Shown one piece after another: positions 1-64,000 of a stretch of DNA of 64,000 nucleotides. This DNA is from Escherichia coli (GTDB taxonomy: Bacteria > Pseudomonadota > Gammaproteobacteria > Enterobacterales > Enterobacteriaceae). How positions within the stretch are numbered: position 1 is the stretch's first letter; each line of letters begins with the position of its first letter. The notes under the pieces were generated by a model that saw only the letters and a list, made by a program, of their open reading frames with translations, was not told where the DNA came from and made no database searches. The DNA lies in assembly GCF_044647545.1 (NCBI RefSeq), contig NZ_CP172818.1. The stretch is one strand, 5' to 3'. Position numbers and translations under genes: made by a program.

Positions 1-1249
1 TTCTGATTATCTGGCAAAAGCGAAATTGACACCGTATCTCGATGAACTGGGGTTTAACCTTGTGGGATACGGTTGTACCACCTGTATTGGTAACTCTGGT
101 CCATTGCCCGATCCTATCGAAACGGCAATCAAAAAAGGCGATTTAACCGTCGGTGCGGTGCTGTCCGGCAACCGTAACTTTGAAGGCCGTATCCATCCGC
201 TGGTTAAAACTAACTGGCTGGCCTCGCCGCCGCTGGTGGTTGCCTATGCGCTGGCGGGAAATATGAATATTAACCTCGCATCTGAGCCTATCGGCCATGA
301 TCGCAAAGGCGATCCGGTATATCTGAAAGATATCTGGCCATCGGCACAAGAAATTGCCCGTGCGGTAGAACAAGTCTCCACAGAAATGTTCCGTAAAGAG
401 TACGCAGAAGTTTTTGAAGGCACAGCAGAGTGGAAGGAAATTAACGTCGCACGATCCGATACCTACGGTTGGCAGGAGGATTCAACCTATATTCGCTTAT
501 CGCCTTTCTTTGATGAAATGCAGGCAACACCAGCACCTGTGGAAGATATTCACGGTGCGCGGATCCTCGCAATGCTGGGGGATTCAGTCACCACTGACCA
601 TATCTCTCCGGCGGGCAGTATTAAGCCCGACAGCCCAGCGGGGCGATATCTACAAGGTCGGGGTGTTGAGCGCAAAGACTTTAACTCCTACGGTTCGCGG
701 CGTGGTAACCATGAAGTGATGATGCGCGGCACCTTCGCCAATATTCGCATCCGTAATGAAATGGTGCCTGGCGTTGAAGGGGGGATGACGCGGCATTTAC
801 CTGACAGCGACGTAGTCTCTATTTATGATGCTGCGATGCGCTATAAGCAGGAACAAACGCCGCTGGCGGTGATTGCCGGGAAAGAGTATGGATCAGGCTC
901 CAGCCGTGACTGGGCGGCAAAAGGTCCTCGTCTGCTTGGAATTCGTGTGGTGATTGCCGAATCGTTTGAACGAATTCACCGTTCGAATTTAATTGGCATG
1001 GGCATCCTGCCGCTGGAATTTCCGCAAGGCGTAACGCGTAAAACGTTAGGGCTAACCGGGGAAGAGAAGATTGATATTGGCGATCTGCAAAATTTACAGC
1101 CCGGTGCGACGGTTCCGGTGACGCTTACGCGCGCGGATGGTAGCCAGGAAGTCGTACCCTGCCGTTGTCGTATCGACACCGCGACGGAGTTGACCTACTA
1201 CCAGAACGACGGCATTTTGCATTATGTCATTCGTAATATGTTGAAGTAA
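1..1249 (+). CDS. acnA: Aconitate hydratase A, C-terminal part (5' end lies outside the window)
   Basis: ORF 26..1249 translation recognised as aconitase C-terminal domain (GSSRDWAAKG, ESFERIHRSNL); reading frame is open back to the window edge. Confidence 0.93.
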   Translation, partial: SDYLAKAKLTPYLDELGFNLVGYGCTTCIGNSGPLPDPIETAIKKGDLTVGAVLSGNRNFEGRIHPLVKTNWLASPPLVVAYALAGNMNINLASEPIGHDRKGDPVYLKDIWPSAQEIARAVEQVSTEMFRKEYAEVFEGTAEWKEINVARSDTYGWQEDSTYIRLSPFFDEMQATPAPVEDIHGARILAMLGDSVTTDHISPAGSIKPDSPAGRYLQGRGVERKDFNSYGSRRGNHEVMMRGTFANIRIRNEMVPGVEGGMTRHLPDSDVVSIYDAAMRYKQEQTPLAVIAGKEYGSGSSRDWAAKGPRLLGIRVVIAESFERIHRSNLIGMGILPLEFPQGVTRKTLGLTGEEKIDIGDLQNLQPGATVPVTLTRADGSQEVVPCRCRIDTATELTYYQNDGILHYVIRNMLK

Positions 1250-1254
1250 CGAGT

Positions 1255-1291
1255 ATTTGCTTGCCGGTTATTTTGCTTCCGGCAAGCAAAT
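1255..1291. terminator. Hairpin between convergent acnA and ribA (possible bidirectional terminator)
   Basis: Perfect inverted repeat ATTTGCTTGCCGG / CCGGCAAGCAAAT with an 11-nt T-rich loop, directly after the acnA stop. Confidence 0.6.
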
Positions 1292-1312
1292 TAATTACAC
1301 AATGCAAGAGGG

Positions 1313-1903
1313 TTATTTGTTCAGCAAATGACCCATTTTCTCGGCTTTGGTATCGAGATAATGTTCGTTATTGGGGTTACGACCTACAATCAACGGTACG
1401 CGTTCAACAATATTAATCCCTGCTTCGGTCAGAATTTCGACTTTTTTCGGGTTGTTGGTTAACAAGCGGACTTCATTGACGCCAAGGAGTTTGAACATAT
1501 CAGCGCAAAGAGTGAAGTCGCGCTCATCAGCGGCGAAGCCTAACTGGTGGTTAGCCTCTACAGTATCGTAACCTTGATCCTGCAGTGCATAAGCGCGGAT
1601 TTTATTCAGCAGACCAATGTTACGACCTTCCTGACGGTGATACAGCAAAATACCACGGCCTTCTTCGGCAATTTGCGTCAGTGCCGCTTCGAGCTGGAAG
1701 CCACAATCGCAGCGCAAGCTGAACAGGGCGTCACCGGTCAGACATTCGGAATGGACGCGCGCAAGTACCGGGGTATGCCCGGAAATATCGCCATAGACTA
1801 GCGCGACATGATCGTGTCCGGTTGCCAGTTCTTCAAATCCCACCATCAGGAAATCGCCCCATGGGGTTGGCAGTTTGGCTTCTGCCACACGTTTAAGCTG
1901 CAT
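1313..1903 (-). CDS. ribA: GTP cyclohydrolase II
   Basis: ORF 1313..1966; internal Met start gives 196 aa [18 protein letters not shown]...; GGAG Shine-Dalgarno upstream of the ATG at 1903. Confidence 0.95.
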
Positions 1904-2072
1904 GAAATTCTCCAGATAATGCTGGTTCTGTATTGGCTTATTTTGCCATAACGAGAAGGGGTTCACCTAATCACGACGCGTCGATCGTTCACGGAATGGC
2001 ACAAATCTGTCAATTTTTCCTGGAACTGGCATTTTCAGTTATGATTGTGGGACTTATCAAAAAGGAGAGGCC

Positions 2073-2837
2073 ATGCGTTCGATTGCCAGACGTACCGCAG
2101 TGGGAACTGCACTATTGCTTGTTATGCCAGTAGCCGTATGGATTTCTGGCTGGCGTTGGCAACCTGGAGAACAAAGTTGGTTACTAAAAGCGGCTTTTTG
2201 GGTTACTGAAACTGTCACCCAGCCCTGGGGCGTCATTACACATTTGATTTTATTCGGCTGGTTTCTCTGGTGTCTGCGTTTTCGCATTAAGGCTGCCATT
2301 ATGTTATTTGCCATTCTGGCGGCGGCAATTCTTGTGGGACAAGGCGTTAAATCCTGGATCAAAGACAAAGTCCAGGAACCACGACCTTTTGTTATCTGGC
2401 TGGAAAAAACACATCATATTCCGGTTGATGAGTTCTACACTTTAAAGCGAGCAGAACGCGGAAATCTGGTGAAAGAACAGTTGGCTGAAGAGAAAAATAT
2501 CCCACAATATTTGCGTTCACACTGGCAGAAAGAGACGGGGTTTGCTTTTCCTTCCGGTCACACGATGTTTGCTGCCAGTTGGGCACTGCTGGCCGTTGGT
2601 TTGCTGTGGCCGCGTCGGCGAACGTTAACCATTGCTATCTTGTTGGTCTGGGCAACGGGAGTCATGGGAAGCCGCCTGCTGCTCGGGATGCATTGGCCAC
2701 GCGATCTGGTGGTAGCTACGTTGATTTCGTGGGCGCTGGTGGCGGTGGCAACGTGGCTTGCGCAACGAATTTGTGGGCCATTAACACCACCTGCGGAAGA
2801 AAATCGCGAAATTGCACAACGAGAACAAGAAAGTTAA
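2073..2837 (+). CDS. pgpB: Phosphatidylglycerophosphatase B (PAP2 family membrane phosphatase)
   Basis: 254-aa ORF, multi-pass membrane protein with PAP2 motifs (PSGHT, MHWPRD). Confidence 0.95.
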   Translation: MRSIARRTAVGTALLLVMPVAVWISGWRWQPGEQSWLLKAAFWVTETVTQPWGVITHLILFGWFLWCLRFRIKAAIMLFAILAAAILVGQGVKSWIKDKVQEPRPFVIWLEKTHHIPVDEFYTLKRAERGNLVKEQLAEEKNIPQYLRSHWQKETGFAFPSGHTMFAASWALLAVGLLWPRRRTLTIAILLVWATGVMGSRLLLGMHWPRDLVVATLISWALVAVATWLAQRICGPLTPPAEENREIAQREQES

Positions 2838-2985
2838 CGCTGGTTGATTTTCCGAATTTAGCCCTTAAATCATCAACAATACGCGTGGATGCCATTTCGC
2901 AGACGGCGCGAAAATGGTACTTTAAAGGGCTATTGCGGTAAGTTGACCATAATTTATTCGCTCTAACCACATAACGGGAAGTAAT

Positions 2986-3294
2986 GTGAAATATTTACTC
3001 ATTTTCTTACTGGTGTTAGCGATCTTCGTGATTTCGGTTACGTTAGGTGCGCAGAACGATCAACAGGTGACGTTTAATTATCTGTTAGCGCAAGGGGAGT
3101 ACCGTATTTCCACATTGCTGGCGGTATTGTTTGCTGCGGGGTTTGCTATCGGTTGGCTGATTTGCGGCCTTTTCTGGCTGCGAGTTCGTGTTTCCCTGGC
3201 GCGCGCTGAACGTAAAATAAAGCGACTGGAAAACCAGCTTTCACCCGCGACTGACGTGGCTGTAGCGCCGCACTCGTCTGCGTCGAAGGAATAA
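2986..3294 (+). CDS. lapA: LPS assembly protein LapA (YciS)
   Basis: 102-aa ORF with GTG start and two TM helices; immediately upstream of lapB. Confidence 0.9.
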   Translation: MKYLLIFLLVLAIFVISVTLGAQNDQQVTFNYLLAQGEYRISTLLAVLFAAGFAIGWLICGLFWLRVRVSLARAERKIKRLENQLSPATDVAVAPHSSASKE

Positions 3295-3300
3295 CTTTCT

Positions 3301-4470
3301 ATGCTGGAGTTGTTGTTTCTGCTTTTGCCTGTAGCCGCTGCCTATGGCTGGTATATGGGCCGCAGAAGTGCGCAACAAAACAAGCAAGATGAAGCCAACC
3401 GCTTGTCGCGTGATTACGTAGCGGGGGTTAACTTCCTGCTTAGTAATCAACAGGATAAAGCGGTAGACCTGTTTCTCGATATGCTTAAAGAGGATACAGG
3501 TACCGTTGAAGCCCACCTTACGCTCGGAAACCTGTTCCGTTCGCGTGGCGAAGTTGATCGCGCTATTCGCATCCATCAGACCCTAATGGAAAGCGCCTCG
3601 CTGACCTATGAACAGCGGCTTTTGGCGATTCAACAACTGGGGCGTGATTACATGGCTGCCGGGTTATACGACCGCGCGGAAGACATGTTCAATCAGCTGA
3701 CAGATGAAACTGACTTCCGCATTGGCGCGCTGCAACAGTTGCTACAAATCTACCAGGCTACCAGCGAGTGGCAGAAAGCAATTGATGTTGCCGAACGCCT
3801 GGTGAAGCTGGGTAAAGATAAACAGCGCGTCGAAATTGCCCATTTCTACTGTGAGTTAGCTCTGCAGCATATGGCCAGCGACGATCTCGATCGTGCCATG
3901 ACTTTGCTAAAAAAAGGTGCGGCGGCAGATAAAAACAGCGCCCGCGTATCCATCATGATGGGACGCGTGTTTATGGCGAAAGGAGAATACGCCAAAGCCG
4001 TCGAAAGTTTGCAACGTGTCATATCCCAGGACAGAGAACTGGTCAGCGAAACGCTGGAAATGCTGCAAACCTGCTACCAGCAGTTGGGTAAAACTGCCGA
4101 ATGGGCAGAGTTCCTGCAGCGCGCGGTGGAAGAGAACACCGGTGCCGATGCTGAACTGATGCTTGCGGACATCATCGAAGCGCGCGACGGTAGTGAGGCC
4201 GCACAGGTCTATATTACGCGCCAGCTTCAGCGTCATCCGACCATGCGTGTGTTCCATAAGTTAATGGATTACCACTTAAATGAAGCAGAAGAAGGGCGTG
4301 CCAAAGAGAGTCTGATGGTGCTGCGTGACATGGTTGGCGAGAAGGTGCGTAGTAAGCCTCGTTATCGCTGCCAGAAATGTGGTTTTACCGCATACACTCT
4401 CTACTGGCATTGTCCGTCTTGTCGGGCCTGGTCAACCATTAAACCGATTCGCGGTCTTGATGGCCTGTAA
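3301..4470 (+). CDS. lapB: LPS assembly protein LapB (YciM), TPR repeats plus C-terminal rubredoxin-like Cys4 motif
   Basis: 389-aa ORF; N-terminal TM segment, TPR-like repeats, C-terminal CQKCGF...CPSCRAW zinc-finger. Confidence 0.95.
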   Translation: MLELLFLLLPVAAAYGWYMGRRSAQQNKQDEANRLSRDYVAGVNFLLSNQQDKAVDLFLDMLKEDTGTVEAHLTLGNLFRSRGEVDRAIRIHQTLMESASLTYEQRLLAIQQLGRDYMAAGLYDRAEDMFNQLTDETDFRIGALQQLLQIYQATSEWQKAIDVAERLVKLGKDKQRVEIAHFYCELALQHMASDDLDRAMTLLKKGAAADKNSARVSIMMGRVFMAKGEYAKAVESLQRVISQDRELVSETLEMLQTCYQQLGKTAEWAEFLQRAVEENTGADAELMLADIIEARDGSEAAQVYITRQLQRHPTMRVFHKLMDYHLNEAEEGRAKESLMVLRDMVGEKVRSKPRYRCQKCGFTAYTLYWHCPSCRAWSTIKPIRGLDGL

Positions 4471-4661
4471 TTTTTAAAAAAATCCGACTTTAGTTACAAC
4501 ATACTAATTATTGATGTTCTATTGTGCTCCGGCACCGACGGCGCGGAAAAGCCTGCCAGAGGAGAAATCGCAACTGTTAATTTTTTATTTCCACGGGTAG
4601 AATGCTCGCCGTTTACCTGTTTCGCGCCACTTCCGGTGCCCATCATCAAGAAGGTCTGGTC

Positions 4662-5399
4662 ATGACGTTAACTGCTTCATCTTCTTCCCGCGCTGTTACG
4701 AATTCTCCTGTGGTTGTTGCCCTTGATTATCATAATCGTGATGCCGCGCTGGCCTTTGTCGACAAGATCGACCCACGCGATTGTCGTCTGAAAGTCGGCA
4801 AAGAGATGTTTACGCTGTTTGGACCTCAATTTGTACGCGAACTTCAACAGCGTGGTTTTGATATCTTCCTCGACCTGAAATTTCACGATATTCCCAACAC
4901 TGCAGCGCACGCTGTCGCTGCTGCAGCTGACTTAGGCGTGTGGATGGTGAATGTTCACGCCTCCGGTGGGGCGCGTATGATGACCGCAGCGCGTGAGGCA
5001 CTGGTTCCGTTTGGCAAAGATGCACCGCTTTTGATTGCTGTGACAGTATTGACCAGCATGGAAGCCAGCGACCTGGCCGATCTTGGCGTGACACTGTCAC
5101 CTGCAGATTATGCAGAACGTCTGGCGGCACTGACGCAAAAATGTGGCCTTGATGGTGTGGTGTGTTCTGCTCAGGAAGCTGTGCGCTTTAAACAGGTATT
5201 CGGTCAGGCGTTCAAACTGGTTACACCGGGCATTCGTCCGCAGGGGAGTGAAGCAGGTGACCAGCGCCGCATTATGACGCCAGAACAGGCGTTGGCGGCT
5301 GGTGTTGATTATATGGTGATTGGTCGCCCGGTAACGCAATCGGTAGATCCAGCGCAGACGCTGAAAGCGATCAACGCCTCTTTACAGCGGAGTGCATGA
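4662..5399 (+). CDS. pyrF: Orotidine-5'-phosphate decarboxylase
   Basis: ORF 4602..5399; start at internal ATG 4662 ([12 protein letters not shown]...) preceded by AAGAAGG SD; 245 aa. Confidence 0.95.
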
Positions 5400-5725
5400 T
5401 GAGTGATTCCAACAGCCGTCTGGTCTACTCAACGGAAACCGGACGTATTGATGAGCCAAAAGCGGCCCCTGTACGCCCTAAAGGCGACGGTGTGGTGCGT
5501 ATTCAGCGTCAGACCAGTGGACGTAAAGGTAAGGGCGTTTGCCTGATTACCGGTGTCGATCTCGATGATGCCGAACTGACGAAACTGGCAGCGGAACTGA
5601 AGAAAAAATGCGGCTGCGGCGGAGCAGTTAAAGATGGAATTATTGAAATCCAGGGCGATAAGCGTGATTTATTAAAATCACTGCTTGAAGCGAAAGGGAT
5701 GAAGGTAAAACTCGCAGGCGGCTAA
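5399..5725 (+). CDS. yciH: SUI1/eIF1-family translation factor homologue YciH
   Basis: 108-aa [14 protein letters not shown]...; start overlaps the pyrF stop (ATGATGA), implying translational coupling. Confidence 0.93.
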   Translation: MSDSNSRLVYSTETGRIDEPKAAPVRPKGDGVVRIQRQTSGRKGKGVCLITGVDLDDAELTKLAAELKKKCGCGGAVKDGIIEIQGDKRDLLKSLLEAKGMKVKLAGG

Positions 5726-5730
5726 CATAA

Positions 5731-5756
5731 AAAGCCACGGATATATCCGTGGCTTT
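5731..5756. terminator. Hairpin between convergent yciH and osmB
   Basis: Perfect inverted repeat AAAGCCACGG-ATATAT-CCGTGGCTTT flanked by A/T runs on both sides. Confidence 0.7.
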
Positions 5757-5850
5757 CGAATATTTTACTGTGTGTATTATTCAGTTATTTCGTACTGAAC
5801 AGAATCAAGCGTATTATAATTGCGAGTCGATAATCGACATTTATTTACGA

Positions 5851-6069
5851 TTATTTACCGACCTGGTGACCAATAACACCACCGATGGCTGCACCACCTA
5901 ATGTACCCAACGTACTGCCATCGGTCAGTACTGCACCGCCTAATGCACCTGCGCCCGCGCCAATTGCGGTGTTACGGTCTCGTTTAGACCAGTTAGAACA
6001 GGCACTCAGAGACATTGCCAGGGTAATTGCCAGAACAGCCGCGGTCATTTTTTTGCTCGTTACAAACAT
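5851..6069 (-). CDS. osmB: Osmotically inducible lipoprotein OsmB
   Basis: 72-aa ORF with lipoprotein signal peptide (LSAC lipobox) and a Gly-rich body. Confidence 0.95.
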   Translation of the reverse strand: MFVTSKKMTAAVLAITLAMSLSACSNWSKRDRNTAIGAGAGALGGAVLTDGSTLGTLGGAAIGGVIGHQVGK

Positions 6070-6289
6070 AATACTCTCTCCTGAATTTATGATTCACGGA
6101 AGTAAGCTCTCTATAACTATAATAGCTAAGAATAAGCCTGGTGAAATTATTCCGTGAAATCCGCTCGCGCGCAGGGTTATATCACGCAGGTGATAATGAC
6201 TTCCTGTTATATCGCTGATAATAATTTTATATCTTGAGAGTGTTAATAACAGGTAAATAGTCTTAATTATCAACCAGGAATCATCTTAG

Positions 6290-6322
6290 AGCGGATGATT
6301 TGCCAAACTGCAAATCATCCGT
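6290..6322 (-). terminator. Hairpin downstream of yciT
   Basis: Perfect 12-bp inverted repeat CGGATGATTTGC / GCAAATCATCCG with 6-nt loop, 16 nt beyond the yciT stop. Confidence 0.55.
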
Positions 6323-6337
6323 AGAGAAGGGAAATGG

Positions 6338-7087
6338 TTAAATGTCAACGACGTGAACGGTGAGTTTACTGTGCTCAAGATGCATCAGATCGCTGGCGCG
6401 TATTTTCGAATCGGTAATCACGCGATTGAATCGCTCAACGGGGCCGATGGAGTATGAATGTACAGCACCAAATTTCGAGCTGTCAGTCAGGACTATCGCC
6501 TCGCACTCTTTTTCCAGCACGGCATTGACCACATCGGTACGCATCATATCGCGACCGGTAAACCCAGTTTCAGGTTGCCAGCCATCAATACCAATAAATG
6601 CTTTGCTGAAATGCACCTGTTGGATGCACTGGCGTGTCAATGGACCAACCATACTTTCGCTTTTTTTCTGGTACACGCCACCGAGCAAAATAACTTCACA
6701 AGGCGCGTCTTTCAGCAAATGCGCGATGTAGCTGCTGACCGTGATGATCGTGACATTTTTCTTCTGCTCGCCCAGAGTCCGGGCGAGCAGGGCATTGCTG
6801 CTGCCATTTTCGATAAAGATGGTTTCGCCCGGTTGAACCAGTGACGCGGCAAACTCGGCGAGTTCACGCTTCAGCGTATAGTTGCTCATCATACGAGTTT
6901 CGACGTCATCACTATCAAGCGATACTGCAAAGCCATGTGCACGGCGGAGGTAACTCAGTTTTTCGAGGGTGTTGAGATCCTGGCGAATGGTAACTTCAGA
7001 AACTCCAGTGGCTTTTGCCAGATCGGTTACGCTAACCTGACCCTGGTCAATGACCATCTGTAGAATAGTTTGTTGTCGGGAATTCAT
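6338..7087 (-). CDS. yciT: DeoR-family transcriptional regulator YciT
   Basis: 249-aa ORF; N-terminal HTH ([21 protein letters not shown]) and DeoR C-terminal sugar-binding-like domain. Confidence 0.92.
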
Positions 7088-7176
7088 CGCTGTAATTCTT
7101 ATAACGTTATAATACTAAATAAAAAAATACTGACGCGCCGGGCATCCTCAAATAGGAAAACCTGAAGGCACGATTG

Positions 7177-7350
7177 TTAAATCTCCCACGGTGCCTTCGG
7201 GATGTCTGGCGTAGATTCAGCAACCTGGCGCAAGAGTTCTGCTTTAAGTATCTCGAGATTATGGACCGCAGAGTGGTAATCGCCTGCCACAAGGATATCT
7301 AACACAATATCAATACGTTCGGCAACGCGCTGGGCATCAAATTCAGACAT
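7177..7350 (-). CDS. yciZ: Small protein YciZ (UPF0509), function unknown
   Basis: ORF 7177..7392; internal Met start gives 57 aa [18 protein letters not shown]... Confidence 0.8.
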
Positions 7351-7496
7351 CAAGGACATCCTTATAGCAAAAGTGGAAAAGGAATAATGCAAAAATTGCC
7401 GCTAAAAGAGAAGTGTTTAACAGCAACGGCTAATTATCATCCAGTAATACGATATATAATGACGGAATATATCGCTAAGTATATATATTCATCTAC

Positions 7497-9482
7497 TTAT
7501 GCGCGCTTCAGATAGCGTTTATACCAGCGTTCGAAGGCGACGGCGGGCATCGGTTTGGCAAACAAAAATCCTTGCCGCTCATTGATCCCGTTCTTGGTTA
7601 AAAAAGCATCTTCCTTTTTACTCTCCACACCTTCAGCGATCACCTGAAGATTCAATGCCTGTGCCACAGCAACGATCGCCCGGACCAGTGACTGCGAGAC
7701 AGGCTGTTTGTGAATATCCCGAACAAAAACCTGGTCAAGTTTGATGGCATCGATCGGAAAGCGCGCCAGTTGCGAAAGTGAAGAGTAGCCGGTACCAAAA
7801 TCGTCCAGATGCACTTGCGCACCTAGTTGGCTAAATTGTTGAATAACAGACAGTGCAAGTTCATCATTCTCAATCAGGCAGCTCTCCGTCAGTTCAACAT
7901 CAATAGGGCAGTATTCAAAATTGAGTTCCTGGAGAACCTGTTTCAGGGCGGTGAAAATGGTTTGATCGGCGAGCTGACGTGCAGAAATGTTTACCGCCAC
8001 TCGCAGGTTAATACCTTTATCCCGCCACTTTGCCACCTGGCGTACGACATCGAGAATCACCCAACGGCCTAAAGGCACAATTAGCCCTGACTCTTCGGCG
8101 TAGGAAATGAAGTCCAACGGTGGAATCAACCCACGTTCAGGTGACTGCCAACGTACTAGTGCTTCCAGACTGCGCACTTCGCCACGCCAGGTGATTTTCG
8201 GTTGATAGTGAATAACCAACTGATCGTTTTCCAGTGCTTTACGCAAGTTGGTATCCAGCCAGAGATATTCAAATACCCGCTGATTCATTTCTGGAGTAAA
8301 AACGCAAAATTGTCCTCGTCCGCCTTCCTTCGCTGTGTACATTGCTGTGTCGGCGTGACGAATAATAGCCGCGCTGTCCGAACCATGTTCGGGAGAGAGT
8401 GAAATACCCACTGAACAGCTGGTATAAACTTCAATTAAACCAATGCGGAAGGGGAGTCGTAAGCGGGTCAAAATTCGTGATGCCATTGCTTCCAGCGCGC
8501 TTTGTGAGGTATTGGATGCCAGTACCAGAAACTCATCGCCACCTGGACGCGCCAACACCTGATCATGTTCGAGACAGCTTAAAATGGCCAATGACACGTC
8601 GCGTAATAACTGGTCACCAAATAAATGCCCATAGGCGTCGTTGACCTTTTTAAAATTATCCAAATCAAGATACACAACCCCAACTTTATTGTTATCTGCC
8701 TGATTAATAGCGTGATCGATTAACTCCTGCATTGCGTTACGATTCGGCAGTCCGGTGATACTGTCGGTATTTGCCAGAATACGCAGTCGCTCCTGAGCGC
8801 GGCGCTCTTCGGTAATGTCGGTGCCGGAACAGATTAAAAAAATCTCGTTCTTGCCACTGCCGCTGTGGACAAATTTATTGCGAAACAGAAACAGCCGCTG
8901 GCCTTTACGTGTTGGTATCCACAGTTCGACTTCATATGCATTGCCGCTTCGAAAAAATACACGGTTATTGCGCCTGGATGCCGCAGCTTCACGACGGCTC
9001 ATAAACAGTTTAAACACGCTTTGGCCAATGACGTCGTGTTCTTTCAACCCAGTGTAATCTTCACATAACCGATTGAAGCGTTGGATATTCCCCCGGCTGT
9101 CGAGAATCACTATTGCGGAATGTGCTTCAGAAACTACCTGCTCAGCAAAGGAAAGCCCGTGTGATAAATCACGAGCAACTGCCGGTGTGTCATGCCATGC
9201 AGACGCGTTGCCAGCCCATTCCCGTTTATTGATTTTTCGTCCTACCAGATGCACAGAAAGATCGCTTTCATCGACGGTCAGACTCATCATCAGGCTGGAG
9301 GTGATGACCGTCATTTCCCTGATGCGAGCAGCCTGTTCGGCAGATAACTGCAAAGTACGATCAGGTTCTGTGGTTTCGGTGGTAGAAAAGCGCAAAACAT
9401 CGCTGCTTTCCGTTAACCGCCAGTATGGATTGTGCGATCCGAGAAAGTTGTACAACGTTGTGGACTCCCTAACGGTTTTCAT
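7497..9482 (-). CDS. pdeR: c-di-GMP phosphodiesterase PdeR (YciR/Gmr), PAS-GGDEF-EAL
   Basis: 661-aa ORF with PAS region, GGDEF domain (RPGGDEF) and EAL domain (QPKI..., DDFGTGYSSL). Confidence 0.95.
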   Translation of the reverse strand: MKTVRESTTLYNFLGSHNPYWRLTESSDVLRFSTTETTEPDRTLQLSAEQAARIREMTVITSSLMMSLTVDESDLSVHLVGRKINKREWAGNASAWHDTPAVARDLSHGLSFAEQVVSEAHSAIVILDSRGNIQRFNRLCEDYTGLKEHDVIGQSVFKLFMSRREAAASRRNNRVFFRSGNAYEVELWIPTRKGQRLFLFRNKFVHSGSGKNEIFLICSGTDITEERRAQERLRILANTDSITGLPNRNAMQELIDHAINQADNNKVGVVYLDLDNFKKVNDAYGHLFGDQLLRDVSLAILSCLEHDQVLARPGGDEFLVLASNTSQSALEAMASRILTRLRLPFRIGLIEVYTSCSVGISLSPEHGSDSAAIIRHADTAMYTAKEGGRGQFCVFTPEMNQRVFEYLWLDTNLRKALENDQLVIHYQPKITWRGEVRSLEALVRWQSPERGLIPPLDFISYAEESGLIVPLGRWVILDVVRQVAKWRDKGINLRVAVNISARQLADQTIFTALKQVLQELNFEYCPIDVELTESCLIENDELALSVIQQFSQLGAQVHLDDFGTGYSSLSQLARFPIDAIKLDQVFVRDIHKQPVSQSLVRAIVAVAQALNLQVIAEGVESKKEDAFLTKNGINERQGFLFAKPMPAVAFERWYKRYLKRA

Positions 9483-9681
9483 GATGCATATCCTCCGGTT
9501 AACAGCGGAGTCCGCGGTTAAATAAAAGGAACAACATGACTTACATGAAATTAACGGCGGCTAAACGCATTGTTTTTTTTATATATTTATTTGTAATCCA
9601 GTTTTGGAAAAACGCCAGTTTTCAAACGAAAGTCAGTTAAAAAATCTGCCGGGATATGACGAAGGTGGAGCGGGGAAATAA

Positions 9682-9708
9682 ACGGCCCATTCATGAGGAA
9701 TGGGCCGT
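9682..9708 (-). terminator. Hairpin downstream of rnb
   Basis: Perfect 10-bp inverted repeat ACGGCCCATT / AATGGGCCGT with 7-nt loop, 10 nt after the rnb stop. Confidence 0.6.
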
Positions 9709-9717
9709 GAAAGGAGA

Positions 9718-11652
9718 TTACGCGACCGGGCGCGCAATAATGCTGCGGGTTTCCATGCGGACTTCGGCAATGGTGACGTCAATAACGTCAGTCACTTTGT
9801 AAGCCGTTTCACCTTTAATTTGTACAGTGCCGTTTTCCTGGCTGCAAACCAGTTCATCGCGCACAGCGTGTAAGAAAGGTGCCGGAATAAAGGCGATAGC
9901 GCCGTTATCAACCAAACGAACACGCATGCCGCCACGGCTGATATCGACAATTTCCGCCGCGAAACGGGTGTCGGTCCCGGCTTTGTCTTTCAGGAAGCGT
10001 GCGTATAACCAGTCGCCAACATCACGTTCTGCCATTCGGTTGAGACGGCGACGCTCGGCCATTTGGACAGTGATTTCATCCTGCGGACGCGTCGCAGTTT
10101 CGCCTTTGATAACCGCTTTCAGCAGACGGTGGTTGATCATGTCGCCATATTTACGGATCGGCGAAGTCCAGGTGGCGTATGCCTCCAGACCGAGGCCAAA
10201 GTGAGGACCGGGTTCAGTGCTAATTTCAGCAAATGACTGGAAGCGACGAATGCGGCTGTCGAGGAAACCAGTTGGTTGCGCATCCAGTTCACGACGCAGT
10301 TTGCAGAAACCGTCCAGCGTGAGCACTTCTTCGGCATCGACATGCAGACCGTGGGTTTTCAGCAACGCTGCCAGCGCGTCGGCATTCGCCGGATCAAAGC
10401 CCATATGCACGTTATAGATGCCAAAACCGAGCTTATCGCGCAGTACGCGGGCCGCACAAATGTTAGCGGCAATCATCGCTTCTTCGACGATACGGTTGGC
10501 AATGCGACGAGGCTCGGCGACGATATCCAGCACTTCACCTTTTTCACCGAGAATAAAGCGGTAATCCGGGCGATCTTTAAACACCAGTGCGTGGTTATGA
10601 CGCCACTCGCCGCGGCGTTGGCAAATTTGCGCTAGCAAACGGACTTGTTCGGCAATTGCTTCGCTTTCAGGCTGCCAGTCACCGGTATTTTCCAGCCAGT
10701 CAGAAACCTGGTCATACACCAGCTTCGCTTTGGATTCGATGGTGGCGGCAAAGAATTCGATATTATCTTCAATGGTGCCATCAGCGGAGAGCGTCATGCG
10801 GCATGCCAGTACCGGGCGGACTTCATTGGCGCGCAGTGAGCAGAGATCGTCAGAAAGCTCGCGAGGCAGCATAGGGATGTTGAAGCCAGGCAGATAGTTG
10901 GTGAATGCGCGAATTTTCGCGGCTTTGTCCAGCTTGCTGCCTTCAGCAATCCACGCGGTTGGATCGGCAATCGCCACAATCAGCTGAAGTTTGTCATCCG
11001 GCAACGCCTTAGCGAAAAGGGCGTCATCCATATCTTCTGTGCTGGCACTGTCGATGGTGACAAAATCCAGCGCAGTCAGATCTTCACGAACCAGACCTTC
11101 ATCGAGCATTTCGGTAGCGACGCCGTCTGGTGCTTCTTTTTCCAGATTATGGCGCGCAAGGGTAACCCACCACGGTACAAAGTGATCGTCACCAAAAGTG
11201 ATGTATTGTGTCAGTTCAGCATAGAAAGAACGATCGCCTTTCAGCGGATGACGGCGCATTTCGGCAACCGCCCAGTCGCCTTCTTTAAACTCGTGGTTCA
11301 GGCCACGGGCTGCGCGGCAAGGAATGGCGTCTTTTAAGAGTGGATGATCAGGAACGATGGCCAGACGGTCATTTTTGCCCTGAACTTTACCCACGAAACG
11401 AGTCAGGAACGGTTCAACCAGTTCTTCTGGCTCTGCGGATTCACGTTCTTTTTCACTGTGGATCACCGCGATAATTCGGTCGCCATGCATGACTTTTTTC
11501 ATCTGCGGCGGCGGAATGAAATAACTTTTTTGCGCGTCGACTTCCAGGAAGCCAAAGCCTTTTTCTGTGGCTTTTACCACCCCTTCAGCGCGTGGCGTCT
11601 GGGAATGCAGTTGCTGTTTAAGCTGCGCTAGCAGCGGGTTGTCCTGAAACAT
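9718..11652 (-). CDS. rnb: Exoribonuclease II (RNase II)
   Basis: 644-aa [18 protein letters not shown]...; cold-shock, RNB and S1 domains. Confidence 0.96.
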
Positions 11653-11719
11653 AATTGTCTATTTTGGTGGCCATTAGAGCGGCTGACAGTTTTACGCGAA
11701 TCTGTCTGACGCGGCAAGG

Positions 11720-12835
11720 TTAATATGTCTCACCCAACGCGATTTTTAAGCGATTTATCCAGCCACACAGCCCGCTCCATACCAGCAGATTAATAATCTG
11801 CGTTGATGATTTTTCGTGTTCGAGTAATGGGCTGAACTGGGCGGCGCTAAAGCGATCGGGTGCTCGGGTCAGCCATTGTATCGCCTGAACGGTAGCGCGC
11901 TCAACAGAATGACGGTCAGCCCATTGGTTAATTTCATTTTCGCCCGCGCTGATTTTTTTATATTCATTTGATGAATCCATACAGGTGGCAAAACAAGCAG
12001 GACTGCCATTTATCCGCGCGCATAACAACGCCGCAAGCTGATTATCCGGCTGTGTATTGACCCGTGTGCTGTTTAGCAACTTTTCGAGAAGGGAAAGTGA
12101 AATAGGGTGGAGAGAGAGTGTTTCGGCCAGTTGGCAAAGTTCTGCAGTTGAACTTTTTGTGTGCTCTTCAGGGAGTTTTTCCACCTCATAGCTGCTTCGC
12201 CAGCGTATTGATTCATCAGCAAACAGTGACGCGTCGGCATAGTTTTGTATCTCCAGACCGGGTAACCAGCGTACCGGATGCCCGAGATAAGCCTGAAATG
12301 TCGCAATTGACCGCGCCTGAAAGCCAATAAAACCAATGATTTGGTTAATGATTACACAGTCCCAGGCAGTTAGGCCGACGTCATTCAGATGCTGGCGCGA
12401 TCGGTTGTCGATAATAGAAGGCGAGCTAGCCAGTTGGCGGGCATATTGCGTGATTTGTGCTAACCGATGATTACTTTCCCTGGAGGAATCAGGCCCGGGG
12501 AGCGGCGTAAGTCGCGCCGAATAGTAGTTACATAACCGTTGGACGCCGCAAACCTGAGCAACCGTCAGGGCCGTCGACAAGCGTTCATAAGCGGTGAAGG
12601 TCTGTGAACGGGTCACGGTAAGCTGGTCAGGGAACAACTCTACTGCAAGAACGCGCGCAGGGACCAGCCATGAAAGGAAGGGTGCCAGCGTTTCTTCATC
12701 AAGGATCACGTCGAGCAGAAAGGGATCGCTGACCTTTGCGGCTTCCGGGACCAGAGGTAGAACGTCATACTCCGCAGTACTGGATTGCGTTTCATGATAC
12801 CAGTGGCTTTTGCCGGTGATGTGGCGTTGTTCCAT
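11720..12835 (-). CDS. yciW: YciW, carboxymuconolactone-decarboxylase/peroxidase-like family protein, function unknown
   Basis: ORF 11720..12913; start placed at the internal ATG (MEQRHITGK...) preceded by AGGAG; the upstream Met at 12913 remains an alternative. Confidence 0.8.
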
Positions 12836-12978
12836 GGGCGCTCCTTGGTCGTAAAGGAAATCGTTATCCTGACGCAAGGCGGGAAGGGGAGAAAGACGGA
12901 TCGGCGATAACAAATATCAGAAAGGTATAACAGAGATAACGGGCGGCAGAACGCCGCCCATCTTTACCAACAGAACGA

Positions 12979-13767
12979 TTATTTCAGTTCGAGTTCGTTC
13001 ATTGCAGCGATGCTGAAACCGCCGTCAACGTGGACCACTTCACCGGAGATACCGGCAGAGAGATCGGAGCACAGGAATGCCGCGGAGTTACCCACATCTT
13101 CAATAGTAACGGTACGGCGAATCGGGGTAACGGCTTCGCAATGAGCCAGCATTTTGCGGAAGTCTTTGATACCGGAAGCCGCCAGAGTACGGATCGGACC
13201 CGCAGAGATGGCGTTAACACGCACACCTTCCGGACCCATCGCGTTCGCCATATAGCGCACGTTCGCTTCCAGAGACGCTTTTGCCAGACCCATAACGTTG
13301 TAGTTCGGGATAGCGCGCTCAGCGCCAAGGTAGGAAAGGGTCAGCAGGGCAGAACCCGGATTCAGCATGGAGCGGCAAGCTTTTGCCATTGCAACGAAGC
13401 TGTAGGAGCTGATGTCGTGGGCAATTTTGAAGCCTTCACGGGTAACGGCGTTAACATAGTCACCATCCAGCTGATCGCCAGGTGCAAAACCAATAGAGTG
13501 TACGAAACCATCAAATTTCGGCCAAACTTTCCCCAGTTCAGCGAACATGGTGTCGATGCTGGCATCTTCGGCAACATCGCACTGCAGAACGATGTCAGAA
13601 CCCAATTGAGCGGCAAATTCTTCTACGCGGCCTTTCAGTTTGTCGTTCTGGTAGGTGAATGCCAGTTCAGCTCCTTCGCGGTGCATCGCCTGAGCGATAC
13701 CGTAGGCGATGGACAGTTTGCTGGCAACACCGGTTACCAGAATGCGCTTACCGGAAAGAAAACCCAT
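12979..13767 (-). CDS. fabI: Enoyl-ACP reductase (NADH) FabI
   Basis: 262-aa [32 protein letters not shown]...; SDR fold. Confidence 0.97.
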
Positions 13768-13932
13768 AGCTTTAATCCTTATTGTTGATGCTTGTTGTGC
13801 CTGAAAATCAGGCGATTCGTCGTTTTAGTAAACAGTACGAACAGATAAACGGTTATTATAATCAACCTGGCTGTGGGTGGCTATAGTTGCCAGGTCCGAC
13901 CGGAGCAGGCTGCGGCAGGGGGGGCGCTTTTC

Positions 13933-13971
13933 CCCTCACCCTAACCCTCTCCCCAGAGGGGCGAGGGGACC
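13933..13971. repeat. GC-rich palindromic repeat, copy L (TCACCCTAACCCTCTCCCCAGAGGGGCGAGGGG)
   Basis: Internal hairpin CCCTCT-CCCC-AGAGGG nested in CCCCTC...GAGGGG; an inverted, diverged copy lies at 14121..14150. Confidence 0.7.
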
Positions 13972-14047
13972 GTATTGTGCAAATATTGTTACCCCAGCAA
14001 CAAACAGGCTCATACAGCCCCTAACCCTTTCATGGCGATGGCTGGGA

Positions 14048-14086
14048 CGGTTCAGACCTTGCCGAATATTCTCCAGCACCGTCTCC
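14048..14086 (-). repeat. Degenerate duplicate of the last ~13 codons of ycjD
   Basis: 35/39 identical to 14154..14192 (the ycjD 3' end); the last 23 nt are exact. Confidence 0.75.
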
Positions 14087-14120
14087 ATGTTTTCACCACA
14101 ACAGCTATTCGGCTCGGTCT

Positions 14121-14150
14121 GCCCCCTCGCTCTTTCAGGGAGAGGGTGAC
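14121..14150. repeat. GC-rich palindromic repeat, copy R (inverted relative to copy L), overlapping the ycjD stop codon
   Basis: Reverse complement GTCACCCTCTCCCTGAAAGAGCGAGGGGGC shares the TCACCCT..CTCCC..AGAG..GCGAGGGG pattern with copy L; encodes the terminal SPSP-stop of YcjD. Confidence 0.7.
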
Positions 14151-14488
14151 CGGCGGTTCAGTTCCTGCAGAATATTCTCCAGCACCGTCTCCTCATTACA
14201 ATCAATCTCGTTATTCCAGAAACGCAGCACGGTCCAGCCCTGCGACTCAAGCCAGCTAGTGCGCCTGGAATCATAGGCAACTGCTAAATCATGCTGCCCA
14301 CCATCCAGCTCAACGACTACACGCGCCGAGCAGCAAGCAAAATCGAGAATGTAGCTCCCCACTGGATGTTGACGGCGAAATTTGAAATCACTAAAACGTC
14401 GGCTGCGAAGATATCGCCAGAGCTTTCGTTCCTGCAAAGTGAGATTGCGTCTTAAATCACGCGCATTTGATTTAATTTTATCTATCAC
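14135..14488 (-). CDS. ycjD: DUF559 protein YcjD (restriction-endonuclease-like fold), function unknown
   Basis: 117-aa ORF MIDKIKSNARDLRRNLTLQERKLWRYLR... Confidence 0.9.
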   Translation of the reverse strand: MIDKIKSNARDLRRNLTLQERKLWRYLRSRRFSDFKFRRQHPVGSYILDFACCSARVVVELDGGQHDLAVAYDSRRTSWLESQGWTVLRFWNNEIDCNEETVLENILQELNRRSPSP

Positions 14489-14555
14489 CTCATTCTGACA
14501 AGATTTAATCTTTTGTCAGAATGAGGTGAATAATCTGGAAGGAGGATTCAGAAGA

Positions 14556-15362
14556 TTAACGGTCCTTACGCCACGCATCCGCCGTCAATGCCTCGCCAAA
14601 ATGACCGGCGATCAGCCGTTTGGTGAGTTCATGCAGCGGCGATGCCAGCACATCCGCGGTGCTGCCTCGCTCGACAACCTCGCCCTGATGCATCACCAGC
14701 ACCTGGTCGCTAATGTGCTTCATCATTCCGATATGCTGGGTAACATAAATATACGAAATGCCCTGTTTTTCCTGTAACTCCAGCATCAGGTTAATCAACT
14801 GCGAACGCATCGACATATCCAGTGAGGCGAGGGCTTCATCGGCAATAATGACTTTTGGGCGCAATATCAGCGCGCGCGCCAGACCCAGACGCTGTTTTTG
14901 CCCGGGTGCCAACATATGCGGATAGTAACTGACGTGATCCGGTAGCAGCCCAACCATACGCATCGTTTCAATAATCTGTTTGCGACGCTGTTCCGGTTCC
15001 AGATCGGTGTTCAGACGCAGTGGAAAATCCAGAATTTGCGAGATACGTTGACGGGGATTCAACGAGGTCGAAGGATCCTGAAAAATCATGCGAATACGCT
15101 GACTGCGGAAGGAATAATCGCCAAAATGCAGCGGATGATCGTCAATCAATAACTCGCCGCTGGTAGGTTCTATCATTCCCGCCAGCATTTTTGCCAGCGT
15201 GGATTTACCCGAACCATTCTCGCCAATAATCGCCAGTGTCTGGCCTTCACGTAGCGTAAAGCTCAAGGGTTTTACCGCTTCTACGGTCTGACGACGAAAC
15301 CAGCCGGTCCGGTAGCGGAACGTTTTACTTAAATTACGCACTTCAAGTAGCGTTTCGATCAT
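14556..15362 (-). CDS. sapF: ABC transporter ATP-binding protein SapF
   Basis: 268-aa ORF with Walker A GENGSGKST and ABC signature LAPGQKQR. Confidence 0.95.
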   Translation of the reverse strand: MIETLLEVRNLSKTFRYRTGWFRRQTVEAVKPLSFTLREGQTLAIIGENGSGKSTLAKMLAGMIEPTSGELLIDDHPLHFGDYSFRSQRIRMIFQDPSTSLNPRQRISQILDFPLRLNTDLEPEQRRKQIIETMRMVGLLPDHVSYYPHMLAPGQKQRLGLARALILRPKVIIADEALASLDMSMRSQLINLMLELQEKQGISYIYVTQHIGMMKHISDQVLVMHQGEVVERGSTADVLASPLHELTKRLIAGHFGEALTADAWRKDR

Positions 15363-15363
15363 C

Positions 15364-16356
15364 TCACTCTTTCTCCATGTTCAGCGGGAAATGACAGGCA
15401 TAGAGATGATTTTTCGCCCCCGTCAAACGTGGCGTCACAATGCATTCTCGTTGTGCATACGGGCAACGCGGCCCCAGACGACACCCAATCGGTAACTGTT
15501 CCAGCAGTGGGATAGCGCCGGGCAGCGTATTGAGGCGACTTTTATGCGGCATCGCGCTGCCGAAGTCTGGTATCGCGCGGATCAGCGCCTGGGTATAAGG
15601 ATGATGTGGCATTGTCACCAACTCCTTACTTGGCGCGGTTTCCACCGTTTGACCGCAGTAAAGCACGTTAATTTTATCCGCCCATTGGCTAAGCATTTGT
15701 AAGTCATGGCTGATAAGCAAAATAGTGGTATTGCTGTTTTGGTTGAGACGCGTCAGCAGGCGAAAGATTTGCGCCTGGGTTGTTGGCTCCATTGAGTTTG
15801 TCGGTTCGTCAGCAATCAGCAGACGCGGTTGATTCGCCAGTGCAATGGCTATCATCACTTTCTGACATTCACCTTCGGTCAACTCATAGGGAAAACTGCG
15901 CATCGCATCTTTGTGATCTTTAATCCCCACGCGGTGCAGCAGTTCAATGGCACGGCGTTTGCGCCAGCCAAAACGCTGCCACCAACGGCCTTTATAGGTC
16001 CAGGCTGGGATGTTTTGCATCAACTGGCGACCCACACGTTCTGAAGGGTCAAGACACGACTGCGGTTCCTGGAAAATCATCGACACGTTGTGACCAACCA
16101 GCTTGCGCCGTTCGCGTGCGGAGAGACGCAGCAAATCGATATCATCAAAACGCATACGATCAGCTGTGACACGCCAGTTATCTTTATTCACCCCACAAAT
16201 CGCTTTCGCAATCAAACTTTTGCCGGAACCTGATTCGCCAACAAGACCGCGGATTTCACCTTCGGTTAAGGTCATACTTACGCGGTCGACGGCTTTAACC
16301 CACTCATCACCGGTTTTAAATTCAATGGTCAGGTTACGAATATCGAGTAATGGCAT
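15364..16356 (-). CDS. sapD: ABC transporter ATP-binding protein SapD
   Basis: 330-aa ORF with Walker A GESGSGKS. Confidence 0.95.
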
Positions 16357-17246
16357 TATTCCACCCCCGCAATAATTGCACGACGGACACCGTCGCCAAG
16401 GAGGTTAACCAACAGCACGCTAATCATAATTGCCGCACCTGGCAGCATGACAGTCCACGGGGCGACATAAATCAGTTCCAGCGCATCACCGAGCATCGCT
16501 CCCCATTCAGGCGAGGGGAGTTGTGCGCCGAGATCGAGAAAGCCCAGCGCGGCGATATCGAGAATTGCCATCGACAGTGCGCGGGTGATCTCGGTGACCA
16601 GCCCGGCGGTGATGTTTGGCATCACAGCAAACCAGAGAATATTCAGCGTTGATGCGCCATCCAGACGGGCGGCGATAACGTACTCTTTTTCCAGTTCGTC
16701 ATGCACCATGCTGTAAATCGAACGTACCATACGCGGCAGCAGCGCCAGCCAGACGGCAAACATGGCGTGAGACAAACTCGGTCCGGCAAACGCTACAACG
16801 ATAATTGCCAGCAGTAGGGAAGGGATCGCCAGTAAGGTATCCAGAATATGGTTAAGCACCGCTGAGCGGAGGCCGTGGGTCGCCCCGGCGAAGGTGCCCA
16901 GAACCAGGCCACAGATCGTCGCGGCAAGCGTCACCACAAATGCGCCACCTACGGTTGGCGCAGCTCCGCTCAGTAAACGGCTTAAAACATCGCGTCCGAG
17001 GTCGTCAGTCCCCAGGAAGAAAGAAACTTCGCCATAGCGCGACCATGACGGCGGCAATAATTGGTAACCGAGAAATTGCTGGTCGATGCCGTAAGGCGCA
17101 AACCAGCCGCCAAAAATACACAGTACAGCCAGCCCCGCGCAGCCGTACAGGCCGACCATCGCAGAGGCGTCACTATAAAATTTGCGCCAGGCGGTACGCA
17201 GCGTGCCCGGCGGGCGCTTTTCGCTGTATACGCTATCGTAAGGCAT
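16356..17246 (-). CDS. sapC: ABC transporter permease SapC
   Basis: 296-aa polytopic membrane ORF; stop overlaps the sapD start. Confidence 0.95.
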
Positions 17247-18198
17247 ACCATTCCTTATGTTTCAGAGGGTTAGCCATGGCACCCAAAATATCAGAAATCA
17301 CGTTAACAATAATGACCAATGAGCCACACACCATCACTCCGGCGGAAATGGCTGCGTAATCCTGCTGGCGGATGGCGTTAATTAACCAGCGCCCTAAACC
17401 CGGCCAGCTAAAAACCATTTCGGTGATCATCGCCAGCGTCAGCATGGTAGAAAACTGTAAGCCCAGGCGAGGAATAACCGGAGGTAACGCGTTATGCAGA
17501 ACGTGGCGACGCAAAATAGTAAAGCGCGACAAACCGCGGGTCGCCGCTGCTTTAACATAGTTCTGGTCATACACTTCGATAGTGCTGATACGCATTAGTC
17601 GGATCACTTCAGTTGTTGGCGCAACCGACAGGGTGATCACGGGTAATATCATATGGCGGATTGCGCTCATGACCATTTCATCCCGCCACGGTGAGTCCGA
17701 AAGCCAGGCATCAATCAACGCAAAACCGGTAATCGGTTTCACTTCGTAGAGCAAATCGAAACGCCCAGAAACGGGCAACCAACCTAGCGTGAGTGAACAA
17801 AACAGCGTCAACAGAAGCGCCAGCCAGAACACCGGGATTGAAAAGCCCAGTAAGGCGATGGCGTTGATCAAGTTATCCTGCCACTTATGGCGCGTAATCC
17901 CGGCAATCATCCCCACGGGGATGCCAACAATCAGCGCAAAACCGAAGGCGAGGATGCACAGTTCCATCGTCGCCGGGAAGACCTCTTTTAACTGTTCGGC
18001 AATCGGTTGGCCGTTAATGCTGGAAACACCAAAATCCCAGTGGATCAGGCCATTAAACCAGAACACCCAGGCATTCCACAGTGACGCGCCTTGTAACGGC
18101 GCATGTGGGGTGAAATAGCTCAAGCTGAAGCCAACGAAGGTCAGCAGGAACAAGGTGACAATCAATAACAAAATACGGCGTAAGGTGAAGATAATCAT
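17233..18198 (-). CDS. sapB: ABC transporter permease SapB
   Basis: 321-aa polytopic membrane ORF overlapping sapC and sapA ends. Confidence 0.95.
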
Positions 18199-19838
18199 GG
18201 CTTTTTCACCTCATCCTGTTTCTCGCGATACACCCCAGCAAAGGAGGCGTTACCAAACGGGCTAAGTACCAGACCTTTGATATCGTACCGATAGGCCTGC
18301 AAACGCAATGACGACGCCAGCGGCAGAATAGGTAATTCCTGCGCCAGAATACTTTGCGCTTCGTCATAGGCTTCAATACGCGCCGCCAGCTGCTGCGAGG
18401 AGAGCGCCTTACGCAACACGCTGTCGAATTTCGGATCGCACCAGTGGGCGAGGTTGGTCTGTGAATGAATTGCCGCGCAGCTCAGTAACGGACGGAAGAA
18501 ACTGTCCGGGTCGTTACTGTCCGTCGCCCAACCGGATAACGTCAGATCATGGCTCATATCCATCAACCGCGCCTCCTGAAAACGACCTTCTACCGGCACA
18601 ATCACCACTTTTACGCCAACCTGTGCCATATCCGCCTGAATCAGTTCGGCGGTTTTCAGTGGACTGGGGTTCCACGCCTGCGAACGTGTGGGCACCCACA
18701 GTTTCAGCGTTAAGTTTTCCAGCCCCAACGCCTTCAACTGTTCGCGCGATTTTGCCGGATTGTATTCAGTAATTTTAGCCTCGTTGTCATAGGCCCACGA
18801 GGCGCGCGGTAAAATAGAGGCCGCCGTTTCAGCCGTACCATAATAGATGGATTGCATCAGGCGCTGGTTATTAATCGCCAGTGCCAGTGCATGGCGGACC
18901 GCCGGATTATTTAGCGGCGGTTTAGCGGTGTTAAACGCCAGATAGGCGACGTTCATCCCCGGGCGCAGCGTTAAACGCAAGCGCGGGTCGTCACGCAAAA
19001 TGGATAGCTGACTGGCGGCAGGCCAGGCCAGAACGTCGCATTCCCCGGTCAGGAGTTTCGACAGACGTCCGGTACCGCCGGAGCCTAAATCCACCACCAC
19101 CTGCGGCATTAACGGTTTGCCGCGCCAGAAGTCATCATGACGTTGTAGGCGAATAAATTGCCCGGCGCGGTATTCCGACAACTGATACGGTCCAGTGCCG
19201 ACCGGTTGACGGTCGAGTTGCTCCTGGCGATCTTCTTTCTCTAACTTCCCTGCATATTCTGCCGACATGACCGAAGCATAATGGGTCGCGAGGTGCCACA
19301 AAAAAGAAGCATCCGGCTGAGCCAGACGGAACTCAACGGTATGATTATCCAGTTTGCGGACGCTTTTCACGTTATCGGCAAATTGCAGGCTGTCGAAATA
19401 GGGGAAGTTGCTGCCATTAACGTTATGCCACGGGTTGTTGCGGTCAAAAATTCGCTGGAAGGTAAACACCACATCGTCGGCATTCATTTTACGAGTGGGA
19501 GTAAACCAGTCGGTTTTTTGAAACGGAACATCGCGACGCAGGTGGAAGCGATAGGTCGCGCCGTTGTCGAGTACTTCCCAGCTTTCGGCAAGTTCCGGCA
19601 TCAGGCGATAGGTATAGGGATCGACATCCAGCAGTCGATCATAAAACTGGGCGGCAAGGGTATCGACAATTAACCCACTGCTCGCTTTGGATGGGTTAAA
19701 GGTGTTGACTTGCCCGCTGACGCAATAGACAAAACCGCTGTCGCGGATATCAGCATGCGGGGGGGATTCAGGCGCGGCGATTGCCTGACCACTCACAAGT
19801 CCAGCAATCACCAAAAGAGACGATAATACCTGGCGCAT
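18195..19838 (-). CDS. sapA: Periplasmic substrate-binding protein SapA (peptide/opine-type SBP family)
   Basis: 547-aa ORF with signal peptide [21 protein letters not shown]. Confidence 0.95.
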
Positions 19839-20086
19839 AATATTAATGGATTTTATGTAAAGAGGCTATCTTACTAATATTTAATGACATTTGCCATTAC
19901 CGTTTGTGTTCAGGGGTCGTAATGAGGGCCGTGTGGTTGGTCGTTGAACAGGTGGCGTCGCCATCTGTTCAACATTCGTACCCGTGATTTCTCTATAACT
20001 ATAACTCACAGAACAACTTAGCGAGGAGCAGAGCGGTACGATCGTGAGAAACCCATTGAGGCACACTGCAGTGCGTGTCATTGTTA

Positions 20087-20117
20087 GCCGGATGCGGCGT
20101 GAACGCTTTATCCGGAC
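20087..20117. repeat. REP (repetitive extragenic palindrome) element
   Basis: GCCGGATGCGGCGTGAACGCTTTATCCGGAC matches the enterobacterial REP consensus. Confidence 0.8.
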
Positions 20118-20150
20118 AACGATACTGACCCATCGTCTGCAATGAAATAA

Positions 20151-20396
20151 TTACTCATTACCCCATTGATTCAAAAACTCTGCGATCTCATCAATGCGTA
20201 CGGGATTAATCCCCGCTTCAGCAGCCATTTCATGTTGGGCTTCTTCACTGATCTCTTCATTGTTCATCAAACGGGTGAGCAGTAACTGGAAGTAGTGGGC
20301 CAGCGGTGTGCGTTCAGCGTCTGCGACAGGCTCTGCGCATTCGGTCGCGTACTCATCGGCAATATCAAAATATTTTAGCGGGATATCGTGGTTCAT
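20151..20396 (-). CDS. ymjA: Small acidic protein YmjA (DUF2543), function unknown
   Basis: 81-aa [26 protein letters not shown]... Confidence 0.85.
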
Positions 20397-20529
20397 TATT
20401 TGCCCCTGGGGTTAATGCGCTAAGCATAAGGGCGGATGATAGCACTCGTGATCCGGGTCATACATCTTTTTATAGTTAATGGCGCGGTGCATTACCCTCA
20501 GCCAGGATAATGCGCCGCGCATCCGACTA

Positions 20530-21915
20530 TTACGTTTCGCTCACCGGCGTTCTGTCACCATCATACAACGGCACTTTGCGATAGCGGCGGATCAGATACC
20601 ACAAATATGCGCCGCCTAACGAAGCCCATACCAGACCGAGTGTCAGTGACGTTGACTCGAGGTTAACCCACAGCACACCCACCGTCAGCGCGCCAACCAG
20701 CGGCATCAGCAAATAGTGGAAGTGATCCTTCCAGCTTTTATTCATTCCTTTACGCCGCCAGAAATGATTAAACACCGACAGATTTACGAAGGTAAATGCC
20801 ACCAGAGCACCGAAGTTAATCAATGCTGTGGCGGTAACTAAATCGAAGAACAGCGCCGACAACGCGACAATCCCGACCATAATGACGTTCAGTGCCGGAG
20901 TCCGCCATTTTGGGTGCACATAGCCAAACACGCGCTCCGGAAACACATTGTCACGCCCCATCACATACAGCAGACGCGACACGCTGGCGTGCGACGCCAG
21001 GCCAGACGCTAACGTGTTCACAAACGTGGTACAGAGGAAAATCGACTGGAAGAGCTTGCCGCCGACGTACAGCGCAATCTCAGGTAGTGCGGCGTCCGGG
21101 TCTTTAAAGCGGCTGATATCAGGAAAGAACAGCTGCATAAAGAACGACGCAGCGATAAAGATAACGCCACCGTAGACCGCCGTCAGGAAGATGGCTTTCG
21201 GGATCACGCGTGCGGCGTCCGGCGTCTCTTCCGAAAGCGTGGTCACCGCATCGAAACCGAGGAAGGAAAAACAGACAATCGTCGCCCCGGTAATAATCGG
21301 GATCAGGTGCGCGTTCTCGCTGATAAACGGCTGAAGTGACCAGACGGTGCCAACGCCTTCTCCTTTATGCAGTCCCTGAACCACCAGGAAGATAAACACC
21401 ACCATGATGGAGATTTGCACCAACACAAACAGGGTATTGAAGTTAGCAACCAGGTTGACGCTCTTCAGATTCGCGGCGGTTAAAATGGCGACGAAGGTTA
21501 CCACCCACACCCACGGCGGCACTTCCGGGAAGAGGGCGGAGAGATAGATTTTCGCCAACAAGACGTTGATCATCGGCAAAAAGAGATAATCCAGCAGCGA
21601 TGACCAGCCGACCATAAATCCGACGTGCGGGTTAATCGACTTTTGCGCGTAGGTATAGGCCGAACCGGCTTCCGGAAACTGGCGAACCAGTTTGCCGTAG
21701 CTGATAGCGGTAAACAGCACGCCCGCCAGCGCCAGCAAATAGGACGCCGGAACGTGACCGTCGCTAATGCCGGAGACAATACCAAAAGTATCAAATACGG
21801 TCATCGGCGTGAGATAGGCCAGACCCATCATCACCACCTGCCACAATTTCAGTGATTTTCGCAGACGGGTTTTGCCAGATTGCGCAGCAATAGTCAGTGG
21901 TGAATTAATAGCCAT
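20530..21915 (-). CDS. puuP: Putrescine importer PuuP (APC-family permease)
   Basis: ORF 20530..21969; start at internal ATG ([15 protein letters not shown]...) giving 461 aa; 12 TM segments. Confidence 0.93.
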
Positions 21916-22199
21916 AGTTGCTGCCTCCCCTGCGTAATAAGGTTTGCGGTCGTGTCGACCTGAAATCAAACCTGTTTAGCAAGGGAAGCAAAGGGGGCGG
22001 AGTCCAGTCAGTCGCAGGAGGGGCGCATACGCAGCCTCCCTCGCCATGCGGGGATTTAATCATCGGCATCATCTCATTTCCTCGTCACAGTCTTAATCGT
22101 TAACGGAAGCCCGTTGCCGCCTGCGCTCCATAACGCGACATCCGGGAAATGTCTGGATTACCAGCAAATGTCAGGCCTGGCTCCGCTCAGGCCGATGAA

Positions 22200-22216
22200 A
22201 CAACCCCGCAAGGGGT
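22200..22216 (-). terminator. Hairpin directly after puuA stop
   Basis: CCCCGCAAGGGG stem-loop followed on the minus strand by GTTGTTTC. Confidence 0.45.
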
Positions 22217-22217
22217 A

Positions 22218-23636
22218 TTACGCGTTTTTCAACATCCACTCAATTTCTGTTTCTGTGATGAGGCGCTCAAACTGCAACAGCTCATCATTTTTACAGGCGT
22301 GATAGACATGGCAGAAGCGTTCGCCTAAATAGCGGCGCAGGTGATCATTCTCGATAAACTCACCCAGGGCATCGCTCTGGCGAATCGGGAAGGGTAAGCC
22401 TTCCTGTTCCAGCCCGTTACCTTCGACTTCTTCCTGTAATGGCAGTTCGTTATCAAGGCCATGCAAAATACCGGCAAAAATCGCCGCCATCACCAGATAC
22501 GGGTTGGCATCGGCACCCGCCACGCGATATTCCACGCGGTGATTATGGCGATCGCCGCAGGGAATACGCAGGGCGACGGTGCGGTTGTTATGGCCCCACG
22601 ACGCCTGCGTCGGTACATACATACCTGGCTGGAAGCGGCGATACGAGTTCACGTTTGGTGCCAGCAACGCCATTGATGACGGCATCAGGTCAATCATCCC
22701 GGCAAGCATCTTTTTCAGCAGCGGCGAATCTTCGCCTTCCGCGTCAGAAAGCACGTTCTCGCCACGGTTATTTTGCATACTGATATGGATATGCATCCCG
22801 CTGCCCGCGTGCTCTTCATACGGCTTCGCCATAAAAGTGGCGTGCATCTTATGCTTTTCTGCCATCAGACGCACCAGGCGTTTTAGTGCCAGCGCATCAT
22901 CGCAAGCTTCCAGCACGTTATCGGTATGGTAAAGATTGATTTCAAACTGACCCGGCGAGGCCTCAGCGACCGCGCCATCAGCCGGAATCAGCTGTAACTG
23001 CGCCAGTTCATCAATATCATTGAGCACGTCGGCGAAGTGGTTGAGATTATCAACGGAGTAAACCTGGCTTTGTGTATTGCGGTCATCGGTGCCGGGCGCG
23101 CAGGGCGGTTGCAGATACCCTTCAGCGTCGCGCTGGCGATCCAGTAAATAGAACTCCAGCTCTACCGCTACGACCGGGAACAATCCGCGCTGGCGCAGCT
23201 GCTGCCACAGGCGGTTAAGAACGTTCCGCGGCTCAACGTCAAAGGGAGCGCCATCTTCATCGACCATGGTCAGGAGCATCTGACCGATAAACTCTGGATC
23301 GGCGGCAGAAGGGGTTAAGGAACCGAGAACAGGAACACAGGTACGATCCGGCTCGCCCATTTCCTGACCCAGGCCCGCTTCTTCTACTACGTTGCCCAGA
23401 ATATCCATTGCAAACACCGAGGCCGGGAAATAACACCCTTTCTCGAGCTTCTTCAGGCTTGAAACAGGAATACGTTTTCCACGGAAGCAACCATTCAAAT
23501 CGGTAAGTAAAACATCAACATATTGCGTATTCGGGTAGCGCTCCAGGTAGCGTTTCACTTCCTGCGTAAAGGCGCTACCCCGCCTCTCTTCTGACTGCTG
23601 AACAAAGTTCTCTACTTCAACGATATTGGTTTCCAT
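22218..23636 (-). CDS. puuA: Gamma-glutamylputrescine synthetase PuuA (glutamine synthetase family)
   Basis: ORF 22218..23714; start at internal ATG (METNIVEVENF...) giving 472 aa. Confidence 0.95.
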   Translation of the reverse strand: METNIVEVENFVQQSEERRGSAFTQEVKRYLERYPNTQYVDVLLTDLNGCFRGKRIPVSSLKKLEKGCYFPASVFAMDILGNVVEEAGLGQEMGEPDRTCVPVLGSLTPSAADPEFIGQMLLTMVDEDGAPFDVEPRNVLNRLWQQLRQRGLFPVVAVELEFYLLDRQRDAEGYLQPPCAPGTDDRNTQSQVYSVDNLNHFADVLNDIDELAQLQLIPADGAVAEASPGQFEINLYHTDNVLEACDDALALKRLVRLMAEKHKMHATFMAKPYEEHAGSGMHIHISMQNNRGENVLSDAEGEDSPLLKKMLAGMIDLMPSSMALLAPNVNSYRRFQPGMYVPTQASWGHNNRTVALRIPCGDRHNHRVEYRVAGADANPYLVMAAIFAGILHGLDNELPLQEEVEGNGLEQEGLPFPIRQSDALGEFIENDHLRRYLGERFCHVYHACKNDELLQFERLITETEIEWMLKNA

Positions 23637-23679
23637 GATTCTTCGCCTTTGGTTTGTTTTCCGCTCGTTATCAAAGCGT

Positions 23680-23694
23680 AAAATATAATGACCA
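23680..23694. promoter_or_regulatory. Putative PuuR operator in puuA-puuD divergent promoter region
   Basis: AAAATATAATGACCA, close to the PuuR box as I recall it (AAAATATAATGAACA); a second similar site is at 23777..23791. Confidence 0.45.
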
Positions 23695-23776
23695 CTATTC
23701 GAATCTGTATGCAAACTAAATGTTTGTCAAATGTTAAATTGAGTTTGCAAAAATGAAAACCCGCTGCTAGATTGAA

Positions 23777-23791
23777 AAAATATTGAACATA
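23777..23791. promoter_or_regulatory. Putative second PuuR operator
   Basis: AAAATATTGAACATA, related to the site at 23680..23694. Confidence 0.4.
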
Positions 23792-23847
23792 AAGGTCATT
23801 TAAAGCGCAGTAATGGCGATAATTTAGTCCACTTTGTGAGATTGAGC

Positions 23848-24612
23848 ATGGAAAATATAATGAACAATCCGGTTATCGGTGTCGTAATGTGCAGGAACAG
23901 GCTTAAGGGTCATGCGACCCAGACTCTGCAAGAAAAGTACCTGAATGCCATCATCCACGCAGGCGGCTTGCCAATTGCGCTGCCACATGCGCTGGCGGAA
24001 CCGTCATTACTTGAACAACTTTTGCCGAAACTCGATGGTATTTATCTTCCTGGTAGTCCCAGCAATGTGCAGCCGCACCTATATGGTGAAAACGGCGATG
24101 AGCCTGACGCCGATCCCGGGCGTGATCTTCTGAGCATGGCGTTAATTAATGCCGCACTCGAAAGGCGCATCCCCATTTTCGCCATCTGCCGGGGTTTACA
24201 GGAACTGGTGGTGGCAACCGGTGGTTCGTTGCATCGCAAGCTGTGCGAACAGCCTGAATTGCTGGAACATCGGGAAGATCCCGAACTGCCGGTGGAGCAG
24301 CAATATGCGCCGTCGCATGAAGTTCTGGTTGAAGAGGGGGGATTACTGTCTGCGTTGTTACCTGAATGTAGCAACTTTTGGGTAAACTCTCTGCATGGAC
24401 AAGGGGCGAAGGTCGTTAGCCCACGGTTGCGTGTTGAAGCTCGCTCGCCGGATGGCTTAGTTGAGGCGGTTAGCGTCATCAATCATCCTTTTGCGCTGGG
24501 CGTACAGTGGCACCCGGAATGGAACAGTAGCGAGTACGCGCTTTCGCGTATATTGTTCGAGGGCTTTATCACCGCTTGTCAGCACCATATCGCTGAAAAA
24601 AAGCGACTCTGA
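23848..24612 (+). CDS. puuD: Gamma-glutamyl-GABA hydrolase PuuD (class I glutamine amidotransferase-like)
   Basis: ORF 23836..24612; start at MENIMNNPVIGVV...; 254 aa; catalytic Cys in AICRG. Confidence 0.93.
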   Translation: MENIMNNPVIGVVMCRNRLKGHATQTLQEKYLNAIIHAGGLPIALPHALAEPSLLEQLLPKLDGIYLPGSPSNVQPHLYGENGDEPDADPGRDLLSMALINAALERRIPIFAICRGLQELVVATGGSLHRKLCEQPELLEHREDPELPVEQQYAPSHEVLVEEGGLLSALLPECSNFWVNSLHGQGAKVVSPRLRVEARSPDGLVEAVSVINHPFALGVQWHPEWNSSEYALSRILFEGFITACQHHIAEKKRL

Positions 24613-24638
24613 CCACTACAGTTTAAGGAAATGCAAAT

Positions 24639-25196
24639 ATGAGTGATGAGGGACTGGCGCCAGGAAAACGCTTGTCGGAAATCCGCCAGCAGCAGGGGCT
24701 TTCACAACGTCGTGCCGCCGAACTCTCCGGGCTGACTCACAGTGCTATCAGTACGATAGAACAAGATAAAGTCAGCCCTGCCATCAGTACGCTGCAAAAG
24801 CTGCTGAAGGTGTATGGTCTGTCACTCTCGGAATTCTTTTCCGAGCCGGAAAAACCTGATGAGCCGCAGGTCGTCATTAATCAGGACGACTTAATTGAGA
24901 TGGGCAGTCAGGGTGTGTCAATGAAGCTGGTTCATAACGGTAACCCGAATCGCACGCTGGCGATGATCTTTGAAACTTACCAGCCGGGCACAACCACTGG
25001 GGAAAGAATTAAGCATCAGGGTGAGGAAATAGGCACTGTACTGGAAGGTGAAATTGTTCTGACCATTAATGGTCAGGATTATCATCTCGTCGCGGGGCAA
25101 AGTTATGCCATTAATACCGGCATCCCGCACAGTTTCAGTAATACGTCGGCAGGTATTTGCCGAATTATCAGCGCCCATACGCCCACCACGTTTTAA
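24639..25196 (+). CDS. puuR: Transcriptional repressor PuuR (HTH-XRE plus cupin)
   Basis: 185-aa ORF; N-terminal XRE HTH (LSQRRAAELSGLTHSAISTIEQDK) and C-terminal cupin. Confidence 0.95.
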   Translation: MSDEGLAPGKRLSEIRQQQGLSQRRAAELSGLTHSAISTIEQDKVSPAISTLQKLLKVYGLSLSEFFSEPEKPDEPQVVINQDDLIEMGSQGVSMKLVHNGNPNRTLAMIFETYQPGTTTGERIKHQGEEIGTVLEGEIVLTINGQDYHLVAGQSYAINTGIPHSFSNTSAGICRIISAHTPTTF

Positions 25197-25344
25197 TCTT
25201 TTTGTTCTGTAAGCCGGGTAAGCGCAATGCGCCCGGCAATCATAAAGAATGTCGCCAGAAATAAACGGGCATACGGCCCGGGGATCTCTGCGCCCTGACG
25301 TTCACAAACTGCATATATCTGATAGACGTGAAACAGGAGTCATA

Positions 25345-26832
25345 ATGAATTTTTATCATCTGGCTTACTGGCAGGATAAAGCGTTAAGTCTCGCCATTGA
25401 AACCCGCTTATTTATTAACGGTGAATATACTGCTGCGGAGGAAAATGAAACTTTTGAAACCGTTGATCCGGTCACCCAGGCACCGCTGGCGAAAATTGCC
25501 CGCGGCAAGAGCGTCGATATCGACCGTGCGGTGAGCGCAGCACGCGGCGTATTTGAACGCGGCGACTGGTCACTCTCTTCTCCGGCTAAACGTAAAGCGG
25601 TACTGAATAAACTCGCCGATTTAATGGAAGCCAACGCCGAAGAGCTGGCACTGCTGGAAACGCTCGACACCGGCAAACCGATTCGTCACAGCCTGCGTGA
25701 TGATATTCCCGGCGCGGCGCGCGCCATTCGCTGGTACGCCGAAGCGATCGACAAAGTGTATGGCGAAGTGGCGACCACCAGTAGCCATGAGCTGGCGATG
25801 ATCGTGCGTGAACCGGTCGGCGTGATTGCCGCCATCGTGCCGTGGAACTTCCCGCTGCTGCTGACTTGCTGGAAACTCGGCCCGGCGCTGGCGGCGGGAA
25901 ACAGCGTGATTCTAAAACCGTCTGAAAAATCACCGCTCAGTGCGATTCGTCTCGCGGGGCTGGCGAAAGAAGCGGGGCTGCCGGATGGTGTGTTGAACGT
26001 GGTGACGGGTTTTGGTCATGAAGCCGGGCAGGCGCTTTCGCGCCATAACGATATCGATGCCATTGCCTTTACTGGCTCAACCCGCACCGGGAAACAGCTG
26101 CTGAAGGACGCGGGCGACAGCAACATGAAACGCGTCTGGCTGGAGGCGGGCGGCAAAAGCGCCAACATCGTTTTCGCCGACTGCCCGAATTTGCAACAGG
26201 CGGCAAGCGCCACCGCCGCAGGCATTTTCTACAACCAGGGCCAGGTGTGCATCGCCGGAACGCGTTTGTTGCTGGAAGAGAGCATTGCCGATGAATTCTT
26301 AGCCCTGTTAAAACAGCAGGCGCAAAACTGGCAGCCGGGCCATCCACTTGATCCCGCAACCACCATGGGCACCTTAATCGACTGCGCCCACGCCGACTCG
26401 GTCCATAGCTTTATTCGGGAAGGCGAAAGCAAAGGGCAACTGCTGCTGGATGGCCGTAACGCCGAGCTGGCTGCCGCCATCGGCCCGACCATCTTTGTGG
26501 AGGTAGACCCGAATGCGTCCTTAAGCCGCGAAGAGATTTTCGGTCCGGTGCTGGTGGTCACGCGTTTCACATCAGAAGAACAGGCGCTACAGCTTGCCAA
26601 CGACAGCCAGTACGGACTTGGCGCGGCGGTATGGACGCGCGACCTCTCCCGCGCGCACCGCATGAGTCGCCGCCTGAAAGCCGGCTCCGTCTTCGTCAAT
26701 AACTACAACGACGGCGATATGACCGTGCCGTTTGGCGGCTATAAGCAGAGCGGCAACGGGCGCGACAAATCCCTGCATGCCCTTGAAAAATTCACCGAAC
26801 TGAAAACCATCTGGATAAGCCTGGAGGCCTGA
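25345..26832 (+). CDS. puuC: Gamma-glutamyl-gamma-aminobutyraldehyde dehydrogenase PuuC
   Basis: ORF 25249..26832; start at internal ATG after AGGAG (MNFYHLAYWQDK...); 495 aa; ALDH catalytic Cys in GQVCIAG. Confidence 0.95.
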   Translation: MNFYHLAYWQDKALSLAIETRLFINGEYTAAEENETFETVDPVTQAPLAKIARGKSVDIDRAVSAARGVFERGDWSLSSPAKRKAVLNKLADLMEANAEELALLETLDTGKPIRHSLRDDIPGAARAIRWYAEAIDKVYGEVATTSSHELAMIVREPVGVIAAIVPWNFPLLLTCWKLGPALAAGNSVILKPSEKSPLSAIRLAGLAKEAGLPDGVLNVVTGFGHEAGQALSRHNDIDAIAFTGSTRTGKQLLKDAGDSNMKRVWLEAGGKSANIVFADCPNLQQAASATAAGIFYNQGQVCIAGTRLLLEESIADEFLALLKQQAQNWQPGHPLDPATTMGTLIDCAHADSVHSFIREGESKGQLLLDGRNAELAAAIGPTIFVEVDPNASLSREEIFGPVLVVTRFTSEEQALQLANDSQYGLGAAVWTRDLSRAHRMSRRLKAGSVFVNNYNDGDMTVPFGGYKQSGNGRDKSLHALEKFTELKTIWISLEA

Positions 26833-26833
26833 A

Positions 26834-28114
26834 ATGACCGAACATACCAGCAGTTACTACGCCGCCAGTGCGAATAAATACGCGCCATTCGACACGCTGA
26901 ATGAGTCGATTTCCTGCGACGTTTGCGTGGTCGGTGGCGGCTATACCGGGCTTTCCTCCGCGCTGCATCTGGCGGAAGCGGGCTTTGATGTAGTGGTTCT
27001 CGAAGCCTCACGCATCGGCTTCGGCGCAAGCGGACGCAATGGCGGGCAGCTTGTGAACTCCTACAGCCGCGACATCGACGTGATCGAAAAAAGCTACGGC
27101 ATGGACACCGCCCGTATGCTCGGCAGCATGATGTTTGAAGGCGGAGAGATCATCCGCGAACGTATCAAACGTTATCAGATTGACTGCGACTACCGCCCCG
27201 GCGGCCTGTTTGTGGCGATGAATGATAAACAGCTCGCCACACTCGAAGAGCAGAAAGAGAACTGGGAACGCTACGGCAATAAACAGCTGGAGCTGCTGGA
27301 TGCCAACGCCATTCGCCGTGAAGTAGCCAGCGATCGCTACACTGGTGCGCTGCTGGATCACAGCGGTGGGCATATTCACCCGCTAAACCTCGCCATTGGT
27401 GAAGCCGATGCCATCCGCCTGAACGGAGGGCGCGTGTATGAGCTTTCCGCCGTGACGCAGATCCAGCACACCACGCCAGCCGTGGTGCGGACTGCCAATG
27501 GTCAGGTGACGGCGAAGTATGTGATTGTCGCCGGGAATGCGTATCTGGGCGATAAAGTAGAGCCGGAACTAGCGAAACGCAGCATGCCGTGCGGCACGCA
27601 GGTGATCACCACTGAACGGCTGTCGGAAGATTTAGCCCGTTCGCTGATTCCGAAAAACTACTGTGTGGAAGACTGTAACTATCTGCTTGATTACTACCGT
27701 CTTACCGCCGATAACCGCCTGCTGTACGGCGGCGGCGTGGTCTACGGCGCGCGCGACCCGGATGACGTTGAGCGCCTTGTGGTGCCGAAACTGCTGAAAA
27801 CCTTCCCGCAGCTGAAGGGCGTGAAAATTGATTACCGCTGGACGGGCAACTTCCTGCTGACCCTGTCACGCATGCCGCAGTTTGGTCGCCTCGATACCAA
27901 CATCTACTACATGCAGGGCTACAGCGGCCACGGCGTCACCTGTACCCATCTTGCCGGGCGTTTGATTGCTGAACTGCTGCGCGGTGACGCCGAACGCTTC
28001 GACGCCTTCGCCAATCTGCCGCATTACCCGTTCCCCGGCGGGCGCACGCTGCGCGTTCCGTTTACCGCGATGGGCGCGGCTTATTACAGCCTGCGCGATC
28101 GTCTGGGCGTTTAA
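26834..28114 (+). CDS. puuB: Gamma-glutamylputrescine oxidoreductase PuuB (FAD-dependent)
   Basis: 426-aa ORF with FAD-binding GGGYTG motif. Confidence 0.95.
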   Translation: MTEHTSSYYAASANKYAPFDTLNESISCDVCVVGGGYTGLSSALHLAEAGFDVVVLEASRIGFGASGRNGGQLVNSYSRDIDVIEKSYGMDTARMLGSMMFEGGEIIRERIKRYQIDCDYRPGGLFVAMNDKQLATLEEQKENWERYGNKQLELLDANAIRREVASDRYTGALLDHSGGHIHPLNLAIGEADAIRLNGGRVYELSAVTQIQHTTPAVVRTANGQVTAKYVIVAGNAYLGDKVEPELAKRSMPCGTQVITTERLSEDLARSLIPKNYCVEDCNYLLDYYRLTADNRLLYGGGVVYGARDPDDVERLVVPKLLKTFPQLKGVKIDYRWTGNFLLTLSRMPQFGRLDTNIYYMQGYSGHGVTCTHLAGRLIAELLRGDAERFDAFANLPHYPFPGGRTLRVPFTAMGAAYYSLRDRLGV

Positions 28115-28151
28115 TTTCCGATTAACAGTGAAGAGTCAAAAGGTGTGAAAC

Positions 28152-29417
28152 ATGAGCAACAATGAATTCCATCAGCGTCGTCTTTCTGCTACCCCTCGCG
28201 GGGTTGGCGTGATGTGTAACTTCTTCGCCCAGTCGGCAGAAAACGCCATGCTGAAGGACGTAGAGGGCAACGAATACATCGATTTCGCCGCAGGCATTGC
28301 GGTGCTGAATATCGGGCATCGCCACCCTGATCTGGTCGCGGCGGTGGAGCAGCAATTGCAACAGTTTACCCACACGGCGTATCAGATTGTGCCGTACGAA
28401 AGCTACGTCACCCTGGCGGAGAAAATCAACGCCCTTGCCCCGGTGAGCGGGCAGGCTAAAACTGCGTTCTTCACCACCGGTGCGGAAGCGGTGGAGAACG
28501 CGGTGAAAATCGCCCGCGCCCATACCGGACGCCCTGGCGTGATTGCGTTTAGCGGCGGCTTCCACGGTCGTACATATATGACCATGGCGCTGACCGGAAA
28601 GGTCGCGCCGTACAAAATCGGCTTCGGCCCGTTCCCCGGTTCGGTATATCACGTACCTTATCCGACAGATTTACATGGCGTTTCAACGCAGGACTCTCTC
28701 GACGCCATCGAACGCTTGTTTAAATCGGACATTGAAGCGAAGCAGGTGGCGGCGATTATTTTCGAACCGGTGCAGGGCGAAGGCGGTTTCAACGTTGCAC
28801 CAAAAGAGCTGGTTGCCGCCATTCGCCGCCTGTGCGACGAGCACGGCATTGTGATGATTGCCGATGAAGTGCAAAGCGGCTTTGCGCGTACCGGTAAACT
28901 GTTTGCCATGGATCACTACGCCGATAAGCCGGACTTAATGACGATGGCGAAAAGCCTCGCGGGCGGCATGCCGCTTTCGGGCGTGGTCGGTAACGCGAAT
29001 ATTATGGACGCGCCCGCGCCGGGCGGGTTGGGTGGTACTTACGCCGGGAACCCGCTGGCGGTGGCTGCCGCGCACGCTGTGCTCAACATTATCGACAAAG
29101 AATCACTCTGTGAACGCGCGAATCAACTGGGCCAGCGCCTGACAAACACGTTGATTGATGCCAAAGAAAGCGTTCCGGCCATCGCGGCGGTACGCGGTCT
29201 GGGGTCTATGATTGCGGCAGAGTTTAACGATCCGCAAACGGGCGAGCCGTCAGCGGCGATTGCACAGAAAATCCAGCAACGCGCGCTGGCGCAGGGGCTG
29301 CTCCTGCTGACCTGTGGCGCATACGGCAACGTGATTCGTTTCCTGTATCCGCTGACCATCCCGGATGCGCAATTCGATGCGGCAATGAAAATTTTGCAGG
29401 ATGCGCTGAAAGATTAA
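28152..29417 (+). CDS. puuE: 4-aminobutyrate aminotransferase PuuE (PLP-dependent)
   Basis: 421-aa class-III aminotransferase ORF. Confidence 0.95.
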   Translation: MSNNEFHQRRLSATPRGVGVMCNFFAQSAENAMLKDVEGNEYIDFAAGIAVLNIGHRHPDLVAAVEQQLQQFTHTAYQIVPYESYVTLAEKINALAPVSGQAKTAFFTTGAEAVENAVKIARAHTGRPGVIAFSGGFHGRTYMTMALTGKVAPYKIGFGPFPGSVYHVPYPTDLHGVSTQDSLDAIERLFKSDIEAKQVAAIIFEPVQGEGGFNVAPKELVAAIRRLCDEHGIVMIADEVQSGFARTGKLFAMDHYADKPDLMTMAKSLAGGMPLSGVVGNANIMDAPAPGGLGGTYAGNPLAVAAAHAVLNIIDKESLCERANQLGQRLTNTLIDAKESVPAIAAVRGLGSMIAAEFNDPQTGEPSAAIAQKIQQRALAQGLLLLTCGAYGNVIRFLYPLTIPDAQFDAAMKILQDALKD

Positions 29418-29435
29418 TAGCCCAACGCAATAATG

Positions 29436-29516
29436 TCTAATGCGCTGCGCTTATCAGGCCTGCAAACGACGTATTGATTATGTATGCCGGATAAAGCATT
29501 CACGCCGCATCCGGCA
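29436..29516. repeat. Pair of REP elements (BIME-like) between convergent puuE and pspF
   Basis: ATGCGCTGCGCTTATCAGGCCTGCA and ATGCCGGATAAAGCATTCACGCCGCATCCGGCA in opposite orientation. Confidence 0.8.
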
Positions 29517-29536
29517 AGTTGTATTGCCCAACTTCG

Positions 29537-30514
29537 CTAAATCTGGTGCTTTTTCAACAACGCGCGGAACTGATGATAGGTTAACCCCAGCAATTCAGCT
29601 GCGCGCTTCTGGTTATATTTCCCTTGTTGCAAACTGAGTTGCAGCAACTCTTTTTCCTGCTGCATCTGAAACTCACGTAAATCCAGCGGCAGTGTTGGAA
29701 GCGAGGTGATTTCTGAAACGGCGATAGCGTCTTCAGGCGGACGCCGTTTAAAGGGATCAATAATGATGTCATCAAGCGGATAATCGCTGGTGCCGTGGCG
29801 ATACACTGAACGTTCCACCACGTTTTTCAATTCACGAATATTTCCCGGCCAGCGATAATTCAGCAATGTTTCTCTGGCGCGCTCCGTAAAACCCGGGAAC
29901 AGAGGCAGCTTGATTTCCCGACACATCTGAATGGCAAAGTGTTCTGCCATCAGCATAATGTCGCTTTCGCGCTCGCGCAGGGGCGGCAGTTGCACTACAT
30001 CGAAAGCCAGCCGGTCGAGCAGGTCAGCGCGAAAAGTACCTTCATTGACCATCGCCGGGAGATCGGCATTCGTCGCGCATACCAACCGCACATTCACCTG
30101 CAATGGCTGGCTACCGCCAACGCGCTCCAGTTCACCGTACTCAATCACACGCAATAATTTTTCCTGCACCATCATCGGTGCCGTAGCGAGTTCATCAAGA
30201 AATAGCGTACCGCCATCGGCACGTTCAAATCTCCCAGGATGACGTTTTTGCGCACCGGTAAACGCCCCCGCTTCGTGACCAAACAGTTCGGAATCCAGCA
30301 GATTTTCATTTAACGCCGCGCAGTTAAGGGAAATAAACGGCCCTTGCCAACGGGAGGAGAGATAATGCAGACGGCTGGCAATCAGCTCTTTACCTGTGCC
30401 GCGCTCGCCGATGATGAGCACCGGTTTGTCCAGCGGTGCGAGATGCGAAACCTGTTCCAGCACTTCGAGAAAGCTGTTCGCCTCACCGAGTAAATTATCT
30501 TTGTATTCTGCCAT
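29537..30514 (-). CDS. pspF: Sigma-54-dependent activator PspF (AAA+ enhancer-binding protein)
   Basis: ORF 29537..30529; start at MAEYKDNLLGEANSF...; 325 aa; Walker A GERGTGKE and GAFTGA motif. Confidence 0.95.
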   Translation of the reverse strand: MAEYKDNLLGEANSFLEVLEQVSHLAPLDKPVLIIGERGTGKELIASRLHYLSSRWQGPFISLNCAALNENLLDSELFGHEAGAFTGAQKRHPGRFERADGGTLFLDELATAPMMVQEKLLRVIEYGELERVGGSQPLQVNVRLVCATNADLPAMVNEGTFRADLLDRLAFDVVQLPPLRERESDIMLMAEHFAIQMCREIKLPLFPGFTERARETLLNYRWPGNIRELKNVVERSVYRHGTSDYPLDDIIIDPFKRRPPEDAIAVSEITSLPTLPLDLREFQMQQEKELLQLSLQQGKYNQKRAAELLGLTYHQFRALLKKHQI

Positions 30515-30608
30515 GATGAAATTCGCCACTTGTTAGTGTAATTCGCTAATTCATCCTGGCATGTTGCTGTTGATTCTTCAATCAGATCTTTATAAATCAA
30601 AAAGATAA

Positions 30609-31349
<741 letters not shown>

Positions 31350-31402
31350 TAACATCCAGGCGGCGTCCGAACGCGCCGCCGCTCATCGTCTAAGGAGTCC
31401 TT

Positions 31403-31627
31403 ATGAGCGCGCTATTTCTGGCTATTCCGTTAACCATTTTTGTGCTGTTTGTTTTACCGATCTGGTTATGGCTGCATTACAGCAATCGTTCTGGTCGCAG
31501 TGAATTGTCGCAAAGTGAGCAGCAGCGATTAGCGCAACTGGCTGATGAAGCAAAACGGATGCGCGAACGTATTCAGGCGCTGGAATCCATTCTTGATGCA
31601 GAACATCCGAACTGGAGGGATCGCTAA
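31403..31627 (+). CDS. pspB: Phage shock protein B
   Basis: 74-aa single-TM ORF. Confidence 0.95.
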   Translation: MSALFLAIPLTIFVLFVLPIWLWLHYSNRSGRSELSQSEQQRLAQLADEAKRMRERIQALESILDAEHPNWRDR

Positions 31628-31986
31628 TGGCGGGCATTAATCTCAATAAAAAATTATGGCGTATTCCACAGCAGGGCATGGTCCGTGGCGTCTGCGCCGG
31701 GATTGCCAACTATTTTGATGTACCAGTAAAACTGGTGCGTATCCTGGTGGTGCTGTCGATTTTCTTCGGTCTGGCGCTGTTTACCCTGGTTGCTTACATC
31801 ATTTTGTCATTTGCGCTTGATCCAATGCCGGACAACATGGCCTTTGGTGAGCAGCTACCTTCCAGCAGTGAATTGCTGGATGAAGTCGACCGTGAACTGG
31901 CGGCAAGTGAAACGCGTTTACGCGAGATGGAACGTTATGTCACTTCCGATACTTTCACGTTACGTAGCCGTTTCCGTCAACTGTGA
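31627..31986 (+). CDS. pspC: Phage shock protein C
   Basis: 119-aa ORF; start overlaps the pspB stop. Confidence 0.95.
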
Positions 31987-31994
31987 GGAAAGTT

Positions 31995-32216
31995 ATGAAT
32001 ACTCGCTGGCAACAGGCCGGGCAAAAGGTGAAGCCTGGTTTCAAATTAGCAGGCAAGCTGGTACTTCTTACCGCACTGCGCTATGGCCCGGCGGGTGTGG
32101 CGGGCTGGGCGATAAAATCAGTTGCTCGCCGACCGCTGAAAATGTTGCTGGCTGTGGCGCTGGAACCGCTGTTAAGTCGGGCTGCCAATAAACTGGCGCA
32201 GCGTTATAAAAGGTGA
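31995..32216 (+). CDS. pspD: Phage shock protein D
   Basis: ORF 31983..32216; start at ATG 31995 after GAGGAA; 73 aa. Confidence 0.9.
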
Positions 32217-32290
32217 GGGGAGTTTCGCAAAAATTGTTAAAGCTAAGGCGTATTATGGATGGCAATTTTCATCCATAGAAGGACGCTTAC

Positions 32291-32605
32291 ATGTTTAAAA
32301 AAGGCTTACTTGCTCTGGCACTGGTGTTTTCACTGCCCGTTTTCGCCGCTGAACACTGGATCGATGTTCGTGTTCCTGAGCAGTATCAGCAAGAGCACGT
32401 TCAGGGGGCCATCAATATTCCCCTGAAGGAAGTGAAAGAGCGCATTGCCACCGCCGTTCCGGATAAAAACGACACCGTGAAAGTGTATTGCAATGCCGGA
32501 CGCCAGTCAGGGCAGGCAAAAGACATCCTTAGCGAGATGGGATATACCCACGTTGAGAACGCCGGCGGCCTGAAAGACATCGCAATGCCGAAGGTCAAAG
32601 GTTAA
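32291..32605 (+). CDS. pspE: Thiosulfate sulfurtransferase PspE (periplasmic rhodanese)
   Basis: 104-aa ORF with signal peptide and rhodanese active-site Cys (CNAGRQS). Confidence 0.95.
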   Translation: MFKKGLLALALVFSLPVFAAEHWIDVRVPEQYQQEHVQGAINIPLKEVKERIATAVPDKNDTVKVYCNAGRQSGQAKDILSEMGYTHVENAGGLKDIAMPKVKG

Positions 32606-32618
32606 AAGAATCCACCCT

Positions 32619-32647
32619 AAGCGGCGCTTATGCGCCGTTTACTTTTT
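32619..32647 (+). terminator. Intrinsic terminator after pspE
   Basis: AAGCGGCGC-TTAT-GCGCCGTTT hairpin followed by ACTTTTT. Confidence 0.6.
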
Positions 32648-32818
32648 CTGTCACACCTTATTTACATCCCCATAGATTATTTGCGTCAGCTCACAAATAC
32701 GCTTTTTCCCTGGTAAAAAATGATTTCCTGCGTGACTAAAACCCTTGTGCTCAATTGACAGTTTATTTTCTGCGGAGTAGTCTCTCGCTTCATGGGACCG
32801 CTACCACGGAAAGGCAAC

Positions 32819-34498
32819 ATGAAACAGAAAATTACGGATTACCTGGACGAAATCTACGGTGGAACATTTACCACAACTCATTTACAGAAACTTGTAACGC
32901 GTCTTGAGAGTGCGAAACGATTAATTACACTGCGACGTAAAAAACACTGGGATGAAAGTGATGTCGTGTTAATCACCTATGCCGATCAATTTCACAGTAA
33001 TGATTTAAAACCACTACCCACATTTAATCAGTTTTACCCTCAATGGCTGCAAAGCATTTTTTCACATGTTCATTTATTACCTTTTTATCCATGGTCATCT
33101 GATGATGGCTTTTCGGTAATTGATTATCAACAGGTCGCTAGTGAAGCGGGGGAGTGGCAGGATATTCAGCAACTCGGTGAATGCAGTCATTTAATGTTTG
33201 ATTTTGTCTGCAACCATATGTCGGCAAAAAGTGAATGGTTTAAAAACTATTTACAACAGCAGCCAGGTTTTGAAGATTTTTTTATTGCCGTTGACCCGCA
33301 AACCGATCTCAGCGTCGTCACTCGCCCGCGTGCGTTACCGTTATTAACGCCATTCCAGATGCGCGATCATTCAACGCGCCATTTATGGACCACCTTTAGT
33401 GACGATCAAATTGACCTGAATTACCGTAGCCCTGAAGTGTTACTGGCGATGGTGGATGTATTGCTGTGCTACCTGGAAAAGGGCGCAGAATATGTCCGTC
33501 TGGATGCCGTTGGCTTTATGTGGAAAGAGCCGGGAACAAGCTGCATCCATCTGGAAAAAACACATCTGATTATCAAACTGTTACGGTCGATTATTGATGA
33601 CGTAGCACCAGGTACAGTGATCATTACCGAGACCAATGTTCCGCACAGAGACAACATTGCTTACTTTGGCAACGGTGATGACGAAGCGCATATGGTGTAC
33701 CAGTTCTCGCTGCCGCCGCTGGTGCTGCATGCGGTGCAAAAACAGAACGTTGAGGCGCTTTGTGCGTGGGCGCAAAACCTGACACTACCTTCCAGCAACA
33801 CCACCTGGTTTAACTTCCTCGCCTCTCACGATGGCATCGGGCTTAACCCACTGCGTGGCTTGCTACCCGAAAGCGAAATATTAGCGCTGGTCGAGGCATT
33901 ACAGCAGGAAGGGGCATTAGTTAACTGGAAAAATAATCCCGACGGTACGCGTAGCCCGTATGAAATGAATGTCACTTATATGGATGCGTTAAACCGCCGC
34001 GAGAGTAGCGATGAAGAACGTTGCGCCAGGTTTATCCTTGCCCATGCGATTTTGTTAAGTTTCCCCGGTGTGCCAGCGATATATATTCAAAGTATTCTGG
34101 GCTCGCGTAATGATTACGCAGGTGTCGAAAAACTGGAATATAACCGTGCGATTAACCGTAAAAAATATTACAGTGAAGAGATCACGACCGAACTGAACAA
34201 TAAAACGACGTTAAGGCACGCGGTATATCATGAATTGTCGCGACTAATTAAAATTCGTCGAAGTCATAACGAGTTTCATCCAGATAATGATTTTACCATC
34301 GACACGGTTAATTCATCCGTAATGTGTATTCAAAGAAGCAACGCGGATGGTAATTGTCTGACAGGATTGTTTAATGTCAGTGAAAATATTCAGCATATAA
34401 ATATTACTGGCCTGCACGGTCGGGATCTGATTAGTGAAGTTGATATAGTGGGTAATGAAATAACGCTGCGCCCCTGGCAGGTTATGTGGATTAAATAA
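32819..34498 (+). CDS. ycjM: GH13 glycoside phosphorylase YcjM (glucosylglycerate phosphorylase)
   Basis: ORF 32792..34498; start at MKQKITDYLDE...; 559 aa; sucrose-phosphorylase-like. Confidence 0.92.
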   Translation: MKQKITDYLDEIYGGTFTTTHLQKLVTRLESAKRLITLRRKKHWDESDVVLITYADQFHSNDLKPLPTFNQFYPQWLQSIFSHVHLLPFYPWSSDDGFSVIDYQQVASEAGEWQDIQQLGECSHLMFDFVCNHMSAKSEWFKNYLQQQPGFEDFFIAVDPQTDLSVVTRPRALPLLTPFQMRDHSTRHLWTTFSDDQIDLNYRSPEVLLAMVDVLLCYLEKGAEYVRLDAVGFMWKEPGTSCIHLEKTHLIIKLLRSIIDDVAPGTVIITETNVPHRDNIAYFGNGDDEAHMVYQFSLPPLVLHAVQKQNVEALCAWAQNLTLPSSNTTWFNFLASHDGIGLNPLRGLLPESEILALVEALQQEGALVNWKNNPDGTRSPYEMNVTYMDALNRRESSDEERCARFILAHAILLSFPGVPAIYIQSILGSRNDYAGVEKLEYNRAINRKKYYSEEITTELNNKTTLRHAVYHELSRLIKIRRSHNEFHPDNDFTIDTVNSSVMCIQRSNADGNCLTGLFNVSENIQHINITGLHGRDLISEVDIVGNEITLRPWQVMWIK

Positions 34499-34511
34499 AA
34501 AGGAACATCTC

Positions 34512-35804
34512 ATGATTAAATCAAAAATCGTGCTGTTATCAGCACTGGTTTCCTGCGCCCTGATTTCAGGTTGTAAAGAAGAAAATAAAACGAATGTCTC
34601 CATTGAGTTTATGCATTCTTCGGTGGAACAGGAACGCCAGGCGGTAATTAGTCAGTTAATTGCGCGTTTTGAAAAAGAAAACCCGGGCATCACCGTTAAA
34701 CAAGTGCCCGTGGAAGAAGACGCCTATAACACCAAAGTCATTACCCTTTCACGTAGTGGTTCGCTGCCGGAAGTGATCGAAACCAGCCATGACTACGCCA
34801 AAGTTATGGACAAAGAGCAGCTTATCGATCGCCTGGCGGTTGCCACGGTCATCAGCAACGTCGGTGAAGGCGCGTTCTACGATGGCGTTCTGCGGATTGT
34901 GCGCACCGAAGATGGTAGCGCATGGACCGGTGTTCCTGTCAGCGCCTGGATTGGCGGCATCTGGTATCGCAAAGATGTGCTGGCAAAAGCCGGGCTGGAT
35001 GAGCCGAAAAACTGGCAACAGTTGCTGGATGTCGCACAGAAACTGAACGATCCGGCGAATAAAAAATACGGTATTGCACTGCCGACGGCAGAAAGCGTGC
35101 TGACGGAGCAATCTTTCTCCCAGTTTGCGTTATCCAATCAGGCTAACGTCTTTAACGCCGAAGGCAAAATCACCCTTGATACCCCAGAGATGATGCAGGC
35201 GCTGACCTATTACCGCGACCTTGCTGCCAACACCATGCCGGGTTCTAACGACATTATGGAAGTGAAAGACGCCTTTATGAACGGCACCGCGCCGATGGCG
35301 ATTTACTCCACCTATATCCTTCCGGCTGTGATTAAAGAAGGCGACCCGAAAAATGTCGGTTTCGTGGTGCCAACCGAGAAAAACTCGGCGGTCTACGGCA
35401 TGTTGACCTCGCTAACCATTACCGCCGGGCAAAAGAGCGAAGAGACGGAGGCGGCGGAAAAATTTGTCACCTTTATGGAGCAGGCGGACAACATTGCCGA
35501 CTGGGTGATGATGTCGCCAGGCGCGGCGCTGCCGGTGAACAAAGCGGTTGTGACGACTGCCACCTGGAAAGATAACGACGTGATTAAGGCGCTGGGAGAC
35601 TTGCCGAATCAGTTGATTAGCGAACTGCCAAATATTCAGGTCTTTGGCGCAGTAGGGGATAAAAACTTTACCCGCATGGGCGATGTGACGGGGTCTGGCG
35701 TGGTGAGTTCAATGGTGCATAACGTCACCGTGGGGAAAGCCGATCTCCCTGGCACGCTGCAAGCGAGCCAGAAAAAGCTGGATGAACTGATCGAACAGCA
35801 CTAA
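34512..35804 (+). CDS. ycjN: ABC transporter periplasmic sugar-binding protein YcjN
   Basis: 430-aa ORF with lipoprotein-type signal (LISGC). Confidence 0.92.
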   Translation: MIKSKIVLLSALVSCALISGCKEENKTNVSIEFMHSSVEQERQAVISQLIARFEKENPGITVKQVPVEEDAYNTKVITLSRSGSLPEVIETSHDYAKVMDKEQLIDRLAVATVISNVGEGAFYDGVLRIVRTEDGSAWTGVPVSAWIGGIWYRKDVLAKAGLDEPKNWQQLLDVAQKLNDPANKKYGIALPTAESVLTEQSFSQFALSNQANVFNAEGKITLDTPEMMQALTYYRDLAANTMPGSNDIMEVKDAFMNGTAPMAIYSTYILPAVIKEGDPKNVGFVVPTEKNSAVYGMLTSLTITAGQKSEETEAAEKFVTFMEQADNIADWVMMSPGAALPVNKAVVTTATWKDNDVIKALGDLPNQLISELPNIQVFGAVGDKNFTRMGDVTGSGVVSSMVHNVTVGKADLPGTLQASQKKLDELIEQH

Positions 35805-35824
35805 ACCCAGGACAGGAATCCGCA

Positions 35825-36706
35825 ATGAACAGGCTTTTTTCAGGTCGTTCCGATATGCCTTTTGCACTGCTGCTTCTCGCGCCCAGCTTATTACTGCTGG
35901 GCGGTCTGGTGGCGTGGCCGATGGTGTCGAATATCGAAATCAGTTTTTTACGTCTGCCGCTCAATCCCAACATCGAGTCAACCTTTGTTGGGGTGAGTAA
36001 CTATGTGCGTATTCTCTCCGATCCCGGCTTCTGGCACTCGCTGTGGATGACGGTCTGGTATACCGCGCTGGTGGTGGCGGGCAGCACCGTGCTCGGGCTG
36101 GCCGTGGCGATGTTTTTCAACCGCGAGTTCCGCCTGCGCAAAACCGCGCGTTCGCTGGTGATCCTCTCCTACGTAACGCCGTCTATTTCGCTGGTGTTCG
36201 CCTGGAAATACATGTTCAACAACGGTTACGGCATTGTGAACTACCTCGGCGTCGATCTTCTGCATCTCTATGAGCAGGCACCGCTGTGGTTCGATAATCC
36301 GGGCAGTAGCTTTGTGCTGGTGGTGCTGTTCGCCATCTGGCGCTACTTCCCCTATGCCTTTATTTCGTTTCTGGCGATTTTGCAGACCATCGACAAATCG
36401 CTGTACGAAGCGGCAGAGATGGATGGCGCTAATGCCTGGCAACGGTTTCGTATCGTCACGCTGCCCGCGATTATGCCGGTCCTGGCGACGGTGGTGACCC
36501 TGCGCACCATCTGGATGTTCTACATGTTCGCGGATGTTTATCTGCTGACGACCAAGGTCGATATTCTCGGTGTCTATCTCTACAAAACCGCCTTTGCCTT
36601 TAATGACTTAGGGAAAGCGGCGGCGATCTCGGTGGTGCTCTTCATCATTATTTTCGCTGTCATTCTGCTGACCAGGAAACGGGTGAACCTCAATGGCAAC
36701 AAATAA
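35825..36706 (+). CDS. ycjO: ABC transporter permease YcjO (MalF-like)
   Basis: 293-aa polytopic membrane ORF. Confidence 0.92.
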   Translation: MNRLFSGRSDMPFALLLLAPSLLLLGGLVAWPMVSNIEISFLRLPLNPNIESTFVGVSNYVRILSDPGFWHSLWMTVWYTALVVAGSTVLGLAVAMFFNREFRLRKTARSLVILSYVTPSISLVFAWKYMFNNGYGIVNYLGVDLLHLYEQAPLWFDNPGSSFVLVVLFAIWRYFPYAFISFLAILQTIDKSLYEAAEMDGANAWQRFRIVTLPAIMPVLATVVTLRTIWMFYMFADVYLLTTKVDILGVYLYKTAFAFNDLGKAAAISVVLFIIIFAVILLTRKRVNLNGNK

Positions 36707-37535
36707 ACGCACACTCAGTCGCATCGGTTTTTACTGCGGGCTGGCGCTGTTTCTCATCATCACGCTGTTTCCGTTTTTTGTGATGCTGATGACCTCGTTC
36801 AAGAGCGCAAAAGAGGCGATCTCGCTGCATCCTACGCTGCTGCCGCAGCAGTGGACGCTGGAGCATTATGTCGACATTTTTAACCCGATGATTTTCCCGT
36901 TTGTCGATTATTTCCGTAACAGCATGGTGGTGTCGGTAGTTTCATCCGTGATAGCAGTATTTCTCGGCATTCTCGGGGCTTACGCGCTTTCCCGCCTGCG
37001 CTTTAAAGGGCGAATGACCATCAACGCCAGCTTCTACACGGTGTACATGTTCTCCGGCATTTTGCTGGTGGTGCCGCTGTTCAAAATCATCACCGCGCTT
37101 GGCGTTTACGACACCGAGATGGCGCTGATCATCACCATGGTTACGCAAACCCTGCCTACCGCCGTGTTTATGCTGAAAAGCTACTTCGACACCATCCCCG
37201 ATGAAATCGAAGAAGCGGCGATGATGGATGGCCTCAACCGGCTGCAAATCATCTTCCGCATCACGGTACCGCTGGCGATGTCCGGGCTGATATCCGTATT
37301 CGTCTACTGCTTTATGGTGGCATGGAACGACTATCTGTTTGCGTCGATTTTCCTCTCCAGCGCCAGCAATTTCACCTTACCAGTCGGCCTGAACGCGCTG
37401 TTCAGTACGCCTGATTACATCTGGGGACGGATGATGGCGGCCTCGCTGGTGACCGCATTGCCGGTGGTGATTATGTATGCGCTTTCGGAGCGTTTTATTA
37501 AGAGTGGTTTGACCGCCGGTGGCGTGAAGGGCTAA
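36693..37535 (+). CDS. ycjP: ABC transporter permease YcjP (MalG-like)
   Basis: 280-aa polytopic membrane ORF; overlaps the ycjO stop. Confidence 0.92.
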   Translation: MATNKRTLSRIGFYCGLALFLIITLFPFFVMLMTSFKSAKEAISLHPTLLPQQWTLEHYVDIFNPMIFPFVDYFRNSMVVSVVSSVIAVFLGILGAYALSRLRFKGRMTINASFYTVYMFSGILLVVPLFKIITALGVYDTEMALIITMVTQTLPTAVFMLKSYFDTIPDEIEEAAMMDGLNRLQIIFRITVPLAMSGLISVFVYCFMVAWNDYLFASIFLSSASNFTLPVGLNALFSTPDYIWGRMMAASLVTALPVVIMYALSERFIKSGLTAGGVKG

Positions 37536-37565
37536 AGCGGCCAGTTTCTTGACAAGGAGTTTTAC

Positions 37566-38618
37566 ATGAAAAAGTTAGTAGCCACAGCACCGCGCGTTGC
37601 CGCGCTGGTTGAGTATGAAGATCGGGCGATTTTAGCCAATGAAGTGAAGATCCGCGTGCGTTTCGGCGCACCGAAACACGGAACGGAAGTGGTCGACTTC
37701 CGCGCCGCCAGCCCGTTTATCGATGAAGACTTTAACGGCGAGTGGCAGATGTTCACCCCGCGTCCCGCAGATGCGCCGCGCGGCATTGAGTTTGGCAAAT
37801 TCCAGCTTGGCAACATGGTGGTTGGCGACATTATCGAGTGCGGCAGCGACGTTACCGACTACGCGGTGGGCGACAGCGTATGCGGCTACGGCCCGCTCTC
37901 CGAGACGGTCATCATTAACGCAGTGAATAACTACAAGCTGCGCAAAATGCCGCAAGGCAGCTCCTGGAAAAACGCCGTCTGTTACGACCCGGCGCAGTTT
38001 GCCATGAGCGGCGTGCGCGATGCCAACGTACGCGTAGGGGATTTTGTCGTGGTGGTAGGGCTTGGCGCGATCGGTCAAATTGCCATCCAACTGGCAAAAC
38101 GCGCTGGCGCGTCGGTGGTAATTGGCGTCGATCCTATTACCCGTCGTTGTGAGATTGCCCGTCGCCACGGTGCGGATTTCTGTCTTAACCCCATTGGCGC
38201 TGACGTAGGTAAAGAGATCAAAACGCTGACCGGCAAGCAGGGTGCCGATGTGATTATCGAAACCAGCGGCTACGCCGACGCGCTGCAATCGGCACTTCGC
38301 GGCCTGGCATATGGCGGCACCATCTCGTATGTCGCATTTGCCAAACCATTTGCCGAAGGTTTCAACCTCGGACGTGAAGCCCATTTCAACAACGCCAAAA
38401 TTGTCTTCTCTCGTGCGTGCAGTGAACCGAACCCGGATTATCCGCGCTGGAGTCGCAAGCGTATTGAAGAAACCTGCTGGGAATTGCTGATGAACGGTTA
38501 TCTCAATTGTGAAGATTTGATCGACCCGGTGGTGACCTTTGCCAATAGCCCGGAAAGCTACATGCAGTATGTCGATCAGCATCCGGAACAGAGCATCAAA
38601 ATGGGCGTTACGTTTTAA
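37566..38618 (+). CDS. ycjQ: Zn-dependent sugar dehydrogenase YcjQ (MDR family)
   Basis: 350-aa ORF with Rossmann motif GLGAIGQ. Confidence 0.92.
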   Translation: MKKLVATAPRVAALVEYEDRAILANEVKIRVRFGAPKHGTEVVDFRAASPFIDEDFNGEWQMFTPRPADAPRGIEFGKFQLGNMVVGDIIECGSDVTDYAVGDSVCGYGPLSETVIINAVNNYKLRKMPQGSSWKNAVCYDPAQFAMSGVRDANVRVGDFVVVVGLGAIGQIAIQLAKRAGASVVIGVDPITRRCEIARRHGADFCLNPIGADVGKEIKTLTGKQGADVIIETSGYADALQSALRGLAYGGTISYVAFAKPFAEGFNLGREAHFNNAKIVFSRACSEPNPDYPRWSRKRIEETCWELLMNGYLNCEDLIDPVVTFANSPESYMQYVDQHPEQSIKMGVTF

Positions 38619-38635
38619 TTCAAAGGAATGAAAAA

Positions 38636-39424
38636 ATGAAAATAGGCACACAGAATCAGGCATTCTTTCCGGAAAATATTCTGGAGAAATTTCGTTATAT
38701 CAAAGAGATGGGCTTCGATGGTTTTGAGATTGACGGCAAACTGCTGGTCAACAACATCGAAGAAGTCAAAGCGGCAATCAAAGAAACCGGCTTACCGGTG
38801 ACCACCGCCTGCGGCGGCTATGACGGCTGGATTGGCGACTTTATCGAAGAGCGTCGTCTTAATGGCTTAAAGCAGATCGAACGCATTCTTGAAGCGCTGG
38901 CCGAAGTGGGCGGTAAAGGTATCGTCGTTCCTGCTGCATGGGGCATGTTTACCTTCCGTTTACCGCCGATGACCTCGCCGCGCAGCCTGGATGGCGACCG
39001 CAAAATGGTGAGTGATTCCCTGCGCGTACTGGAGCAGGTGGCAGCGCGTACCGGAACCGTGGTGTATCTCGAACCGTTAAACCGTTATCAGGATCACATG
39101 ATCAACACCCTCGCCGATGCCCGCCGTTACATCGTCGAAAACGATCTTAAACATGTACAGATTATCGGCGATTTCTATCACATGAATATCGAAGAAGATA
39201 ACCTGGCGCAGGCGTTGCACGACAACCGCGACTTGCTCGGTCATGTGCATATTGCCGATAACCATCGTTACCAGCCGGGCAGCGGCACCCTCGATTTCCA
39301 CGCGCTGTTTGAACAGCTGCGCGCCGATAACTATCAGGGTTATGTGGTGTATGAAGGGCGTATCCGGGCAGAAGATCCTGCCCAGGCGTACCGTGATTCT
39401 TTGGCCTGGGTGCGTACCTGCTAA
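38636..39424 (+). CDS. ycjR: Sugar phosphate isomerase/epimerase YcjR (xylose-isomerase-like TIM barrel)
   Basis: 262-aa ORF. Confidence 0.92.
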   Translation: MKIGTQNQAFFPENILEKFRYIKEMGFDGFEIDGKLLVNNIEEVKAAIKETGLPVTTACGGYDGWIGDFIEERRLNGLKQIERILEALAEVGGKGIVVPAAWGMFTFRLPPMTSPRSLDGDRKMVSDSLRVLEQVAARTGTVVYLEPLNRYQDHMINTLADARRYIVENDLKHVQIIGDFYHMNIEEDNLAQALHDNRDLLGHVHIADNHRYQPGSGTLDFHALFEQLRADNYQGYVVYEGRIRAEDPAQAYRDSLAWVRTC

Positions 39425-39433
39425 GAGGTCTTT

Positions 39434-40489
39434 GTGAAAAGTGCAATGACAAGCTCTCCGCTGCGAGTCGCGATCATAGGCGCGGGCCAGGTGGCGGATA
39501 AAGTTCATGCTTCGTACTACTGCACCCGCAACGATCTGGAACTGGTGGCTGTCTGTGACAGCCGCCTTTCCCAGGCGCAGGCGCTGGCAGAAAAATACGG
39601 GAATGCATCCGTGTGGGACGATCCGCAGGCCATGCTGCTGGCGGTGAAACCTGATGTGGTTAGCGTCTGCTCACCTAACCGTTTTCATTACGAACATACC
39701 CTGATGGCGCTGGAAGCGGGCTGCCATGTGATGTGCGAAAAACCGCCCGCCATGACGCCAGAACAAGCGCGGGAAATGTGCGATACCGCGCGCAAACAGG
39801 GCAAGGTGCTGGCCTACGACTTTCACCATCGTTTTGCACTCGATACGCAACAGCTGCGTGAACAGGTGACCAACGGCGTTTTGGGAGAGATTTACGTTAC
39901 CACCGCCCGCGCCCTGCGTCGCTGCGGTGTTCCCGGCTGGGGTGTCTTTACTAATAAAGAATTGCAGGGCGGCGGGCCGCTTATTGACATCGGCATTCAT
40001 ATGCTGGATGCGGCGATGTATGTACTGGGCTTTCCGGCGGTGAAAAGCGTGACCGCGCATAGCTTTCAAAAGATCGGAACGCAAAAGAGCTGCGGTCAAT
40101 TTGGCGAGTGGGACCCGGCAACCTACAGCGTCGAAGATTCGCTGTTTGGCACCATTGAATTTCATAACGGCGGCATTCTGTGGCTTGAGACCTCATTTGC
40201 ACTCAACATCCGCGAACAGTCGATTATGAACGTCAGCTTTTGTGGTGATAAAGCCGGGGCGACGCTGTTTCCAGCACATATCTACACCGATAACAACGGT
40301 GAGTTAATGACGCTGATGCAACGGGAAATGGCAGACGACAACCGTCATCTGCGCAGTATGGAAGCCTTTATCAACCACGTACAAGGTAAGCCCGTGATGA
40401 TAGCCGACGCCGAGCAGGGGTACATCATCCAGCAACTGGTGGCGGCGTTGTATCAATCCGCAGAAACAGGAACGCGTGTGGAATTATGA
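39434..40489 (+). CDS. ycjS: Gfo/Idh/MocA-family NAD-dependent oxidoreductase YcjS
   Basis: 351-aa ORF, GTG start; N-terminal Rossmann VAIIGAGQVA. Confidence 0.92.
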   Translation: MKSAMTSSPLRVAIIGAGQVADKVHASYYCTRNDLELVAVCDSRLSQAQALAEKYGNASVWDDPQAMLLAVKPDVVSVCSPNRFHYEHTLMALEAGCHVMCEKPPAMTPEQAREMCDTARKQGKVLAYDFHHRFALDTQQLREQVTNGVLGEIYVTTARALRRCGVPGWGVFTNKELQGGGPLIDIGIHMLDAAMYVLGFPAVKSVTAHSFQKIGTQKSCGQFGEWDPATYSVEDSLFGTIEFHNGGILWLETSFALNIREQSIMNVSFCGDKAGATLFPAHIYTDNNGELMTLMQREMADDNRHLRSMEAFINHVQGKPVMIADAEQGYIIQQLVAALYQSAETGTRVEL

Positions 40490-42752
40490 CCAGGCCAGTA
40501 ACGTTAACGGAACCCCATTTCAGCCAGCATACCCTGAACAAGTATGCTTCGCTGATGGCGCAGGGGAACGGCTATCTTGGGCTTCGCGCCAGCCATGAAG
40601 AAGATTATACGCGCCAGACACGCGGTATGTATCTGGCGGGGCTTTATCATCGCGCGGGGAAAATGACATCAACGAACTGGTGAACCTGCCTGACGTCATA
40701 GGGATGGAGATTACCTTGAATGGTGAACTTTTTGCGCTATCCCGCGAAACGTGGCAGCGCGAGCTTGACTTCGCCAGTGGTGAATTACGTCGCAATGTCG
40801 TCTGGTCTTCAGCCAGCGGCGCACGTTATGCCATTGCCAGCCGTCGCTTTGTTTCGGCAGAACAACTGCCGCTGATGGCGCTGGAAATCAGCATTACGCC
40901 GCTGGACGCTGACGCGTCAGTGCTGATTTCAACAGGCATTGACGCCACGCAAACCAACCACGGACGACAACATCTCGACGAAACCCAGGTGCGGGTGTTT
41001 GGTCAGCATTTGATGCAGGGGATCTATACCACTCAGGATGGACGCAGTGATGTGGCCATCAGCTGTTGCTGCCAGGTGAGCGGTGACGTGCAGCAATGCT
41101 ATACCGCCAAAGAGCGCCGCTTGCTGCAACATACCAGTGCACAACTACCTGCGGGCAAAACGCTGACGCTGCAAAAACGGGTGTGGATCGACTGGCGGGA
41201 CGACAGACACGTCGCTTTAGACGAGTGGGGTAGTGCATCGCTTCGTCAGCTTGAAATGTGTGTACAGCAGAGTTACGACCAACTTCTTGCAGCATCCACA
41301 GAAAACTGGCGTCAATGGTGGCAGAAACGTCGTATCACGGTAAACGGTGGCGATGCGCACGATCAGCAAGCGTTAGATTATGCGCTTTATCACCTACGCA
41401 TCATGACGCCTGCTCACGACGAGCGCAGCAGTATTGCGGCAAAAGGTTTGACCGGGGAAGGCTACAAAGGCCACGTTTTCTGGGATACGGAAGTATTTTT
41501 ACTGCCGTTCCATCTGTTTAGCGAACCGACGATTGCCAGAAGTTTACTGCGTTATCGCTGGCACAACTTGCCAGGCGCGCAGGAGAAAGCGCGACGCAAC
41601 GGCTGGCAGGGCGCGCTATTTCCGTGGGAAAGCGCGCGCAGCGGCGAAGAAGAGACGCCGGAATTTGCCGCCATTAACATTCGCACCGGGCTGCGGCAAA
41701 AAGTGGCCTCGGCGCAGGCGGAACATCATCTGGTCGCCGATATCGCCTGGGCGGTTGTTCAATACTGGCAGACCACGGGGGATGAAAGTTTCATTGCTCA
41801 TGAAGGCATGGCGCTACTTCTGGAAACTGCAAAGTTCTGGATTAGCCGCACGGTGAGGGTTAACGACCGTCTGGAAATTCATGATGTTATTGGGCCAGAC
41901 GAATATACCGAACATGTCAATAATAACGCCTTCACCAGCTATATGGCGTATTACAACGTCCAGCAGGCGCTGAACATCGCTCGTCAATTTGGCTGTAGCG
42001 ACGATGCGTTTATCCATCGCGCCGAAATGTTCCTTAAAGAACTGCGGCTGCCAGAAATTCAGCCCGACCGCGTTTTGCCGCAGGATGATTCGTTTATGGC
42101 GAAACCAGCGATTAATCTGGCGAAATACAAAGCGGCGGCGGGGAAGCAAACCATTCTGCTGGATTATTCACGCGCAGAAGTGAACGAGATGCAGATCCTC
42201 AAACAAGCTGATGTGGTGATGCTCAATTACATGCTGCCGGAGCAGTACTCAGCGGCATCGTGTCTTGCCAATCTGCAATTTTATGAACCGCGCACCATTC
42301 ACGACTCTTCACTGAGTAAAGCGATCCACGGCATTGTTGCCGCACGCTGTGGCCTGTTGGCGCAAAGTTATCAGTTCTGGCGGGAGGGGACTGAAATCGA
42401 TCTTGGTGCTGATCCGCATAGCTGTGATGACGGTATCCACGCTGCCGCAACTGGCGCAATCTGGTTGGGGGCGATTCAGGGTTTTGCCGGGGCGAGCGTG
42501 CGCAACGGTGAATTACATCTCAATCCGGCGTTACCTGAGCAGTGGCAACAGTTGTCTTTCCCTCTGTTCTGGCAGGGCTGTGAATTACAGGTCACTCTTG
42601 ACGCGCAGCGCATTGCGATTCGGACTTCTGCGCCAGTTTCACTGCGTTTGAACGGTCAGCTTATTTCAGTCTCTGAAGAATCTGTTTTCTGTTTAGGGGA
42701 TTTTATTTTGCCCTTCAATGGGACCGCTACCACGCATCAGGAGGGTGAATGA
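40486..42752 (+). pseudogene. ycjT: GH65 glycoside phosphorylase YcjT (kojibiose phosphorylase), interrupted by a 1-nt frameshift near 40656..40663
   Basis: ORFs 40486..40683 (65 aa) and 40680..42752 (690 aa) are two halves of one gene in frames +1 and +3; one extra base in the GGGGAAAA run would give a continuous ~755-aa protein. Confidence 0.8.
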
Positions 42753-43408
42753 AACTGCAAGGGGTAATTTTCGATCTGGATGGAGTAATCACCGATACCG
42801 CACATCTGCATTTCCAGGCGTGGCAGCAGATTGCCGCTGAAATTGGCATCAGCATTGATGCGCAGTTTAACGAATTCCTAAAAGGGATCAGCCGCGATGA
42901 GTCCCTGCGGCGAATTCTGCAGCACGGGGGTAAAGAGGGCGATTTTAACCCACAGGAACGGGCGCAACTGGCGTATCGCAAAAATCTGCTTTACGTCCAC
43001 TCACTGCGCGAACTGACGGTTAATGCTGTGCTGCCTGGCATTCACAATTTGCTGGTAGAGCTCCGAGCACAGCAGATTCCGGTTGGGCTGGCTTCTGTCT
43101 CCCTGAATGCGCCGACGATTTTAGCAGCGCTGGAGCTGCGCGAGTTTTTCACCTTCTGCGCGGACGCTTCCCAACTCAAAAATTCGAAACCGGACCCGGA
43201 AATCTTTCTCGCCGCCTGTGCAGGGCTGGGCGTGCCGCCACAGGCATGTATCGGCATTGAAGATGCGCAGGCGGGCATTGAAGCCATTAACGCCAGCGGT
43301 ATGCGCTCGGTGGGGATCGGCGCGGGCTTAACCGGGGCGCAATTGCTGTTGCCCTCAACGGAATCTCTCACATGGTCGCGGTTATCGGCCTTCTGGCAAA
43401 ACGTATAG
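42749..43408 (+). CDS. ycjU: Beta-phosphoglucomutase YcjU (HAD superfamily)
   Basis: 219-aa ORF with HAD motif I ([10 protein letters not shown]). Confidence 0.95.
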
Positions 43409-43421
43409 CAAAGGAATCAAC

Positions 43422-44504
43422 ATGGCTCAGCTTTCGTTACAACATATTCAAAAAATCTACGATAACCAGGTGCATGTGGTGAAGGACTTCAACCTGGAAA
43501 TTGCCGATAAAGAGTTCATTGTCTTTGTCGGTCCGTCAGGCTGCGGTAAATCGACTACGCTGCGCATGATTGCCGGGCTTGAGGAGATCAGCGGTGGCGA
43601 TCTGTTGATCGACGGCAAACGAATGAATGACGTTCCAGCCAAAGCGCGCAATATCGCGATGGTGTTCCAGAACTACGCGCTGTATCCGCATATGACGGTC
43701 TACGACAACATGGCGTTTGGCCTGAAGATGCAAAAAATCGCCAAAGAGGTGATTGATGAGCGGGTTAACTGGGCGGCGCAAATCCTCGGCCTGCGTGAGT
43801 ACCTGAAACGCAAGCCGGGCGCGCTTTCTGGCGGGCAACGCCAGCGTGTGGCGCTCGGACGGGCGATTGTGCGCGAAGCGGGCGTGTTTTTAATGGATGA
43901 ACCGCTCTCTAACCTTGATGCCAAGCTGCGCGTACAAATGCGCGCAGAGATCAGCAAGCTGCATCAGAAACTGAACACCACCATGATCTACGTGACCCAC
44001 GATCAGACCGAAGCGATGACCATGGCGACGCGGATTGTGATTATGAAGGATGGGATTGTTCAGCAGGTCGGTGCGCCGAAAACGGTTTATAACCAACCTG
44101 CGAATATGTTTGTTGCCGGATTTATTGGATCGCCTGCGATGAATTTTATTCGCGGCACGATCGATGGCGATAAATTCGTTACGGAAACGCTTAAATTAAC
44201 CATACCCGAAGAGAAATTAGCGGTTCTGAAAACACAGGAAAGTTTGCATAAGCCCATCGTGATGGGAATACGCCCGGAAGATATTCATCCGGACGCGCAA
44301 GAGGAAAATAACATTTCCGCCAAAATTAGCGTGGCAGAATTAACCGGTGCGGAATTTATGCTCTACACCACGGTTGGGGGGCACGAGTTAGTGGTCCGTG
44401 CTGGTGCGTTAAATGATTATCATGCAGGAGAAAATATCACTATTCATTTTGATATGACTAAATGTCATTTCTTTGATGCAGAAACGAAAATAGCAATTCG
44501 CTAA
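43422..44504 (+). CDS. ycjV: ABC transporter ATP-binding protein YcjV (MalK-like), full length
   Basis: 360-aa ORF with Walker A GPSGCGKST, signature LSGGQRQR and a C-terminal TOBE-like extension. Confidence 0.92.
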   Translation: MAQLSLQHIQKIYDNQVHVVKDFNLEIADKEFIVFVGPSGCGKSTTLRMIAGLEEISGGDLLIDGKRMNDVPAKARNIAMVFQNYALYPHMTVYDNMAFGLKMQKIAKEVIDERVNWAAQILGLREYLKRKPGALSGGQRQRVALGRAIVREAGVFLMDEPLSNLDAKLRVQMRAEISKLHQKLNTTMIYVTHDQTEAMTMATRIVIMKDGIVQQVGAPKTVYNQPANMFVAGFIGSPAMNFIRGTIDGDKFVTETLKLTIPEEKLAVLKTQESLHKPIVMGIRPEDIHPDAQEENNISAKISVAELTGAEFMLYTTVGGHELVVRAGALNDYHAGENITIHFDMTKCHFFDAETKIAIR

Positions 44505-44548
44505 ATACAGGGGGAAGGCATTCCCCCAGAATAATACAAGGAACAATA

Positions 44549-45454
44549 ATGAAAAAGTTATTACCCTGTACCGCACTGGTGATGTGTGCGGGAATGGCTT
44601 GCGCACAGGCCGAGGAAAAGAACGACTGGCACTTTAATATCGGCGCGATGTACGAAATAGAAAACGTCGAAGGTTATGGCGAAGATATGGATGGGCTCGC
44701 GGAGCCTTCTGTCTATTTTAATGCCGCCAACGGGCCGTGGAGAATTTCTCTGGCCTATTATCAGGAAGGGCCGGTAGATTATAGCGCGGGTAAACGTGGA
44801 ACGTGGTTTGATCGCCCGGAGCTGGAGGTACATTATCAGTTCCTCGAAAGCGATGATTTCAGTTTCGGTCTGACTGGTGGTTTCCGTAATTATGGTTATC
44901 ACTACGTTGATGAACCGGGTAAAGACACGGCGAATATGCAGCGTTGGAAAATCGCGCCAGACTGGGATGTGAAACTGACTGACGATTTACGTTTCAACGG
45001 TTGGTTATCGATGTATAAATTTGCCAACGATCTGAACACGACCGGTTACGCTGATACCCGAGTCGAAACGGAAACAGGTCTGCAATATACCTTCAACGAA
45101 ACGGTTGCTTTGCGAGTGAACTATTATCTCGAGCGCGGCTTCAATATGGACGACAGCCGCAATAACGGTGAGTTTTCCACGCAAGAAATTCGTGCCTATT
45201 TGCCGCTGACGCTCGGCAACCACTCGGTGACGCCGTATACGCGCATTGGGCTGGATCGCTGGAGTAACTGGGACTGGCTGGATGATATTGAACGTGAAGG
45301 CCATGATTTTAACCGTGTGGGGTTATTTTACGGTTATGATTTCCAGAATGGTCTTTCCGTTTCGCTGGAATACGCGTTTGAGTGGCAGGATCACGACGAA
45401 GGCGACAGCGATAAATTCCATTATGCAGGTGTCGGCGTAAATTACTCGTTCTGA
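44549..45454 (+). CDS. ompG: Outer-membrane porin OmpG
   Basis: 301-aa ORF with signal peptide and beta-barrel terminal (VNYSF). Confidence 0.95.
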   Translation: MKKLLPCTALVMCAGMACAQAEEKNDWHFNIGAMYEIENVEGYGEDMDGLAEPSVYFNAANGPWRISLAYYQEGPVDYSAGKRGTWFDRPELEVHYQFLESDDFSFGLTGGFRNYGYHYVDEPGKDTANMQRWKIAPDWDVKLTDDLRFNGWLSMYKFANDLNTTGYADTRVETETGLQYTFNETVALRVNYYLERGFNMDDSRNNGEFSTQEIRAYLPLTLGNHSVTPYTRIGLDRWSNWDWLDDIEREGHDFNRVGLFYGYDFQNGLSVSLEYAFEWQDHDEGDSDKFHYAGVGVNYSF

Positions 45455-45467
45455 TAATGGGTTAAAT

Positions 45468-45498
45468 TGCCGGATGCGGCGCGAGCGCTAAATCGGCA
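45468..45498. repeat. REP-like palindromic element between convergent ompG and ycjW
   Basis: TGCCGGATGCGGCGCGAGCGCTAAATCGGCA resembles the REP consensus. Confidence 0.45.
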
Positions 45499-45503
45499 TA
45501 CAT

Positions 45504-46502
45504 TTATTTCAACGACATATGCGTAGCAACGGTAATATTTTGTGGTGACGGTTTTCCGGCAATTAGCTGGAATAATAACTCGCAGCTTTGTTGACCTAAC
45601 TCCTGCGTCGGAACATCGATGCCGCCTGGTGCAGGCGTTAATATAAACGACAGCGTTTCATTACTATAACCCACCACCGCTAACTGCTGCGGAATAGCAA
45701 TGTTTTTCTCTGCCGCCGCACGATAAATACTCATTAATTTCAGGCTGTCAGTAGCAAACACTGCCTCAGGCAACGGTGACTGGCTTAATAATTCCCGTGC
45801 GGCTTGCAAGGCTGTTTCATGGGTATAACCGCCGTCAACAATCCATTCATCACGCACTGCAATATTATGCGTAGCCAGGCTTTGCTTATAACCATTTACC
45901 CGATCCACTGAAACATGAACATCAAGCGGCGCATGCAGGCAGGCAATATTCTTATGCCCGCTTTCAATTAACGCATTGGTCAGCGCAATACTGTCGCCAT
46001 AATTATCGGTATCGACGGAATAAACATGGCTGTATTGACCTTCAACTTTGCCAATTACCACTACCGGGATCTCGTATTTGTCGAGTTGTGCAAAGAAGGA
46101 TTCATCGGCAGGCGAACTTAGCATAATAATGCCTTTAATCATTTTCTGCTTAATTTTGCTTTCGCATTTTTGCAGATCTTCTGCCGGATTGTGCGACGTT
46201 TGTAATATCACGTCGAAACCTTCTTCTTCCGCTTTGGCGGTGATGGCATGCAAAACTTCAGAGAAAAACGGATTACCCGCCGTAGTTTTGGTCGAACGGG
46301 TAGAAATCACCATAATGGCATCAAAACCCGAAGAGGTCAGCGCGCGTGCCAGCTTGTTTGGTTGATACTGTAATTCTTCAATGGCCCGTAACACTTTTTC
46401 GCGCGCTTCCGGGGAGATATTGGTTTGCTTATTCAGCACGCGTGATACGGTGGATTTTGATACGCCTGCAACCCTGGCAATATCATAAATAGTAGGGGAC
46501 AT
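45504..46502 (-). CDS. ycjW: LacI-family transcriptional regulator YcjW
   Basis: 332-aa ORF; N-terminal HTH ([21 protein letters not shown]). Confidence 0.93.
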
Positions 46503-46576
46503 AGGTCAGGAACTCCGTCCGAACGTGAATGTTGCACATCTTATGGAGTTCGCCCGTCGATGACAACACGGGCAGT

Positions 46577-46603
46577 TGATAATCAATGGCCTGGCCCCCA
46601 CAT
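46577..46603 (+). promoter_or_regulatory. Candidate sigma-32 (heat-shock) promoter of ycjX-ycjF
   Basis: TTGATA-N13-CCCCACAT resembles the sigma-32 consensus TTGAAA-N13-15-CCCCATNT, about 55 nt upstream of the ycjX ATG. Confidence 0.55.
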
Positions 46604-46656
46604 TCATATTCTTACGAATGATTTTTTTCTGGTCTTCAGAGCAGCACAGGACAGCA

Positions 46657-48054
46657 ATGAAGCGACTTAAAAATGAACTTAATGCGCTGGTGAATCGGGG
46701 TGTCGACAGACATCTGCGCCTCGCCGTAACCGGACTTAGCCGCAGCGGCAAAACGGCGTTTATCACTGCGATGGTCAATCAGTTGCTCAATATTCACGCC
46801 GGAGCAAGGTTGCCGCTGTTAAGCGCGGTGCGTGAAGAACGGCTGCTGGGCGTAAAACGCATTCCCCAGCGTGACTTTGGCATTCCGCGCTTCACCTATG
46901 ATGAAGGGCTGGCGCAGTTATATGGCGATCCACCCGCCTGGCCAACGCCAACGCGCGGCGTCAGCGAAATTCGCCTGGCGCTACGTTTTAAATCGAACGA
47001 TTCGCTGCTACGCCACTTTAAGGATACCTCCACGCTGTATCTGGAGATTGTGGATTATCCCGGCGAATGGTTGCTCGACCTGCCGATGCTGGCGCAGGAC
47101 TATTTAAGCTGGTCGCGCCAGATGACGGGCTTACTTAATGGTCAGCGCGGCGAATGGTCGGCGAAATGGCGAATGATGTGCGAAGGGCTGGACCCGCTAG
47201 CGCCTGCCGACGAAAACCGGCTGGCAGACATTGCCGCCGCGTGGACCGATTATCTCCACCACTGTAAACAGCAGGGGCTGCACTTTATTCAGCCTGGGCG
47301 CTTTGTCTTGCCGGGAGATATGGCAGGTGCGCCCGCGCTGCAATTCTTCCCGTGGCCAGATGTTGATGCCTGGGGCGAGTCCAAACTGGCGCAGGCCGAT
47401 AAGCACACCAATGCCGGAATGTTGCGCGAGCGGTTTAATTATTACTGCGAGAAAGTGGTGAAGGGGTTCTATAAGAATCATTTTCTGCGCTTTGACCGCC
47501 AGATTGTGCTGGTGGACTGCCTGCAACCTCTCAACAGTGGGCCACAGGCATTTAATGATATGCGTCTGGCGCTGACGCAACTGATGCAAAGTTTTCACTA
47601 CGGGCAGCGAACCCTGTTCCGGCGTTTGTTTTCACCGGTTATCGATAAGCTATTGTTTGCTGCCACTAAAGCAGACCATGTGACCATCGATCAGCACGCC
47701 AATATGGTTTCATTACTGCAACAACTGATTCAGGATGCCTGGCAAAATGCGGCGTTCGAAGGGATCAGCATGGACTGCCTGGGGCTGGCGTCAGTTCAGG
47801 CGACCACCAGCGGCATTATTGATGTTAACGGTGAGAAAATCCCGGCGCTGCGCGGTAATCGACTCAGCGATGGCGCACCGCTCACTGTTTATCCTGGCGA
47901 AGTTCCCGCTCGTTTGCCCGGTCAGGCGTTCTGGGATAAGCAAGGCTTCCAGTTTGAGGCGTTTCGTCCGCAGGTGATGGATGTTGACAAACCGCTGCCG
48001 CATATTCGCCTTGATGCTGCGCTGGAATTTTTAATAGGAGATAAATTGCGATGA
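46657..48054 (+). CDS. ycjX: YcjX, P-loop NTPase (DUF463), function unknown
   Basis: ORF 46576..48054; start at internal ATG ([15 protein letters not shown]...) giving 465 aa; Walker A GLSRSGKT. Confidence 0.9.
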
Positions 48055-49112
48055 CCGAACCGTTAAAACCACGTATTGATTTCGACGGTCCGCTGGATGT
48101 CGATCAGAATCCTGAATTCAGGGCGCAGCAGACCTTTGACGAAAATCAGGCGCAAAATTTTGCCCCGGCCACGCTCGACGAAGCGCAGGAAGAAGAGGGG
48201 CAAGTTGAAGCGGTGATGGACGCAGCGTTACGTCCGAAACGCAGCCTGTGGCGCAAAATGGTGATGGGCGGGCTGGCTCTGTTTGGCGCAAGCGTTGTCG
48301 GGCAGGGGGTACAGTGGACAATGAATGCCTGGCAAACCCAGGACTGGGTAGCGCTGGGTGGATGTGCCGCAGGGGCATTGATTATCGGCGCTGGCGTAGG
48401 TTCTGTGGTAACAGAGTGGCGGCGCTTATGGCGCTTGCGACAGCGCGCCCATGAACGCGACGAAGCGCGTGATTTATTGCACAGCCATGGCACCGGCAAA
48501 GGCCGCGCATTTTGCGAAAAACTGGCGCAGCAGGCGGGCATCGATCAGTCACATCCGGCGCTGCAACGCTGGTATGCCTCAATCCATGAAACGCAAAACG
48601 ACCGTGAAGTGGTCAGTTTGTATGCGCATTTGGTCCAGCCAGTTTTAGATGCCCAGGCACGGCGCGAAATCAGCCGTTCGGCAGCGGAATCAACATTGAT
48701 GATTGCGGTCAGCCCGCTGGCGCTGGTGGATATGGCATTTATCGCCTGGCGCAATCTGCGTTTGATTAATCGCATCGCCACGCTGTATGGCATTGAACTG
48801 GGGTATTACAGCCGTTTGCGCCTGTTCAAGCTGGTATTGCTGAATATCGCTTTCGCCGGAGCCAGCGAACTGGTGCGCGAAGTGGGGATGGACTGGATGT
48901 CGCAAGATCTCGCTGCTCGTTTGTCTACCCGCGCAGCTCAGGGGATTGGTGCAGGACTTCTGACGGCACGACTGGGGATTAAAGCTATGGAGCTTTGCCG
49001 CCCGCTGCCGTGGATTGACGATGACAAGCCACGCCTCGGGGATTTCCGTCGTCAGCTTATCGGTCAGGTGAAAGAAACTCTGCAAAAAGGCAAAACGCCC
49101 AGCGAAAAATAA
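48051..49112 (+). CDS. ycjF: YcjF, inner-membrane protein (UPF0283), function unknown
   Basis: 353-aa ORF; start overlaps the ycjX stop (ATGA); central hydrophobic segments. Confidence 0.9.
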
Positions 49113-49171
49113 TGCAATATCGGGTGCTGACCGGATATCTTTACGCCGAAGTGCCCGTTTTTCCGTCTTTG

Positions 49172-49189
49172 TGTCAATGATTGTTGACA
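49172..49189 (+). promoter_or_regulatory. TyrR box (autoregulatory operator) upstream of tyrR
   Basis: TGTCAA-TGATTG-TTGACA, perfectly palindromic; matches the TyrR box TGTAAA-N6-TTTACA. Confidence 0.7.
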
Positions 49190-49259
49190 GAAACCTTCCT
49201 GCTATTCAAATAGTGTCATATCATCATATTAATTGTTCTTTTTTCAGGTGAAGGTTCCC

Positions 49260-50801
49260 ATGCGTCTGGAAGTCTTTTGTGAAGACCGACTCGGTCTGAC
49301 CCGCGAATTACTCGATCTACTCGTGCTAAGAGGCATTGATTTACGCGGTATTGAGATTGATCCCATTGGGCGAATCTACCTCAATTTTGCTGAACTGGAG
49401 TTTGAGAGTTTCAGCAGTCTGATGGCCGAAATACGCCGTATTGCAGGTGTTACCGATGTGCGTACTGTCCCGTGGATGCCTTCCGAACGTGAGCATCTGG
49501 CGTTGAGCGCGTTACTGGAGGCATTGCCTGAACCTGTGCTCTCTGTCGATATGAAAAGCAAAGTGGATATGGCGAACCCGGCGAGCTGTCAGCTTTTTGG
49601 GCAAAAATTGGATCGCCTGCGCAACCATACCGCCGCGCAATTGATTAACGGCTTTAATTTTTTACGCTGGCTGGAAAGCGAACCGCAAGATTCGCATAAC
49701 GAGCATGTCGTTATTAATGGGCAGAATTTCCTGATGGAGATTACGCCTGTTTATCTTCAGGATGAAAATGATCAACACGTCCTGACCGGTGCGGTGGTGA
49801 TGCTGCGATCAACGATTCGTATGGGCCGTCAGTTGCAAAATGTCGCTGCCCAGGACGTCAGCGCCTTTAGTCAAATTGTCGCCGTCAGCCCGAAAATGAA
49901 GCATGTTGTCGAACAGGCGCAGAAACTGGCGATGCTAAGCGCGCCACTGCTGATTACGGGTGATACCGGCACCGGAAAAGATCTCTTTGCCTACGCCTGT
50001 CATCAGGCAAGCCCCAGAGCGAGCAAACCTTACCTGGCGCTGAACTGTGCGTCTATACCGGAAGATGCGGTCGAGAGTGAACTGTTTGGTCATGCTCCGG
50101 AAGGGAAGAAAGGGTTCTTTGAGCAGGCGAACGGTGGTTCGGTGCTGTTGGATGAAATAGGGGAAATGTCACCACGGATGCAGGCGAAATTACTGCGTTT
50201 CCTTAATGATGGCACCTTCCGTCGGGTTGGCGAAGACCATGAGGTGCATGTCGATGTGCGGGTGATTTGTGCTACGCAGAAGAATCTGGTCGAACTGGTG
50301 CAAAAAGGCGTGTTCCGTGAAGATCTCTATTATCGTCTGAACGTGTTGACGCTCAATCTGCCGCCGCTACGTGACTGTCCGCAGGACATCATGCCGTTAA
50401 CCGAGCTGTTCGTCGCCCGCTTTGCCGACGAGCAGGGCGTGCCGCGTCCGAAACTGGCCGCTGATCTGAATACTGTACTTACGCGTTATGCGTGGCCGGG
50501 AAATGTGCGGCAGTTAAAGAACGCTATCTATCGTGCACTGACACAACTGGACGGTTATGAGCTGCGTCCACAGGATATTTTGTTGCCGGATTATGACGCC
50601 GCAACGGTAGCCGTGGGCGAAGATGCGATGGAAGGTTCGCTGGACGAAATCACCAGCCGTTTTGAACGCTCGGTATTAACCCAGCTTTATCGCAATTATC
50701 CCAGCACGCGCAAACTGGCAAAACGTCTCGGCGTTTCACATACCGCGATTGCCAATAAGTTGCGGGAATATGGTCTGAGTCAGAAGAAGAACGAAGAGTA
50801 A
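49260..50801 (+). CDS. tyrR: Transcriptional regulator TyrR (ACT-PAS-AAA+-HTH)
   Basis: ORF 49233..50801; start at internal ATG (MRLEVFCEDRLGLTRELLDLL...) giving 513 aa; AAA+ and GAFTGA-like region. Confidence 0.96.
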   Translation: MRLEVFCEDRLGLTRELLDLLVLRGIDLRGIEIDPIGRIYLNFAELEFESFSSLMAEIRRIAGVTDVRTVPWMPSEREHLALSALLEALPEPVLSVDMKSKVDMANPASCQLFGQKLDRLRNHTAAQLINGFNFLRWLESEPQDSHNEHVVINGQNFLMEITPVYLQDENDQHVLTGAVVMLRSTIRMGRQLQNVAAQDVSAFSQIVAVSPKMKHVVEQAQKLAMLSAPLLITGDTGTGKDLFAYACHQASPRASKPYLALNCASIPEDAVESELFGHAPEGKKGFFEQANGGSVLLDEIGEMSPRMQAKLLRFLNDGTFRRVGEDHEVHVDVRVICATQKNLVELVQKGVFREDLYYRLNVLTLNLPPLRDCPQDIMPLTELFVARFADEQGVPRPKLAADLNTVLTRYAWPGNVRQLKNAIYRALTQLDGYELRPQDILLPDYDAATVAVGEDAMEGSLDEITSRFERSVLTQLYRNYPSTRKLAKRLGVSHTAIANKLREYGLSQKKNEE

Positions 50802-50806
50802 GCGTG

Positions 50807-50841
50807 AATATGCCTGATGGTGCAACACCATCAGGCATATT
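50807..50841. terminator. Hairpin between convergent tyrR and tpx
   Basis: Perfect 16-bp inverted repeat AATATGCCTGATGGTG / CACCATCAGGCATATT with 3-nt loop. Confidence 0.65.
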
Positions 50842-50844
50842 AAC

Positions 50845-51351
50845 TTATGCTTTCAGTACAGCCAGAGCTGCTTCGTAATCCGGCTCGGTGGTGATTTCAT
50901 CCACCAGCTGGCTGAAAATCACATTGTCATTTTCATCAATAACCACAACGGCACGCGCTGCCAGACCTTTCAGTGGGCCATCAGCAATTGCCACACCGTA
51001 GGCTTGCAGGAATTCAGCGTTACGGAAAGTGGAGAGGGTGATAACGTTGTTCAGACCTTCTGCGCCGCAGAAACGAGACTGGGCGAATGGCAGATCGGCA
51101 GAGATACACAGCACAACGGTGTTGTCGATCTCGGTTGCCAGTTGGTTAAACTTACGTACTGATGCGGCGCAAACACCGGTATCAATACTCGGGAAAATGT
51201 TCAGCACTTTGCGTTTACCCGCAAACTGACCGAGGGTGACGTCAGACAGATCTTTTGCCACGAGAGTAAAAGTCTGCGCTTTGCTACCCGCCTGCGGGAT
51301 GGAATTGGCGACTGTAACCGGGTTGCCCTGGAAATGAACGGTTTGTGACAT
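50845..51351 (-). CDS. tpx: Thiol peroxidase Tpx
   Basis: 168-aa [25 protein letters not shown]... Confidence 0.96.
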
Positions 51352-51469
51352 GATTATCTTTCCTGTTTACATATAGTTAACGTCACACCTAGTTTATGCT
51401 AACTGTCAATAACACAGCAAACGCTATTTGCGCTTAATCCGCAGACCACCGCGACAACAAGGAGTAAAG

Positions 51470-52435
51470 ATGAGAACCGTTAAGGTATTTGAGGAGGCCT
51501 GGCCCTTACATACCCCGTTTGTGATTGCCCGGGGAAGTCGCAGTGAAGCGCGCGTGGTGGTGGTTGAACTGGAAGAAGATGGCGTCAAAGGTACGGGCGA
51601 ATGTACGCCTTATCCGCGCTATGGCGAAAGTGATGCCTCGGTAATGGCGCAAATTATGAGCGTCGTGCCGCAATTAGAGAAAGGGCTGACACGGGAGGAG
51701 TTGCAAAAAATCCTCCCTGCCGGCGCAGCACGTAATGCGCTGGATTGTGCATTGTGGGATCTGGCGGCGCGAAAACAGCAGCAATCGCTGGCTGATTTGA
51801 TCGGCATAACGCTTCCCGAGACAGTCACCACGGCACAGACGATAGTCATCGGTACGCCTGATCAGATGGCCAATAGTGCATCAACACTCTGGCAGGCAGG
51901 CGCGAAATTACTGAAAGTGAAGCTGGATAACCATCTTATCAGTGAGCGGATGGTGGCAATTCGCACAGCTGTGCCCGATGCGACGCTGATCGTTGATGCA
52001 AATGAATCCTGGCGTGCAGAAGGGTTGGCGGCGCGTTGCCAGCTATTGGCAGATTTAGGCGTTGCGATGCTTGAACAACCGCTTTCTGCGCAGGACGATG
52101 CGGCGCTGGAGAATTTTATTCATCCGTTACCGATTTGTGCTGATGAAAGTTGTCATACTCGTAGCAATCTGAAGGCGCTGAAAGGGCGCTATGAGATGGT
52201 TAACATTAAGCTTGATAAAACCGGTGGTCTGACGGAAGCGCTGGCGCTGGCGACTGAAGCGCGTGCACAAGGTTTTCGTCTGATGCTGGGCTGCATGTTG
52301 TGTACCTCTCGGGCCATTAGCGCCGCTTTACCGCTGGTGCCGCAGGTCAGTTTCGCCGATCTTGACGGACCGACCTGGCTGGCGGTAGATGTGGAACCGG
52401 CGCTTCAGTTCACAACGGGCGAATTGCATCTTTAG
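51470..52435 (+). CDS. ycjG: L-Ala-D/L-Glu epimerase YcjG (enolase superfamily)
   Basis: ORF 51428..52435; start at internal ATG after AAGGAG (MRTVKVFEEAW...) giving 321 aa. Confidence 0.93.
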   Translation: MRTVKVFEEAWPLHTPFVIARGSRSEARVVVVELEEDGVKGTGECTPYPRYGESDASVMAQIMSVVPQLEKGLTREELQKILPAGAARNALDCALWDLAARKQQQSLADLIGITLPETVTTAQTIVIGTPDQMANSASTLWQAGAKLLKVKLDNHLISERMVAIRTAVPDATLIVDANESWRAEGLAARCQLLADLGVAMLEQPLSAQDDAALENFIHPLPICADESCHTRSNLKALKGRYEMVNIKLDKTGGLTEALALATEARAQGFRLMLGCMLCTSRAISAALPLVPQVSFADLDGPTWLAVDVEPALQFTTGELHL

Positions 52436-53138
52436 GATGCCAGCGCAGCAAGTTTGCCATCGCAAAGAGATATTTTTCGCTGGCTTCGTCGGAGGAGATG
52501 GGCGGAAACTCTGCGGTGATGCAATGCAGGTTGAGATCCGCACACCAACTGCCGAAAGAGCCAGGCGTTTCATAACCGACGCTGGTTACCAGTGGCAATT
52601 CAAACGCCTGGGCCAGCCATTCACCTAATTCGCTGTGTCTGGGGTCTTCAATACAGGCCAGTGGATCGTGGAATGAGACCACCCAGGCAGGTTGAATGCG
52701 GTGTATAAGCTGGCACAGCGCCTGAGTTTCAGGTTCGGAGCCAGGTTTGTCACCTGTCAGTAAAACGACATCACGTTCTTCAGCGGTGCTGTTCCAGCGA
52801 TAAACTGTTTCACCTTCCTTCCAGTTCGCTGCCGGAAAGTTTCGGTTTAAATCCACACCATTAGCATTGGCCCGTAACCCTAACTGGCAGCCGTCAGGAT
52901 TCACACACAGCACCACATGATGGCGGCGCAAAGACGGTGTCAAAGTCCGCAGAGCACAGGAGAGCGTGACGATCGAAGAGTTTTCATCACCGTGAGTGCC
53001 AGCCAGAATCAAACCACTTTCGTGACTGGCGGCTGGGGCCGGAAACCAGATCAAAGGCGCGCCCAATAATGAACGTCCGTAATGTTCTGTACCGGGCGGA
53101 AATGCGCCGCGTTCGGCGCGTGGGCGAGTTACGGTCAT
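52410..53138 (-). CDS. mpaA: Murein peptide amidase A MpaA (zinc carboxypeptidase family)
   Basis: ORF 52410..53198; start at MTVTRPRAERGAF...; 242 aa; 3' end overlaps ycjG by 26 nt. Confidence 0.9.
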   Translation of the reverse strand: MTVTRPRAERGAFPPGTEHYGRSLLGAPLIWFPAPAASHESGLILAGTHGDENSSIVTLSCALRTLTPSLRRHHVVLCVNPDGCQLGLRANANGVDLNRNFPAANWKEGETVYRWNSTAEERDVVLLTGDKPGSEPETQALCQLIHRIQPAWVVSFHDPLACIEDPRHSELGEWLAQAFELPLVTSVGYETPGSFGSWCADLNLHCITAEFPPISSDEASEKYLFAMANLLRWHPKDAIRPL

Positions 53139-53318
53139 GATCGTCTCTGGTTCAGGAAGTATTACAGGCAGTGTTGTGCAAATTTTGCGGATTATCAAAT
53201 CCTTTTCTTCAACGCTATGTTATCGATCTTTTCACTTTTTTGCCGGAAGTTGTTTGCATTTCTTTAAGGCGAAACAAATAATTACGCATCAATTTTAATG
53301 TCGGTTAGAGGGAAACTT

Positions 53319-54932
53319 ATGAAGCACTCTGTTTCAGTCACGTGTTGTGCGCTGTTGGTCAGCAGCATTTCTCTTTCGTATGCTGCTGAAGTTCCGAGCG
53401 GCACAGTACTGGCAGAGAAGCAGGAGCTGGTGCGCCACATTAAAGATGAGCCTGCGTCGCTGGATCCCGCTAAAGCCGTGGGCCTGCCAGAGATTCAGGT
53501 CATTCGCGATCTGTTTGAAGGACTGGTGAATCAGAACGAGAAAGGGGAGATTGTCCCCGGCGTTGCGACTCAGTGGAAAAGTAATGACAACCGTATCTGG
53601 ACATTTACCCTGCGCGATAACGCAAAATGGGCGGATGGCACTCCGGTAACGGCGCAAGATTTTGTCTACAGCTGGCAACGTCTGGTGGACCCAAAAACAT
53701 TGTCGCCATTTGCATGGTTTGCCGCGCTGGCGGGAATCAACAACGCACAGGCGATTATTGATGGTAAAGCCACGCCTGACCAGCTTGGCGTCACCGCAGT
53801 TGATGCCCATACTTTGAAAATCCAGCTTGATAAACCGTTGCCGTGGTTTGTGAATTTAACCGCTAACTTTGCCTTCTTCCCGGTGCAAAAAGCCAACGTA
53901 GAAAGCAGTAAAGAGTGGACGAAACCCGGAAATCTGATCGGCAATGGCGCTTATGTTCTTAAAGAGCGCGTAGTCAATGAAAAACTGGTCGTAGTGCCGA
54001 ATACCCATTATTGGGATAACGCCAAAACGGTACTGCAAAAAGTGACCTTCCTGCCAATTAATCAGGAATCCGCAGCCACTAAGCGTTACCTCGCGGGGGA
54101 TATTGATATCACTGAATCCTTCCCGAAAAATATGTATCAGAAGCTGTTGAAGGATATTCCGGGGCAGGTTTATACGCCGCCGCAGCTCGGGACCTATTAT
54201 TATGCGTTTAACACGCAAAAAGGGCCGACGGCAGATCAGCGCGTTCGCCTGGCATTAAGTATGACGATAGATCGCCGCCTGATGACCGAAAAAGTATTAG
54301 GGACGGGCGAAAAGCCAGCGTGGCATTTTACACCAGATGTTACCGCGGGATTTACGCCGGAACCTTCGCCGTTTGAACAAATGAGTCAGGAAGAACTGAA
54401 TGCGCAGGCAAAAACTTTGTTGAGCGCAGCTGGTTATGGTCCGCAAAAACCGCTGAAGCTGACGCTTTTGTATAACACTTCAGAAAACCATCAAAAAATT
54501 GCGATTGCTGTAGCATCAATGTGGAAAAAGAACCTTGGCGTAGATGTTAAATTGCAAAATCAGGAATGGAAAACCTATATCGATAGCCGTAACACCGGCA
54601 ATTTTGATGTTATCCGCGCCTCGTGGGTAGGGGATTATAATGAACCCTCCACTTTCCTGACATTATTAACGTCAACGCATTCCGGGAATATTTCACGCTT
54701 TAACAATCCGGCATATGACAAAGTTCTGGCCCAGGCATCGACGGAAAATACCGTTAAAGCGCGTAATGCCGATTACAACGCGGCAGAAAAAATCCTCATG
54801 GAGCAAGCACCGATTGCACCAATTTATCAATATACCAATGGACGATTAATCAAGCCGTGGCTGAAAGGTTATCCCATTAATAACCCTGAAGATGTGGCGT
54901 ACAGTCGGACTATGTATATTGTGAAGCATTGA
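53319..54932 (+). CDS. mppA: Periplasmic murein tripeptide-binding protein MppA
   Basis: ORF 53298..54932; start at internal ATG after GAGGG (MKHSVSVTCCALLVSS...) giving 537 aa; signal peptide. Confidence 0.95.
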   Translation: MKHSVSVTCCALLVSSISLSYAAEVPSGTVLAEKQELVRHIKDEPASLDPAKAVGLPEIQVIRDLFEGLVNQNEKGEIVPGVATQWKSNDNRIWTFTLRDNAKWADGTPVTAQDFVYSWQRLVDPKTLSPFAWFAALAGINNAQAIIDGKATPDQLGVTAVDAHTLKIQLDKPLPWFVNLTANFAFFPVQKANVESSKEWTKPGNLIGNGAYVLKERVVNEKLVVVPNTHYWDNAKTVLQKVTFLPINQESAATKRYLAGDIDITESFPKNMYQKLLKDIPGQVYTPPQLGTYYYAFNTQKGPTADQRVRLALSMTIDRRLMTEKVLGTGEKPAWHFTPDVTAGFTPEPSPFEQMSQEELNAQAKTLLSAAGYGPQKPLKLTLLYNTSENHQKIAIAVASMWKKNLGVDVKLQNQEWKTYIDSRNTGNFDVIRASWVGDYNEPSTFLTLLTSTHSGNISRFNNPAYDKVLAQASTENTVKARNADYNAAEKILMEQAPIAPIYQYTNGRLIKPWLKGYPINNPEDVAYSRTMYIVKH

Positions 54933-54982
54933 TGTGATGAGAACTGGCGTTACCCTTGTGGATAACGCCAGTGATGTCTGAT

Positions 54983-56014
54983 TTAGCGACCCTGGTCCGG
55001 CGGTGTAATGTTATCCATATACAGCGTCTGGCTGGGGAAGGCAAAGTCCGCACCGTGTGACTGTACAATATCGATAATCTTCAAATAAACGTCTTGCTGT
55101 GCAGCAAGCCATTCAGCCCATACCGTGGTTTTGGTAAAGCAATAAACCATAATATTCAATGAGGAGTCAGCAAACTGGTTGAAATAAACCAGTAAGGTTT
55201 GTCGCTGGTCGATGGCCGGGTGATTTTTCAGCATCTCACGTACGGCTTCGACAATAACGCCCACTTTTGCCGCATCCTCATAACGTAAACCAATGGTCGT
55301 GGTAATGCGCCGGTTGGTCATTCGTCCTGGGTTTTCTACGCTGATTGACGAAAACAACGAGTTCGGTACGTACAACGGACGATTATCAAAAGTCGTAATT
55401 TTGGTAATTCGCCAGCCAATTTCCGCTACTGTACCTTCGATATTTCTGTCCGGTGAACGGATCCAGTCGCCAATACTAAAAGGACGGTCGAAATAGAGCA
55501 TAATCCCGGAAAAGAAGTTACTCAAAATATCTTTACCGGCCATACCGACAGCCAGACCACCAATACCACCAAAGGTCAACAAGCCAGAAAGGCTCATGCC
55601 GAAATGTTCGCCATAAAGCAGAACAAGCACCACAATAATGGTGATTTTGATAATGCGCGACATGATCCGCGCACTGGTGATATCGCGACCTTTTTTAATC
55701 TGCTGTTTTTCAAACTGATTAATCAGCAGAAATAGCTTAATCGTCAGAATAACCGCAATCAGGGACGTACAGATAAAATCGATAACGCCTGGGGTGATAA
55801 ATTTGAGTTTATAGTTTTCTATAACATAGTTAATGATGCTACCAACAGCACTAATAATTATGGTGTAGATTAAAAATTGCACCGCATGGAATAAAAATCC
55901 TTTTCTTTTACGATTTCCACGGCGAAACCAAAAGCTCATCAGAATCAATGCTGCGCAGCTACCGAAAATAATGACCAGATTAAGCGCATTATTTGTAAAC
56001 AGTTCAGCGATCAT
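54983..56014 (-). CDS. ynaI: Small-conductance mechanosensitive channel YnaI (MscS family)
   Basis: 343-aa ORF with N-terminal TM helices and MscS-like C-terminal domain. Confidence 0.93.
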
Positions 56015-56253
56015 TGTTTTATCAGGCTCCTCCAGATAATTGTCGTCATGCCGGAAACCCCTGGCGGGACTATTTTACCGCGACAATTCATTCAGATCAT
56101 CAATAGTCAGGGAAGGAAGTAGCAACTCTAACTAATCAATACGTTGATTGTAAATCCAGCTAAGAGGTGAGGTTTTCAGAGCAGACAACGGTGAAATGTC
56201 ATGGTATTGTTACGTTTAGGTAACAAGAAATTTGTCTGCACAAGGATTACATC

Positions 56254-56511
56254 ATGATTATGGCGAAACTGAAGTCAGCGAAAGGGAAGAAATTTCTCTT
56301 TGGTTTGTTGGCGGTTTTCATTATTGCGGCGTCGGTTGTGACTCGCGCGACCATCGGCGGCGTTATAGAACAGTACAATATTCCGCTGTCTGAGTGGACG
56401 ACATCAATGTATGTGATTCAGTCATCGATGATTTTTGTTTATAGCCTGGTCTTTACTGTGTTGCTGGCAATACCGTTGGGAATTTATTTTCTTGGCGGCG
56501 AAGAGCAGTAA
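56254..56511 (+). CDS. ynaJ: Small membrane protein YnaJ (DUF2534), function unknown
   Basis: 85-aa ORF with two predicted TM helices. Confidence 0.85.
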   Translation: MIMAKLKSAKGKKFLFGLLAVFIIAASVVTRATIGGVIEQYNIPLSEWTTSMYVIQSSMIFVYSLVFTVLLAIPLGIYFLGGEEQ

Positions 56512-56520
56512 GTAAAAAAT

Positions 56521-56540
56521 AGGCCCGATAACTCGGGCCT
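56521..56540. terminator. Hairpin between convergent ynaJ and uspE
   Basis: AGGCCCG-ATAACT-CGGGCCT; on the minus strand it is followed by ATTTTTTACT, consistent with uspE termination. Confidence 0.6.
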
Positions 56541-56560
56541 TGTCAGTTATTGAAGAGTCG

Positions 56561-57511
56561 TTAATCGTCTTCTTCGTCATCCAGTTCAACGGGTGTCTGA
56601 TACTGGTCAGGTTTAATGACCAGCAGGTCGCAGCGAAGATGATCAATCACCTGTTCCGCCGTGTTGCCAAGGAATGCTGCTGAAATACCGGTGCGTCCGA
56701 CCGTGCCCAGAACCACAATCCCCGCCTGTAAGTGCTCCGCCAAATCAGGAATCACCTCTTCGGGCAGACCTTTTTCTACGTGCGTCATGTTTTCATTAAT
56801 GCCGAATTTCTGCCGCAGGGCTTTCATTGCCAGCAAATGTTGCCCACGAATGGCATCGTTATAAACGCTCGGATCAAATTCCGGCAGTTCAATCGCGATA
56901 TTAATTGGCGTTACCGGATAAGCGCCAACCAGATGAACTTCGGTATGGTTGACTTGTTCCGCCAGTTCGATCGTCTCTTTGACCAGTTTTTCATTGAGCG
57001 CATTATGGTACGGCTCTTCACTGGCGAGATTCACCGCCACCAGCGCCTTACCCCCTTCCGGCCACGGCTGGTCTTTCACCATCCACACGGGGCTTGGGCA
57101 TTTGCGTAACAGATGCCAGTCCGTTGGCGTAAAAATCACCGCTTCCAGACGGTCATGTTGGTGCGCCATTTTTAGCACCAAATCGTGCCCGCCGCTGATC
57201 ACTTCCTGAATGATGGCTTCGAAAGGACGGTTATGCCAGACCACTTTAATTTCAATGGGAACGCCAGCATTGAGATAATATTTTGCCTGCTCGTGGATCC
57301 AGGCTGTACGCTGGCTGATGACGCCCTGACGCATAGCGGTACGTTCGTCCGGAGAGAGCAGGGTGGTCATTTCGTATGAGAAGTCATAGATCGGCAAAAA
57401 GGCTTTAATTTTGCCACCAATCCGTTGATGTAAATAAACAGCTCGCCGCAATGCTGGTTGGTCGTCCTGGTTAGGATCGATAACAACGAGCATGTTCTGA
57501 TACATAGCCAT
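56561..57511 (-). CDS. uspE: Universal stress protein E (tandem Usp domains)
   Basis: ORF 56561..57538; start at internal ATG after AGGAG ([13 protein letters not shown]...) giving 316 aa. Confidence 0.93.
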
Positions 57512-57662
57512 ACAGGGTCTCCTTACAACAACTGTCAACGCAGTTTGTAATTAAAAGATTAACCCATATCTGGTGAATGAAACAGTGATGAACCTTCTGT
57601 CAGATCAATAAATCAGAAAAATTTAATGATATGACAGAAGGATAGTGAGTTATGCGGAAGAA

Positions 57663-58415
57663 TCAGGCAACGTTACGCGTGTGACCAGCAAGCTGGGCCA
57701 GCGCATCGTTATTTTCGATAGTGATGTATTTACCTTTGACTGCCAGCATACCGCTTTTCTGGAAGCGACCCAGCAGACGGCTGATGGTTTCAACTGTCAG
57801 GCCCAGATAGTTACCGATATCACCACGAGTCATCGTCAGGCGGAATTCACGAGGGGAGAAGCCGCGTTGGGCAAAACGACGGGACAGGTTGTAGATGAAT
57901 GCAGCCAGACGTTCCTCGGCATTTTTCTTCGACAACAGCAGGATCATGTCCTGATCGCCTTTGATTTCACCGCTCATCAGACGCATCATCTGCTGACGCA
58001 GATTCGGCATTTTACCGGACAAATCGTCCAGCGTTTCGAACGGGATTTCACATACCATCGAGGTTTCCAGCGCCTGAGCGAAGCTCGGGTGATGACCGCT
58101 GCCGATAGCGTCAAATCCCACCAGGTCGCCTGCTAAATGGAAACCAGTGATTTGCTCGTCGCCTTGCTCAGTGATGGTATAACTTTTAATCGTACCGGAG
58201 CGGATGGCATAAAGCGATTTAAGTTCATCACCAGCCTTAAACAGCGTCTGGCCTTTCTGAATAGGCTTCTTCCGCTCAATGATATTATCAAGCTGATCAA
58301 GCTCATGTTCGTTGAGTGTGAACGGGATGCAAAGCTGGCTGATGCTGCAATCCTGGCAATGGATAGCACAACCGCCAGACTGAATGCGCCGTATAATTCG
58401 CTTTTCCGGGATCAT
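57663..58415 (-). CDS. fnr: Global anaerobic regulator FNR (CRP/FNR family, Fe-S)
   Basis: ORF 57663..58472; start at [29 protein letters not shown]...; 250 aa; N-terminal Cys cluster and C-terminal HTH. Confidence 0.96.
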
Positions 58416-58434
58416 AGGTCTGCTCAAGCCGTAA

Positions 58435-58448
58435 TTGATATTTGTCAA
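58435..58448. promoter_or_regulatory. FNR box at the fnr promoter
   Basis: TTGATATTTGTCAA matches TTGAT-N4-ATCAA, about 20 nt upstream of the fnr start codon. Confidence 0.7.
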
Positions 58449-58609
58449 TTTTAACATCTTTTTAGGGAGCAAGTAAGTCTAAGCAAACCTTAACAGCAGA
58501 GAATTCCGATATTAGATGTAAATATATGTCTATCTATTTGAAAACCCTTAAGTTGTTAAGGGTAACTTTACATAAAAGTGTGAACAAGCTGGCACAAATT
58601 GTTTAATGT

Positions 58610-59125
58610 TTACAGCAAAAGATAACCTTCGTGGCGCAATAACCACTCTTTTCGCTGAACTCCGCCTGCATATCCGGTCATGGTACCGTTTCTGCCAATG
58701 ACCCGATGACAAGGCACAACAATGCTGATGGGATTCGATCCATTTGCCGCACCTACGGCACGCGCCGCACCGGGGCGGCCCAATTGTTCAGCCAGTTGGC
58801 CGTAATGCATTACCTGCCCGCAGGGGATTGTGCGTAATGTTTTCCAGACTTCGCGCTGAAATGGCGTCCCCCCCGTGGCAGTGGGAAGCGTATCAATAAT
58901 GCTAAGATTACCGGCAAAATATTCACGAAGCTTGTCGCTTAAACCACCTGGGTTGGTGGCAGAAATGCGCTCATAGCCTTCTTTGCGATAATGGATGTCC
59001 AGCAGCTGCACCATGCGTTCGCTGTACTCTTCCCATTCAACCGCCCGCAGGCGAAATTGCTCATCGCAAATCACCCACAGTGGACCCAGTGGCGTGACAA
59101 TTTTTTCTTCAAGTAATCTCAGCAT
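58610..59125 (-). CDS. ogt: O6-alkylguanine-DNA methyltransferase Ogt
   Basis: 171-aa ORF with active-site PCHRV motif. Confidence 0.95.
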
Positions 59126-59135
59126 CCGTTCTCTC

Positions 59136-60662
59136 TTAAGACAAACGTGGGTAAATCCCCGGACCTATCGGCAGACCAACAAGATACCACGCCAGCAACA
59201 TCAGCAGCCATACCACCAAAAAGATAAGTGGATAGGGCAAAACTAACGAATAGTAAGTACCCAGTTTCGCGTCTGGTTTGTAACGTTGCAGGAATCCAAG
59301 AAACAGTGGAACAAAAGGAGATACCGGCGCTAAAGGCAATACGGATGAGTCGGCAATACGAAAGAGGATTTGCGCAAATGCCGGGTGAAAGCCAAGTAGC
59401 ATAAACATTGGTACGAAAATGGGGGCCAGAATCGACCAGATTGCGGAACCGCTGGCGATAAACATGCATAAGAAAGAGGAAAGCAACGCCAGACCGACAA
59501 ACGCCGGGATGCCGCTAAGCCCTGAACTTTCCAGTATATCGGTCAGCCCCACGGCGATGAATTTCCCCATGTTGCTCCAGTTAAACATGGCGACAAACTG
59601 GGCGAGGGGAAAAACCATCACGATAAATCCCGCCATCTCTTTCATCGGTTCAATCATTAAATGCGGTAAATCCGCCTGACGTCGAATTGTGCGGGTAGCG
59701 ATGCCATAAGCCAGCGAGACCACAAAGAAAAAAAGAATGATCAGTGGCACGATACCTTTAATAAAGGGTGATGGCATCACGGTGTGATTAATCGGATCGC
59801 GCAATATCCCGTTTTCCGGGATCACCATCAGCGCAATCGCAGCAATAAAAAGTAGCGATACGACACCTGCTATGTGTAAACCAAAACGCTGACTTTCGGT
59901 CAATGTCTGCAGTTTCTCATCGCTGTTTCCCTGCCATTGACCTAAACGTGGCTCAATGATTTTGTCGGTTATCAGGCCGCCAACAATCGTCAGTACGACT
60001 ACGGAGCTGGCCATAAAATACCAGTTATCAATTACACTGACGTGCATTTGCGGATTGAACGCAGCCGCAGCCTCCGTGCTGATCCCCGACAGCAACACGT
60101 CGGTTGTGACAATCAGTAAATTAGCCGTAAAGCCGCAACCTACGCCTGCAATGGCGGCAAGTAAACCTGCAACTGGATGCCTGCCCACCGCCAGAAAAAT
60201 TAGCGCACCCATCGGTGGCATGATCACTAACGCCGCATCGGAAGAAATGTGGCTGAAAAAAGCAATAAACAGCACCATATAACTGGCGTAGCGGGCATTC
60301 ACATGCGATGCCATTTTAACCATCAACGCTGGCAGTAAGCCGACGCGCTCCGCCAGACCGGCACCTAAAACCAGCGCCAGGATCGCGCCAAGTGGAGCAA
60401 AACCGCTAAAGTTTTTAATAACATTGGGTAAAAACCAGTGTAATCCTTCCACACTGAGCAGGTTTTTCACGACCACTGGCGTACCATCGGTCGGGTTTTT
60501 CGCACTGACGCCAAAGGCCGACAAAATTGCCGTCGTCACCATGAGTACGATAATCAAATAGATAAAGAGCAAAAAAGGATGGGGAACCTTGTTACCAATT
60601 CTTTCGACCCAGCCATAGAGCTTCCCGGATTGGGAGGACGACGGTATGGATGACATACTCAT
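59136..60662 (-). CDS. abgT: p-Aminobenzoyl-glutamate transporter AbgT
   Basis: ORF 59136..60668; start at [14 protein letters not shown]...; polytopic membrane protein. Confidence 0.92.
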
Positions 60663-60698
60663 GGGCATTCCTCGTTTGTTGTGTTTGCGTTGTTGTTG

Positions 60699-62144
60699 TT
60701 ATTTTAAAGGTGACGGTGTCACGTTTTTCGGGATAGGGCAGTGATACGGTTGCGTGTCCGTAACTTGCTGATGCTCTTGTTGGCATTCTTGCAATAGCCC
60801 TGAATCAATGAAGAGATTAAGTGTGGTTGCTGCCATAGTTTTCGCCGCCAGCAGCATTCCTTTATGAGCAATAGATGTTCGCCCCTGGCTAACCAGTTGC
60901 CACGTATGTAGCGGGGTACCGACGGCAAAGCAGGGGCTGAAACACTGGGCAACAGGCAGTTTCCAACTGACGTCGCCGACATCAGTCGATGCCGCAAGCA
61001 CGTTATCGGTGGCGGCATATGGAGCGACTTCATTCGCCAGTACCGTTTCACGATGACGTAGTGCAAAAGCCTTGCCGTTTTCGCCACCGGTTGCAGCGAT
61101 ATTGTTCAAACTGTTTTGCCGATCGTTGGGGGTGAGCGTAGCCTGAATTTGTTTCGCAAAAGCCAGTTCTTCGCAGTTCCATTCCGGGGTACCAAAATGG
61201 GATAGGGCTCGGTACATGGCATTTTCTAAGGTGCGATTCGGGAGATAACTGGAACAGGCTTTGTCGAAGCGGCATTCAACCGTGGTTTCGGTCATCAATG
61301 CCGCACCTTCGGCGATTTTGGCGACCCGATCATAAATATGCTGCACATCGGTCATTTCGGGGGCGCGGATAAGATAAAGCACTTCTGCCTGCGCCTGGAC
61401 CACGTTGGGCGAGATCCCGCCGCTATCTGTGATGGCATAGTGTACGCGCGCTTTTTCAATAATATGTTCGTTGAGGAAGTTGGTGCCAGTGGTCATCAAC
61501 GTTACGGCATCAAGGGCGCTGCGTCCCAAATGAGGGGAATTCGCGGCATGTGCTGCGATCCCTTTAAAGCGCCATGATGCCTGAATGTTTGCCAGCGTGC
61601 GGGTATTGAACATACCGGCAAAGGCTTCCGGGTGCCAGGTGAGTGCCGCATCCACATCATCAAATACCCCCTCGCGGACCATGAACGTTTTACCCGAGCC
61701 GCCTTCTTCGCCAGGACAACCATAAAAGCGCACCGTGCCGCCTTGCCCATATTGTTCCAGCCATTTCTTGACGGCTATTGCAGCGGCAAAGGCGGCGGTT
61801 CCCAGCAAATTGTGTCCGCAACCGTGACCATTTTCACCGGGCGTCGCGGATGTAGGTTGCGCGCAACTTGCTTGCTGACTTAAACCTGCCAGGGCGTCAT
61901 ATTCCCCCAGCAGGGCGATAACCGGTTTGCCTTGACCAAACGAAGCAATAAAGGCATTTGGGATATTGCCTACGTTGCGGGTAACGATGAAGCCTGAAGA
62001 TTCCAGCGCCGAAGCCAGATGCTCCGCTGACCAGAACTCTTCAAAACGTGTTTCTGGATGATCCCAGATTTGATCGGCAATATCGGTATAACGTTGGCGA
62101 TCGGCTTCAATCGCATCGTCGATAAAACGATAGATTTCCTGCAT
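60699..62144 (-). CDS. abgB: p-Aminobenzoyl-glutamate hydrolase subunit B (M20 peptidase family)
   Basis: 481-aa ORF MQEIYRFIDDAIEADRQRYTDIAD... Confidence 0.93.
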   Translation of the reverse strand: MQEIYRFIDDAIEADRQRYTDIADQIWDHPETRFEEFWSAEHLASALESSGFIVTRNVGNIPNAFIASFGQGKPVIALLGEYDALAGLSQQASCAQPTSATPGENGHGCGHNLLGTAAFAAAIAVKKWLEQYGQGGTVRFYGCPGEEGGSGKTFMVREGVFDDVDAALTWHPEAFAGMFNTRTLANIQASWRFKGIAAHAANSPHLGRSALDAVTLMTTGTNFLNEHIIEKARVHYAITDSGGISPNVVQAQAEVLYLIRAPEMTDVQHIYDRVAKIAEGAALMTETTVECRFDKACSSYLPNRTLENAMYRALSHFGTPEWNCEELAFAKQIQATLTPNDRQNSLNNIAATGGENGKAFALRHRETVLANEVAPYAATDNVLAASTDVGDVSWKLPVAQCFSPCFAVGTPLHTWQLVSQGRTSIAHKGMLLAAKTMAATTLNLFIDSGLLQECQQEHQQVTDTQPYHCPIPKNVTPSPLK

Positions 62145-62158
62145 CAGATACCTCGCGT

Positions 62159-63469
62159 TCAGGGAAAATTGAGCGCGGTGCGCGCCAGCGTTTCGACGGC
62201 AATAGTGAGAACCTGCTCGTCAAAATCGAATTTTTCGTTGTGGTGACCTGCCGCCAGCTGTGTGCCAAACACCATATAGGAGGCTTGCCCTTGATGTTGC
62301 TGCACGCGGGCCATCATTAATGTGGCATCTTCGGAACCCGCAGGCGCTTCAACACGTTCAATTGCCTGATTGACCCCCGCGACCTGAGCTGCCTGACTTT
62401 GCAACCATGCGACCCATTGCGGCGAAGGAGAACTGGCGGTAGCTGCACCCATCAGACGAGTTTCAACGCCGACACCATACATGGTTGCTGCGCCCTGAAT
62501 CGCTTGTTGTGCACGGTCAAAAACATATTGATTAATGACGTCGCTGGCCCCGCGTGTTTCCACTTTCAGCAACGCTGAGGCGGGAACAACATTACGACCG
62601 CTTCCTGCCTGCATAACGCCCACGTTTACTCTGGAAGCGCCTTCGCTGTGCGGGGCGATTGCATGCAGTGCAAGAGTTGCTTGTGCTGCAGCCAACAAGG
62701 CATTGTGACCGTCTTCTGGTTTTGCGCCTGCGTGAGCGGCGGTCCCGGTGAAGTGCGCGTCAAATTTGGTGGTTGCCATAAAATTATCACTGCCGCACAC
62801 CACGGTGCCCGCAGGTACGCCAGTGCCAATGTGAACGGCAGTAAAATAATCAACATCATCCACTACTCCTGCATCGACCATCGCCCGCGCGCCACGCGTA
62901 CCTTCCTCTGCAGGTTGAAAAATCAGTTTGATGACGCCATGTAGTCCGGACTCGAACTGTTTAAGGGTATGCGCCAGCCCAAGCCCAATGGCGGTATGTC
63001 CATCATGACCACAGGCATGCATCATTCCGGCGTTACATGACGCAAAACCGTCGCGGTAGGGGCGATGGCTGACATCTTGCTCTTCACTGAGATCCAGCGC
63101 GTCCATATCGACACGGAAAGCCATCACCGGACCGGGGCGACCAGTATCCAGGGTAGCGACGATGCCAGTGAAACCGCCTTCAAAAGCCGCAATCCATTGT
63201 TCTAGCGCCCCCTGTTGACGAGCGCGCTCGAATTCGCGTTGTAGAGTGAATTCATCAGGTAATCCCATCCGGCTACTTTCATTAACGACTTCGCGGCCCA
63301 GCGCCAGTGAATAACCGAGCTGGTGCAATTCTTCCGCAACAACGGTGGCAGTGCGGAATTCCACCCAGCCAGACTCTGCATAGTGGTGAAAATCACGTCG
63401 CCAGTGCGATAATTTTGGGGCAAGCGAATTAATAAATTGATTCAAAGACTCCATAACCTTTCCCGTCAT
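62159..63469 (-). CDS. abgA: p-Aminobenzoyl-glutamate hydrolase subunit A (M20 peptidase family)
   Basis: 436-aa ORF MESLNQFINSLAPKLSHWRRDFH... Confidence 0.93.
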   Translation of the reverse strand: MTGKVMESLNQFINSLAPKLSHWRRDFHHYAESGWVEFRTATVVAEELHQLGYSLALGREVVNESSRMGLPDEFTLQREFERARQQGALEQWIAAFEGGFTGIVATLDTGRPGPVMAFRVDMDALDLSEEQDVSHRPYRDGFASCNAGMMHACGHDGHTAIGLGLAHTLKQFESGLHGVIKLIFQPAEEGTRGARAMVDAGVVDDVDYFTAVHIGTGVPAGTVVCGSDNFMATTKFDAHFTGTAAHAGAKPEDGHNALLAAAQATLALHAIAPHSEGASRVNVGVMQAGSGRNVVPASALLKVETRGASDVINQYVFDRAQQAIQGAATMYGVGVETRLMGAATASSPSPQWVAWLQSQAAQVAGVNQAIERVEAPAGSEDATLMMARVQQHQGQASYMVFGTQLAAGHHNEKFDFDEQVLTIAVETLARTALNFP

Positions 63470-63629
63470 CAGTAAAAAGTGTGACCCGGTTCACGTAGCG
63501 ATAGTTTTTACTTATCACTAACTGATTTTTCACAGTTTTAACCGTTCATAAATTACCCTGACACAATCATCTGCATTAAAGTAGATGCCAGTTTCTTTGG
63601 TCTGATAAATAACGGTTATCGGTGGCGTC

Positions 63630-64000
63630 ATGGCTTTTCAGGTAAAAATTCATCAAATTCGGGCTTTTGTTGAAGTGGCTCGTCAGGGCAGCATTCGCGG
63701 AGCGAGCCGAATGTTGAATATGTCGCAACCGGCACTGAGTAAATCTATTCAGGAACTGGAAGAAGGGTTGGCGGCACAACTCTTTTTTCGCCGTAGTAAA
63801 GGCGTGACGTTAACTGATGCCGGTGAAAGTTTTTATCAGCACGCCAGTCTTATTCTTGAAGAGCTGCGCGCAGCGCAAGAGGATATTCGCCAACGACAAG
63901 GGCAACTGGCAGGGCAAATTAATATCGGCATGGGGGCCAGTATTTCCCGCAGTCTGATGCCAGCTGTCATATCTCGTTTTCATCAGCAGCATCCGCAGGT
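63630..64000 (+). CDS. abgR: LysR-family regulator AbgR, N-terminal part (3' end lies outside the window)
   Basis: Open frame from ATG 63630 (MAFQVKIHQIRAFVEVARQGSIRGASRMLNMSQPALSKSIQELEE...) runs to the window end; LysR HTH; divergent from abgA. Confidence 0.88.
   Translation, partial: MAFQVKIHQIRAFVEVARQGSIRGASRMLNMSQPALSKSIQELEEGLAAQLFFRRSKGVTLTDAGESFYQHASLILEELRAAQEDIRQRQGQLAGQINIGMGASISRSLMPAVISRFHQQHPQ

What the first reader, a model, noticed from the sequence alone, without database searches (positions are those of the whole stretch)
13920..14200. Inverted-repeat-bounded GC-rich element beside ycjD carrying a duplicate of the ycjD 3' end
The fabI-ycjD spacer is the longest non-coding stretch in the window (367 bp). 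Two diverged, mutually inverted copies of a GC-rich palindromic motif (TCACCCT..CCTCTCCC..AGAG..GCGAGGGG) sit at 13933..13971 and 14121..14150; the right copy encodes the last four codons and the stop of ycjD. Between them, 14048..14086 duplicates the final ~13 codons of ycjD (35/39 identical, last 23 nt exact), and the minus strand there carries a small relic frame beginning METVLENIRQGLNR that reads through into the left motif. ycjD encodes a DUF559 protein with a restriction-endonuclease-like fold. My inference is that this is the footprint of a small mobile or recombinogenic unit (MITE-like, or a recombination site that has exchanged gene 3' ends), possibly linked to the DUF559 gene itself.
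Basis: partly seen in the sequence, partly recalled or inferred. Interest (0 to 1): 0.6.

Follow-up and report, generated by a model that had tools for sequence, protein, structure and literature searches.

The report
BoxC repeats tied to DUF559 nuclease
The GC-rich inverted motifs beside ycjD are copies of the known BoxC repeat of E. coli, but follow-up shows that in many bacterial phyla this repeat brackets ycjD-type nuclease genes, which suggests where these unexplained repeats come from.

Summary
The 39-nt duplicate of the ycjD 3' end matches 35/39, with the last 23 nt exact. The inverted GC-rich motifs and the relic frame are all present.

The motif is not a private inverted repeat. It is BoxC, also published as PIT and TMECO. 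The left copy is TMECO no. 9 of MG1655. There are three copies here, not two. Each of the two DUF559 3' ends (ycjD and a 25-codon relic) runs into its own BoxC, which supplies the last codons and the stop.

The 13933-14150 segment is not a MITE, because it occurs nowhere else. The whole ycjD segment (13891 to about 14555) is the published alternative to the eefRABCD efflux operon.

The apparently new result is that ycjD homologues sit at different chromosomal sites in different genera, and 72 of 80 sampled loci have a BoxC-like triple-block hairpin beside the gene. These loci span Enterobacteriaceae to Melainabacteria, Pirellula and Elusimicrobia; three further loci checked by eye (Neisseria, a cyanobacterial plasmid, Deinococcus) show related motifs. 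Usually one copy lies upstream and one overlaps the stop, bounding a unit of about 410-470 bp.

YcjD's closest characterised structural relative is the catalytic domain of homing endonuclease I-Bth0305I. I infer a selfish nuclease-plus-repeat module. Enzyme-repeat recognition is not shown.

The parts
13891..14555 (.). Variable ycjD-type segment between the fabI promoter region and the sapF stop. In eef-type strains the roughly 7.9-kb eefRABCD efflux operon occupies this position.
   Evidence: The left breakpoint is 13890/13891, from comparison with strains 536 and O157:H7. 3327 of 5426 genomes carry the ycjD type. The replacement is published in PMC12817139.
13932..13968 (-). BoxC-3. A full triple-block BoxC/PIT/TMECO repeat, type A (TTA in the second loop). 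The G-rich form CCCTCGCCCC-TCT-GGGGAGAGGG-TTA-GGGTGAGGGG reads on the minus strand. Relative to ycjD it is the inverted ('R') copy.
   Evidence: Sequence. Identical to TMECO no. 9 of MG1655 in Holder et al. Table 1. Multi-copy: median 16 places per genome.
14018..14046 (-). BoxC-2. A degenerate forward copy directly after the relic tail. K-12 has lost 13 nt of its first block.
   Evidence: In alignment A1, strain E1 keeps CACTCTCACCCCAGCCATCGCCCTGAAAGGGTTAGGGGG. The E1-type relic frame ends ..NHHSLSPQPSP*.
14047..14121 (-). Relic of the last 25 codons of a second DUF559 gene (QTEPNSCCGENMETVLENIRQGLNR), cut off at its 5' side by BoxC-1.
   Evidence: The DUF559 profile matches positions 94-111 only here among the K-12 BoxC regions tested.
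14122..14149 (-). BoxC-1. The forward ('F') copy overlapping the ycjD end. It encodes SPSP and the TGA stop (14135-14137). The K-12 allele lacks 12 nt (one block).
   Evidence: E1 has TCACCCTCACCCCAACCCTCTCCCTGAAAGGGCGAGGGGG. The same arrangement is seen in Kluyvera and Enterobacter.
14135..14488 (-). ycjD, a 117-aa DUF559 protein with a Vsr-like PD-(D/E)XK nuclease fold. The Pfam domain covers residues 4-111. The tail 112-117 is BoxC-encoded.
   Evidence: Pfam E 1.5e-49. NCBIfam PRK09767. PDB 3HRL E 1e-37. Foldseek 3R3P E 5e-5.
14048..14086 (.). Direct repeat D1, proximal copy. Its partner is 14154-14192. Recombination between the two gives the natural 106-bp deletion alleles.
   Evidence: 35/39. 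Fused alleles P0004, P0012 and P0022. L094 DNA.
14154..14192 (.). Direct repeat D1, copy inside ycjD (codons for ETVLENILQELNR).
14486..14528 (.). Perfect hairpin CACCTCATTCTGACA-13 nt-TGTCAGAATGAGGTG. Probably the sapF terminator. The ycjD GTG start lies in its arm. Not a BoxC.
   Evidence: The same arms with another loop occur in eef-type strain 536.

Best explanation
SHOWN.
- The region is a decaying cluster of three BoxC (PIT/TMECO) repeats attached to the 3' end of ycjD.
- Read along ycjD, the order is: ycjD, BoxC-1 (forward), 25-codon relic of a second DUF559 gene, BoxC-2 (forward, degenerate), BoxC-3 (inverted).
- ycjD belongs to a clade of small Vsr-like PD-(D/E)XK nuclease genes. Across many phyla these travel as a compact unit of about 410-470 bp, bounded by BoxC-type triple-block hairpins (CCCTCACCC-N3-CCCTCTCCC-loop-GGGAGAGGG).
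- Typically one hairpin lies just upstream of the ORF. The other overlaps its last codons and stop. The third block of each hairpin faces the gene.
- In Enterobacteriaceae the upstream copy is missing, and the gene is followed by a forward type-B copy and an inverted type-A copy.

INFERRED.
- The nuclease recognises the BoxC structure or sequence and nicks or cuts at it.
- Repair and recombination at such breaks copy the gene together with its repeats into new sites, in a homing-like or transposition-like way.
- The same process leaves gene-less BoxC singles and pairs as non-autonomous derivatives.
- It also produces local duplications, slippage deletions and segment replacements. The relic tail, the 12-nt and 13-nt block deletions and the 106-bp deletion alleles at this locus would be examples.
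For: Identity of the motif.

Locus anatomy and polymorphism.

Different chromosomal sites in different genera:
- E. coli: fabI-sapF.
- Kluyvera: next to yfeX.
- Enterobacter: after hemW.
- All have the same gene-F-R arrangement.

Protein tails: about 75 of the 120 closest homologues end in PSPRPSP*.

The 80-locus sample from one-genome-per-species contigs:
- 64 have a BoxC-like hairpin at the ORF end, most starting +3 to +8 from the end of the protein match.
- 49 have one within 260 nt upstream. 41 have both. Only 8 have neither.
- Background in the same loci is 0.13 per kb.

Unit boundaries: nucleotide homology between elements in unrelated contexts starts at the upstream hairpin and stops just after the downstream one.

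Dispersed copies: gene-less copies share loop length with the gene-linked copies of the same genome in 52 of 64 cases, against 17.9 expected.

Other taxa read by eye: Deinococcus has F/R triple-block copies on both sides, Picosynechococcus a short C5/G5 variant on both sides, and N. gonorrhoeae a degenerate upstream copy.

The protein:
- Closest solved folds are 3HRL and then the I-Bth0305I homing-endonuclease catalytic domain, ahead of Vsr.
- Residues I assign by position, from the alignment's invariant-column list and the residues named in PMC3239194, to the EDxHD-type active site (E20, D49, E60/D62, D73) are invariant; H66 is conserved in at least 90% of sequences. No direct residue-by-residue alignment to I-Bth0305I or Vsr was made.

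K-12 BoxC pairs: 4 of 5 are a roughly 100-bp composite. Their type-B half equals the gene-terminal copy, including the TGA loop.

Published context: Holder et al. report excess rearrangement at TMECO loci and found no mobility gene.
Against: - No biochemical or genetic evidence links YcjD to BoxC.
- Only 1 of 23 K-12 BoxC copies is at ycjD, and the other regions tested hold no DUF559 remnant.
- E. coli lineages without ycjD still carry up to 18 matches to the BoxC query (O157:H7 has 12). The low counts in the other ycjD-negative genomes (probably phylogroup B2, not typed here) are confounded by phylogeny.
- No clean insertion with an empty site or target duplication was found. BoxC presence/absence at adk-hemH and ygfF-gcvP is replacement of a whole segment.
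- Gene-less doublets occur in both topologies, so a simple 'internal deletion of R-gene-F' origin does not fit all of them.
- The gene is rare on plasmids and phages.
- The 80 loci are the best tblastn matches to a query that itself ends in SPSP, which gives a small ranking bias. That bias cannot explain the upstream copies.
Confidence: 0.55

Rival explanations
1. Passive hot-spot model. BoxC is simply unstable non-B DNA (hairpin or intrastrand triplex) that provokes breaks and illegitimate recombination. Small, horizontally moving genes such as DUF559 accumulate next to such sites, and their ends get rebuilt from them. The enzyme does not recognise the repeat.
For: Holder et al. show a stable triplex in vitro and excess rearrangement at TMECO loci. 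BoxC polymorphisms seen here are segment replacements. The ycjD segment is itself an alternative to eef.
Against: This does not explain several findings:
- The motif starts at a fixed position relative to the DUF559 domain end in distant phyla.
- The gene is bracketed in a defined orientation.
- Homology between elements ends exactly at the hairpins.
- Other genes in the same loci lack the motif (0.13 per kb).
Confidence: 0.18
2. Expression-element model. The hairpins are cis-acting signals of the DUF559 gene: a 3' stabiliser or terminator, and a 5' operator or attenuator (possibly an autoregulatory binding site). They travel with the gene for that reason. Dispersed BoxC copies are unrelated by-products.
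For: The stop codon sits in the hairpin loop, and an upstream copy lies 0-100 nt before the ORF. The ycjD 3' region folds better than shuffles (z = -2.8).
Against: According to Holder et al.'s summary of Maher's earlier work, PIT elements showed no promoter or terminator activity. The model does not predict tens of gene-less copies per genome of the same variant. No Rfam family matches. The good fold follows trivially from the inverted repeat.
Confidence: 0.12
3. Guardian model. YcjD-family proteins are host-beneficial, structure-specific nucleases that process BoxC hairpins or triplexes, for example at stalled forks. The repeats and the enzyme co-evolve, but the enzyme does not spread them.
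For: The ORF is intact and conserved in 3376 of 3377 ycjD-positive E. coli genomes. The fold is Vsr-like, as in a repair nickase. 'A mm' hairpins carry a conserved mismatch.
Against: The gene sits at different sites in different genera. It is patchily present and is replaced by eef in about 38% of E. coli genomes. It is 50% identical across phyla with unit-sized homology. That pattern is typical of selfish elements. Strains without it keep BoxC without obvious cost.
Confidence: 0.12
4. Positions 13933-14150 form one small mobile or recombinogenic unit, bounded by its own inverted repeats, that has exchanged gene 3' ends.
For: Inverted arms with a duplicated gene tail between them.
Against: The arms belong to a family with many copies per genome (19 matches to the 61-nt query in MG1655). 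The interior is unique to this locus. A third copy breaks the two-arm picture. There is no target duplication.
Confidence: 0.03

Closest known systems
BoxC / PIT / TMECO repeats of E. coli (BoxC found in the 1990s and PIT described by Maher's group in 2000, both as cited by Holder et al. NAR 2015, PMC4666352; the attributions to Bergler 1992, Bachellier and Hoyne are from memory)
   Same: Same sequence family. The left copy is TMECO no. 9. Types A and B, inverted A+B pairing and local instability all match the published description.
   Different: Published work calls the repeats 'always intergenic' and found no associated mobility function. Here one copy supplies the ycjD stop, two degenerate copies were missed, and the family is tied to DUF559 genes across phyla.
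REP/REPIN-RAYT systems (interspersed palindromes flanking a single-copy domesticated transposase gene).
   Same: A single nuclease gene bracketed by inverted copies of the genome's own dispersed palindromic repeat. Gene-less singles and inverted doublets. Repeat variant shared between gene-linked and dispersed copies.
   Different: The enzyme has a Vsr-like PD-(D/E)XK fold, not an HUH Y1 transposase. The repeat has three blocks and no GTAG tag. The motif is nearly the same across phyla, rather than specific to each clade.
EDxHD (Vsr-like) homing endonucleases, prototype I-Bth0305I (PMC3239194)
   Same: Closest functionally characterised fold (Foldseek E 5e-5, TM 0.68/0.81). Same proposed catalytic residues. 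Some family members are free-standing selfish genes.
   Different: YcjD lacks the NUMOD/HTH DNA-binding region, is not in an intron or intein, and has no known target. Sequence similarity is marginal (E 0.02).
eefRABCD / ycjD alternative alleles between fabI and sapF (PMC12817139)
   Same: Exactly this locus. The paper reports the phylogroup distribution and the 12-nt 3' insertion in ST69 and ST182.
   Different: The paper does not mention BoxC, the relic tail, or what the 12 nt are (one block of BoxC-1).
MITEs
   Same: Short, non-coding, inverted-repeat-bearing dispersed elements. The roughly 100-bp K-12 BoxC pairs look like internal-deletion derivatives.
   Different: No target-site duplication or transposase of a known family. 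The 13933-14150 segment is single-copy.

Membership tests
BoxC / PIT / TMECO repeat | Matches the consensus CCCTCNCCC-N3-6-GGGNGAGGG-N3-GGGNGAGGG | tested here: met
   13932-13967 (minus strand) equals TMECO no. 9. The right copy meets the consensus in strain E1 but lacks one block in K-12. The middle copy is degenerate.
BoxC / PIT / TMECO repeat | Many dispersed copies per genome | tested here: met
   Median 16 places per E. coli genome and 19 in MG1655 for the 61-nt query.
BoxC / PIT / TMECO repeat | Intergenic location | tested here: not met
   BoxC-1 overlaps the last four codons and the stop of ycjD. This is an exception to 'always intergenic', not a reason to exclude the copy from the family.
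MITE (segment 13933-14150 as one unit) | The whole unit is repeated at other loci | tested here: not met
   The ycjD tail and interior have at most 3 places per genome, all local. No relic at 12 other K-12 BoxC regions.
MITE (segment 13933-14150 as one unit) | Target-site duplication flanking terminal inverted repeats | tested here: not met
   The sequences outside the two arms share no direct repeat.
DUF559 (PF04480) / PRK09767 | Profile match over the whole domain | tested here: met
   Pfam E 1.5e-49 over residues 4-111. NCBIfam 267.8 bits against a cutoff of 218.
Vsr / EDxHD nuclease fold | Fold similarity and conserved E..D..x..H..D residues | tested here: met
   Model pLDDT 89.6. 3R3P E 5e-5, 1VSR E 0.24. 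E20, D49, E60/D62 and D73 are invariant and H66 is conserved in at least 90% of sequences. Their equivalence to the EDxHD residues is my positional assignment, not an alignment.
Homing endonuclease gene | Cleaves an empty allele of its own insertion site and is copied into it | not testable with these tools
   No activity data exist. No clean empty/occupied pair was found.
REP-RAYT (REPtron) | HUH Y1 transposase (RAYT) as the flanked gene | tested here: not met
   The protein is DUF559 with a PD-(D/E)XK fold.
REP-RAYT (REPtron) | Gene flanked by inverted copies of the genome's dispersed palindromes | tested here: met
   41 of 80 loci have copies on both sides, and 72 of 80 on at least one side. 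Dispersed copies match the gene-linked variant.
Anti-phage defence system component | Match to a PADLOC model | tested here: not met
   No PADLOC family at E <= 0.01.

The most novel reading that the evidence does not exclude
YcjD-type DUF559 proteins are the missing enzymatic partner of BoxC/PIT/TMECO repeats. This would be a second, RAYT-independent nuclease-repeat partnership, spread across many bacterial phyla. A minimal Vsr-like nuclease would recognise a triple-block hairpin or triplex (perhaps its conserved mismatch) and drive the spread and turnover of both its own gene and the gene-less repeats.
Probability: 0.4. Interest if true: 0.85.

Novelty: new variant of a known kind. Interest (0 to 1): 0.68.

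Why it matters
BoxC has been described independently several times: as BoxC, as PIT, as TMECO triplex motifs, and as a G-quadruplex-hairpin switch. No origin, spreading mechanism or function has been found. Holder et al. state that no mobility function was ever found near these repeats.

DUF559 is a very large family of unknown function: 25,064 clusters at 50% identity match YcjD.

A specific gene-repeat association would give each orphan a testable partner. It would suggest a cause for the instability reported at BoxC loci. It would also add a second class of nuclease to the REP-RAYT type of relationship.

For E. coli annotation, it explains the odd C-terminus of YcjD, the 12-nt allele difference reported for ST69 and ST182, and the 147-148-aa 'long' YcjD variants.

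Tried and rejected
- Rfam scan of 13700-14600: only chance-level hits.
- Promoter/terminator scan: nothing specific to the element.
- A first pattern search for a perfect BoxC palindrome in the window found nothing because the pattern was too strict.
- BoxC copy number against ycjD presence in E. coli, using a chimeric query. ycjD-positive genomes have 10-25 places. ycjD-negative genomes have 1-4 or 9-18. The result is confounded by phylogroup and not decisive.
- Search for DUF559 remnants at 12 other K-12 BoxC regions (tblastn and HMM): none found. 'BoxC copies are footprints of decayed DUF559 genes' is therefore rejected for E. coli singles.
- Search for a clean empty site. At hemW, K-12 has REP elements instead. 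At ygfF-gcvP and adk-hemH, BoxC presence/absence is a segment replacement. The ends and any target duplication remain undefined.
- Plasmid and phage carriage: rare.
- PADLOC: no match.
- RNA fold of the ycjD 3' region: z = -2.8, which the inverted repeat explains.
- Literature searches for DUF559, ycjD, the motif sequences and triplex/BoxC terms found no paper linking the gene to the repeat. The library holds only open-access papers.

Full report
THE LOCUS. The window is E. coli K-12-like. On the minus strand it carries fabI (12979-13767), ycjD (14135-14488) and sapF (14556-15362).

- A 39-nt direct repeat, 14048-14086 / 14154-14192, matches 35/39, with the last 23 nt exact.
- GC-rich inverted arms lie at 13944-13968 / 14123-14147.
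- The right arm supplies the SPSP codons and the TGA of ycjD.
- A minus-strand frame begins METVLENIRQGLNR.

WHAT THE MOTIF IS. A 61-nt query centred on the left copy finds a median of 16 places per genome in 5,425 of 5,426 complete E. coli genomes, and 19 in MG1655. It is BoxC, also published as PIT elements and as the TMECO 'intrastrand triplex motif'. The left copy is TMECO no. 9 in Table 1 of Holder et al. 2015. A G-quadruplex preprint rediscovered it again. On this point the finding is an ordinary, known, high-copy repeat.

FINER ANATOMY. An alignment of five ycjD-type strains shows the following:
- Strain E1 keeps 12 more bases in the right copy, which makes it a full three-block BoxC. 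YcjD then ends SPSPQPSP*. This is the '12-nt insertion' reported for ST69 and ST182 in PMC12817139.
- E1 also keeps 13 more bases just 3' of the duplicated tail. These reveal a third, degenerate BoxC at 14018-14046.
- Relic homology extends upstream to 14121 (NSCCGENMETVLENIRQGLNR against NEIDCNEETVLENILQELNRR).
- In E1-type strains the relic frame ends ..SLSPQPSP* inside its own BoxC.

The duplicated unit is therefore 'DUF559 tail + BoxC' with a period of about 106 bp. Read along ycjD, the order is: ycjD, BoxC-1 (F), relic, BoxC-2 (F), BoxC-3 (R).

The duplicate is polymorphic. Natural alleles fuse YcjD to the relic through a 106-bp deletion between the two tails (proteins P0004, P0012, P0022; DNA).

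The interior is unique to this locus. ycjD-like DNA is single-copy, is present in 3,377 of 5,426 genomes, and has at most three local places per genome. Twelve other K-12 BoxC regions hold no DUF559 remnant. The 'IR-bounded MITE' reading is therefore rejected.

THE LARGER POLYMORPHISM. In strains 536 and O157:H7, the segment 13891 to about 14555 is replaced by a roughly 7.9-kb operon (TetR, RND, OMP, MFS). This is the published eefRABCD/ycjD alternative. That paper does not mention BoxC.

THE LINK TO THE GENE.
- YcjD homologues from Kluyvera, Enterobacter, Lelliottia, Klebsiella, Phytobacter and Franconibacter (55-67% identity) nearly all end in PSPRPSP*. Read-through variants continue ..WKGEGE. 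This is the translation of BoxC.
- Their DNA confirms it. The gene ends CCC TCA CCC CGG CCC TCT CCC TGA AAGGGAGAGGG, a forward type-B copy. An inverted type-A copy follows 30-110 nt further on.
- The genes sit at different chromosomal sites. In Kluyvera the gene is between an ABC-transporter gene and yfeX. In Enterobacter it follows hemW. In E. coli it lies between fabI and sapF.

THE 80-LOCUS SAMPLE. A scan of one genome per species, using two internal peptide patterns, returned 80 loci with 44-65% identity to YcjD. They come from Enterobacteriaceae, Xanthomonadaceae, Gallionella/Nitrosomonadales, alpha- and deltaproteobacteria, Melainabacteria, Elusimicrobia, Chloroflexi, Pirellula and cyanobacteria.
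- I defined a BoxC-like hairpin as a 9-nt arm matching CCCTCTCCC at 7 or more positions, a loop of 3-10 nt, and at most one stem mismatch.
- 64 of 80 loci have such a hairpin at the ORF end, mostly in forward orientation and starting +3 to +8 nt from the end of the protein match.
- 49 of 80 have one within 260 nt upstream, mostly inverted, at -35 to -125.
- 41 have both, and only 8 have neither. At least two of those 8 (L022, L093) carry variant motifs.
- Background in the same loci is 0.13 per kb.
- Nucleotide homology between elements in unrelated contexts begins at the outer edge of the upstream hairpin and ends just past the downstream one. This bounds a unit of about 410-470 bp.

SUPPORTING OBSERVATIONS.
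- Gene-less copies elsewhere in a locus share loop length with that genome's gene-linked copies in 52 of 64 cases, against 17.9 expected.
- Three further loci were read by eye. Deinococcus proteolyticus has F/R triple-block copies on both sides. Picosynechococcus PCC 7002 has a short C5/G5 variant on both sides. N. gonorrhoeae, the species of the 3HRL protein, has a degenerate upstream copy.
- Among the first 75 diverse cluster representatives from a search of 1.84 billion proteins, 32 match a strict pattern for P-x-P...G-E-G tails, and more appear to carry such tails by eye. 25,064 clusters match YcjD at E <= 1e-3.

THE PROTEIN.
- Pfam DUF559 covers residues 4-111. The last six residues lie outside the domain.
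- The only strong PDB match is 3HRL, an uncharacterised N. gonorrhoeae protein.
- The next match, by sequence profile (E 0.02) and by fold (E 5e-5, TM 0.68/0.81), is the catalytic domain of the EDxHD homing endonuclease I-Bth0305I. E. coli Vsr ranks behind it (E 0.24).
- E20, D49, E60/D62 and D73 are invariant in the family alignment, and H66 is conserved in at least 90% of sequences. By position I equate them with the residues proposed as catalytic for that family; no direct alignment was made.
- There is no PADLOC match.
- The gene is rare on plasmids (39 records, including chromosome-sized replicons and cyanobacterial or Deinococcus plasmids) and in phages (2 records).

K-12 BOXC COPIES. 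Four of the five inverted pairs are a roughly 100-bp composite with a conserved 27-nt spacer. Their type-B half (..TTA CCC TCA CCC CGG CCC TCT CCC TGA AAGGG) equals the gene-terminal copy of enterobacterial DUF559 genes. This fits derivation from a gene-containing unit by internal deletion. However, gene-less doublets of the opposite topology exist elsewhere, so this origin is not general.

INTERPRETATION.
- Shown: the identity of the repeat; the anatomy and polymorphism of the locus; and a strong, position-specific, cross-phylum association of the repeat with this nuclease clade in a compact bounded unit found at varying sites.
- Inferred: the nuclease acts on BoxC, and break repair spreads the gene and repeats and scrambles their neighbourhoods.

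Points against the inference:
- There are no activity data.
- No clean empty site or target duplication was found. BoxC presence/absence at adk-hemH and ygfF-gcvP is a segment replacement.
- BoxC persists in ycjD-negative lineages.

No paper in the searchable library links DUF559 or ycjD to BoxC. Holder et al. state that no mobility function was found near TMECO sites. The library is open-access only, so prior description elsewhere cannot be excluded.

VERDICT. The MITE interpretation is rejected, and the suspected link to DUF559 is upheld and generalised. The repeat and the eef/ycjD polymorphism are already known. The gene-repeat association appears to be new and resembles REP-RAYT, but with a Vsr-like nuclease.

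Noticed in passing
window 14486-14528: Perfect 15-bp-stem hairpin just after sapF. The ycjD GTG start lies in its arm. K-12 has ATA where other strains have ATG as codon 2. The same arms with a different loop occur in eef-type strain 536 (L004, about 6530-6570).
   Followed up: partly
L006 about 1446-1512 (window about 13921): In strain a7 an IS421 copy is inserted directly beside the left BoxC copy and removes the fabI-proximal part of the spacer.
   Followed up: no
L086 4345-4985; L060 3652-3948 and 4698-4942; L037 2716-3621; L023 4351-4741: Tandem arrays of BoxC-like units next to DUF559 genes, with periods of 103, 69, 45, 294 and about 74 bp.
   Followed up: no
L077 about 4340-4440: The Legionella shakespearei DUF559 gene is followed by a different long palindrome beginning GTAGCCCGG, which resembles a GTAG-tagged REP rather than BoxC.
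   Followed up: no
L103 vs L110 (adk-hemH); L098 vs L109 (ygfF-gcvP): BoxC presence/absence between E. coli strains coincides with replacement of the whole intergenic segment (158 nt against 55 nt) or with presence/absence of ygfF. It is not a clean insertion.
   Followed up: partly
Holder Table 1 copies; window 13945-13967: Most K-12 type-A copies, including the one here, carry the same single mismatch in the hairpin stem (G.A on one strand, T.C on the other). This is curious next to a nuclease with the fold of a mismatch nickase.
   Followed up: no
L101 2617-2856 (inside yagF, CP4-6 prophage): Weak tblastn match of a DUF559 protein (33% over 82 aa). The database was tiny and composition statistics were off, so it is probably spurious.
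   Followed up: no
window 19839-20529, 56015-56560, 7088-7496: Stretches without any ORF of 90 aa or more that are longer than the fabI-ycjD spacer. They may hold small genes or RNAs.
   Followed up: no
L112 (Picosynechococcus PCC 7002 plasmid pAQ6) 200-400 and 740-900: The DUF559 gene is flanked on both sides by a short variant of the triple block (CCCCC-loop-GGGGG-N3-GGGGG) and by a second hairpin family (GCCCCTAAATCCCCG..GGGGAC).
   Followed up: no

Follow-up and report, generated by a model that had tools for sequence, protein, structure and literature searches.

A single-copy stem-loop in the ymjA-sapA spacer of Escherichia coli probably defines a leaky transcript 3' end

In the general model, stem-loops mark the processed 3' ends of Rho-dependent transcripts. 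In this work, we describe a near-perfect palindrome lying in the spacer between ymjA and sapA, within 64,000 nucleotides of E. coli DNA (hereafter, the window); as RNA of the sapA/ymjA strand, it is probably a stem-loop setting or protecting a leaky 3' end of the transcripts which start at the ymjA promoter and at a distal sapA promoter, P2. As in the stem-loops described by Dar and Sorek (2018, PMC6061677), a stable hairpin devoid of a U-tract is found just before a mapped 3' end, and is accompanied by C-rich, G-poor sequence after it and by partial read-through; a role of Rho may be supposed here as well. Unlike them, the palindrome is followed by a short C-rich tract, and the Rho-dependent regions defined by the bicyclomycin data of Adams et al. 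(2021, PMC7815308) include neither sapA nor ymjA, although low expression could mask such a region.

With intrinsic terminators, the palindrome shares a stem-loop containing G+C pairs and a 3' end falling a few nucleotides past its base. Lacking a U-tract after the stem (tail GACCAACCAC / GACCAACCACACGG), however, it does not qualify as a canonical intrinsic terminator: T-runs are absent past the palindrome on both strands, and a simple promoter/terminator consensus scan of positions 19600-20500 returned zero terminator sites. A preliminary description of this DNA, made from the sequence alone, had already set aside an intrinsic terminator for this reason; it did not foresee that the palindrome coincides with a transcript 3' end.

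Like the REP/BIME elements which stabilize mRNA 3' ends, the palindrome is intergenic, transcribed and potentially able to block 3' exonucleases, and a true REP is located 110 nt upstream of it. The two elements are distinct, as first described: the palindrome does not resemble the REP consensus, and none of the matches of a Rfam 15 covariance-model scan (E ≤ 10) overlaps 19943-19973, while the REP region gives a naRNA4/REP-like match at 20060-20117 (E = 0.1, below the gathering score). The palindrome is moreover found in one copy per genome, and membership of a repeat family was rejected on this basis. Finally, the entries available from TRS (2023, PMC10687069) classify its 3' end as a premature one within the sapA 5' UTR, a type of end also reported by Adams et al. 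(2021, PMC7815308). For the palindrome, neither a ligand nor a leader peptide nor a function as an sRNA is known, which sets it apart from leader attenuators and 5'-UTR-derived RNAs, and most sapA transcription bypasses it, since the main promoter, P1, is located downstream.

Table 1. Features of the ymjA-sapA spacer and flanking genes, in window coordinates
Feature	Position	Strand	Description and basis
sapA CDS	18195..19838	-	ATG at 19838
Proximal sapA promoter (P1)	19861..19896	-	start 19861 (K-12 1357133); SMRT-Cappable-seq, alignment, sequence
Upstream ORF	AUG 19964-19962, stop 19883-19881	-	27 codons, MATPPVQRP...
C-rich, G-poor tract	19901..19950	-	directly past the hairpin; base counts
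RNA 3'-end cluster, K-12	19929..19942	-	TRS on RNAtag-seq, entries available
Palindrome	19943-19973	+	31 bp, GTTGAACAGGTGGCG-T-CGCCATCTGTTCAAC; read from sequence
Palindrome as sapA/ymjA-sense RNA	19943..19973	-	GUUGAACAGAUGGCG-A-CGCCACCUGUUCAAC
Distal sapA starts (P2)	19986..19991	-	Kim 2012, 19986 (.2 coordinate 1355282); SMRT-Cappable-seq, 19991 (K-12 1357263)
Putative P2 -10 hexamer, TATAGT	19998..20003	-	-12 to -7 relative to start 19991; sequence and alignment
REP element	20080..20123		inverted repeat; downstream of ymjA, separate from the palindrome
ymjA CDS	20151..20396	-	window ORFs, K-12 comparison
ymjA transcription start	20427..20429	-	Kim 2012, SMRT-Cappable-seq

The palindrome is made of two 15-nt arms separated by 1 nt; 14 of the 15 arm positions pair (93%), which confirms the initial reading. 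One position escapes Watson-Crick pairing: the + strand has G.T there, the sapA/ymjA strand A.C. The sense RNA is predicted to fold into a 14-bp stem with a 3-nt loop, one A.C mismatch and one pair opened by the loop; G-C pairs are 8 of the 14 Watson-Crick ones, so that the stem is not notably G+C-rich. For the window haplotype, the predicted energy of the 31-mer alone is -17.1 kcal/mol in the sense orientation and -21.2 kcal/mol on the + strand; within a 51-nt context these values become -21.0 kcal/mol (z = -4.0) for the - strand and -25.2 kcal/mol (z = -5.1) for the + strand. Compared with shuffled sequences, the E. coli sense-strand hairpin is stable, with z between -4 and -5.

Arms paired at 14 or more of 15 positions, with a loop of at most 10 nt, are found at just three places across the window; first-order Markov simulations of a 64-kb window contain on average 0.04 such palindromes, and 3.5% of the simulations contain any. 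When a 401-bp query (window 19800-20200, 100% identical to E. coli FDAARGOS_497) was searched in complete E. coli genomes, the palindrome region was found in 5421 of 5426, once in each, with a median of one palindrome place per genome; the two places scored by the perfect haplotype solely reflect its match to itself on either strand. At BLAST sensitivity, E. coli genomes contain neither a second copy nor a similar site. Of the 5425 places matching the spacer, seven sit on plasmid-labelled records.

Published K-12 maps were transferred to the window by subtracting 1337272 from NC_000913.3 coordinates, the aligned stretch being free of indels. Mapped starts and promoter hexamers together establish the order, on the - strand, of ymjA, REP, P2, palindrome, C-rich tract, P1 and sapA. 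The position of the sapA ATG places the palindrome 105-135 bp upstream of it, in agreement with the first account; it lies about 180-210 nt past the ymjA stop.

P2 is documented by the sole sapA start of Kim et al. (2012; PMC3415461, Table S1), which rests on 2 reads and implies a 148-nt leader, and by a SMRT-Cappable-seq start (PMC6131387) for a sapABC transcript. These starts precede the stem by 13-18 nt, and the palindrome spans +19 to +49 of the P2 transcript. The hexamer TATAGT, which aligns with TATATT in Citrobacter and ends 7 nt before the start at 19991, is the putative P2 -10 element. P1 features a -35 TGGCAA (19896-19891), a 17-nt spacer and a -10 TAAGAT (19873-19868), with the start 7 nt past TAAGAT; SMRT-Cappable-seq (PMC6131387) reports this start for sapA and sapABC transcripts. 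The ymjA start is covered by 94 reads in Kim et al. (2012; PMC3415461;.2 coordinate 1355723, equal to.3 coordinate 1357699), and SMRT-Cappable-seq (PMC6131387) lists starts at 1357699 and 1357701 for ymjA-sapA and ymjA-sapA-sapB transcripts (operons b1295-b1294 and b1295-b1294-b1293), which traverse both REP and palindrome and reach sapA and sapB. In RpoD genomic SELEX, RNA polymerase holoenzyme binds within the ymjA-sapA spacer, no other protein being shown there.

Both P2 transcripts and ymjA read-through transcripts thus cover the palindrome, which lies downstream of P2 and upstream of P1. The preliminary description had envisaged an RNA structure in the sap leader: this agrees with the published maps for RNAs starting at P2 or at ymjA, while the position upstream of the main promoter had not been anticipated. 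As a separate observation, the block 19861-19905 (-), which holds P1, is almost invariant between Escherichia and Citrobacter and also contains an imperfect dyad, TAATGGCA-AA-TGTCATTA; this dyad is a better candidate than the palindrome for a conserved operator.

The 3' end is found in TRS (PMC10687069, Supplementary Data 3), whose available entries include a - strand peak at 1357201-1357214 in K-12 MG1655 in LB, with the dominant position at 1357206, corresponding to window 19934. The signal is 0.60, and adjusted p values in the three libraries are 2.6e-4, 6e-12 and 1.9e-10. The fold listed for this terminus is exactly the palindrome hairpin, with a longest U-run of 2. Since the stem ends at K-12 1357215, RNA 3' ends fall 1-14 nt past it, with the peak at 9 nt; these ends were measured in the K-12 haplotype, which differs from that of the window. 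Among the TRS entries listed, no 3' terminus is assigned to ymjA, which makes the 1357206 end the sole one downstream of ymjA there. The Term-seq supplements of Adams et al. (2021, PMC7815308) contain no 3' end entry for either sapA or ymjA. An RNA running from P2 to the mapped 3' end would measure about 53-58 nt. The 3' end was hence already present in a published supplementary table; we found no dedicated description of the element.

Each 40 nt of the tract directly past the hairpin include 17-18 C and just 5-6 G, and at the homologous place a C>G bias is seen in 12 of 13 aligned Citrobacter and Lelliottia sequences. It is possible, from its composition, that the tract serves as a Rho-loading region, for which its length of just 45-50 nt or so is short.

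These elements can be combined as follows. The palindrome, transcribed on the sapA/ymjA strand between the weak P2 and the main P1, would fold as a stable stem-loop, and RNAs from P2 and from the ymjA promoter would acquire their 3' end shortly past the stem. Most likely, transcription would stop within or after the C-rich tract, possibly by the action of Rho or by a hairpin-assisted process requiring no U-tract, and 3'-to-5' exonucleases would trim the RNA back until blocked by the hairpin. Such a stop must be leaky, because part of the transcripts read through into sapABC. The expected outcome is a protected 3' end for ymjA mRNA and, for P1 and sapA, a partial insulation from transcription arriving from upstream.

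The hairpin would then account for the layout of transcripts near sapABCDF, an operon for putrescine export and antimicrobial-peptide resistance, with its two promoters, the read-through from ymjA and a leaky 3' end in between. The four natural hairpin strengths found in E. coli, of 12 to 15 pairs, would in addition provide a series for gauging how stem stability affects 3'-end formation in the absence of a U-tract. In other respects, the palindrome is an ordinary structural element of restricted lineage.

Conservation was analyzed in 80 Enterobacteriaceae sapA loci, 77 of which from outside E. coli. ymjA adjoins sapA in Escherichia alone. Two types of sapA upstream regions are found. In the first, seen for example in Salmonella, Enterobacter and Kluyvera, a different leader begins directly or shortly after the pspF stop or, in some loci, after another gene. 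The second shares with E. coli a homologous stretch of about 220 bp; it includes Escherichia, most Citrobacter and one Lelliottia, with the K. oxytoca group and Raoultella as more distant members. None of the 77 loci from outside E. coli contains the dyad TTGAACA-N-TGTTCAA, so that the conservation across Enterobacteriaceae for which the preliminary description had suggested looking is lacking. In the alignment, GTTGAACAGATGGCG, the left arm read in sapA sense, stands opposite GTTGACCAGGTCGCG of Citrobacter; a palindromic counterpart of the right arm is lacking. The homologous segments of two other Escherichia species and of all Citrobacter and Lelliottia have z scores from -1.7 to +0.6 relative to shuffled sequences, and neither E. 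whittamii nor another Escherichia species nor Citrobacter has a strong hairpin at that place. A hairpin conserved despite sequence turnover was therefore discarded, as the predicted folding of the segments of Citrobacter and other Escherichia does not surpass that of shuffled sequences. Gene content between pspF and sapA differs as well: E. coli has ymjA and the puu cluster there, Citrobacter (C. braakii locus L015, 128-2187) a qnrB-like pentapeptide-repeat gene together with an ORF of 107 aa on the opposite strand.

Within E. coli, four haplotypes are common, each making up about 14-32% of the records. The window haplotype pairs at 14 of 15 positions (1662 complete-genome records, by exact 37-mer) and the perfect one, found for example in O157:H7, at all 15 (745 records); the K-12 haplotype has 13 pairs and, in the sense RNA, an additional G.U (by subtraction, about 1700 records), and the S8 haplotype 12 (about 1280 records). 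A rare strain, N96, retains 10 of 15. At the K-12 variant position, the pair is kept as G.U in the sense RNA and becomes an A.C mismatch on the + strand. Differences between haplotypes are non-compensatory. The sense-strand stem is nevertheless predicted at -11 to -22 kcal/mol across haplotypes; stem values of -14 to -22 kcal/mol are found in three of the four common ones, the S8 stem being the remaining case (-11.2 kcal/mol sense, -14.0 antisense). Given that haplotypes with 12 to 15 pairs are all common, any function of the palindrome should be dispensable or tolerant of weakening. From these comparisons, the hairpin appears to be young, specific to the E. coli lineage and loosely constrained.

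These same data fit a neutral origin, and it is possible, if rather unlikely, that the palindrome is a mutational by-product with no selected role, the 3' end being an incidental effect of a stable hairpin; at the molecular level this reading and that of a 3'-end stem-loop overlap. Template switching in replication tends to perfect imperfect inverted repeats, which point mutations degrade; quasi-palindromes acting as template-switch hotspots in E. coli have reportedly been studied by Ripley and by the Lovett laboratory. As in such hotspots, variants of the palindrome differ at pairing positions, and one derived change perfects the repeat; in comparison with them, the mutational mechanism is here a supposition, and the direction of change is partly resolved. 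Besides the non-compensatory haplotypes, a neutral origin is suggested by the confinement of the palindrome to E. coli and its closest relative, and by the two arms: E. coli, E. whittamii and a third Escherichia species share one and the same left arm, and their right arms diverge exactly where pairing is decided. T at right-arm position 11 of E. coli is considered derived, because G is found in all other aligned sequences except Escherichia sp. MOD1-EC7003, a close relative which shares the T, and the perfect haplotype results from one derived C-to-T change completing the dyad. Strain N96 (L094) carries four clustered changes in right arm and loop (GACGCC to GAAACC, TGTTCA to TGAACA), which look like one multi-base event rather than independent point mutations. 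The palindrome would thus be a fluctuating element, resembling a quasi-palindrome prone to template switching. On the other side, each common haplotype retains a stable predicted stem, the reproducible 3' end, as given in the available TRS entries, is a molecular consequence, and the direction of change is ambiguous at two of the four interspecies differences, where E. coli agrees with Citrobacter and the other Escherichia may instead have lost pairing.

The preliminary description had also considered the operator of a dimeric regulator, which, with the dyad centre at about +33 of P2 and about -97 of P1, could act as a roadblock for the former or from far upstream on the latter. We regard this as improbable. 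The near-perfect symmetry and the vicinity of two sapA promoters are compatible with it, but the absence of the dyad from all 77 loci outside E. coli, an outcome which the preliminary description had itself named as refuting, led us to reject a conserved operator, and the dyad is polymorphic within E. coli itself. Usual operators are far shorter than a contiguous 31-bp dyad. The half-site TGTTCAAC, for which a genome-wide search had been proposed as a check, occurs in the window no more often than expected by chance; the E. coli genomes contain no similar site at BLAST sensitivity, and no report of transcription-factor binding at sapA was found in the searchable literature.

A specific candidate is PuuR, encoded by the neighbouring puu cluster, whose 15-mer motif AAAATATAATGAACA, said to come from Nemoto et al. 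2012, has a TGAACA core in common with the palindrome. Searched with up to 3 mismatches, this motif hits three sites between puuA and puuD and none at 19943-19973, and the palindrome was discarded as a PuuR site; matches in the window are 7, against 1.9 expected. The three copies in the puuA-puuD spacer (23680-23866, with 0-2 mismatches) are presumably PuuR sites. Motifs of matS, the PhoP box and IHF, judged by eye, do not fit the palindrome either.

Another reading, to which we give very little credit, sees in the sapA distal leader an attenuator of recent origin, specific to E. coli and under the control of translation and Rho, with the hairpin as one half of it and a proline-rich upstream ORF of 27 codons as the other. 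The AUG of this ORF lies inside the 5' arm of the hairpin and its frame spans the C-rich tract: its translation would open the hairpin and cover up the Rho-loading site, and without translation the transcript would end before sapA. Ribosomes on the ORF would then set how much upstream transcription enters sapABCDF, and a tuning by polyamines might be envisaged, because SapBCDF exports putrescine. The C-rich tract and the 3' end are both in place, both E. coli and E. whittamii keep the frame open, and 11 of the 13 Citrobacter and Lelliottia leaders have a homologous ORF starting with ATG, which differs from Escherichia by third-position-biased changes and by a 12-nt in-frame indel. However, E. 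coli has ACG at the position of the Citrobacter ATG, and the internal AUG, devoid of a Shine-Dalgarno sequence, is enclosed in the stem. In Citrobacter the length of the ORF ranges between 7 and 28 codons, another Escherichia species has a truncated version of it, and the K-12 annotation contains no small protein here. Its conserved 3' part has no synonymous variation, which indicates a constraint on DNA or promoter rather than on coding. The Citrobacter and Lelliottia ORF reads MN.DQVAMLN... (L015, 2420-2458, and other loci); its counterpart in the window is 19981-19881 (-), where the E. coli frame stays open to the TAA at 19883-19881 despite the ACG start.

An action on the + strand, as an antisense RNA structure, is the most improbable reading: the window-haplotype RNA does pair at 15 of 15 positions on that strand (one G.U) and is predicted to be more stable than the sense RNA, but K-12 has an A.C mismatch there, the strand offers neither a U-tract nor a promoter-like site, and every mapped start, like the mapped 3' end, belongs to the - strand. 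RNase III sites usually need roughly two helical turns; the stem, of 14-15 bp, is shorter, and hence an unlikely substrate.

Two other palindromes of the window were noted near gene ends. A near-perfect one at 14488-14526 is the hairpin with which the sap operon ends and, like the ymjA-sapA palindrome, has no U-tract on the sap strand; the available TRS entries list a primary sapF terminus at K-12 1351749. A perfect palindrome of 15-17 bp, ATATGCCTGATGGTGCAACACCATCAGGCATAT, at 50805-50843, fills the 43-bp gap between two convergent ORFs, 49233-50801 (+) and 50845-51351 (-); free of T-runs, it is probably a 3'-end hairpin shared by the two and working in both directions.

Follow-up and report, generated by a model that had tools for sequence, protein, structure and literature searches.

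The analyzed stretch of DNA, called here the window, has a length of 64,000 nt and comes from Escherichia coli (contig NZ_CP172818.1). According to the RefSeq annotation of an identical region, it contains the genes pspABCDE, then the cluster ycjM-N-O-P-Q-R-S-T-U(pgmB)-V-ompG and, on the opposite strand, ycjW. Table 1 lists the genes and sites considered below. The hairpin situated after pspE delimits the ycjM transcription unit on its upstream side.

Table 1. Features of the ycjM-ompG/ycjW locus, in window coordinates (strand '.' for sites given without orientation)
Feature	Position	Strand	Basis or remark
Terminator-like hairpin after pspE	32618..32641	+	10-pair stem with 6 GC pairs, then a T-run
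-35 hexamer TTGACA, ycjM operon promoter	32755..32760	+	sequence; conserved across Enterobacterales
-10 hexamer TAGTCT, 17-nt spacer from -35	32778..32783	+	conserved across genera
YcjW operator O1, 18-bp dyad C-R-core-Y-G; core TGGGACCGCTACCA at 32793-32806	32791..32808	.	position, symmetry, EMSA probe, conservation
ycjM (glucosylglycerate phosphorylase), opens the repressed operon	32819..34498	+	RefSeq, ORF list
ycjT (GH65 kojibiose phosphorylase)	40486..42752	+	annotation; 1-nt deletion near 40660 in the window
YcjW operator O2, core TGGGACCGCTACCA, intragenic in ycjT, ends 16 nt before the ycjU ATG	42719..42732	.	position, ChIP, conservation
ycjU / pgmB (beta-phosphoglucomutase), first gene 3′ of O2	42749..43408	+	annotation, ORF list
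ycjV (ABC ATPase, intact) and ompG (porin), distal operon genes 3′ of O2	43422..45454	+	annotation, ORF list
ycjW, LacI/GalR-family repressor	45504..46502	-	annotation, NCBIfam matches

The copy of ycjT present in the window lacks one nucleotide of an A-run (positions 40655-40665: GGGG-AAAATG versus GGGGAAAAATG in the closest genome). This deletion shifts the frame of a 755-aa kojibiose phosphorylase; the longest ORF left spans positions 40680-42752 (690 aa). An 81-nt stretch carrying the deletion had a 100% match in none of the 5,426 complete E. coli genomes; the frameshift is a private pseudogenisation or else an error in the sequence. As for ycjV (43422-44504), it is an intact 360-aa ORF in the window, whereas the K-12 MG1655 annotation has it as a pseudogene in two parts, ycjV and ymjB.

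A sequence-only reading of the window had pointed to an exact 17-nt repeat, ATGGGACCGCTACCACG, situated upstream of both ycjM and ycjU. An exact search of both strands bore this out: the repeat is present at 32792-32808 and 42718-42734, both copies being in the + strand. Also as described, the 3′-end of the first copy is 10 nt 5′ of the ycjM ATG (32819) and the 3′-end of the second copy is 14 nt 5′ of the ycjU ATG (42749), within the 3′ coding end of ycjT. No further copies with three or fewer mismatches were present on either strand of the window. The expected chance count for this search was 0.11, and two or more copies were seen in none of the 100 shuffled sequences.

Only two exact direct repeats of at least 17 nt exist in the window, the ATGGGACCGCTACCACG pair being one of them. 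The other is the 23-mer GAATATTCTCCAGCACCGTCTCC, with copies 106 nt apart (14064-14086 and 14170-14192), each preceded by similar sequence (CGGTTCAG...). Among inverted repeats, an exact 17-mer pair, GCCGGATGCGGCGTGAA, occupies positions 20087-20103 and 29499-29515; we take it to resemble the E. coli REP (repetitive extragenic palindrome) element.

The ATG that opens the first 17-mer (32792) shares the reading frame of the annotated ycjM ATG, with no intervening stop, and the listed ORF begins at 32792. An ATG or GTG is present at the same triplet in other genera; however, indels vary its spacing to the true ycjM start and a stop codon sometimes intervenes, thus there is no conserved N-terminal extension of ycjM.

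The conserved unit is shorter than the repeat itself, namely the 14-mer core TGGGACCGCTACCA. The strain comparison was made between positions 1380118-1380140 of the K-12 MG1655 genome (NC_000913.3; locus L081) and positions 42719-42741 of the window. Site 2 of K-12 reads ...TACCAAACAT, and the exact repeat has a length of 15 nt there versus 17 nt in this strain; the core of site 2 is followed by AA in K-12 (ACC AAA, T-K) versus CG in the window (ACC ACG, T-T). As the 3′ flank of site 2 in K-12 is AA and not CG, the 14-mer is the functional unit in K-12. The identity beyond the 14-mer in this strain is explained by conservation of the C-R and Y-G flanks, both of which are kept at site 1.

The core consists of the halves TGGGACC and GCTACCA; 10 of its 14 positions are self-complementary, with CG in the center. 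The 10 symmetric positions, written as the pattern TGG.A.CG.T.CCA, are common to the 141 sites collected in the survey of orthologous loci described below, and a perfect palindromic version, TGGGAGCGCTCCCA, is found in Chimaeribacter. The dyad of the window is imperfect: an inverted-repeat finder with a 6-nt seed produced no match at the motif, and the symmetry was checked by hand. A CG-centred dyad is the standard shape of a LacI-family operator (PMC6599011), and such an operator is expected to be a dyad of 14-20 bp with central CG, a form that the motif has.

Further signs of a LacI-family operator concern the regulator. The gene of a cognate regulator, ycjW, belongs to the locus that carries the motif, and the two occur together across genomes; an ortholog of ycjW was seen in the motif-bearing locus wherever the fetched locus extended far enough. 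The YcjW protein has full-length NCBIfam matches to PurR, RbsR, CcpA and LacI-family models; as all these matches are below the equivalog cut-offs, YcjW is a distinct member of the LacI/GalR family. We compared ∼50 distinct YcjW orthologs drawn from Enterobacterales, Bacillaceae, Listeria and Paenibacillus. In these proteins the recognition helix and the hinge YQP.KLARAL were invariant or nearly so, even at 52-65% overall identity. The outer operator positions were invariant in the same loci; the DNA-reading head and the operator are thus co-conserved.

The YcjW operator described in K-12 has the same 14-bp sequence in the same two positions, one 5′ of the ycjM start and the other where ycjT adjoins ycjU. 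In ChIP-seq data, YcjW enrichment was highest in two regions, upstream of the ycjM start and at ycjT/ycjU, with the 14-bp motif underlying the peaks (Luhachack et al. 2019, Nat Commun 10:2868, PMC6599011). In the EMSA experiments of the same work a 50-bp ycjM probe was shifted by YcjW; the oligonucleotide used, LL58, matches window positions 32775-32824 save one SNP and has the 14-mer at its center. The probes in that work were those of ycjM, narP and cyaA only; of these, the cyaA probe, with TGGTAACGTTCCCA, and the narP probe, with TGGTAGCGTTACCA, are the weaker ones. Deletion of ycjW led to derepression of the operon, including ycjM, ycjU and ompG, and the YcjW-DNA complex was dissociated by kojibiose, not by trehalose or sucrose (PMC6599011). 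As cited in PMC6599011, the YcjW motif was predicted and tested earlier by Zuo & Stormo 2014; YcjW is not named in the main text of Ravcheev 2014.

In the available part of the ChIP-exo study by Gao et al. (2021, NAR 49:9696, PMC8464067), where YcjW was modelled as a dimer, the peaks at ycjM (S/N 840) and ycjU (S/N 1665) were by far the strongest YcjW peaks listed. We converted the positions of the listed peaks under the assumption that the ChIP-exo table is in NC_000913.2 coordinates. The ycjU peak was then placed at ∼42711-42742, exactly on O2. The ycjM peak was placed at ∼32898-32935, ∼105 nt downstream of O1, and a ycjN peak (S/N 38) at ∼34577-34616, inside ycjN. No motif-like sequence with three or fewer mismatches was present at the converted ycjM and ycjN peaks, and the offset of the ycjM peak counts against the motif as the bound site there. 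A scan of positions 32000-47000 for extra sites, with up to three mismatches, gave a single match, at 43053-43066 inside ycjU. This sequence, TGGTAGAGCTCCGA, has two mismatches to the operator consensus TGGKASCGSTMCCA, one of them destroying the central CG; it is probably a chance match. The same scan revealed no operator at the ycjW promoter.

From these data we conclude that the repeated motif is almost certainly the YcjW operator, bound by the LacI/GalR-family repressor whose gene lies at the other end of the cluster. Evidence of in vivo binding at both sites, in vitro binding to the O1 probe, derepression upon ycjW deletion and release by kojibiose comes from the literature; the present analysis contributes the dyad symmetry, the geometry of the promoter, the co-variation of the two sites, and the conservation of the sites across species and of the reading head. 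The YcjW operator pair as such is an already published element, and the finding of the repeat adds little new to it. What the survey does add is the range of conservation, both the operator and the reading head of YcjW being kept from Enterobacterales to Bacillaceae and Listeria.

The survey covered 79 orthologous loci (1.64 Mb) fetched with YcjT as a probe. Among their sources were Escherichia, Citrobacter, Salmonella diarizonae, Enterobacter, Leclercia, Lelliottia, Buttiauxella, Atlantibacter, Siccibacter and Chimaeribacter; further loci were from Bacillaceae, Paenibacillus and Listeria. The degenerate core TGGNANCGNTNCCA had 141 matches in this set versus 1.56 expected. Conservation in orthologous ycjM-V clusters had been set as a test of the motif beforehand, and it was strongly passed: 95 matches were located just upstream of ycjM, in 67 of the 67 loci containing that region, each with a strict site. 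Of the rest, 37 were at the 3′-end of ycjT, while the other 9, all from Firmicute clusters with rearrangements, adjoined ycjW or the gene that opens the operon; no match was found elsewhere in the 79 loci.

Two lineages are particularly informative about the nature of the motif. In Buttiauxella, site 2 is TGGGAGCGGTACCA and site 1 is its exact reverse complement, TGGTACCGCTCCCA; both sites have moved to the same variant, and the YcjT tail has changed from GTATT to GSGTT (site-2 peptide G-S-G-T). Since the two sites of Buttiauxella changed together, with one of them flipped to the other strand, the target is double-stranded DNA. In Bacillaceae we observed operator arrays with 2-5 copies, mostly TGGGAGCGGTACCA, between divergent ycjW and ycjM; the copies are mostly ∼33-55 bp apart, around positions 1800-2200 in each locus (loci L044, L046-L052, L054, L057, L058, L061, L062, L064, L065, L069 and L078). 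No operator copy was seen at the ycjT end in these Bacillaceae loci. In Firmicutes, the motifs are directly flanked by ycjW on one side and the operon on the other; Paenibacillus has a second site, which follows ycjT by ∼180-200 nt and precedes another gene set. By the Buttiauxella comparison, the DNA motif appears to dictate the tail peptide, the two sites evolve together and orientation is free; a site on double-stranded DNA that is bound by a protein behaves in this way, an RNA element does not.

The ycjM-T cluster, the regulator and the operator are common to Enterobacterales and Firmicutes (Bacillaceae, Listeria and Paenibacillus), with protein identity of 49-77% (loci L002-L080), while ycjV and ompG are additions found in Enterobacterales only. 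This pattern suggests that the complete regulon unit was horizontally transferred. Judged by sequence, the regulator-operator pair is conserved across phyla.

Two other explanations of the repeat had been considered at the outset. One of them is that the copies are a remnant of an old local duplication or, simply, a chance match. One could note that in this strain identity runs 3 nt beyond the 14-mer and that CTTC precedes both copies if one indel is allowed. However, a segmental duplication is expected to leave similarity in the flanks, and identity of the flanks was 18/60 on each side, the level of chance; the identity beyond the core also varies among E. coli strains, site 2 of K-12 being followed by AA, not CG. 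Moreover, both positions are maintained across genera whose YcjT proteins are 54-74% identical, with synonymous sites otherwise saturated. The earlier figure of ∼0.2 chance pairs was a fair estimate for the 17-mer taken alone; still, the number of motif matches in the survey, all of them in regulatory positions, makes chance untenable. We give next to no weight to duplication or chance.

The other explanation is that the motif acts in mRNA, as a translational or RNA-binding element in front of the Shine-Dalgarno sequences of ycjM and ycjU. The sequence-only reading was right in seeing the two copies as one shared functional cis-element; the kind of element it proposed did not hold, the motif being a DNA operator. 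Both copies would indeed be present in mRNA, 10-14 nt before the start codons, and in many species the 3′ edge of the operator abuts the Shine-Dalgarno sequence (ACCA-YGGAGG or YGGAAA). A cis-acting mRNA element should show strand-specific conservation and a conserved or favoured structure; neither was observed. The suggested check of structure in the 5′ regions showed that neither context folds better than shuffled sequences (z = 0.09, 0.18, -0.69 and -0.54; 41-81 nt folded), and each of the two is predicted to fold in its own way. A scan of positions 30000-48000 against Rfam (E ≤ 1) produced no match at either site, the sole match being a spurious snoRNA elsewhere. In Buttiauxella the strand flip of O1 with respect to O2 would make a different RNA; the operator is anywhere from 11 to 23 nt away from the ycjU start, depending on the locus; and dyad symmetry, as well as the multiple copies in the ycjW-ycjM intergenic region of Bacillaceae, also speaks against an RNA element. 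Finally, a DNA-binding protein for the motif is already known (PMC6599011, PMC8464067). An action at the RNA level is, therefore, very improbable.

Returning to the operator of YcjW, we consider the architecture of each site. Overlap with or adjacency to a promoter, one more sign of a LacI-family operator, was observed for O1 and was not observed for O2. The order of elements at site 1 in Enterobacterales is TTGACA, a 17-nt spacer, TAGTCT or TAGATT, 7-9 nt, C-R-TGGGACCGCTACCA-Y-G, GGAAA and the start codon. Specifically, the 50 distinct site-1 regions of Enterobacterales have TTGACA or TTGACT in the corresponding place, and TAGTCT or TAGATT recurs in the various genera, always equally far from the -35 element and 7-9 nt 5′ of the core; in the window the core of O1 follows the -10 hexamer after 9 nt. 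The mean promoter score at O1 was 9.3 of 12 versus 5.4 ± 1.0 at random ycjT positions. A strict sigma-70 scan did not report a promoter at O1 or O2; the promoter at O1 was revealed by cross-species alignment, and it was missed by the strict scan because its -10 element matches only 3 of 6 positions. The fixed promoter-operator geometry at O1 is a detail added by the comparative analysis.

Given this geometry, transcription would start near 32790, a position overlapped by O1. A YcjW dimer would recognize the 14-bp dyad TGGGACCGCTACCA, with half-sites fitting TGG-K-A-S-C around the central CG; when bound at O1 it should cover the transcription start along with the first transcribed bases and block RNA polymerase, as LacI does at lacO1. 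Since the operator covers the presumed start, a steric block of initiation is the natural reading, and repression at O1 could proceed by occlusion or by blocked promoter escape. Upon binding of kojibiose, YcjW is released and the operon is induced.

Site 2 has a different setting. In the K-12 operator papers it is described as located 'between ycjT and ycjU', while in the sequence analyzed here it is inside the ycjT coding sequence. The core of O2 is written in the codons GGG ACC GCT ACC (G-T-A-T) of the C-terminal tail of YcjT, a tail that is otherwise hypervariable in both sequence and length. To rank its conservation we used sliding windows over the whole codon alignment of ycjT, unconditioned on the motif, from 48 loci with YcjT 54-74% identical to that of E. 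coli. O2 was the most conserved 14-nt window of ycjT: it was identical in 28 of 48 distant loci, while the median window was identical in 0 and the 95th percentile was 3. The mean third-position entropy of ycjT was 1.44 bits in loci chosen for carrying the motif; synonymous sites are thus saturated. The conservation of site 2 has exceptions: in several lineages the site is one mismatch off, and in Chimaeribacter it is absent. In Atlantibacter the site is intergenic, between ycjT and ycjU.

No conserved -35/-10 pair was found upstream of O2, either by cross-species alignment or by the strict sigma-70 scan; the promoter score upstream of O2 was 6.0 versus a null of 5.4 ± 1.0. Being intragenic and having no promoter above background, O2 is an auxiliary or roadblock-type site. 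The same core sequence, 9.9 kb downstream of O1, is bound in vivo at least as strongly as O1, and O2 most likely serves as a second gate for ycjU-ycjV-ompG, by means of either a transcriptional roadblock or repression of a weak internal promoter. The function of O2 is not addressed in the available parts of Luhachack et al. 2019 and Gao et al. 2021.

Under the roadblock reading, YcjW bound at the end of ycjT would stop polymerases that escape O1 or read through, and would keep ycjU-ycjV-ompG, especially the large-channel porin OmpG, off until kojibiose is present. The intragenic location of O2 with no promoter elements upstream, as well as its strong conservation against the grain of the hypervariable protein tail, argues for a roadblock; also, O2 is the strongest in vivo peak among those listed in the available part of the ChIP-exo data (PMC8464067). 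All 33 loci with strict O2 have ompG, and the four loci without ompG lack strict O2; however, the four ompG-less loci represent just two independent lineages, so the correlation is a hint only. Looping between the sites over 9.9 kb is unlikely because YcjW, modelled as a dimer, has 332 aa and matches LacI-family profiles only up to the core; this, too, favors a roadblock. Roadblocks by LacI-family proteins are established: PurR acts in this way in purB, and CcpA does so at intragenic cre sites. What weakens the case is TATTTT at 42704-42709, 9 nt 5′ of the core, the spacing of the -10 element at O1, which leaves room for a weak internal promoter. We would give the roadblock slightly less than an even chance.

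One could speculate, instead, that O2 represses such a weak internal promoter for ycjU-ycjV-ompG, with geometry mirroring that of O1. The equal 9-nt distance from a -10-like element to the core at both sites would fit this, along with the conservation across genera of the AT-rich patch at -20 to -10 (GATTTTATTTT before O2, which includes TATTTT) and the intergenic location of the site in Atlantibacter. Some Bacillaceae transcribe ycjU together with ycjW from the operator-bearing divergent region, thus control of ycjU by its own operator may be ancestral. On the other hand, there is no -35 element, and the promoter score is indistinguishable from that of random ycjT positions. Moreover, the conserved D-F-I-L of YcjT is encoded within this AT-rich patch, whose conservation may thus stem from the protein; therefore, the evidence for an internal promoter is ambiguous, and we regard such a promoter as rather unlikely. 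A roadblock gate for ycjUV-ompG is somewhat more likely than an internal promoter.

A stronger version of the roadblock reading can be put forward tentatively, with the odds being rather against it: O2 may be an obligatory intragenic roadblock gate for ycjU-ycjV-ompG, perhaps keeping OmpG shut, and may dictate the YcjT tail (GTATT or GSGTT, depending on the operator variant). By the comparative analysis, O2 is a constraint at the DNA level that is imposed on a protein tail; if the intragenic gate is real, it would also be a clear-cut natural example of an operator that encodes such a tail.

The layout of O2 could be compared with those of the PurR box in purB and the CcpA cre sites inside ORFs, where a CG-centred dyad of 14-16 bp resides in a coding region and a dimeric LacI-family repressor bound to it blocks RNA polymerase during elongation; O2 fits this layout. 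Unlike those roadblocks, it occupies the final ycjT codons, where two genes meet, rather than an early part of a transcription unit.

Another parallel is the lac system. Both systems have a LacI-family repressor, a primary operator over the transcription start (presumably so in the ycj cluster), a second operator in the downstream coding sequence and a sugar that releases the repressor. The lacO2 site, inside lacZ, is 401 bp from lacO1 and acts via looping by the LacI tetramer. In the ycj cluster, by contrast, the sites are 9.9 kb apart and YcjW, with its 332 aa, was modelled as a dimer, so looping is unlikely; also, in the available ChIP-exo data O2 is as strong as O1 or stronger, a difference from the lac auxiliary operator.

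Follow-up and report, generated by a model that had tools for sequence, protein, structure and literature searches.

A single-base frameshift in ycjT of an ST648-like Escherichia coli record is most likely an artefact of a reference-guided consensus

The window analysed here is a 64,000-nucleotide stretch of Escherichia coli DNA containing ycjT, the gene for the GH65 kojibiose phosphorylase, at 40486..42752 on the plus strand. The gene lies at its expected place in the ycjM-ompG operon, between ycjS and pgmB/ycjU, and the remainder of the operon was found to be intact, as a preliminary description of this DNA had claimed. The ycjT of the window measures 2,267 nt rather than 2,268, and its frame is broken at codon 60. 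The break lies in the run GGGGAAAA (40656..40663, plus strand), which consists of four G (40656..40659) and four A (40660..40663) and lacks one A relative to the GGGGAAAAA of related genomes. In place of an uninterrupted frame of about 755 codons, two open reading frames are present. The 5' fragment (40486..40683, plus strand; 65 aa) reads in frame +1 from the ATG at 40486 through 59 native residues, MTRPV...LYHRAGK, followed by the out-of-frame tail MTSTNW and a TGA at 40681..40683. The next frame, which reads ...GENDINELVNLPDV, runs on into a 690-aa ORF (40680..42752, plus strand), whose GTG start overlaps the TGA of the 65-aa ORF (GTGA) and whose product would be without the first 65 residues of the N-terminal domain. 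No Shine-Dalgarno sequence was found upstream of the GTG at 40680.

Addition of one A gives back a YcjT of 755 aa, as had been proposed, and an intact CDS of this length is what the relatives carry (WP_022645632.1). The restored protein contains the Pfam domains Glyco_hydro_65N (PF03636, residues 8-237), 65m (PF03632, residues 298-660, E = 1.9e-144) and 65C (PF03633, residues 672-728), and matches the solved kojibiose phosphorylase 3WIQ with E = 1.6e-110. The K-12 protein (b1316) has the same length and the same three GH65 domains, and is encoded at the same locus of the ycjMNOPQRSTUV-ompG operon, between ycjS and ycjU/pgmB. Unlike the K-12 gene, the ycjT of the window is interrupted as written, and it is the phylogroup F allele, with 90-95% DNA identity to the allele of most E. 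coli. The same operon in K-12 carries a one-base homopolymer frameshift (G5 versus G6) in ycjV/ymjB (b1318/b4524), a different gene from that affected in the window; the K-12 ycjV pseudogene is a well-established real lesion. According to the literature, kojibiose phosphorolysis has been demonstrated for K-12 YcjT only (Mukherjee, Narindoshvili and Raushel 2018, PMC5953851, cited in PMC6599011 and PMC11543891).

Comparison with related genomes confirmed that ycjT is split by a single-base frameshift, A5 having become A4. More than 200 near-identical ST648 / phylogroup F genomes have GGGGAAAAA and encode an intact 755-aa GH65 protein. Against the closest relatives (FDAARGOS_497, strain ST648 and WP4-S18-ESBL-09), the missing A is the sole difference in 2,401 bases, the site reading GGGGAAAAAT in the relatives and GGGGAAAAT in the window. 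A 101-nt query across the site had no exact match among 5,426 complete E. coli genomes, and the extra base is present in all 30 listed of the 207 best matches. A 25-kb comparison agreed with this query in showing the deletion to be private. The F-type allele occurs in 213 complete genomes, being uninterrupted in 212 and having a different 8-nt form in one; the form of the window occurs in none. The 690-aa product and a private YcjV variant (WP_400165231.1) were found on the source contig only, and no sister assembly was found. The exact 65-aa product was found on nine other contigs, none of ST648 background, with G4A4 at the DNA level in some and G3A5 in others. Several of these contigs are noisy, and Logan contigs of one background show G5A3, G4A4 and G3A5. 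These nine contigs neither confirm nor refute the allele of the window.

Is the ycjT deletion an isolated event in this record? Alignment of the window with NZ_AP022098.1 over 63.3 kb (all but 13891..14556) revealed one substitution and six small deletion events, all six derived relative to ST648, IAI39 and MG1655. Given one SNP and natural indel:SNP ratios between 0.1 and 0.5, six or more indel events have a Poisson probability of 1e-9 to 1e-5. Five of the six events are intergenic, in the non-coding 8% of the region (P = 1.7e-5 if random), and ycjT is the sole broken gene of the window, in line with the preliminary description. The remaining 238 homopolymers of at least 5 nt are correct: every one of the 59 with a length of 6-8 nt, and 179 of the 180 with a length of 5 nt. 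Such a distribution is at odds with random read error.

Four of the non-coding deletions are private to the record and coincide with the only four structural junctions between F-type genomes and MG1655 in the region, each of which is affected. At 25240..25242, a C has been lost where a 123-bp segment found only in MG1655 has its edge; at 25241 the sequence of the window is that of MG1655 after a clean deletion, the C of all F-type genomes being absent. At 45493..45495, a REP element bordering a 78-bp MG1655-only segment lacks a C. At 53230..53233, GTA is replaced by T at the edge of the 2.4-kb MG1655-only ycjY-pgrR segment, and at 56126..56129, ATTAG is replaced by T exactly at the insertion site of IS5F in MG1655. 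These scars lie 0-8 nt from a junction or within the junction repeat, whereas positions no more than 5 nt away from any breakpoint amount to only 0.4%. Only two of 5,345 genomes were found to share a scar at that IS5F site, the RefSeq records BS-01 and HS-01 (about 4.5 Mb each), which also have new protein accessions numerically close to that of the private YcjV of the window, WP_400165231.1. Mutator, DinB-type and quasi-palindrome mutagenesis were considered as sources of the small deletions and rejected, because the deletions follow K-12 breakpoints rather than sequence motifs.

A fifth structural difference is settled in favour of MG1655: a segment of K-12 type containing ycjD was observed at 13891..14556, in place of the 7.9-kb TetR/RND/OMF/MFS efflux island of F-type genomes, an island found in IAI39 and in all ST648 relatives. 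This 666-bp segment is 99.85% identical to MG1655 and 92.5% identical to strain 042, whereas its flanks are 98.5-99% identical to MG1655, the switch occurring exactly at the island edges. The segment is reference carry-over and belongs to the artefact pattern. Natural homologous recombination was rejected as the origin of the swap, because the flanks remain 100% ST648-type right up to the segment edges. Together, the scars and the base-exact ycjD swap are the pattern of a consensus guided by an MG1655-like reference, not of a de novo assembly.

The broken run in ycjT is itself strongly discordant with MG1655, which reads GGGAAAAGG at the site corresponding to 40656..40663; the K-12 template and the real strain differ there by four substitutions in 10 nt. 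Among 606 homopolymer runs of at least 4 nt, only three have at least three differences from MG1655 within the run and 1 nt on either side, and the A5 of ycjT, with three, is one of them. Outside these three most discordant runs, none of the other 603 is altered. As a counterpoint to an artefact, about 1,380 substitutions and 12 true small indels relative to MG1655 were rendered correctly, as were the two other equally discordant runs. Given such accuracy elsewhere, a false deletion in the coding A5 would be an unusual failure.

The best explanation, to which we assign a probability of about 0.85, is that the ycjT break is a consensus artefact and is not present in the organism. The record would derive from reads of an ST648-like (phylogroup F) E. 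coli, with a K-12 MG1655-like sequence serving as the template for their consensus. A procedure of this kind would call substitutions and small indels well, and would be expected to fail in three situations: large structural differences would leave small scars, sample DNA absent from the template would leave the template sequence in place, and dense clusters of differences beside homopolymers would be miscalled. The known artefacts of reference-guided "pseudo-genomes" are of these kinds, namely retained template at sample insertions, edge scars and miscalls beside homopolymers, and the window shows all three. In ycjT, the template would have GCGGGAAAAGGTGAAATC where the true F-type allele has GCGGGGAAAAATGACATC; one of two adjacent G-to-A replacements would have come out as a deletion, which yields GGGGAAAA and what looks like a frameshift at codon 60. 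The deletion, its privacy, the coincidence of scars and breakpoints, the template carry-over and the discordance of the A run with the template are shown by the comparisons; the procedure we infer from the pattern of the sequence, and an intact 755-aa YcjT in the real strain is therefore to be expected with the same reservation.

The preliminary description had offered a real inactivating mutation, a slippage-prone site or a homopolymer sequencing error as the cause, and these readings fare differently. A recent genuine loss of function, in which replication slippage removed one A from A5 and YcjT is truncated after its 59 native residues, possibly with a restart at GTG 40680 yielding a protein that misses part of the GH65 N-terminal domain, is a possible but minority reading, and we consider it unlikely. 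It would leave a strain without kojibiose phosphorylase and with possible polarity on ycjU, ycjV and ompG. Short homopolymers are the usual place for real -1 events, and the remaining ycjT is 100% identical to intact alleles, as a fresh event predicts. The operon also decays in some strains, as seen in the K-12 ycjV pseudogene and in the 441 of 5,426 complete E. coli genomes with no ycjT match, and selection on it may be weak, since K-12 fails to grow with kojibiose as its only carbon source and YcjW represses the operon (PMC6599011). An independent lineage is moreover frameshifted at the same run. In FDAARGOS_1267 (NZ_CP069522.1, locus I6J97_RS12270), the run is GGGGGAAA and ycjT is marked "frameshifted" by PGAP; as in the window, the F-type allele is split into a 65-aa N-terminal product and a 690-aa ORF. 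This allele differs from that of the window in having GGGGGAAA instead of GGGGAAAA and in a background of about 97% identity, and it recurs on clean contigs of about 124 kb from 10 independent sequencing runs (Logan samples), so that it looks real, whereas the allele of the window is found in one record only. ycjT can therefore be lost through a break at this position. Real -1 events in both the window strain and the FDAARGOS_1267 lineage would make the G4A5 run of F-type ycjT a recurrent target, and would suggest that extraintestinal E. coli lineages lose kojibiose phosphorylase repeatedly, possibly as an adaptation; we regard this as improbable. The idea of a slippage-prone site is unsupported, the 9-nt run being kept in 212 of the 213 complete genomes with the F-type allele. 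Contingency homopolymer loci have a long tract, usually of at least 7 nt, whose length varies between close relatives; the tracts here are G4 and A5, and one of the 213 genomes has a different 8-nt form, which is not the profile of a phase-variable locus. Against a real mutation in the window stand its presence in just one record, with more than 200 near-identical genomes lacking it, the five other demonstrable reconstruction errors in that record, all linked to the K-12 template, and the chance (P about 0.005) of landing on one of the three most MG1655-discordant runs. With one private SNP in 63 kb, moreover, well under 0.1 real private coding indels would be expected.

An error as such is favoured by the evidence, but a plain homopolymer read error in a de novo assembly of long reads (nanopore or PacBio), independent of any reference, is very improbable. 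Such an error would agree with all six small differences being deletions and with the change of the 9-nt run to 8 nt in noisy public assemblies, as illustrated by GCA_052952975.1 (22 deleted and 12 inserted bases and 29 gap openings in 12 kb) and by the varied rendering of the run in Logan contigs sharing a background. It conflicts with the correct rendering of the other homopolymers, above all those of 6-8 nt, and with the position of the other deletions outside homopolymers and on K-12/F breakpoints; nor would a de novo assembly put the K-12 ycjD in the place of the RND island with edges exact to the base. Production of full-length YcjT by programmed -1 ribosomal frameshifting, or by transcriptional slippage, at GGGGAAAA is scarcely credible. 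Shifting by -1 on G GGG AAA would bring translation back into frame with perfect re-pairing of the P-site tRNA-Gly, and the 97 nt downstream fold somewhat better than shuffles, with a predicted MFE of -29.2 kcal/mol (z = -2.6); all intact alleles have this downstream sequence too. The zero frame of the ORF at 40486..40683 (codons GCG GGG AAA ATG) contains no X XXY YYZ heptamer, the A-site Lys tRNA would need to re-pair on GAA, no Shine-Dalgarno-like stimulator is found upstream, and a run of only four A is much too short for slippage of RNA polymerase. Recoding is effectively refuted by lack of conservation, none of the 5,426 complete genomes sharing the split allele and 212 of 213 being uninterrupted with the same downstream sequence.

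Overall, the ycjT frameshift is most likely not a real feature of the strain. Even if fresh and real, a frameshift in this repressed and dispensable sugar operon would create no more than an ordinary pseudogene, of little biological weight. The main weight of the finding lies in data quality, as the record seems to be a K-12-templated consensus presented as an ST648-like genome. In such a record, and possibly in its siblings BS-01 and HS-01, accessory DNA such as a multidrug RND efflux island would be under-represented, and the record would further contain spurious junction indels and one or more spurious pseudogenes. Statistics of gene content, resistance genes or pseudogenes drawn from such records would be biased.

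In the window, ycjT, the gene for the GH65 enzyme kojibiose phosphorylase, is split into two open reading frames. The ATG at 40486 starts a 65-codon frame (MTRPV...LYHRAGK, then MTSTNW) that ends at the TGA at 40681..40683, so that translation as written gives 59 native and 6 aberrant residues. The neighbouring frame reads ...GENDINELVNLPDV and runs on into a 690-codon ORF (40680..42752). The earliest possible start of this ORF is the GTG at 40680, which shares bases with the stop as GTGA; no Shine-Dalgarno was found upstream of it, and restart there would give a protein without part of the N-terminal beta-sandwich domain. The window carries a homopolymer pair here, G4 (40656..40659) followed by A4 (40660..40663). 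This anatomy had been given in a preliminary description and was found to be exact on re-reading. Of 5,426 complete E. coli genomes, 4,985 matched the 2.4 kb around the break, the best being those of ST648 / phylogroup F strains (FDAARGOS_497, strain ST648, WP4-S18-ESBL-09 and ECONIH1 among them); in each of these best matches the matched span was one base longer than the query. Base-by-base alignment over 2,401 bases showed a sole difference, GGGGAAAAAT in the relatives versus GGGGAAAAT in the window, which bears out the single-base frameshift first proposed. The predicted restored length of about 755 aa also agrees with the relatives, in which ycjT is annotated as intact (755 aa, WP_022645632.1) and is flanked by ycjS and pgmB (ycjU) in the ycjM...ompG cluster. 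Restored YcjT has the N-terminal (8-237), catalytic (298-660) and C-terminal (672-728) GH65 domains and matches the solved kojibiose phosphorylase 3WIQ (E = 1.6e-110).

The split allele was not seen elsewhere in this background. A 101-nt query spanning the site did not match any of the 5,426 complete genomes exactly, and the extra base was present in all 30 hits listed of the 207 best. When the other two possible 8-nt forms of the run were queried in complete genomes, GGGAAAAA was found in none and GGGGGAAA in exactly one, FDAARGOS_1267, whose ycjT (NZ_CP069522.1, 5858-8124 of the sequence compared) is labelled by PGAP as a frameshifted pseudogene. The GGGGGAAA allele is also present on clean contigs of ~124 kb from 10 sequencing runs (e.g., Logan SRR28330396), and it looks like a genuine pseudogene; it affects the same run as in the window, but in another lineage and with other DNA. 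The 690-aa product and the YcjV variant WP_400165231.1 are confined to one NCBI contig of 4,499,902 bp, presumably the source. The exact 65-aa product is present on nine other public contigs, none of ST648 background, and their DNA has the run either as G4A4 or as G3A5. Contigs with the FDAARGOS_1267 background give three renderings of the run, plus other homopolymer deletions, and one of the nine, contig JBQMUR010000010.1 (GCA_052952975.1), is a very noisy assembly with 29 gap openings within 12 kb (22 bases deleted, 12 inserted). None of these contigs is a reliable guide to the window's allele. Compared with ST648 genomes, contig JBQMUR010000010.1 also shows 23 substitutions in these 12 kb, and nearly all of its ycj operon genes are split, marking it as very error-rich.

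The window was aligned as a whole to its nearest complete genome, NZ_AP022098.1. No differences were found over 1-13890, and 14557-64000 showed one substitution and six small events, all of them deletions in the window. These include one A at 40660 in ycjT and the intergenic changes CC to C at 25241, CC to C at 45494, GTA to T at 53231-53232 and ATTAG to T at 56127-56128. Compared with ST648, IAI39 and (where an alignment is possible) MG1655, every deletion is the derived state, and none was found in common with close relatives. The only private substitution in 63 kb, at 44487 (A versus G in ST648, IAI39 and MG1655), gives YcjV E356K, the variant WP_400165231.1. Natural divergence was rejected as the source of the indels: at indel:SNP ratios of 0.1 to 0.5, six of them against one SNP have a Poisson P of 1e-9 to 1e-5. 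Random read error was also rejected: non-coding DNA, 8% of the region, holds five of the six events (P = 1.7e-5), and the other 238 homopolymer runs of at least 5 nt, including all 59 of 6-8 nt, are correct.

Phylogroup F / ST648-like (F-type) sequence and MG1655 differ in this region by just four internal structural junctions: a 123-bp MG1655-only segment between puuR and puuC, a 78-bp MG1655-only REP segment between ompG and ycjW, a 2.4-kb MG1655-only ycjY-pgrR segment between mpaA and mppA, and an IS5F copy between ynaI and ynaJ. The window's private non-coding deletions, four in number and 1-4 nt long, coincide exactly with these junctions; at 25241 the window reads as MG1655 cleanly deleted (GGCAATC joined to ATAAAG), without the C present in every F-type genome. 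A fifth structural difference runs in the opposite direction: the sapF-fabI interval, which in all ST648 relatives and IAI39 holds a 7.9-kb island (TetR regulator, RND pump, outer-membrane factor and MFS transporter), is occupied at 13891-14556 by 666 bp with ycjD. This segment differs at one base from MG1655 and from many phylogroup A strains and is only 92.5% identical to strain 042; its flanks match MG1655 at 98.5-99% and are 100% ST648-type up to the segment edges, and the switch falls exactly at the island edges. No complete genome combines K-12-type ycjD with ST648-type flanks. Natural homologous recombination was rejected, as it should bring donor-type SNPs into the flanks, which are not expected from a graph or template switch.

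The simplest account is that reads of an ST648-like strain were made into a consensus on an MG1655-like template. Substitutions and small indels would then be well called (~1,380 substitutions and 12 indels are correct), template-only segments would be cut out with imprecise edges, and DNA present only in the sample would be lost. At the ycjT site, MG1655 has GCGGGAAAAGGTGAAATC and the F-type allele GCGGGGAAAAATGACATC, with four substitutions in ten bases, among them an adjacent GG-to-AA change affecting both homopolymer lengths, and the window equals the F-type sequence minus one of the two replacement bases. Among the 606 homopolymer runs of at least 4 nt in the alignable region, only three, including the shortened A5, have at least three differences to MG1655 within the run ±1 nt, and none of the other 603 is altered. 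Because the allele is private, the record holds five other template-linked errors and the site is extremely discordant with the template, the broken ycjT is considered to be an artefact of consensus or assembly, with a probability of about 0.85, the template-guided form being strongly preferred over a plain long-read homopolymer error. The procedure itself is deduced from the sequence pattern, not from reads or a method record.

A fresh loss-of-function mutation is unlikely by comparison. It gains from the frameshift of FDAARGOS_1267, which, like the known decay of the ycj operon (ycjV is a pseudogene in K-12), counts against an artefact, as does the correct calling of two equally discordant runs by the same procedure. 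Against it stand the private allele and the place of the site among the three most discordant runs, since real slippage should not favour such a run (about 0.5% by chance) and a template consensus should. Recoding to yield YcjT from the split gene is highly improbable: an in-frame slippery heptamer is absent, the split state is not conserved, and the downstream fold is just modestly better than that of shuffled sequence and common to all intact alleles.

YcjW represses the ycjMNOPQRSTUV-ompG operon and has a second binding site between ycjT and ycjU, and kojibiose as sole carbon source does not support growth of K-12 (PMC6599011, PMC11543891). K-12 ycjV/ymjB (MG1655, 25822-26903 of the sequence compared) is a pseudogene owing to a G5 versus G6 homopolymer difference; ycjV is intact (360 aa) in the window and F-type relatives. 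The phylogroup F ycjT allele (window 40400-42800) is 90-95% identical to that of 4,462 of the 4,985 genomes, with flanks at ~98%; this far greater divergence suggests an old imported or divergent operon allele.

BS-01 (NZ_CP172816.1) and HS-01 (NZ_CP172817.1), which come from a study of broilers and humans in Indonesia and are listed in RefSeq as "complete genomes" of ~4.5 Mb, have new protein accessions numerically near the window's private YcjV, and among 5,345 genomes only these two carry a small scar at the window's IS5F site. In both, ATTAG is missing where IS5F is inserted in MG1655 (about 34960-34970 in BS-01); in BS-01, moreover, puuD and pgrR are "internal stop" pseudogenes, and several proteins have new accession numbers. 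Both records may have come from the same template-guided procedure. The evidence points to the source record, and perhaps the two siblings, being K-12-templated pseudo-assemblies that omit accessory DNA. Overall, the ycjT break is no new kind of biological feature: as an artefact it would be a data-quality flag, and if real it would be a recent pseudogene of an ordinary kind, in an operon that is repressed and dispensable.

Follow-up and report, generated by a model that had tools for sequence, protein, structure and literature searches.

An intact ycjV transporter ATPase gene in an Escherichia coli ycj operon and its frameshifted ycjV/ymjB counterpart in K-12

We analysed a stretch of 64,000 nucleotides from Escherichia coli (contig NZ_CP172818.1), referred to here as the window, which carries the ycj operon. 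The structure of this operon, its repression by YcjW and the action of kojibiose as effector have been described (PMC6599011), and the make-up of the gene cluster is given in the papers on YcjN. On the + strand of the window lie, in order, ycjM (glucosylglycerate phosphorylase; 32819-34498), ycjN (binding protein) with ycjO and ycjP (permeases; together 34512-37535), ycjQ, ycjR and ycjS (guloside/glucoside dehydrogenases and epimerase; 37566-40489), ycjT (kojibiose phosphorylase, GH65; 40486-42752), ycjU/pgmB (beta-phosphoglucomutase; 42749-43408), ycjV (43422-44504) and ompG (monomeric porin; 44549-45454), the last gene of the operon. The gene for the LacI-family repressor of the operon, ycjW (role from PMC6599011), is found on the - strand at 45504-46502. 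Every MG1655 gene from ycjM to ycjW maps full length onto the window. According to this mapping and, beyond ycjM, the list of open reading frames, ycjM, N, O, P, Q, R, S, U, ompG and ycjW are all intact, with ORF lengths equal to those of MG1655. ycjT, at 2267 nt versus 2268 nt elsewhere, meets a stop at codon 66. An earlier reading of this DNA, made from the sequence only, had raised the question of whether the ycjNOP genes are intact in both strains; all three proved to be so, in the window as well as in MG1655. The 12.6-kb island was present at a coverage of at least 80% in 4943 of 5426 complete E. coli genomes (91%), while about 9% were without most of it.

The ycjV ORF (43422-44504, + strand) starts with ATG and extends over 1083 nt, encoding 360 amino acids with no internal stop. 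The ycjU stop is 13 nt upstream of this ATG, and an AAGGA Shine-Dalgarno sequence lies between the two. The translation contains, in the correct order, the complete set of NBD motifs by which ABC nucleotide-binding proteins are recognized: Walker A, GPSGCGKS (residues 37-44; 43530-43553); the Q-loop, VFQ (81-83); the ABC signature, LSGGQ (135-139; 43824-43838); Walker B with the catalytic Glu, VFLMDE (155-160; 43884-43901); the D-loop, SNLD (163-166); and the H-loop, THD (192-194). Pfam placed ABC_tran at residues 21-162 (110.5 bits, cut-off 25), followed by a C-terminal regulatory domain (44127-44474), also seen in the alignment to the MsmX structure 6yir, made up of OB_MalK (PF17912; residues 236-288; 54.9 bits, cut-off 27) and TOBE_2 (PF08402; residues 282-351; 39.8 bits, cut-off 21). 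The sequence-only reading, which had described a 360-residue MalK-like ATPase with Walker A, ABC signature and a C-terminal regulatory extension, was thus borne out by the ORF, the motifs and Pfam alike.

The predicted protein scored 485.5 bits, above the cut-off of 432, with the NCBIfam model of the UgpC-type subfamily (NF008653), and 431.3 bits, below the cut-off of 568, with the MalK equivalog model (NF008233); YcjV is therefore a MalK paralogue rather than MalK itself. The assignment of the predicted product as an ABC-transporter ATP-binding protein of the MalK/UgpC/MsmX type is unambiguous from sequence. Its orthology to other ycjV genes is indicated by its position between pgmB/ycjU and ompG, a gene order identical to that of the other E. 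coli genomes listed, and by an identity of 96.5% to the MG1655 gene and 99.9% to that of strain FDAARGOS_497. The protein belongs to a 90%-identity cluster of 3686 members, of which 14 of the 15 listed are 360 amino acids long. In the spacer that separates the end of ycjV from ompG we noted a perfect 7-bp stem-loop, GGGGGAA-GGCA-TTCCCCC (44510-44527), with no T-run after it. Judging from the sequence, this hairpin might serve to stabilise the mRNA or as an attenuator inside the operon.

We compared YcjV with its known relatives. The full-length E. coli YcjV of FDAARGOS_497 (WP_000057972.1) is encoded at the same pgmB-ycjV-ompG locus, is also 360 amino acids long and its gene is one nucleotide away from that of the window, the single private substitution being E356K. 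Another full-length form, WP_000057985.1, is the one used by Leisico et al. in 2020 (PMC7658222), and the purified full-length E. coli protein has been reported to be active as an ATPase (PMC7658222). Among solved structures the best match to YcjV was MsmX of B. subtilis (PDB 6yir; E=4e-148), a multitask sugar-importer ATPase, in an alignment that spans all 360 YcjV residues, including the C-terminal HFFD.ET..IR tail; the identity between the two proteins is 64% (PMC7658222). YcjV, in contrast to MsmX, is encoded in a dedicated operon beside its own permeases. It cannot replace MsmX in B. subtilis and is without the charged residues proposed as a multitask signature (PMC7658222). With E. coli MalK (PDB 1q12, 2r6g), the ATPase of the maltose transporter, YcjV shares the NBD and the C-terminal OB/TOBE regulatory domain, and structures of MsmX, AlgS and MalK all align to the full-length protein.

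The genes for the likely importer partners, ycjN, ycjO and ycjP, lie in the same gene string as ycjV, and from gene order and family we infer that YcjV pairs with YcjNOP. A YcjV homodimer would then power a sugar importer composed of the binding protein YcjN and the permease YcjO/YcjP, encoded in the YcjW-repressed ycjMNOPQRSTUV-ompG operon, with OmpG giving the sugar passage through the outer membrane. Going by the annotated products, YcjT and YcjU convert kojibiose to glucose and glucose-6-phosphate, YcjM acts on glucosylglycerate, and YcjQRS interconvert gulosides and glucosides. The ycj literature accessible to us holds no report of a transport assay for YcjNOPV with any substrate.

The K-12 gene was described in the sequence-only reading as a truncated pseudogene with its leftover annotated as ymjB, and the MG1655 reference agrees: in NC_000913.3, ycjV (b1318; 1380821-1381789) and ymjB (b4524; 1381789-1381902) are adjacent and both annotated as pseudogenes. 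Together they are DNA orthologous to the window ycjV, with the same start and stop positions. Pairwise alignment of the window gene (1083 nt) with MG1655 ycjV+ymjB (1082 nt), the comparison by which this description was to be checked, gave 37 substitutions over 1082 aligned bases and a single indel, so that MG1655 ycjV is not the same 360-residue ORF. The indel falls in a homopolymer at codons Gly319-Gly320, where the window reads GGGGGG (44376-44381, + strand; hereafter G6) and keeps its frame open to residue 360, and MG1655 has five Gs (G5), which splits the gene into ycjV and ymjB. The K-12 ycjV product is 322 amino acids long and ends in TTVGGTS, the reading frame being lost for everything after residue 320; the remainder of the TOBE domain can be read in MG1655 in the +1 frame only, and it is this stretch that bears the ymjB annotation. 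The C-terminal strands missing from the K-12 product are conserved with MsmX in the alignment to 6yir. The loss of one G from the G6 run, presumably by replication slippage, produced the K-12 pseudogene pair, and through the frameshift the C-terminal OB/TOBE regulatory domain lacks its final 40 residues.

The frequency of the two alleles was determined with probes of 39 and 40 nt centred on the G-run. Every 28-nt megablast seed must cross the run, and the G5 probe cannot seed on a G6 genome, nor the G6 probe on a G5 genome. In the 5426 complete E. coli genomes the G6 probe found 4608 matches and the G5 probe 371. Such short probes miss genomes with SNPs near the run; however, the two counts sum to 4979, exactly the number of genomes holding at least 80% of the ycjV region, which argues that few if any were lost. 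Of the locus-bearing genomes, 92.5% consequently have a ycjV whose frame is kept at the run. These numbers make the intact gene the ancestral majority state and K-12 the exception. The implication of the sequence-only reading that an intact ycjV is special to this strain did not, therefore, survive the comparison. We are confident, with little room for doubt, that 43422-44504 is an ordinary, ancestral and predicted functional ycjV allele, and that the K-12 ycjV/ymjB pair is the derived state.

Among 40 spread matches listed, G5 was carried by K-12 derivatives, including MG1655, DH10B, BW25113, J53, HB101, JM109, MC4100 and NEB Turbo, and by OkiPb bovine isolates. The wild G5 carriers identified form one clone, consisting of the human isolate 08-00022 and ten Okinawan bovine OkiPb isolates (loci at NZ_AP042480.1 1539815-1540896 and in NZ_CP013662.1; labelled 'frameshifted' in RefSeq). 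The ycjV of this clone, on a SNP background other than that of K-12, has 5 differences from the MG1655 gene, and no fewer than 17 further genomes match the clone fully except that they have G6. From these sequences, the G5 of the 08-00022/OkiPb clone looks like a second, independent slip at the same run. We also noted sporadic IS1-family insertions in ycjV, namely in AVS0756, CUWW10 and the K-12 derivatives ER1821R and ER2683, which split the gene into parts annotated as 'ABC transporter ATP-binding protein' and 'TOBE domain-containing protein'.

The ycjT gene, which the sequence-only reading had called frameshifted, does carry a frameshift: a run of five As (A5) in the clone-mates of the window strain is four As (A4) at 40660-40663 (+ strand), a private 1-bp deletion that brings in the stop mentioned above. 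A probe specific for A4 matched none of the 5426 complete genomes, against 211 for an A5 probe of otherwise equal sequence. FDAARGOS_497, Ecol_881, MS6198 and ECONIH1 are among at least 25 genomes that gave an identical score across the island, which measures 12637 bases in them and 12636 in the window. Two differences separate the window from FDAARGOS_497 within the island, the base in the ycjT A-run and one SNP in ycjV. The latter is a private G-to-A change at 44487 (+ strand), identified by alignment to MG1655, FDAARGOS_497 and MsmX, that causes the E356K substitution; residue 356 is Glu in MG1655, FDAARGOS_497 and B. subtilis MsmX, and Lys in the window. Over the 49.4-kb alignment containing the island, the window and FDAARGOS_497, its nearest relative, are set apart by 7 indel events and 2 SNPs, and all the indels are deletions in the window. 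MG1655, taken as outgroup, agrees with FDAARGOS_497 at the four indel sites where it can be aligned, and the window alleles are therefore derived there.

Besides the one in ycjT, the comparison with FDAARGOS_497 shows private deletions of 1-4 bp in the window at 25240, 45493, 53230-53231 and 56126-56127, the further events numbering six, all intergenic. MG1655 is alignable at three of the four intergenic deletion sites, and the window allele is derived in those. The only SNPs in the approximately 56.7 kb compared are at 10452, 44487 and 47364 (the last in ycjX). The excess of private small deletions suggests an imperfect consensus quality of the window.

Since the ycjT deletion is private and sits in a window with such an excess, it may be an assembly error. 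In our judgement there is an even chance that the ycjT frameshift, and possibly also E356K of YcjV, is an error of the assembly consensus, typically a long-read homopolymer deletion, and that the island is in fact fully intact. A ratio of 7 indels to 2 SNPs within a clone is far from usual real divergence and fits long-read consensus errors, the ycjT lesion sits in a homopolymer, and its A4 allele is shared with none of the complete genomes searched. In addition, the exact YcjV protein of the window (WP_400165231.1) is on record from one contig only, of 4.5 Mb, and its WP_ accession is recent, both in keeping with a long-read draft. The distribution of the indels, however, speaks for real mutations. 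Six of the seven are intergenic despite the mostly coding sequence, a pattern not expected of random errors, barring frame-aware or reference-guided polishing; moreover, runs of at least three identical bases account for just one of the seven, and two others are complex events (GTA to T and ATTAG to T). The ycjT frameshift is thus equally likely to be a genuine mutation and an assembly error.

Two other origins of these changes were considered. Errors in FDAARGOS_497 instead of the window are rejected, given the agreement of MG1655 with FDAARGOS_497 at the four alignable sites and the 211 genomes that share A5. A mismatch-repair-deficient mutator is an unlikely origin of the private changes, given the single indel in a run of at least three bases and the two complex multi-base events.

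A broader and rather unlikely alternative is that the cryptic ycj island is decaying differently in different lineages, each gaining its own lesions, so that this strain would truly have lost YcjT and kept the ATPase, and K-12 the reverse. Such a process would account for the 1-bp deletion and early stop in the window ycjT, the frameshift in K-12 ycjV and the independent hit on the same G-run in a wild clone, the IS1 insertions in ycjV described above, the absence of most of the island from roughly 9% of complete genomes, and the intergenic placement of six of the seven private indels, as for real mutations under selection. The allele counts nevertheless point the other way. With A4 in none of the 5426 genomes, against 211 with the A5 background, and with at least 25 clone-mates sharing an identical island score, the ycjT lesion is at most a singleton mutation at a tip. 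The other eleven genes of the island, ycjV counted, are all intact, and the retention of the island in 91% of genomes, together with a ycjV in frame in 92.5% of those bearing the locus, amounts to conservation; the preponderance of indels over SNPs, all of them window deletions and derived wherever the outgroup can be aligned, also argues against it. The proposal of the sequence-only reading that this strain carries a different set of lesions in the island is, accordingly, literally true of the two sequences compared, but we found no evidence of a patterned decay.

We reject as highly improbable the idea that the G6 run of ycjV is a contingency locus at which reversible slippage toggles the importer ATPase (phase variation): although the change from G6 to G5 occurred on two independent occasions, once in K-12 and once in the 08-00022/OkiPb clone, in whose background at least 17 otherwise identical genomes have G6, only two G5 lineages were identified among the 4979 locus-bearing genomes, G5 and G6 together fill all of these genomes and leave no room for G7 or G4, six bases are short for a phase-variable tract, and in K-12 derivatives G5 has stayed fixed for decades, reversion being nowhere apparent among the matches listed.

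For the window, then, the reading of ycjV as the ordinary, intact allele carries little significance in itself, since an intact ycjV is found in about 92% of the E. coli genomes with the locus. The main facts about the gene are already known: the K-12 pseudogene stands in the reference annotation, and full-length YcjV is present in RefSeq and has been studied biochemically. New but minor are the measured frequencies of the alleles, the second, independent slip, and the two private changes, in ycjT and at E356K, which are of uncertain authenticity. The window is also an example of how homopolymer indels private to a draft assembly can be mistaken for strain-specific pseudogenes.

The K-12 allele may matter more for experiments on the operon. 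MG1655 is reported not to grow when kojibiose is its only source of carbon (PMC6599011). It is conceivable, though we regard it as a long shot, that the ycjV frameshift, and not the enzymes, explains both the failure of MG1655 on kojibiose and the fact that the substrate used by the ycj pathway in nature has been elusive. If this were true, the genuine substrate of the pathway would be taken up and used for growth by wild strains with an intact ycjV (such as the clone-mates, or the window strain should its ycjT lesion be an artefact), and functional work on the ycj operon should leave K-12 or use a repaired G6 allele. The frameshift in the K-12 transporter ATPase is not mentioned in the ycj functional papers accessible to us (PMC7658222, PMC6599011 and the YcjN papers). 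The published functional work on the operon that was accessible to us was all done in K-12, which has the frameshifted ATPase, and experiments on substrate uptake and growth should therefore use the G6 allele.

Several further differences were seen elsewhere in the window. In the fabI-sapF interval with ycjD (13823-14560), the window has about 2 differences from MG1655 in approximately 750 bp, between flanking genes that are 93-97% identical; at the same fabI-sapF position FDAARGOS_497 carries a 7.9-kb island with a TetR regulator, an RND efflux pump, an outer-membrane factor and an MFS transporter. mpaA and mppA (about 53150-53330) are adjacent in the window and in FDAARGOS_497, and in K-12 ymjC, ymjD, ycjY and pgrR are inserted between them. 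Finally, at 56120-56135 the window shows a private complex change from CAACATTAGCTAAC to CAACTCTAAC, exactly at the site of IS5F between ynaI and ynaJ in MG1655. Both IS5 target tetramers, TTAG and CTAA, are present in the ancestral sequence of this site, and the change could be a coincidence, an error or a footprint.

Follow-up and report, generated by a model that had tools for sequence, protein, structure and literature searches.

Convergent overlaps make up 7% (3,035/42,055) of the well-characterised gene overlaps in 338 genomes, and they typically arise when a 3' end is extended following the loss of a stop codon or a frameshift (Palleja et al. 2008, PMC2478687; Rogozin et al. 2002, as cited in PMC2478687). 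A second closely related class is that of the convergent excludons, a concept that stems from Listeria and for which a map of E. coli is available (ExcludonFinder, Sanmartin et al., NAR 2025, PMC12288877); here, the transcripts of opposite-strand neighbours overlap, and one end lies within the partner unit. A third is the bidirectional terminator, exemplified by the spacer between tyrR and tpx, which serves a convergent pair that needs 3' ends on both strands.

The ycjG-mpaA pair of E. coli can be set beside each of these. As in the overlaps formed by 3'-end extension, two genuine coding sequences lie on opposite strands with each stop within the other, the overlap is short, its origin appears to be a 3' frameshift in one gene, the added stretch of tail lacks conservation, and only close relatives share the exact form. 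The event at ycjG-mpaA would, however, have lengthened an existing 10-nt overlap rather than created one; otherwise, there is no substantive difference. With the convergent excludons, whose published E. coli list names the pair, it shares the overlapping transcripts and a transcript end within the partner unit, but its products cooperate in one pathway and are not opposed, and reciprocal expression and RNase III processing would be predictions for it. With the tyrR-tpx terminator it shares the convergent setting, but spacer, stable hairpin, and U-tracts are all missing at the ycjG-mpaA junction, and termination is apparently Rho dependent and takes place inside the partner gene. Both overlaps are already known, that of the coding sequences from the standard annotation of E. 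coli, which has long included it, and that of the transcripts from a published catalogue; the new increment presented here is a comparative anatomy of the junction, namely, its variable length, the single-base origin proposed for the 26-nt form, and the contrast with a terminator-bearing neighbour.

The coding overlap and its surroundings

The window analysed here is a stretch of 64,000 nucleotides of the E. coli chromosome (contig NZ_CP172818.1 of assembly GCF_044647545.1), in which the genes at the locus follow the order tyrR-tpx-ycjG-mpaA-mppA. The coordinates of the features discussed are given in Table 1.

Table 1. Features at and near the ycjG-mpaA junction, in window coordinates
Feature	Position	Strand	Remarks
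ycjG CDS (L-Ala-D/L-Glu epimerase, 321 aa)	51470..52435	+	Stop TAG 52433-52435; 51470 is the annotated start; from the ORF list and RefSeq
mpaA CDS (murein tripeptide amidase, 242 aa)	52410..53138	-	Stop TGA, the reverse complement of tca 52410-52412
Convergent coding overlap, 26 nt including both stops	52410..52435	both	Read from the sequence
ycjG stop TAG	52433..52435	+	Putative site of a lineage-specific 1-nt deletion, TGAG to TAG
6-bp palindrome GCATCT-tta-GGATGC	52426..52440	both	Centred on the ycjG stop; U-tract absent on either strand
tyrR-tpx control, perfect 16-bp palindrome AATATGCCTGATGGTG caa CACCATCAGGCATATT	50807..50841	both	Fills the 43-nt convergent spacer; folds with z -7.4 on both strands
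First stretch of plus-strand RNA past ycjG with C>G	52750..52950	+	Inside antisense mpaA; GC skew -0.16 to -0.22

According to the sequence and the list of open reading frames, ycjG ends in ...GAA TTG CAT CTT TAG and mpaA, on the minus strand, in ...CCT AAA GAT GCA ATT CGC CCG TTG TGA. The 26 shared nucleotides encode (F)TTGELHL-stop in YcjG and (P)KDAIRPL-stop in MpaA, and the register is such that the second codon positions of mpaA lie opposite the third positions of ycjG. The sequence-only reading had proposed that the last 26 nt of the two genes occupy the same DNA and that both genes act in murein-peptide recycling, and both proposals are borne out. RefSeq places the stops identically (TAG at 52433-52435 and TGA at 52412-52410). 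YcjG matches the NCBIfam equivalog PRK15129 over its entire length (1-321 of 321; E 3e-203) and PDB entry 1jpd with residues 1-321 covered, while MpaA matches the equivalog PRK10602 (1-236 of 237) and PDB entries 5hxd and 4axv. In the pathway, MpaA frees mDAP from the murein tripeptide, and YcjG then epimerises the L-Ala-D-Glu product (PMC9928106).

Mis-called 3' ends caused by frameshifts or sequencing errors are a known source of annotated convergent overlaps (PMC2478687), and the crystallised E. coli MpaA chain has 237 aa, 5 fewer than the ORF, which could be taken to mean that one of the genes truly ends earlier and that there is no overlap at all. However, both stops are read straight from the sequence and are unambiguous, neither ycjG nor mpaA has an earlier in-frame stop, and a 237-aa MpaA would need processing, not an earlier stop. 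Alternative stop or start assignments that might have removed the overlap are thereby rejected, the choice of start being irrelevant to an overlap of 3' ends. The same 26-nt overlap is present in the RefSeq annotation of a K-12-like strain and of the nearest strain (ycjG 3171-4136 and mpaA 4111-4839 in both loci). Furthermore, an 80-nt junction probe has an ungapped match in 5413 of 5426 complete E. coli genomes and, among the matches listed, always falls under both gene annotations, and the 26-nt form is also found in E. albertii and Citrobacter. An artefact is hence effectively refuted, with a negligible chance of being correct: these are two real opposite-strand coding sequences, each with its stop inside the frame of the partner, and a sequencing or annotation error does not account for the overlap.

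Convergent coding overlap is a minority arrangement, yet it is not rare. Of the 13 convergent pairs in the 100 kb annotated around the locus, 4 overlap (ymiD/pdeR by 19 nt, ycjG/mpaA by 26 nt, sieB/ydaF by 4 nt, and a hypothetical pair by 32 nt), and the remaining pairs have spacers of 20 to 128 nt. The ymiD/pdeR overlap is the second convergent overlap in the window, at 7497-7515 (ymiD 7387-7515, plus strand; pdeR 7497-9482, minus strand); this pair, too, is among the published excludons, and the 3 noncontiguous operons reported with them include pdeR-ymiD-yciZ (PMC12288877).

In K-12, both ycjG and mpaA are listed in the PgrR regulon (PMC5934670), and PgrR is reported to diminish mpaA expression in nutrient-rich conditions (PMC9928106). 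The source strain of the window has no PgrR repressor gene at the mpaA-mppA locus, where mpaA is directly divergent from mppA (intergenic region 53139-53320). The K-12-like locus (L001, 4966-7131) has an extra block at this position that comprises pgrR, ycjY, and a pseudogene for an NAD-dependent dehydratase. The remaining Enterobacterales loci that were examined carry mppA upstream of mpaA and on the other strand; the distance is mostly ~100 to 320 nt and is ~540 to 760 nt in Serratia (L022) and Yersinia aldovae (L031). A close homologue of pgrR or ycjY was found near mpaA in none of them. Because these loci have mppA upstream of mpaA without pgrR or ycjY, the K-12 ycjY-pgrR block looks like an insertion. 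Elsewhere in the window, a block of ~7.9 kb that lies between fabI and sapF in the nearest RefSeq strain, FDAARGOS_497 (L083, 6658-14553), and encodes a TetR regulator, an RND efflux system, and an MFS transporter is absent; the window has instead ~0.67 kb at 13891-14556 with a 117-aa ORF (14135-14488, minus strand).

Overlap length among species and the MpaA tail

For a survey across species, one genome per species was scanned with an MpaA alignment, and both genes and their first in-frame stops were located at each locus. In all 29 non-E. coli species in which a ycjG homologue adjoins mpaA, the two genes are convergent, and their coding sequences overlap in 24 of them, by 4, 10, 19, 21, 26, or 29 nt. 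The 10-nt overlap is found at 11 loci (Enterobacter, Pseudocitrobacter, Kluyvera, Superficieibacter, Pseudescherichia, and others), the 26-nt overlap in five species (E. albertii, two Citrobacter, and two Pantoea), the 4-nt overlap in five (Pluralibacter, Serratia, two Yersinia, and Mangrovibacter), and the 19-, 21-, and 29-nt overlaps at one locus each. In the remaining five of the 29 species, the genes are separated by 3, 9, 36, 72, or 160 nt, and Microbulbifer (36 nt) and Vibrio (160 nt), which are the most distantly related, are among those with the widest gaps. Conservation of the overlap in other species, which had been suggested as a check, was therefore seen in part: the convergent orientation is constant and overlap is the rule, but the length varies and five species have a gap. 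A conserved length of 26 nt is ruled out by this variation. The conserved trait is thus a tight, spacer-less tail-to-tail junction and not the 26-nt overlap.

Outside Pantoea, 16 species overlap by 26 or 10 nt, and in these the variation in length lies on the MpaA side. Their YcjG sequences align up to residue 321 and are not extended before the stop, and the C-terminus is conserved as ...P-A-L-x-F-T-T-G-x-L-H-L, with the same end residue. MpaA homologues, on the other hand, are invariant up to ...LLRW and then carry 0 to 15 unconserved residues, giving totals of 233 to 245 aa (alignment of 20 homologues). Consistent with this, the NCBIfam profile of MpaA stops at residue 236, and the Vibrio structure aligns only to residue 235. 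We also considered whether the MpaA tail is under constraint, and this was ruled out by the alignment, which has no conservation past LLRW. The tail is thus an antisense translation of the last ycjG codons up to the first in-frame stop, and it is because it is unconstrained and runs to the first antisense stop that the length of the overlap drifts among species.

An alignment of the junction DNA (A2, 13 species) separates a 26-nt group, which reads CTT TAG GAT GCC AGC, from a 10-nt group, which reads CTT TGA GGn TGC CAG C. From this, we infer that the common 10-nt form gave rise to the 26-nt one of Escherichia and Citrobacter through the loss of one base, by which the ycjG stop would have changed from TGAG to TAG. 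The effect of such a deletion is one-sided: YcjG stays at 321 aa, and the MpaA tail changes from ...LRWQPQR-stop (237 aa) to ...LRWHPKDAIRPL-stop (242 aa), the frame shift placing the MpaA stop 16 nt deeper in ycjG. A single-base difference between the window and K-12 (A/G at 52414) is similarly silent in ycjG (ACA/ACG, Thr) but replaces the Leu at the end of MpaA by Ser; this polymorphism again marks the MpaA tail as a passenger.

Termination at the junction and the extent of the transcripts

A consensus terminator scan and four folds covering both strands revealed no intrinsic terminator at or near the ycjG-mpaA junction. The RNA folds of the junction, with z scores of -1.4, +0.9, and -0.25 over the two strands, are no more stable than shuffles, and no stable GC-rich hairpin flanked by A/T tracts, as a bidirectional intrinsic terminator would have, lies between the stops. 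The 6-bp palindrome centred on the ycjG stop was considered as an intrinsic terminator and ruled out, as no U-tract follows it on either strand, and a structured stretch of the minus strand at 52300-52420 (z -2.4) was rejected for the same reason. The convergent tyrR-tpx pair, which served as a control, differs in this respect. Its palindrome (Table 1), although missed by the simple terminator scan, is a textbook bidirectional terminator, and in the same loci tyrR and tpx never overlap, their spacer being 34 to 84 nt in 20 of the 24 other species in which both could be located and more than 400 nt in the remaining 4.

Because the ycjG-mpaA junction is without a terminator, the ycjG and mpaA mRNAs must each enter the partner gene. 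For ycjG, a Rho-dependent termination region has been mapped at MG1655 position 1390286 on the plus strand, antisense to mpaA (Adams et al., eLife 2021, PMC7815308, supplementary file 2). The reads upstream and downstream of it number 47/14 without BCM (bicyclomycin) and 58/68 with BCM, giving a Rho score of 3.9 and a p value of 7e-5 on modest read counts. MG1655 coordinates were anchored by matching the published tpx and mpaA 3'-end sequences to the K-12-like record, which sets ycjG at 1388930-1389895. The Rho peak then maps ~391 nt past the ycjG stop, at about window position 52826, a position that is approximate because the published method compares 800-nt windows. The mapped region coincides with the first C-rich, G-poor stretch of the plus-strand RNA beyond ycjG (Table 1).

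On the opposite strand, the tables of Adams et al. contain no 3' end and no Rho region antisense to ycjG (PMC7815308). The minus-strand RNA past the mpaA stop is C rich and G poor at 52000-52300 (plus-strand GC skew of +0.14 to +0.25), which makes this stretch a plausible candidate Rho loading region for mpaA read-through; the published Rho tables list no Rho site there (PMC7815308). At the other end of mpaA, Term-seq in the same work places a 3' end, of abundance value 27317, at MG1655 1390559 on the minus strand, 39 nt into the gene. It is preceded by a hairpin, GCGCCG-aacg-CGGCGC, and AUUUC, which are also present in the window (53099-53119, minus strand, 39 nt after the mpaA ATG), and this hairpin may be a site of premature termination or attenuation in the mpaA leader and early ORF.

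In the excludon catalogue for MG1655, ycjG-mpaA is one of the 165 convergent excludons that were detected in 50% or more of the RNA-seq samples, tpx-ycjG is among 16 divergent excludons, and mpaA-ycjG-tpx is one of only 3 noncontiguous operons (PMC12288877). According to the authors, validation by p19 capture of double-stranded RNA is not feasible for convergent excludons. The expectation that full-length transcripts of the two genes are antisense to each other at their 3' ends has thus held up: the genes share 26 nt, the pair is listed as an excludon, and a Rho region lies antisense to mpaA. By these published data, the two transcripts do overlap, and with no terminator at the junction they do so over hundreds of nucleotides, the 26 shared coding bases being the guaranteed minimum only.

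The listing as a noncontiguous operon raises the possibility that mpaA transcripts cross the whole of ycjG in antisense into tpx, which would join mpaA and tpx in one transcript and silence ycjG from both ends. The layout at the locus is that of such an operon, with tpx (minus) and mpaA (minus) flanking ycjG (plus), and this order is kept in Enterobacterales; nearly all of the Enterobacterales loci examined have mpaA and tpx on one strand, and in two of the loci tpx was not found. In two Pectobacterium species that have no ycjG (L024 and L027, ~4194-4779), tpx is co-directional with mpaA and follows 79 nt after it. That the published tables give neither a 3' end of mpaA nor a Rho region on the strand antisense to ycjG would also be in line with transcripts that continue into tpx; however, the missing 3' ends may reflect low expression of mpaA in rich medium, given the effect of PgrR (PMC9928106). 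Moreover, such a transcript would include ~1 kb of untranslated RNA past the mpaA stop, with more C than G at 52000-52300 of the minus strand, and RNA of this kind is the usual substrate of Rho. We therefore consider read-through from mpaA into tpx improbable as an account of the junction.

Passive and regulatory readings of the junction

Our preferred explanation, which we hold to be probable, is that of a real but passive overlap between two genes that form a tightly packed convergent pair without spacer or intrinsic terminator, and this packing is conserved across Enterobacterales. According to this explanation, the C-terminus of YcjG (...FTTGxLHL) would be under constraint at the protein level, whereas the catalytic domain of MpaA would end at ...LLRW, and the remainder would be an unconstrained tail formed by the antisense of the 3' codons of ycjG. 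The junction would have lost its spacer or would never have had one. The loss of a base in the ycjG stop would then have left YcjG unchanged and brought the MpaA tail into frame with a stop 16 nt further on, and the ycjG transcript would end by Rho termination ~0.4 kb inside antisense mpaA. As such, the 26 shared coding nucleotides are not the operative feature, because the transcript overlap measures hundreds of nucleotides, the length of the coding overlap is unconserved, and the mpaA codons within it belong to the unconserved tail. It had been suggested that the antisense arrangement could couple the expression of the two genes. An effect on expression, through transcriptional interference or cleavage of the duplex, is possible, but we judge that it would most likely be weak or incidental.

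One observation speaks against passivity. Overlap or near abutment has been kept in 24 of 29 species while tyrR and tpx never overlap, and this could point to selection for a terminator-less junction and not to inertia. It is conceivable that the junction is kept without a terminator because overlapping 3' transcription, by RNA polymerase collision and/or cleavage of the duplex by RNase III, tunes or balances the expression of ycjG and mpaA. Several of the findings described above agree with this model: both ycjG-mpaA and tpx-ycjG are catalogued as excludons, the junction is tight where that of tyrR-tpx is always spaced, the missing intrinsic terminator makes overlap obligatory whenever both genes are transcribed, and Rho-dependent read-through into antisense mpaA has been reported (PMC7815308). 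Additionally, ExcludonFinder treats such pairs as regulatory, and excludon pairs generally have higher synteny (PMC12288877). However, the listing is an entry in a coverage-based catalogue, and we found no gene-specific experiment in the literature. The length of the overlap is unconserved, with five species gapped by up to 160 nt. Furthermore, MpaA and YcjG are consecutive enzymes of one pathway (PMC9928106) and share the PgrR regulon in K-12 (PMC5934670), so that mutually exclusive expression would be counterproductive; the mutual exclusion that the excludon model predicts has no evident benefit for a cooperating pair. Genes that overlap are also hard to separate and can be retained in that state without selection, and overlapping pairs are described in the literature as generally more conserved. 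Because overlaps are intrinsically hard to undo, the retention of the tight junction is by itself weak evidence. On balance, we regard selection for expression tuning as unlikely. A more specific form of this model, in which the conserved terminator-less junction (24/29 loci) is a selected device and antisense 3' transcription, possibly including read-through from mpaA to tpx, sets the ratio of the two consecutive enzymes or gates one against the other, seems to us doubtful indeed.

In summary, the overlap matters little as it stands. If the antisense overlap did balance MpaA and YcjG, this would be a rare excludon that links cooperating and not opposing functions, and it would be of moderate interest for the study of bacterial transcription and peptidoglycan recycling. 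As it is, the locus provides a clean, well-annotated example of how a convergent overlap can drift in length when a C-terminal tail is unconstrained, with the deletion of one base taking it from 10 to 26 nt, and likewise a clean example of a terminator-less convergent pair that relies on Rho inside the partner gene.
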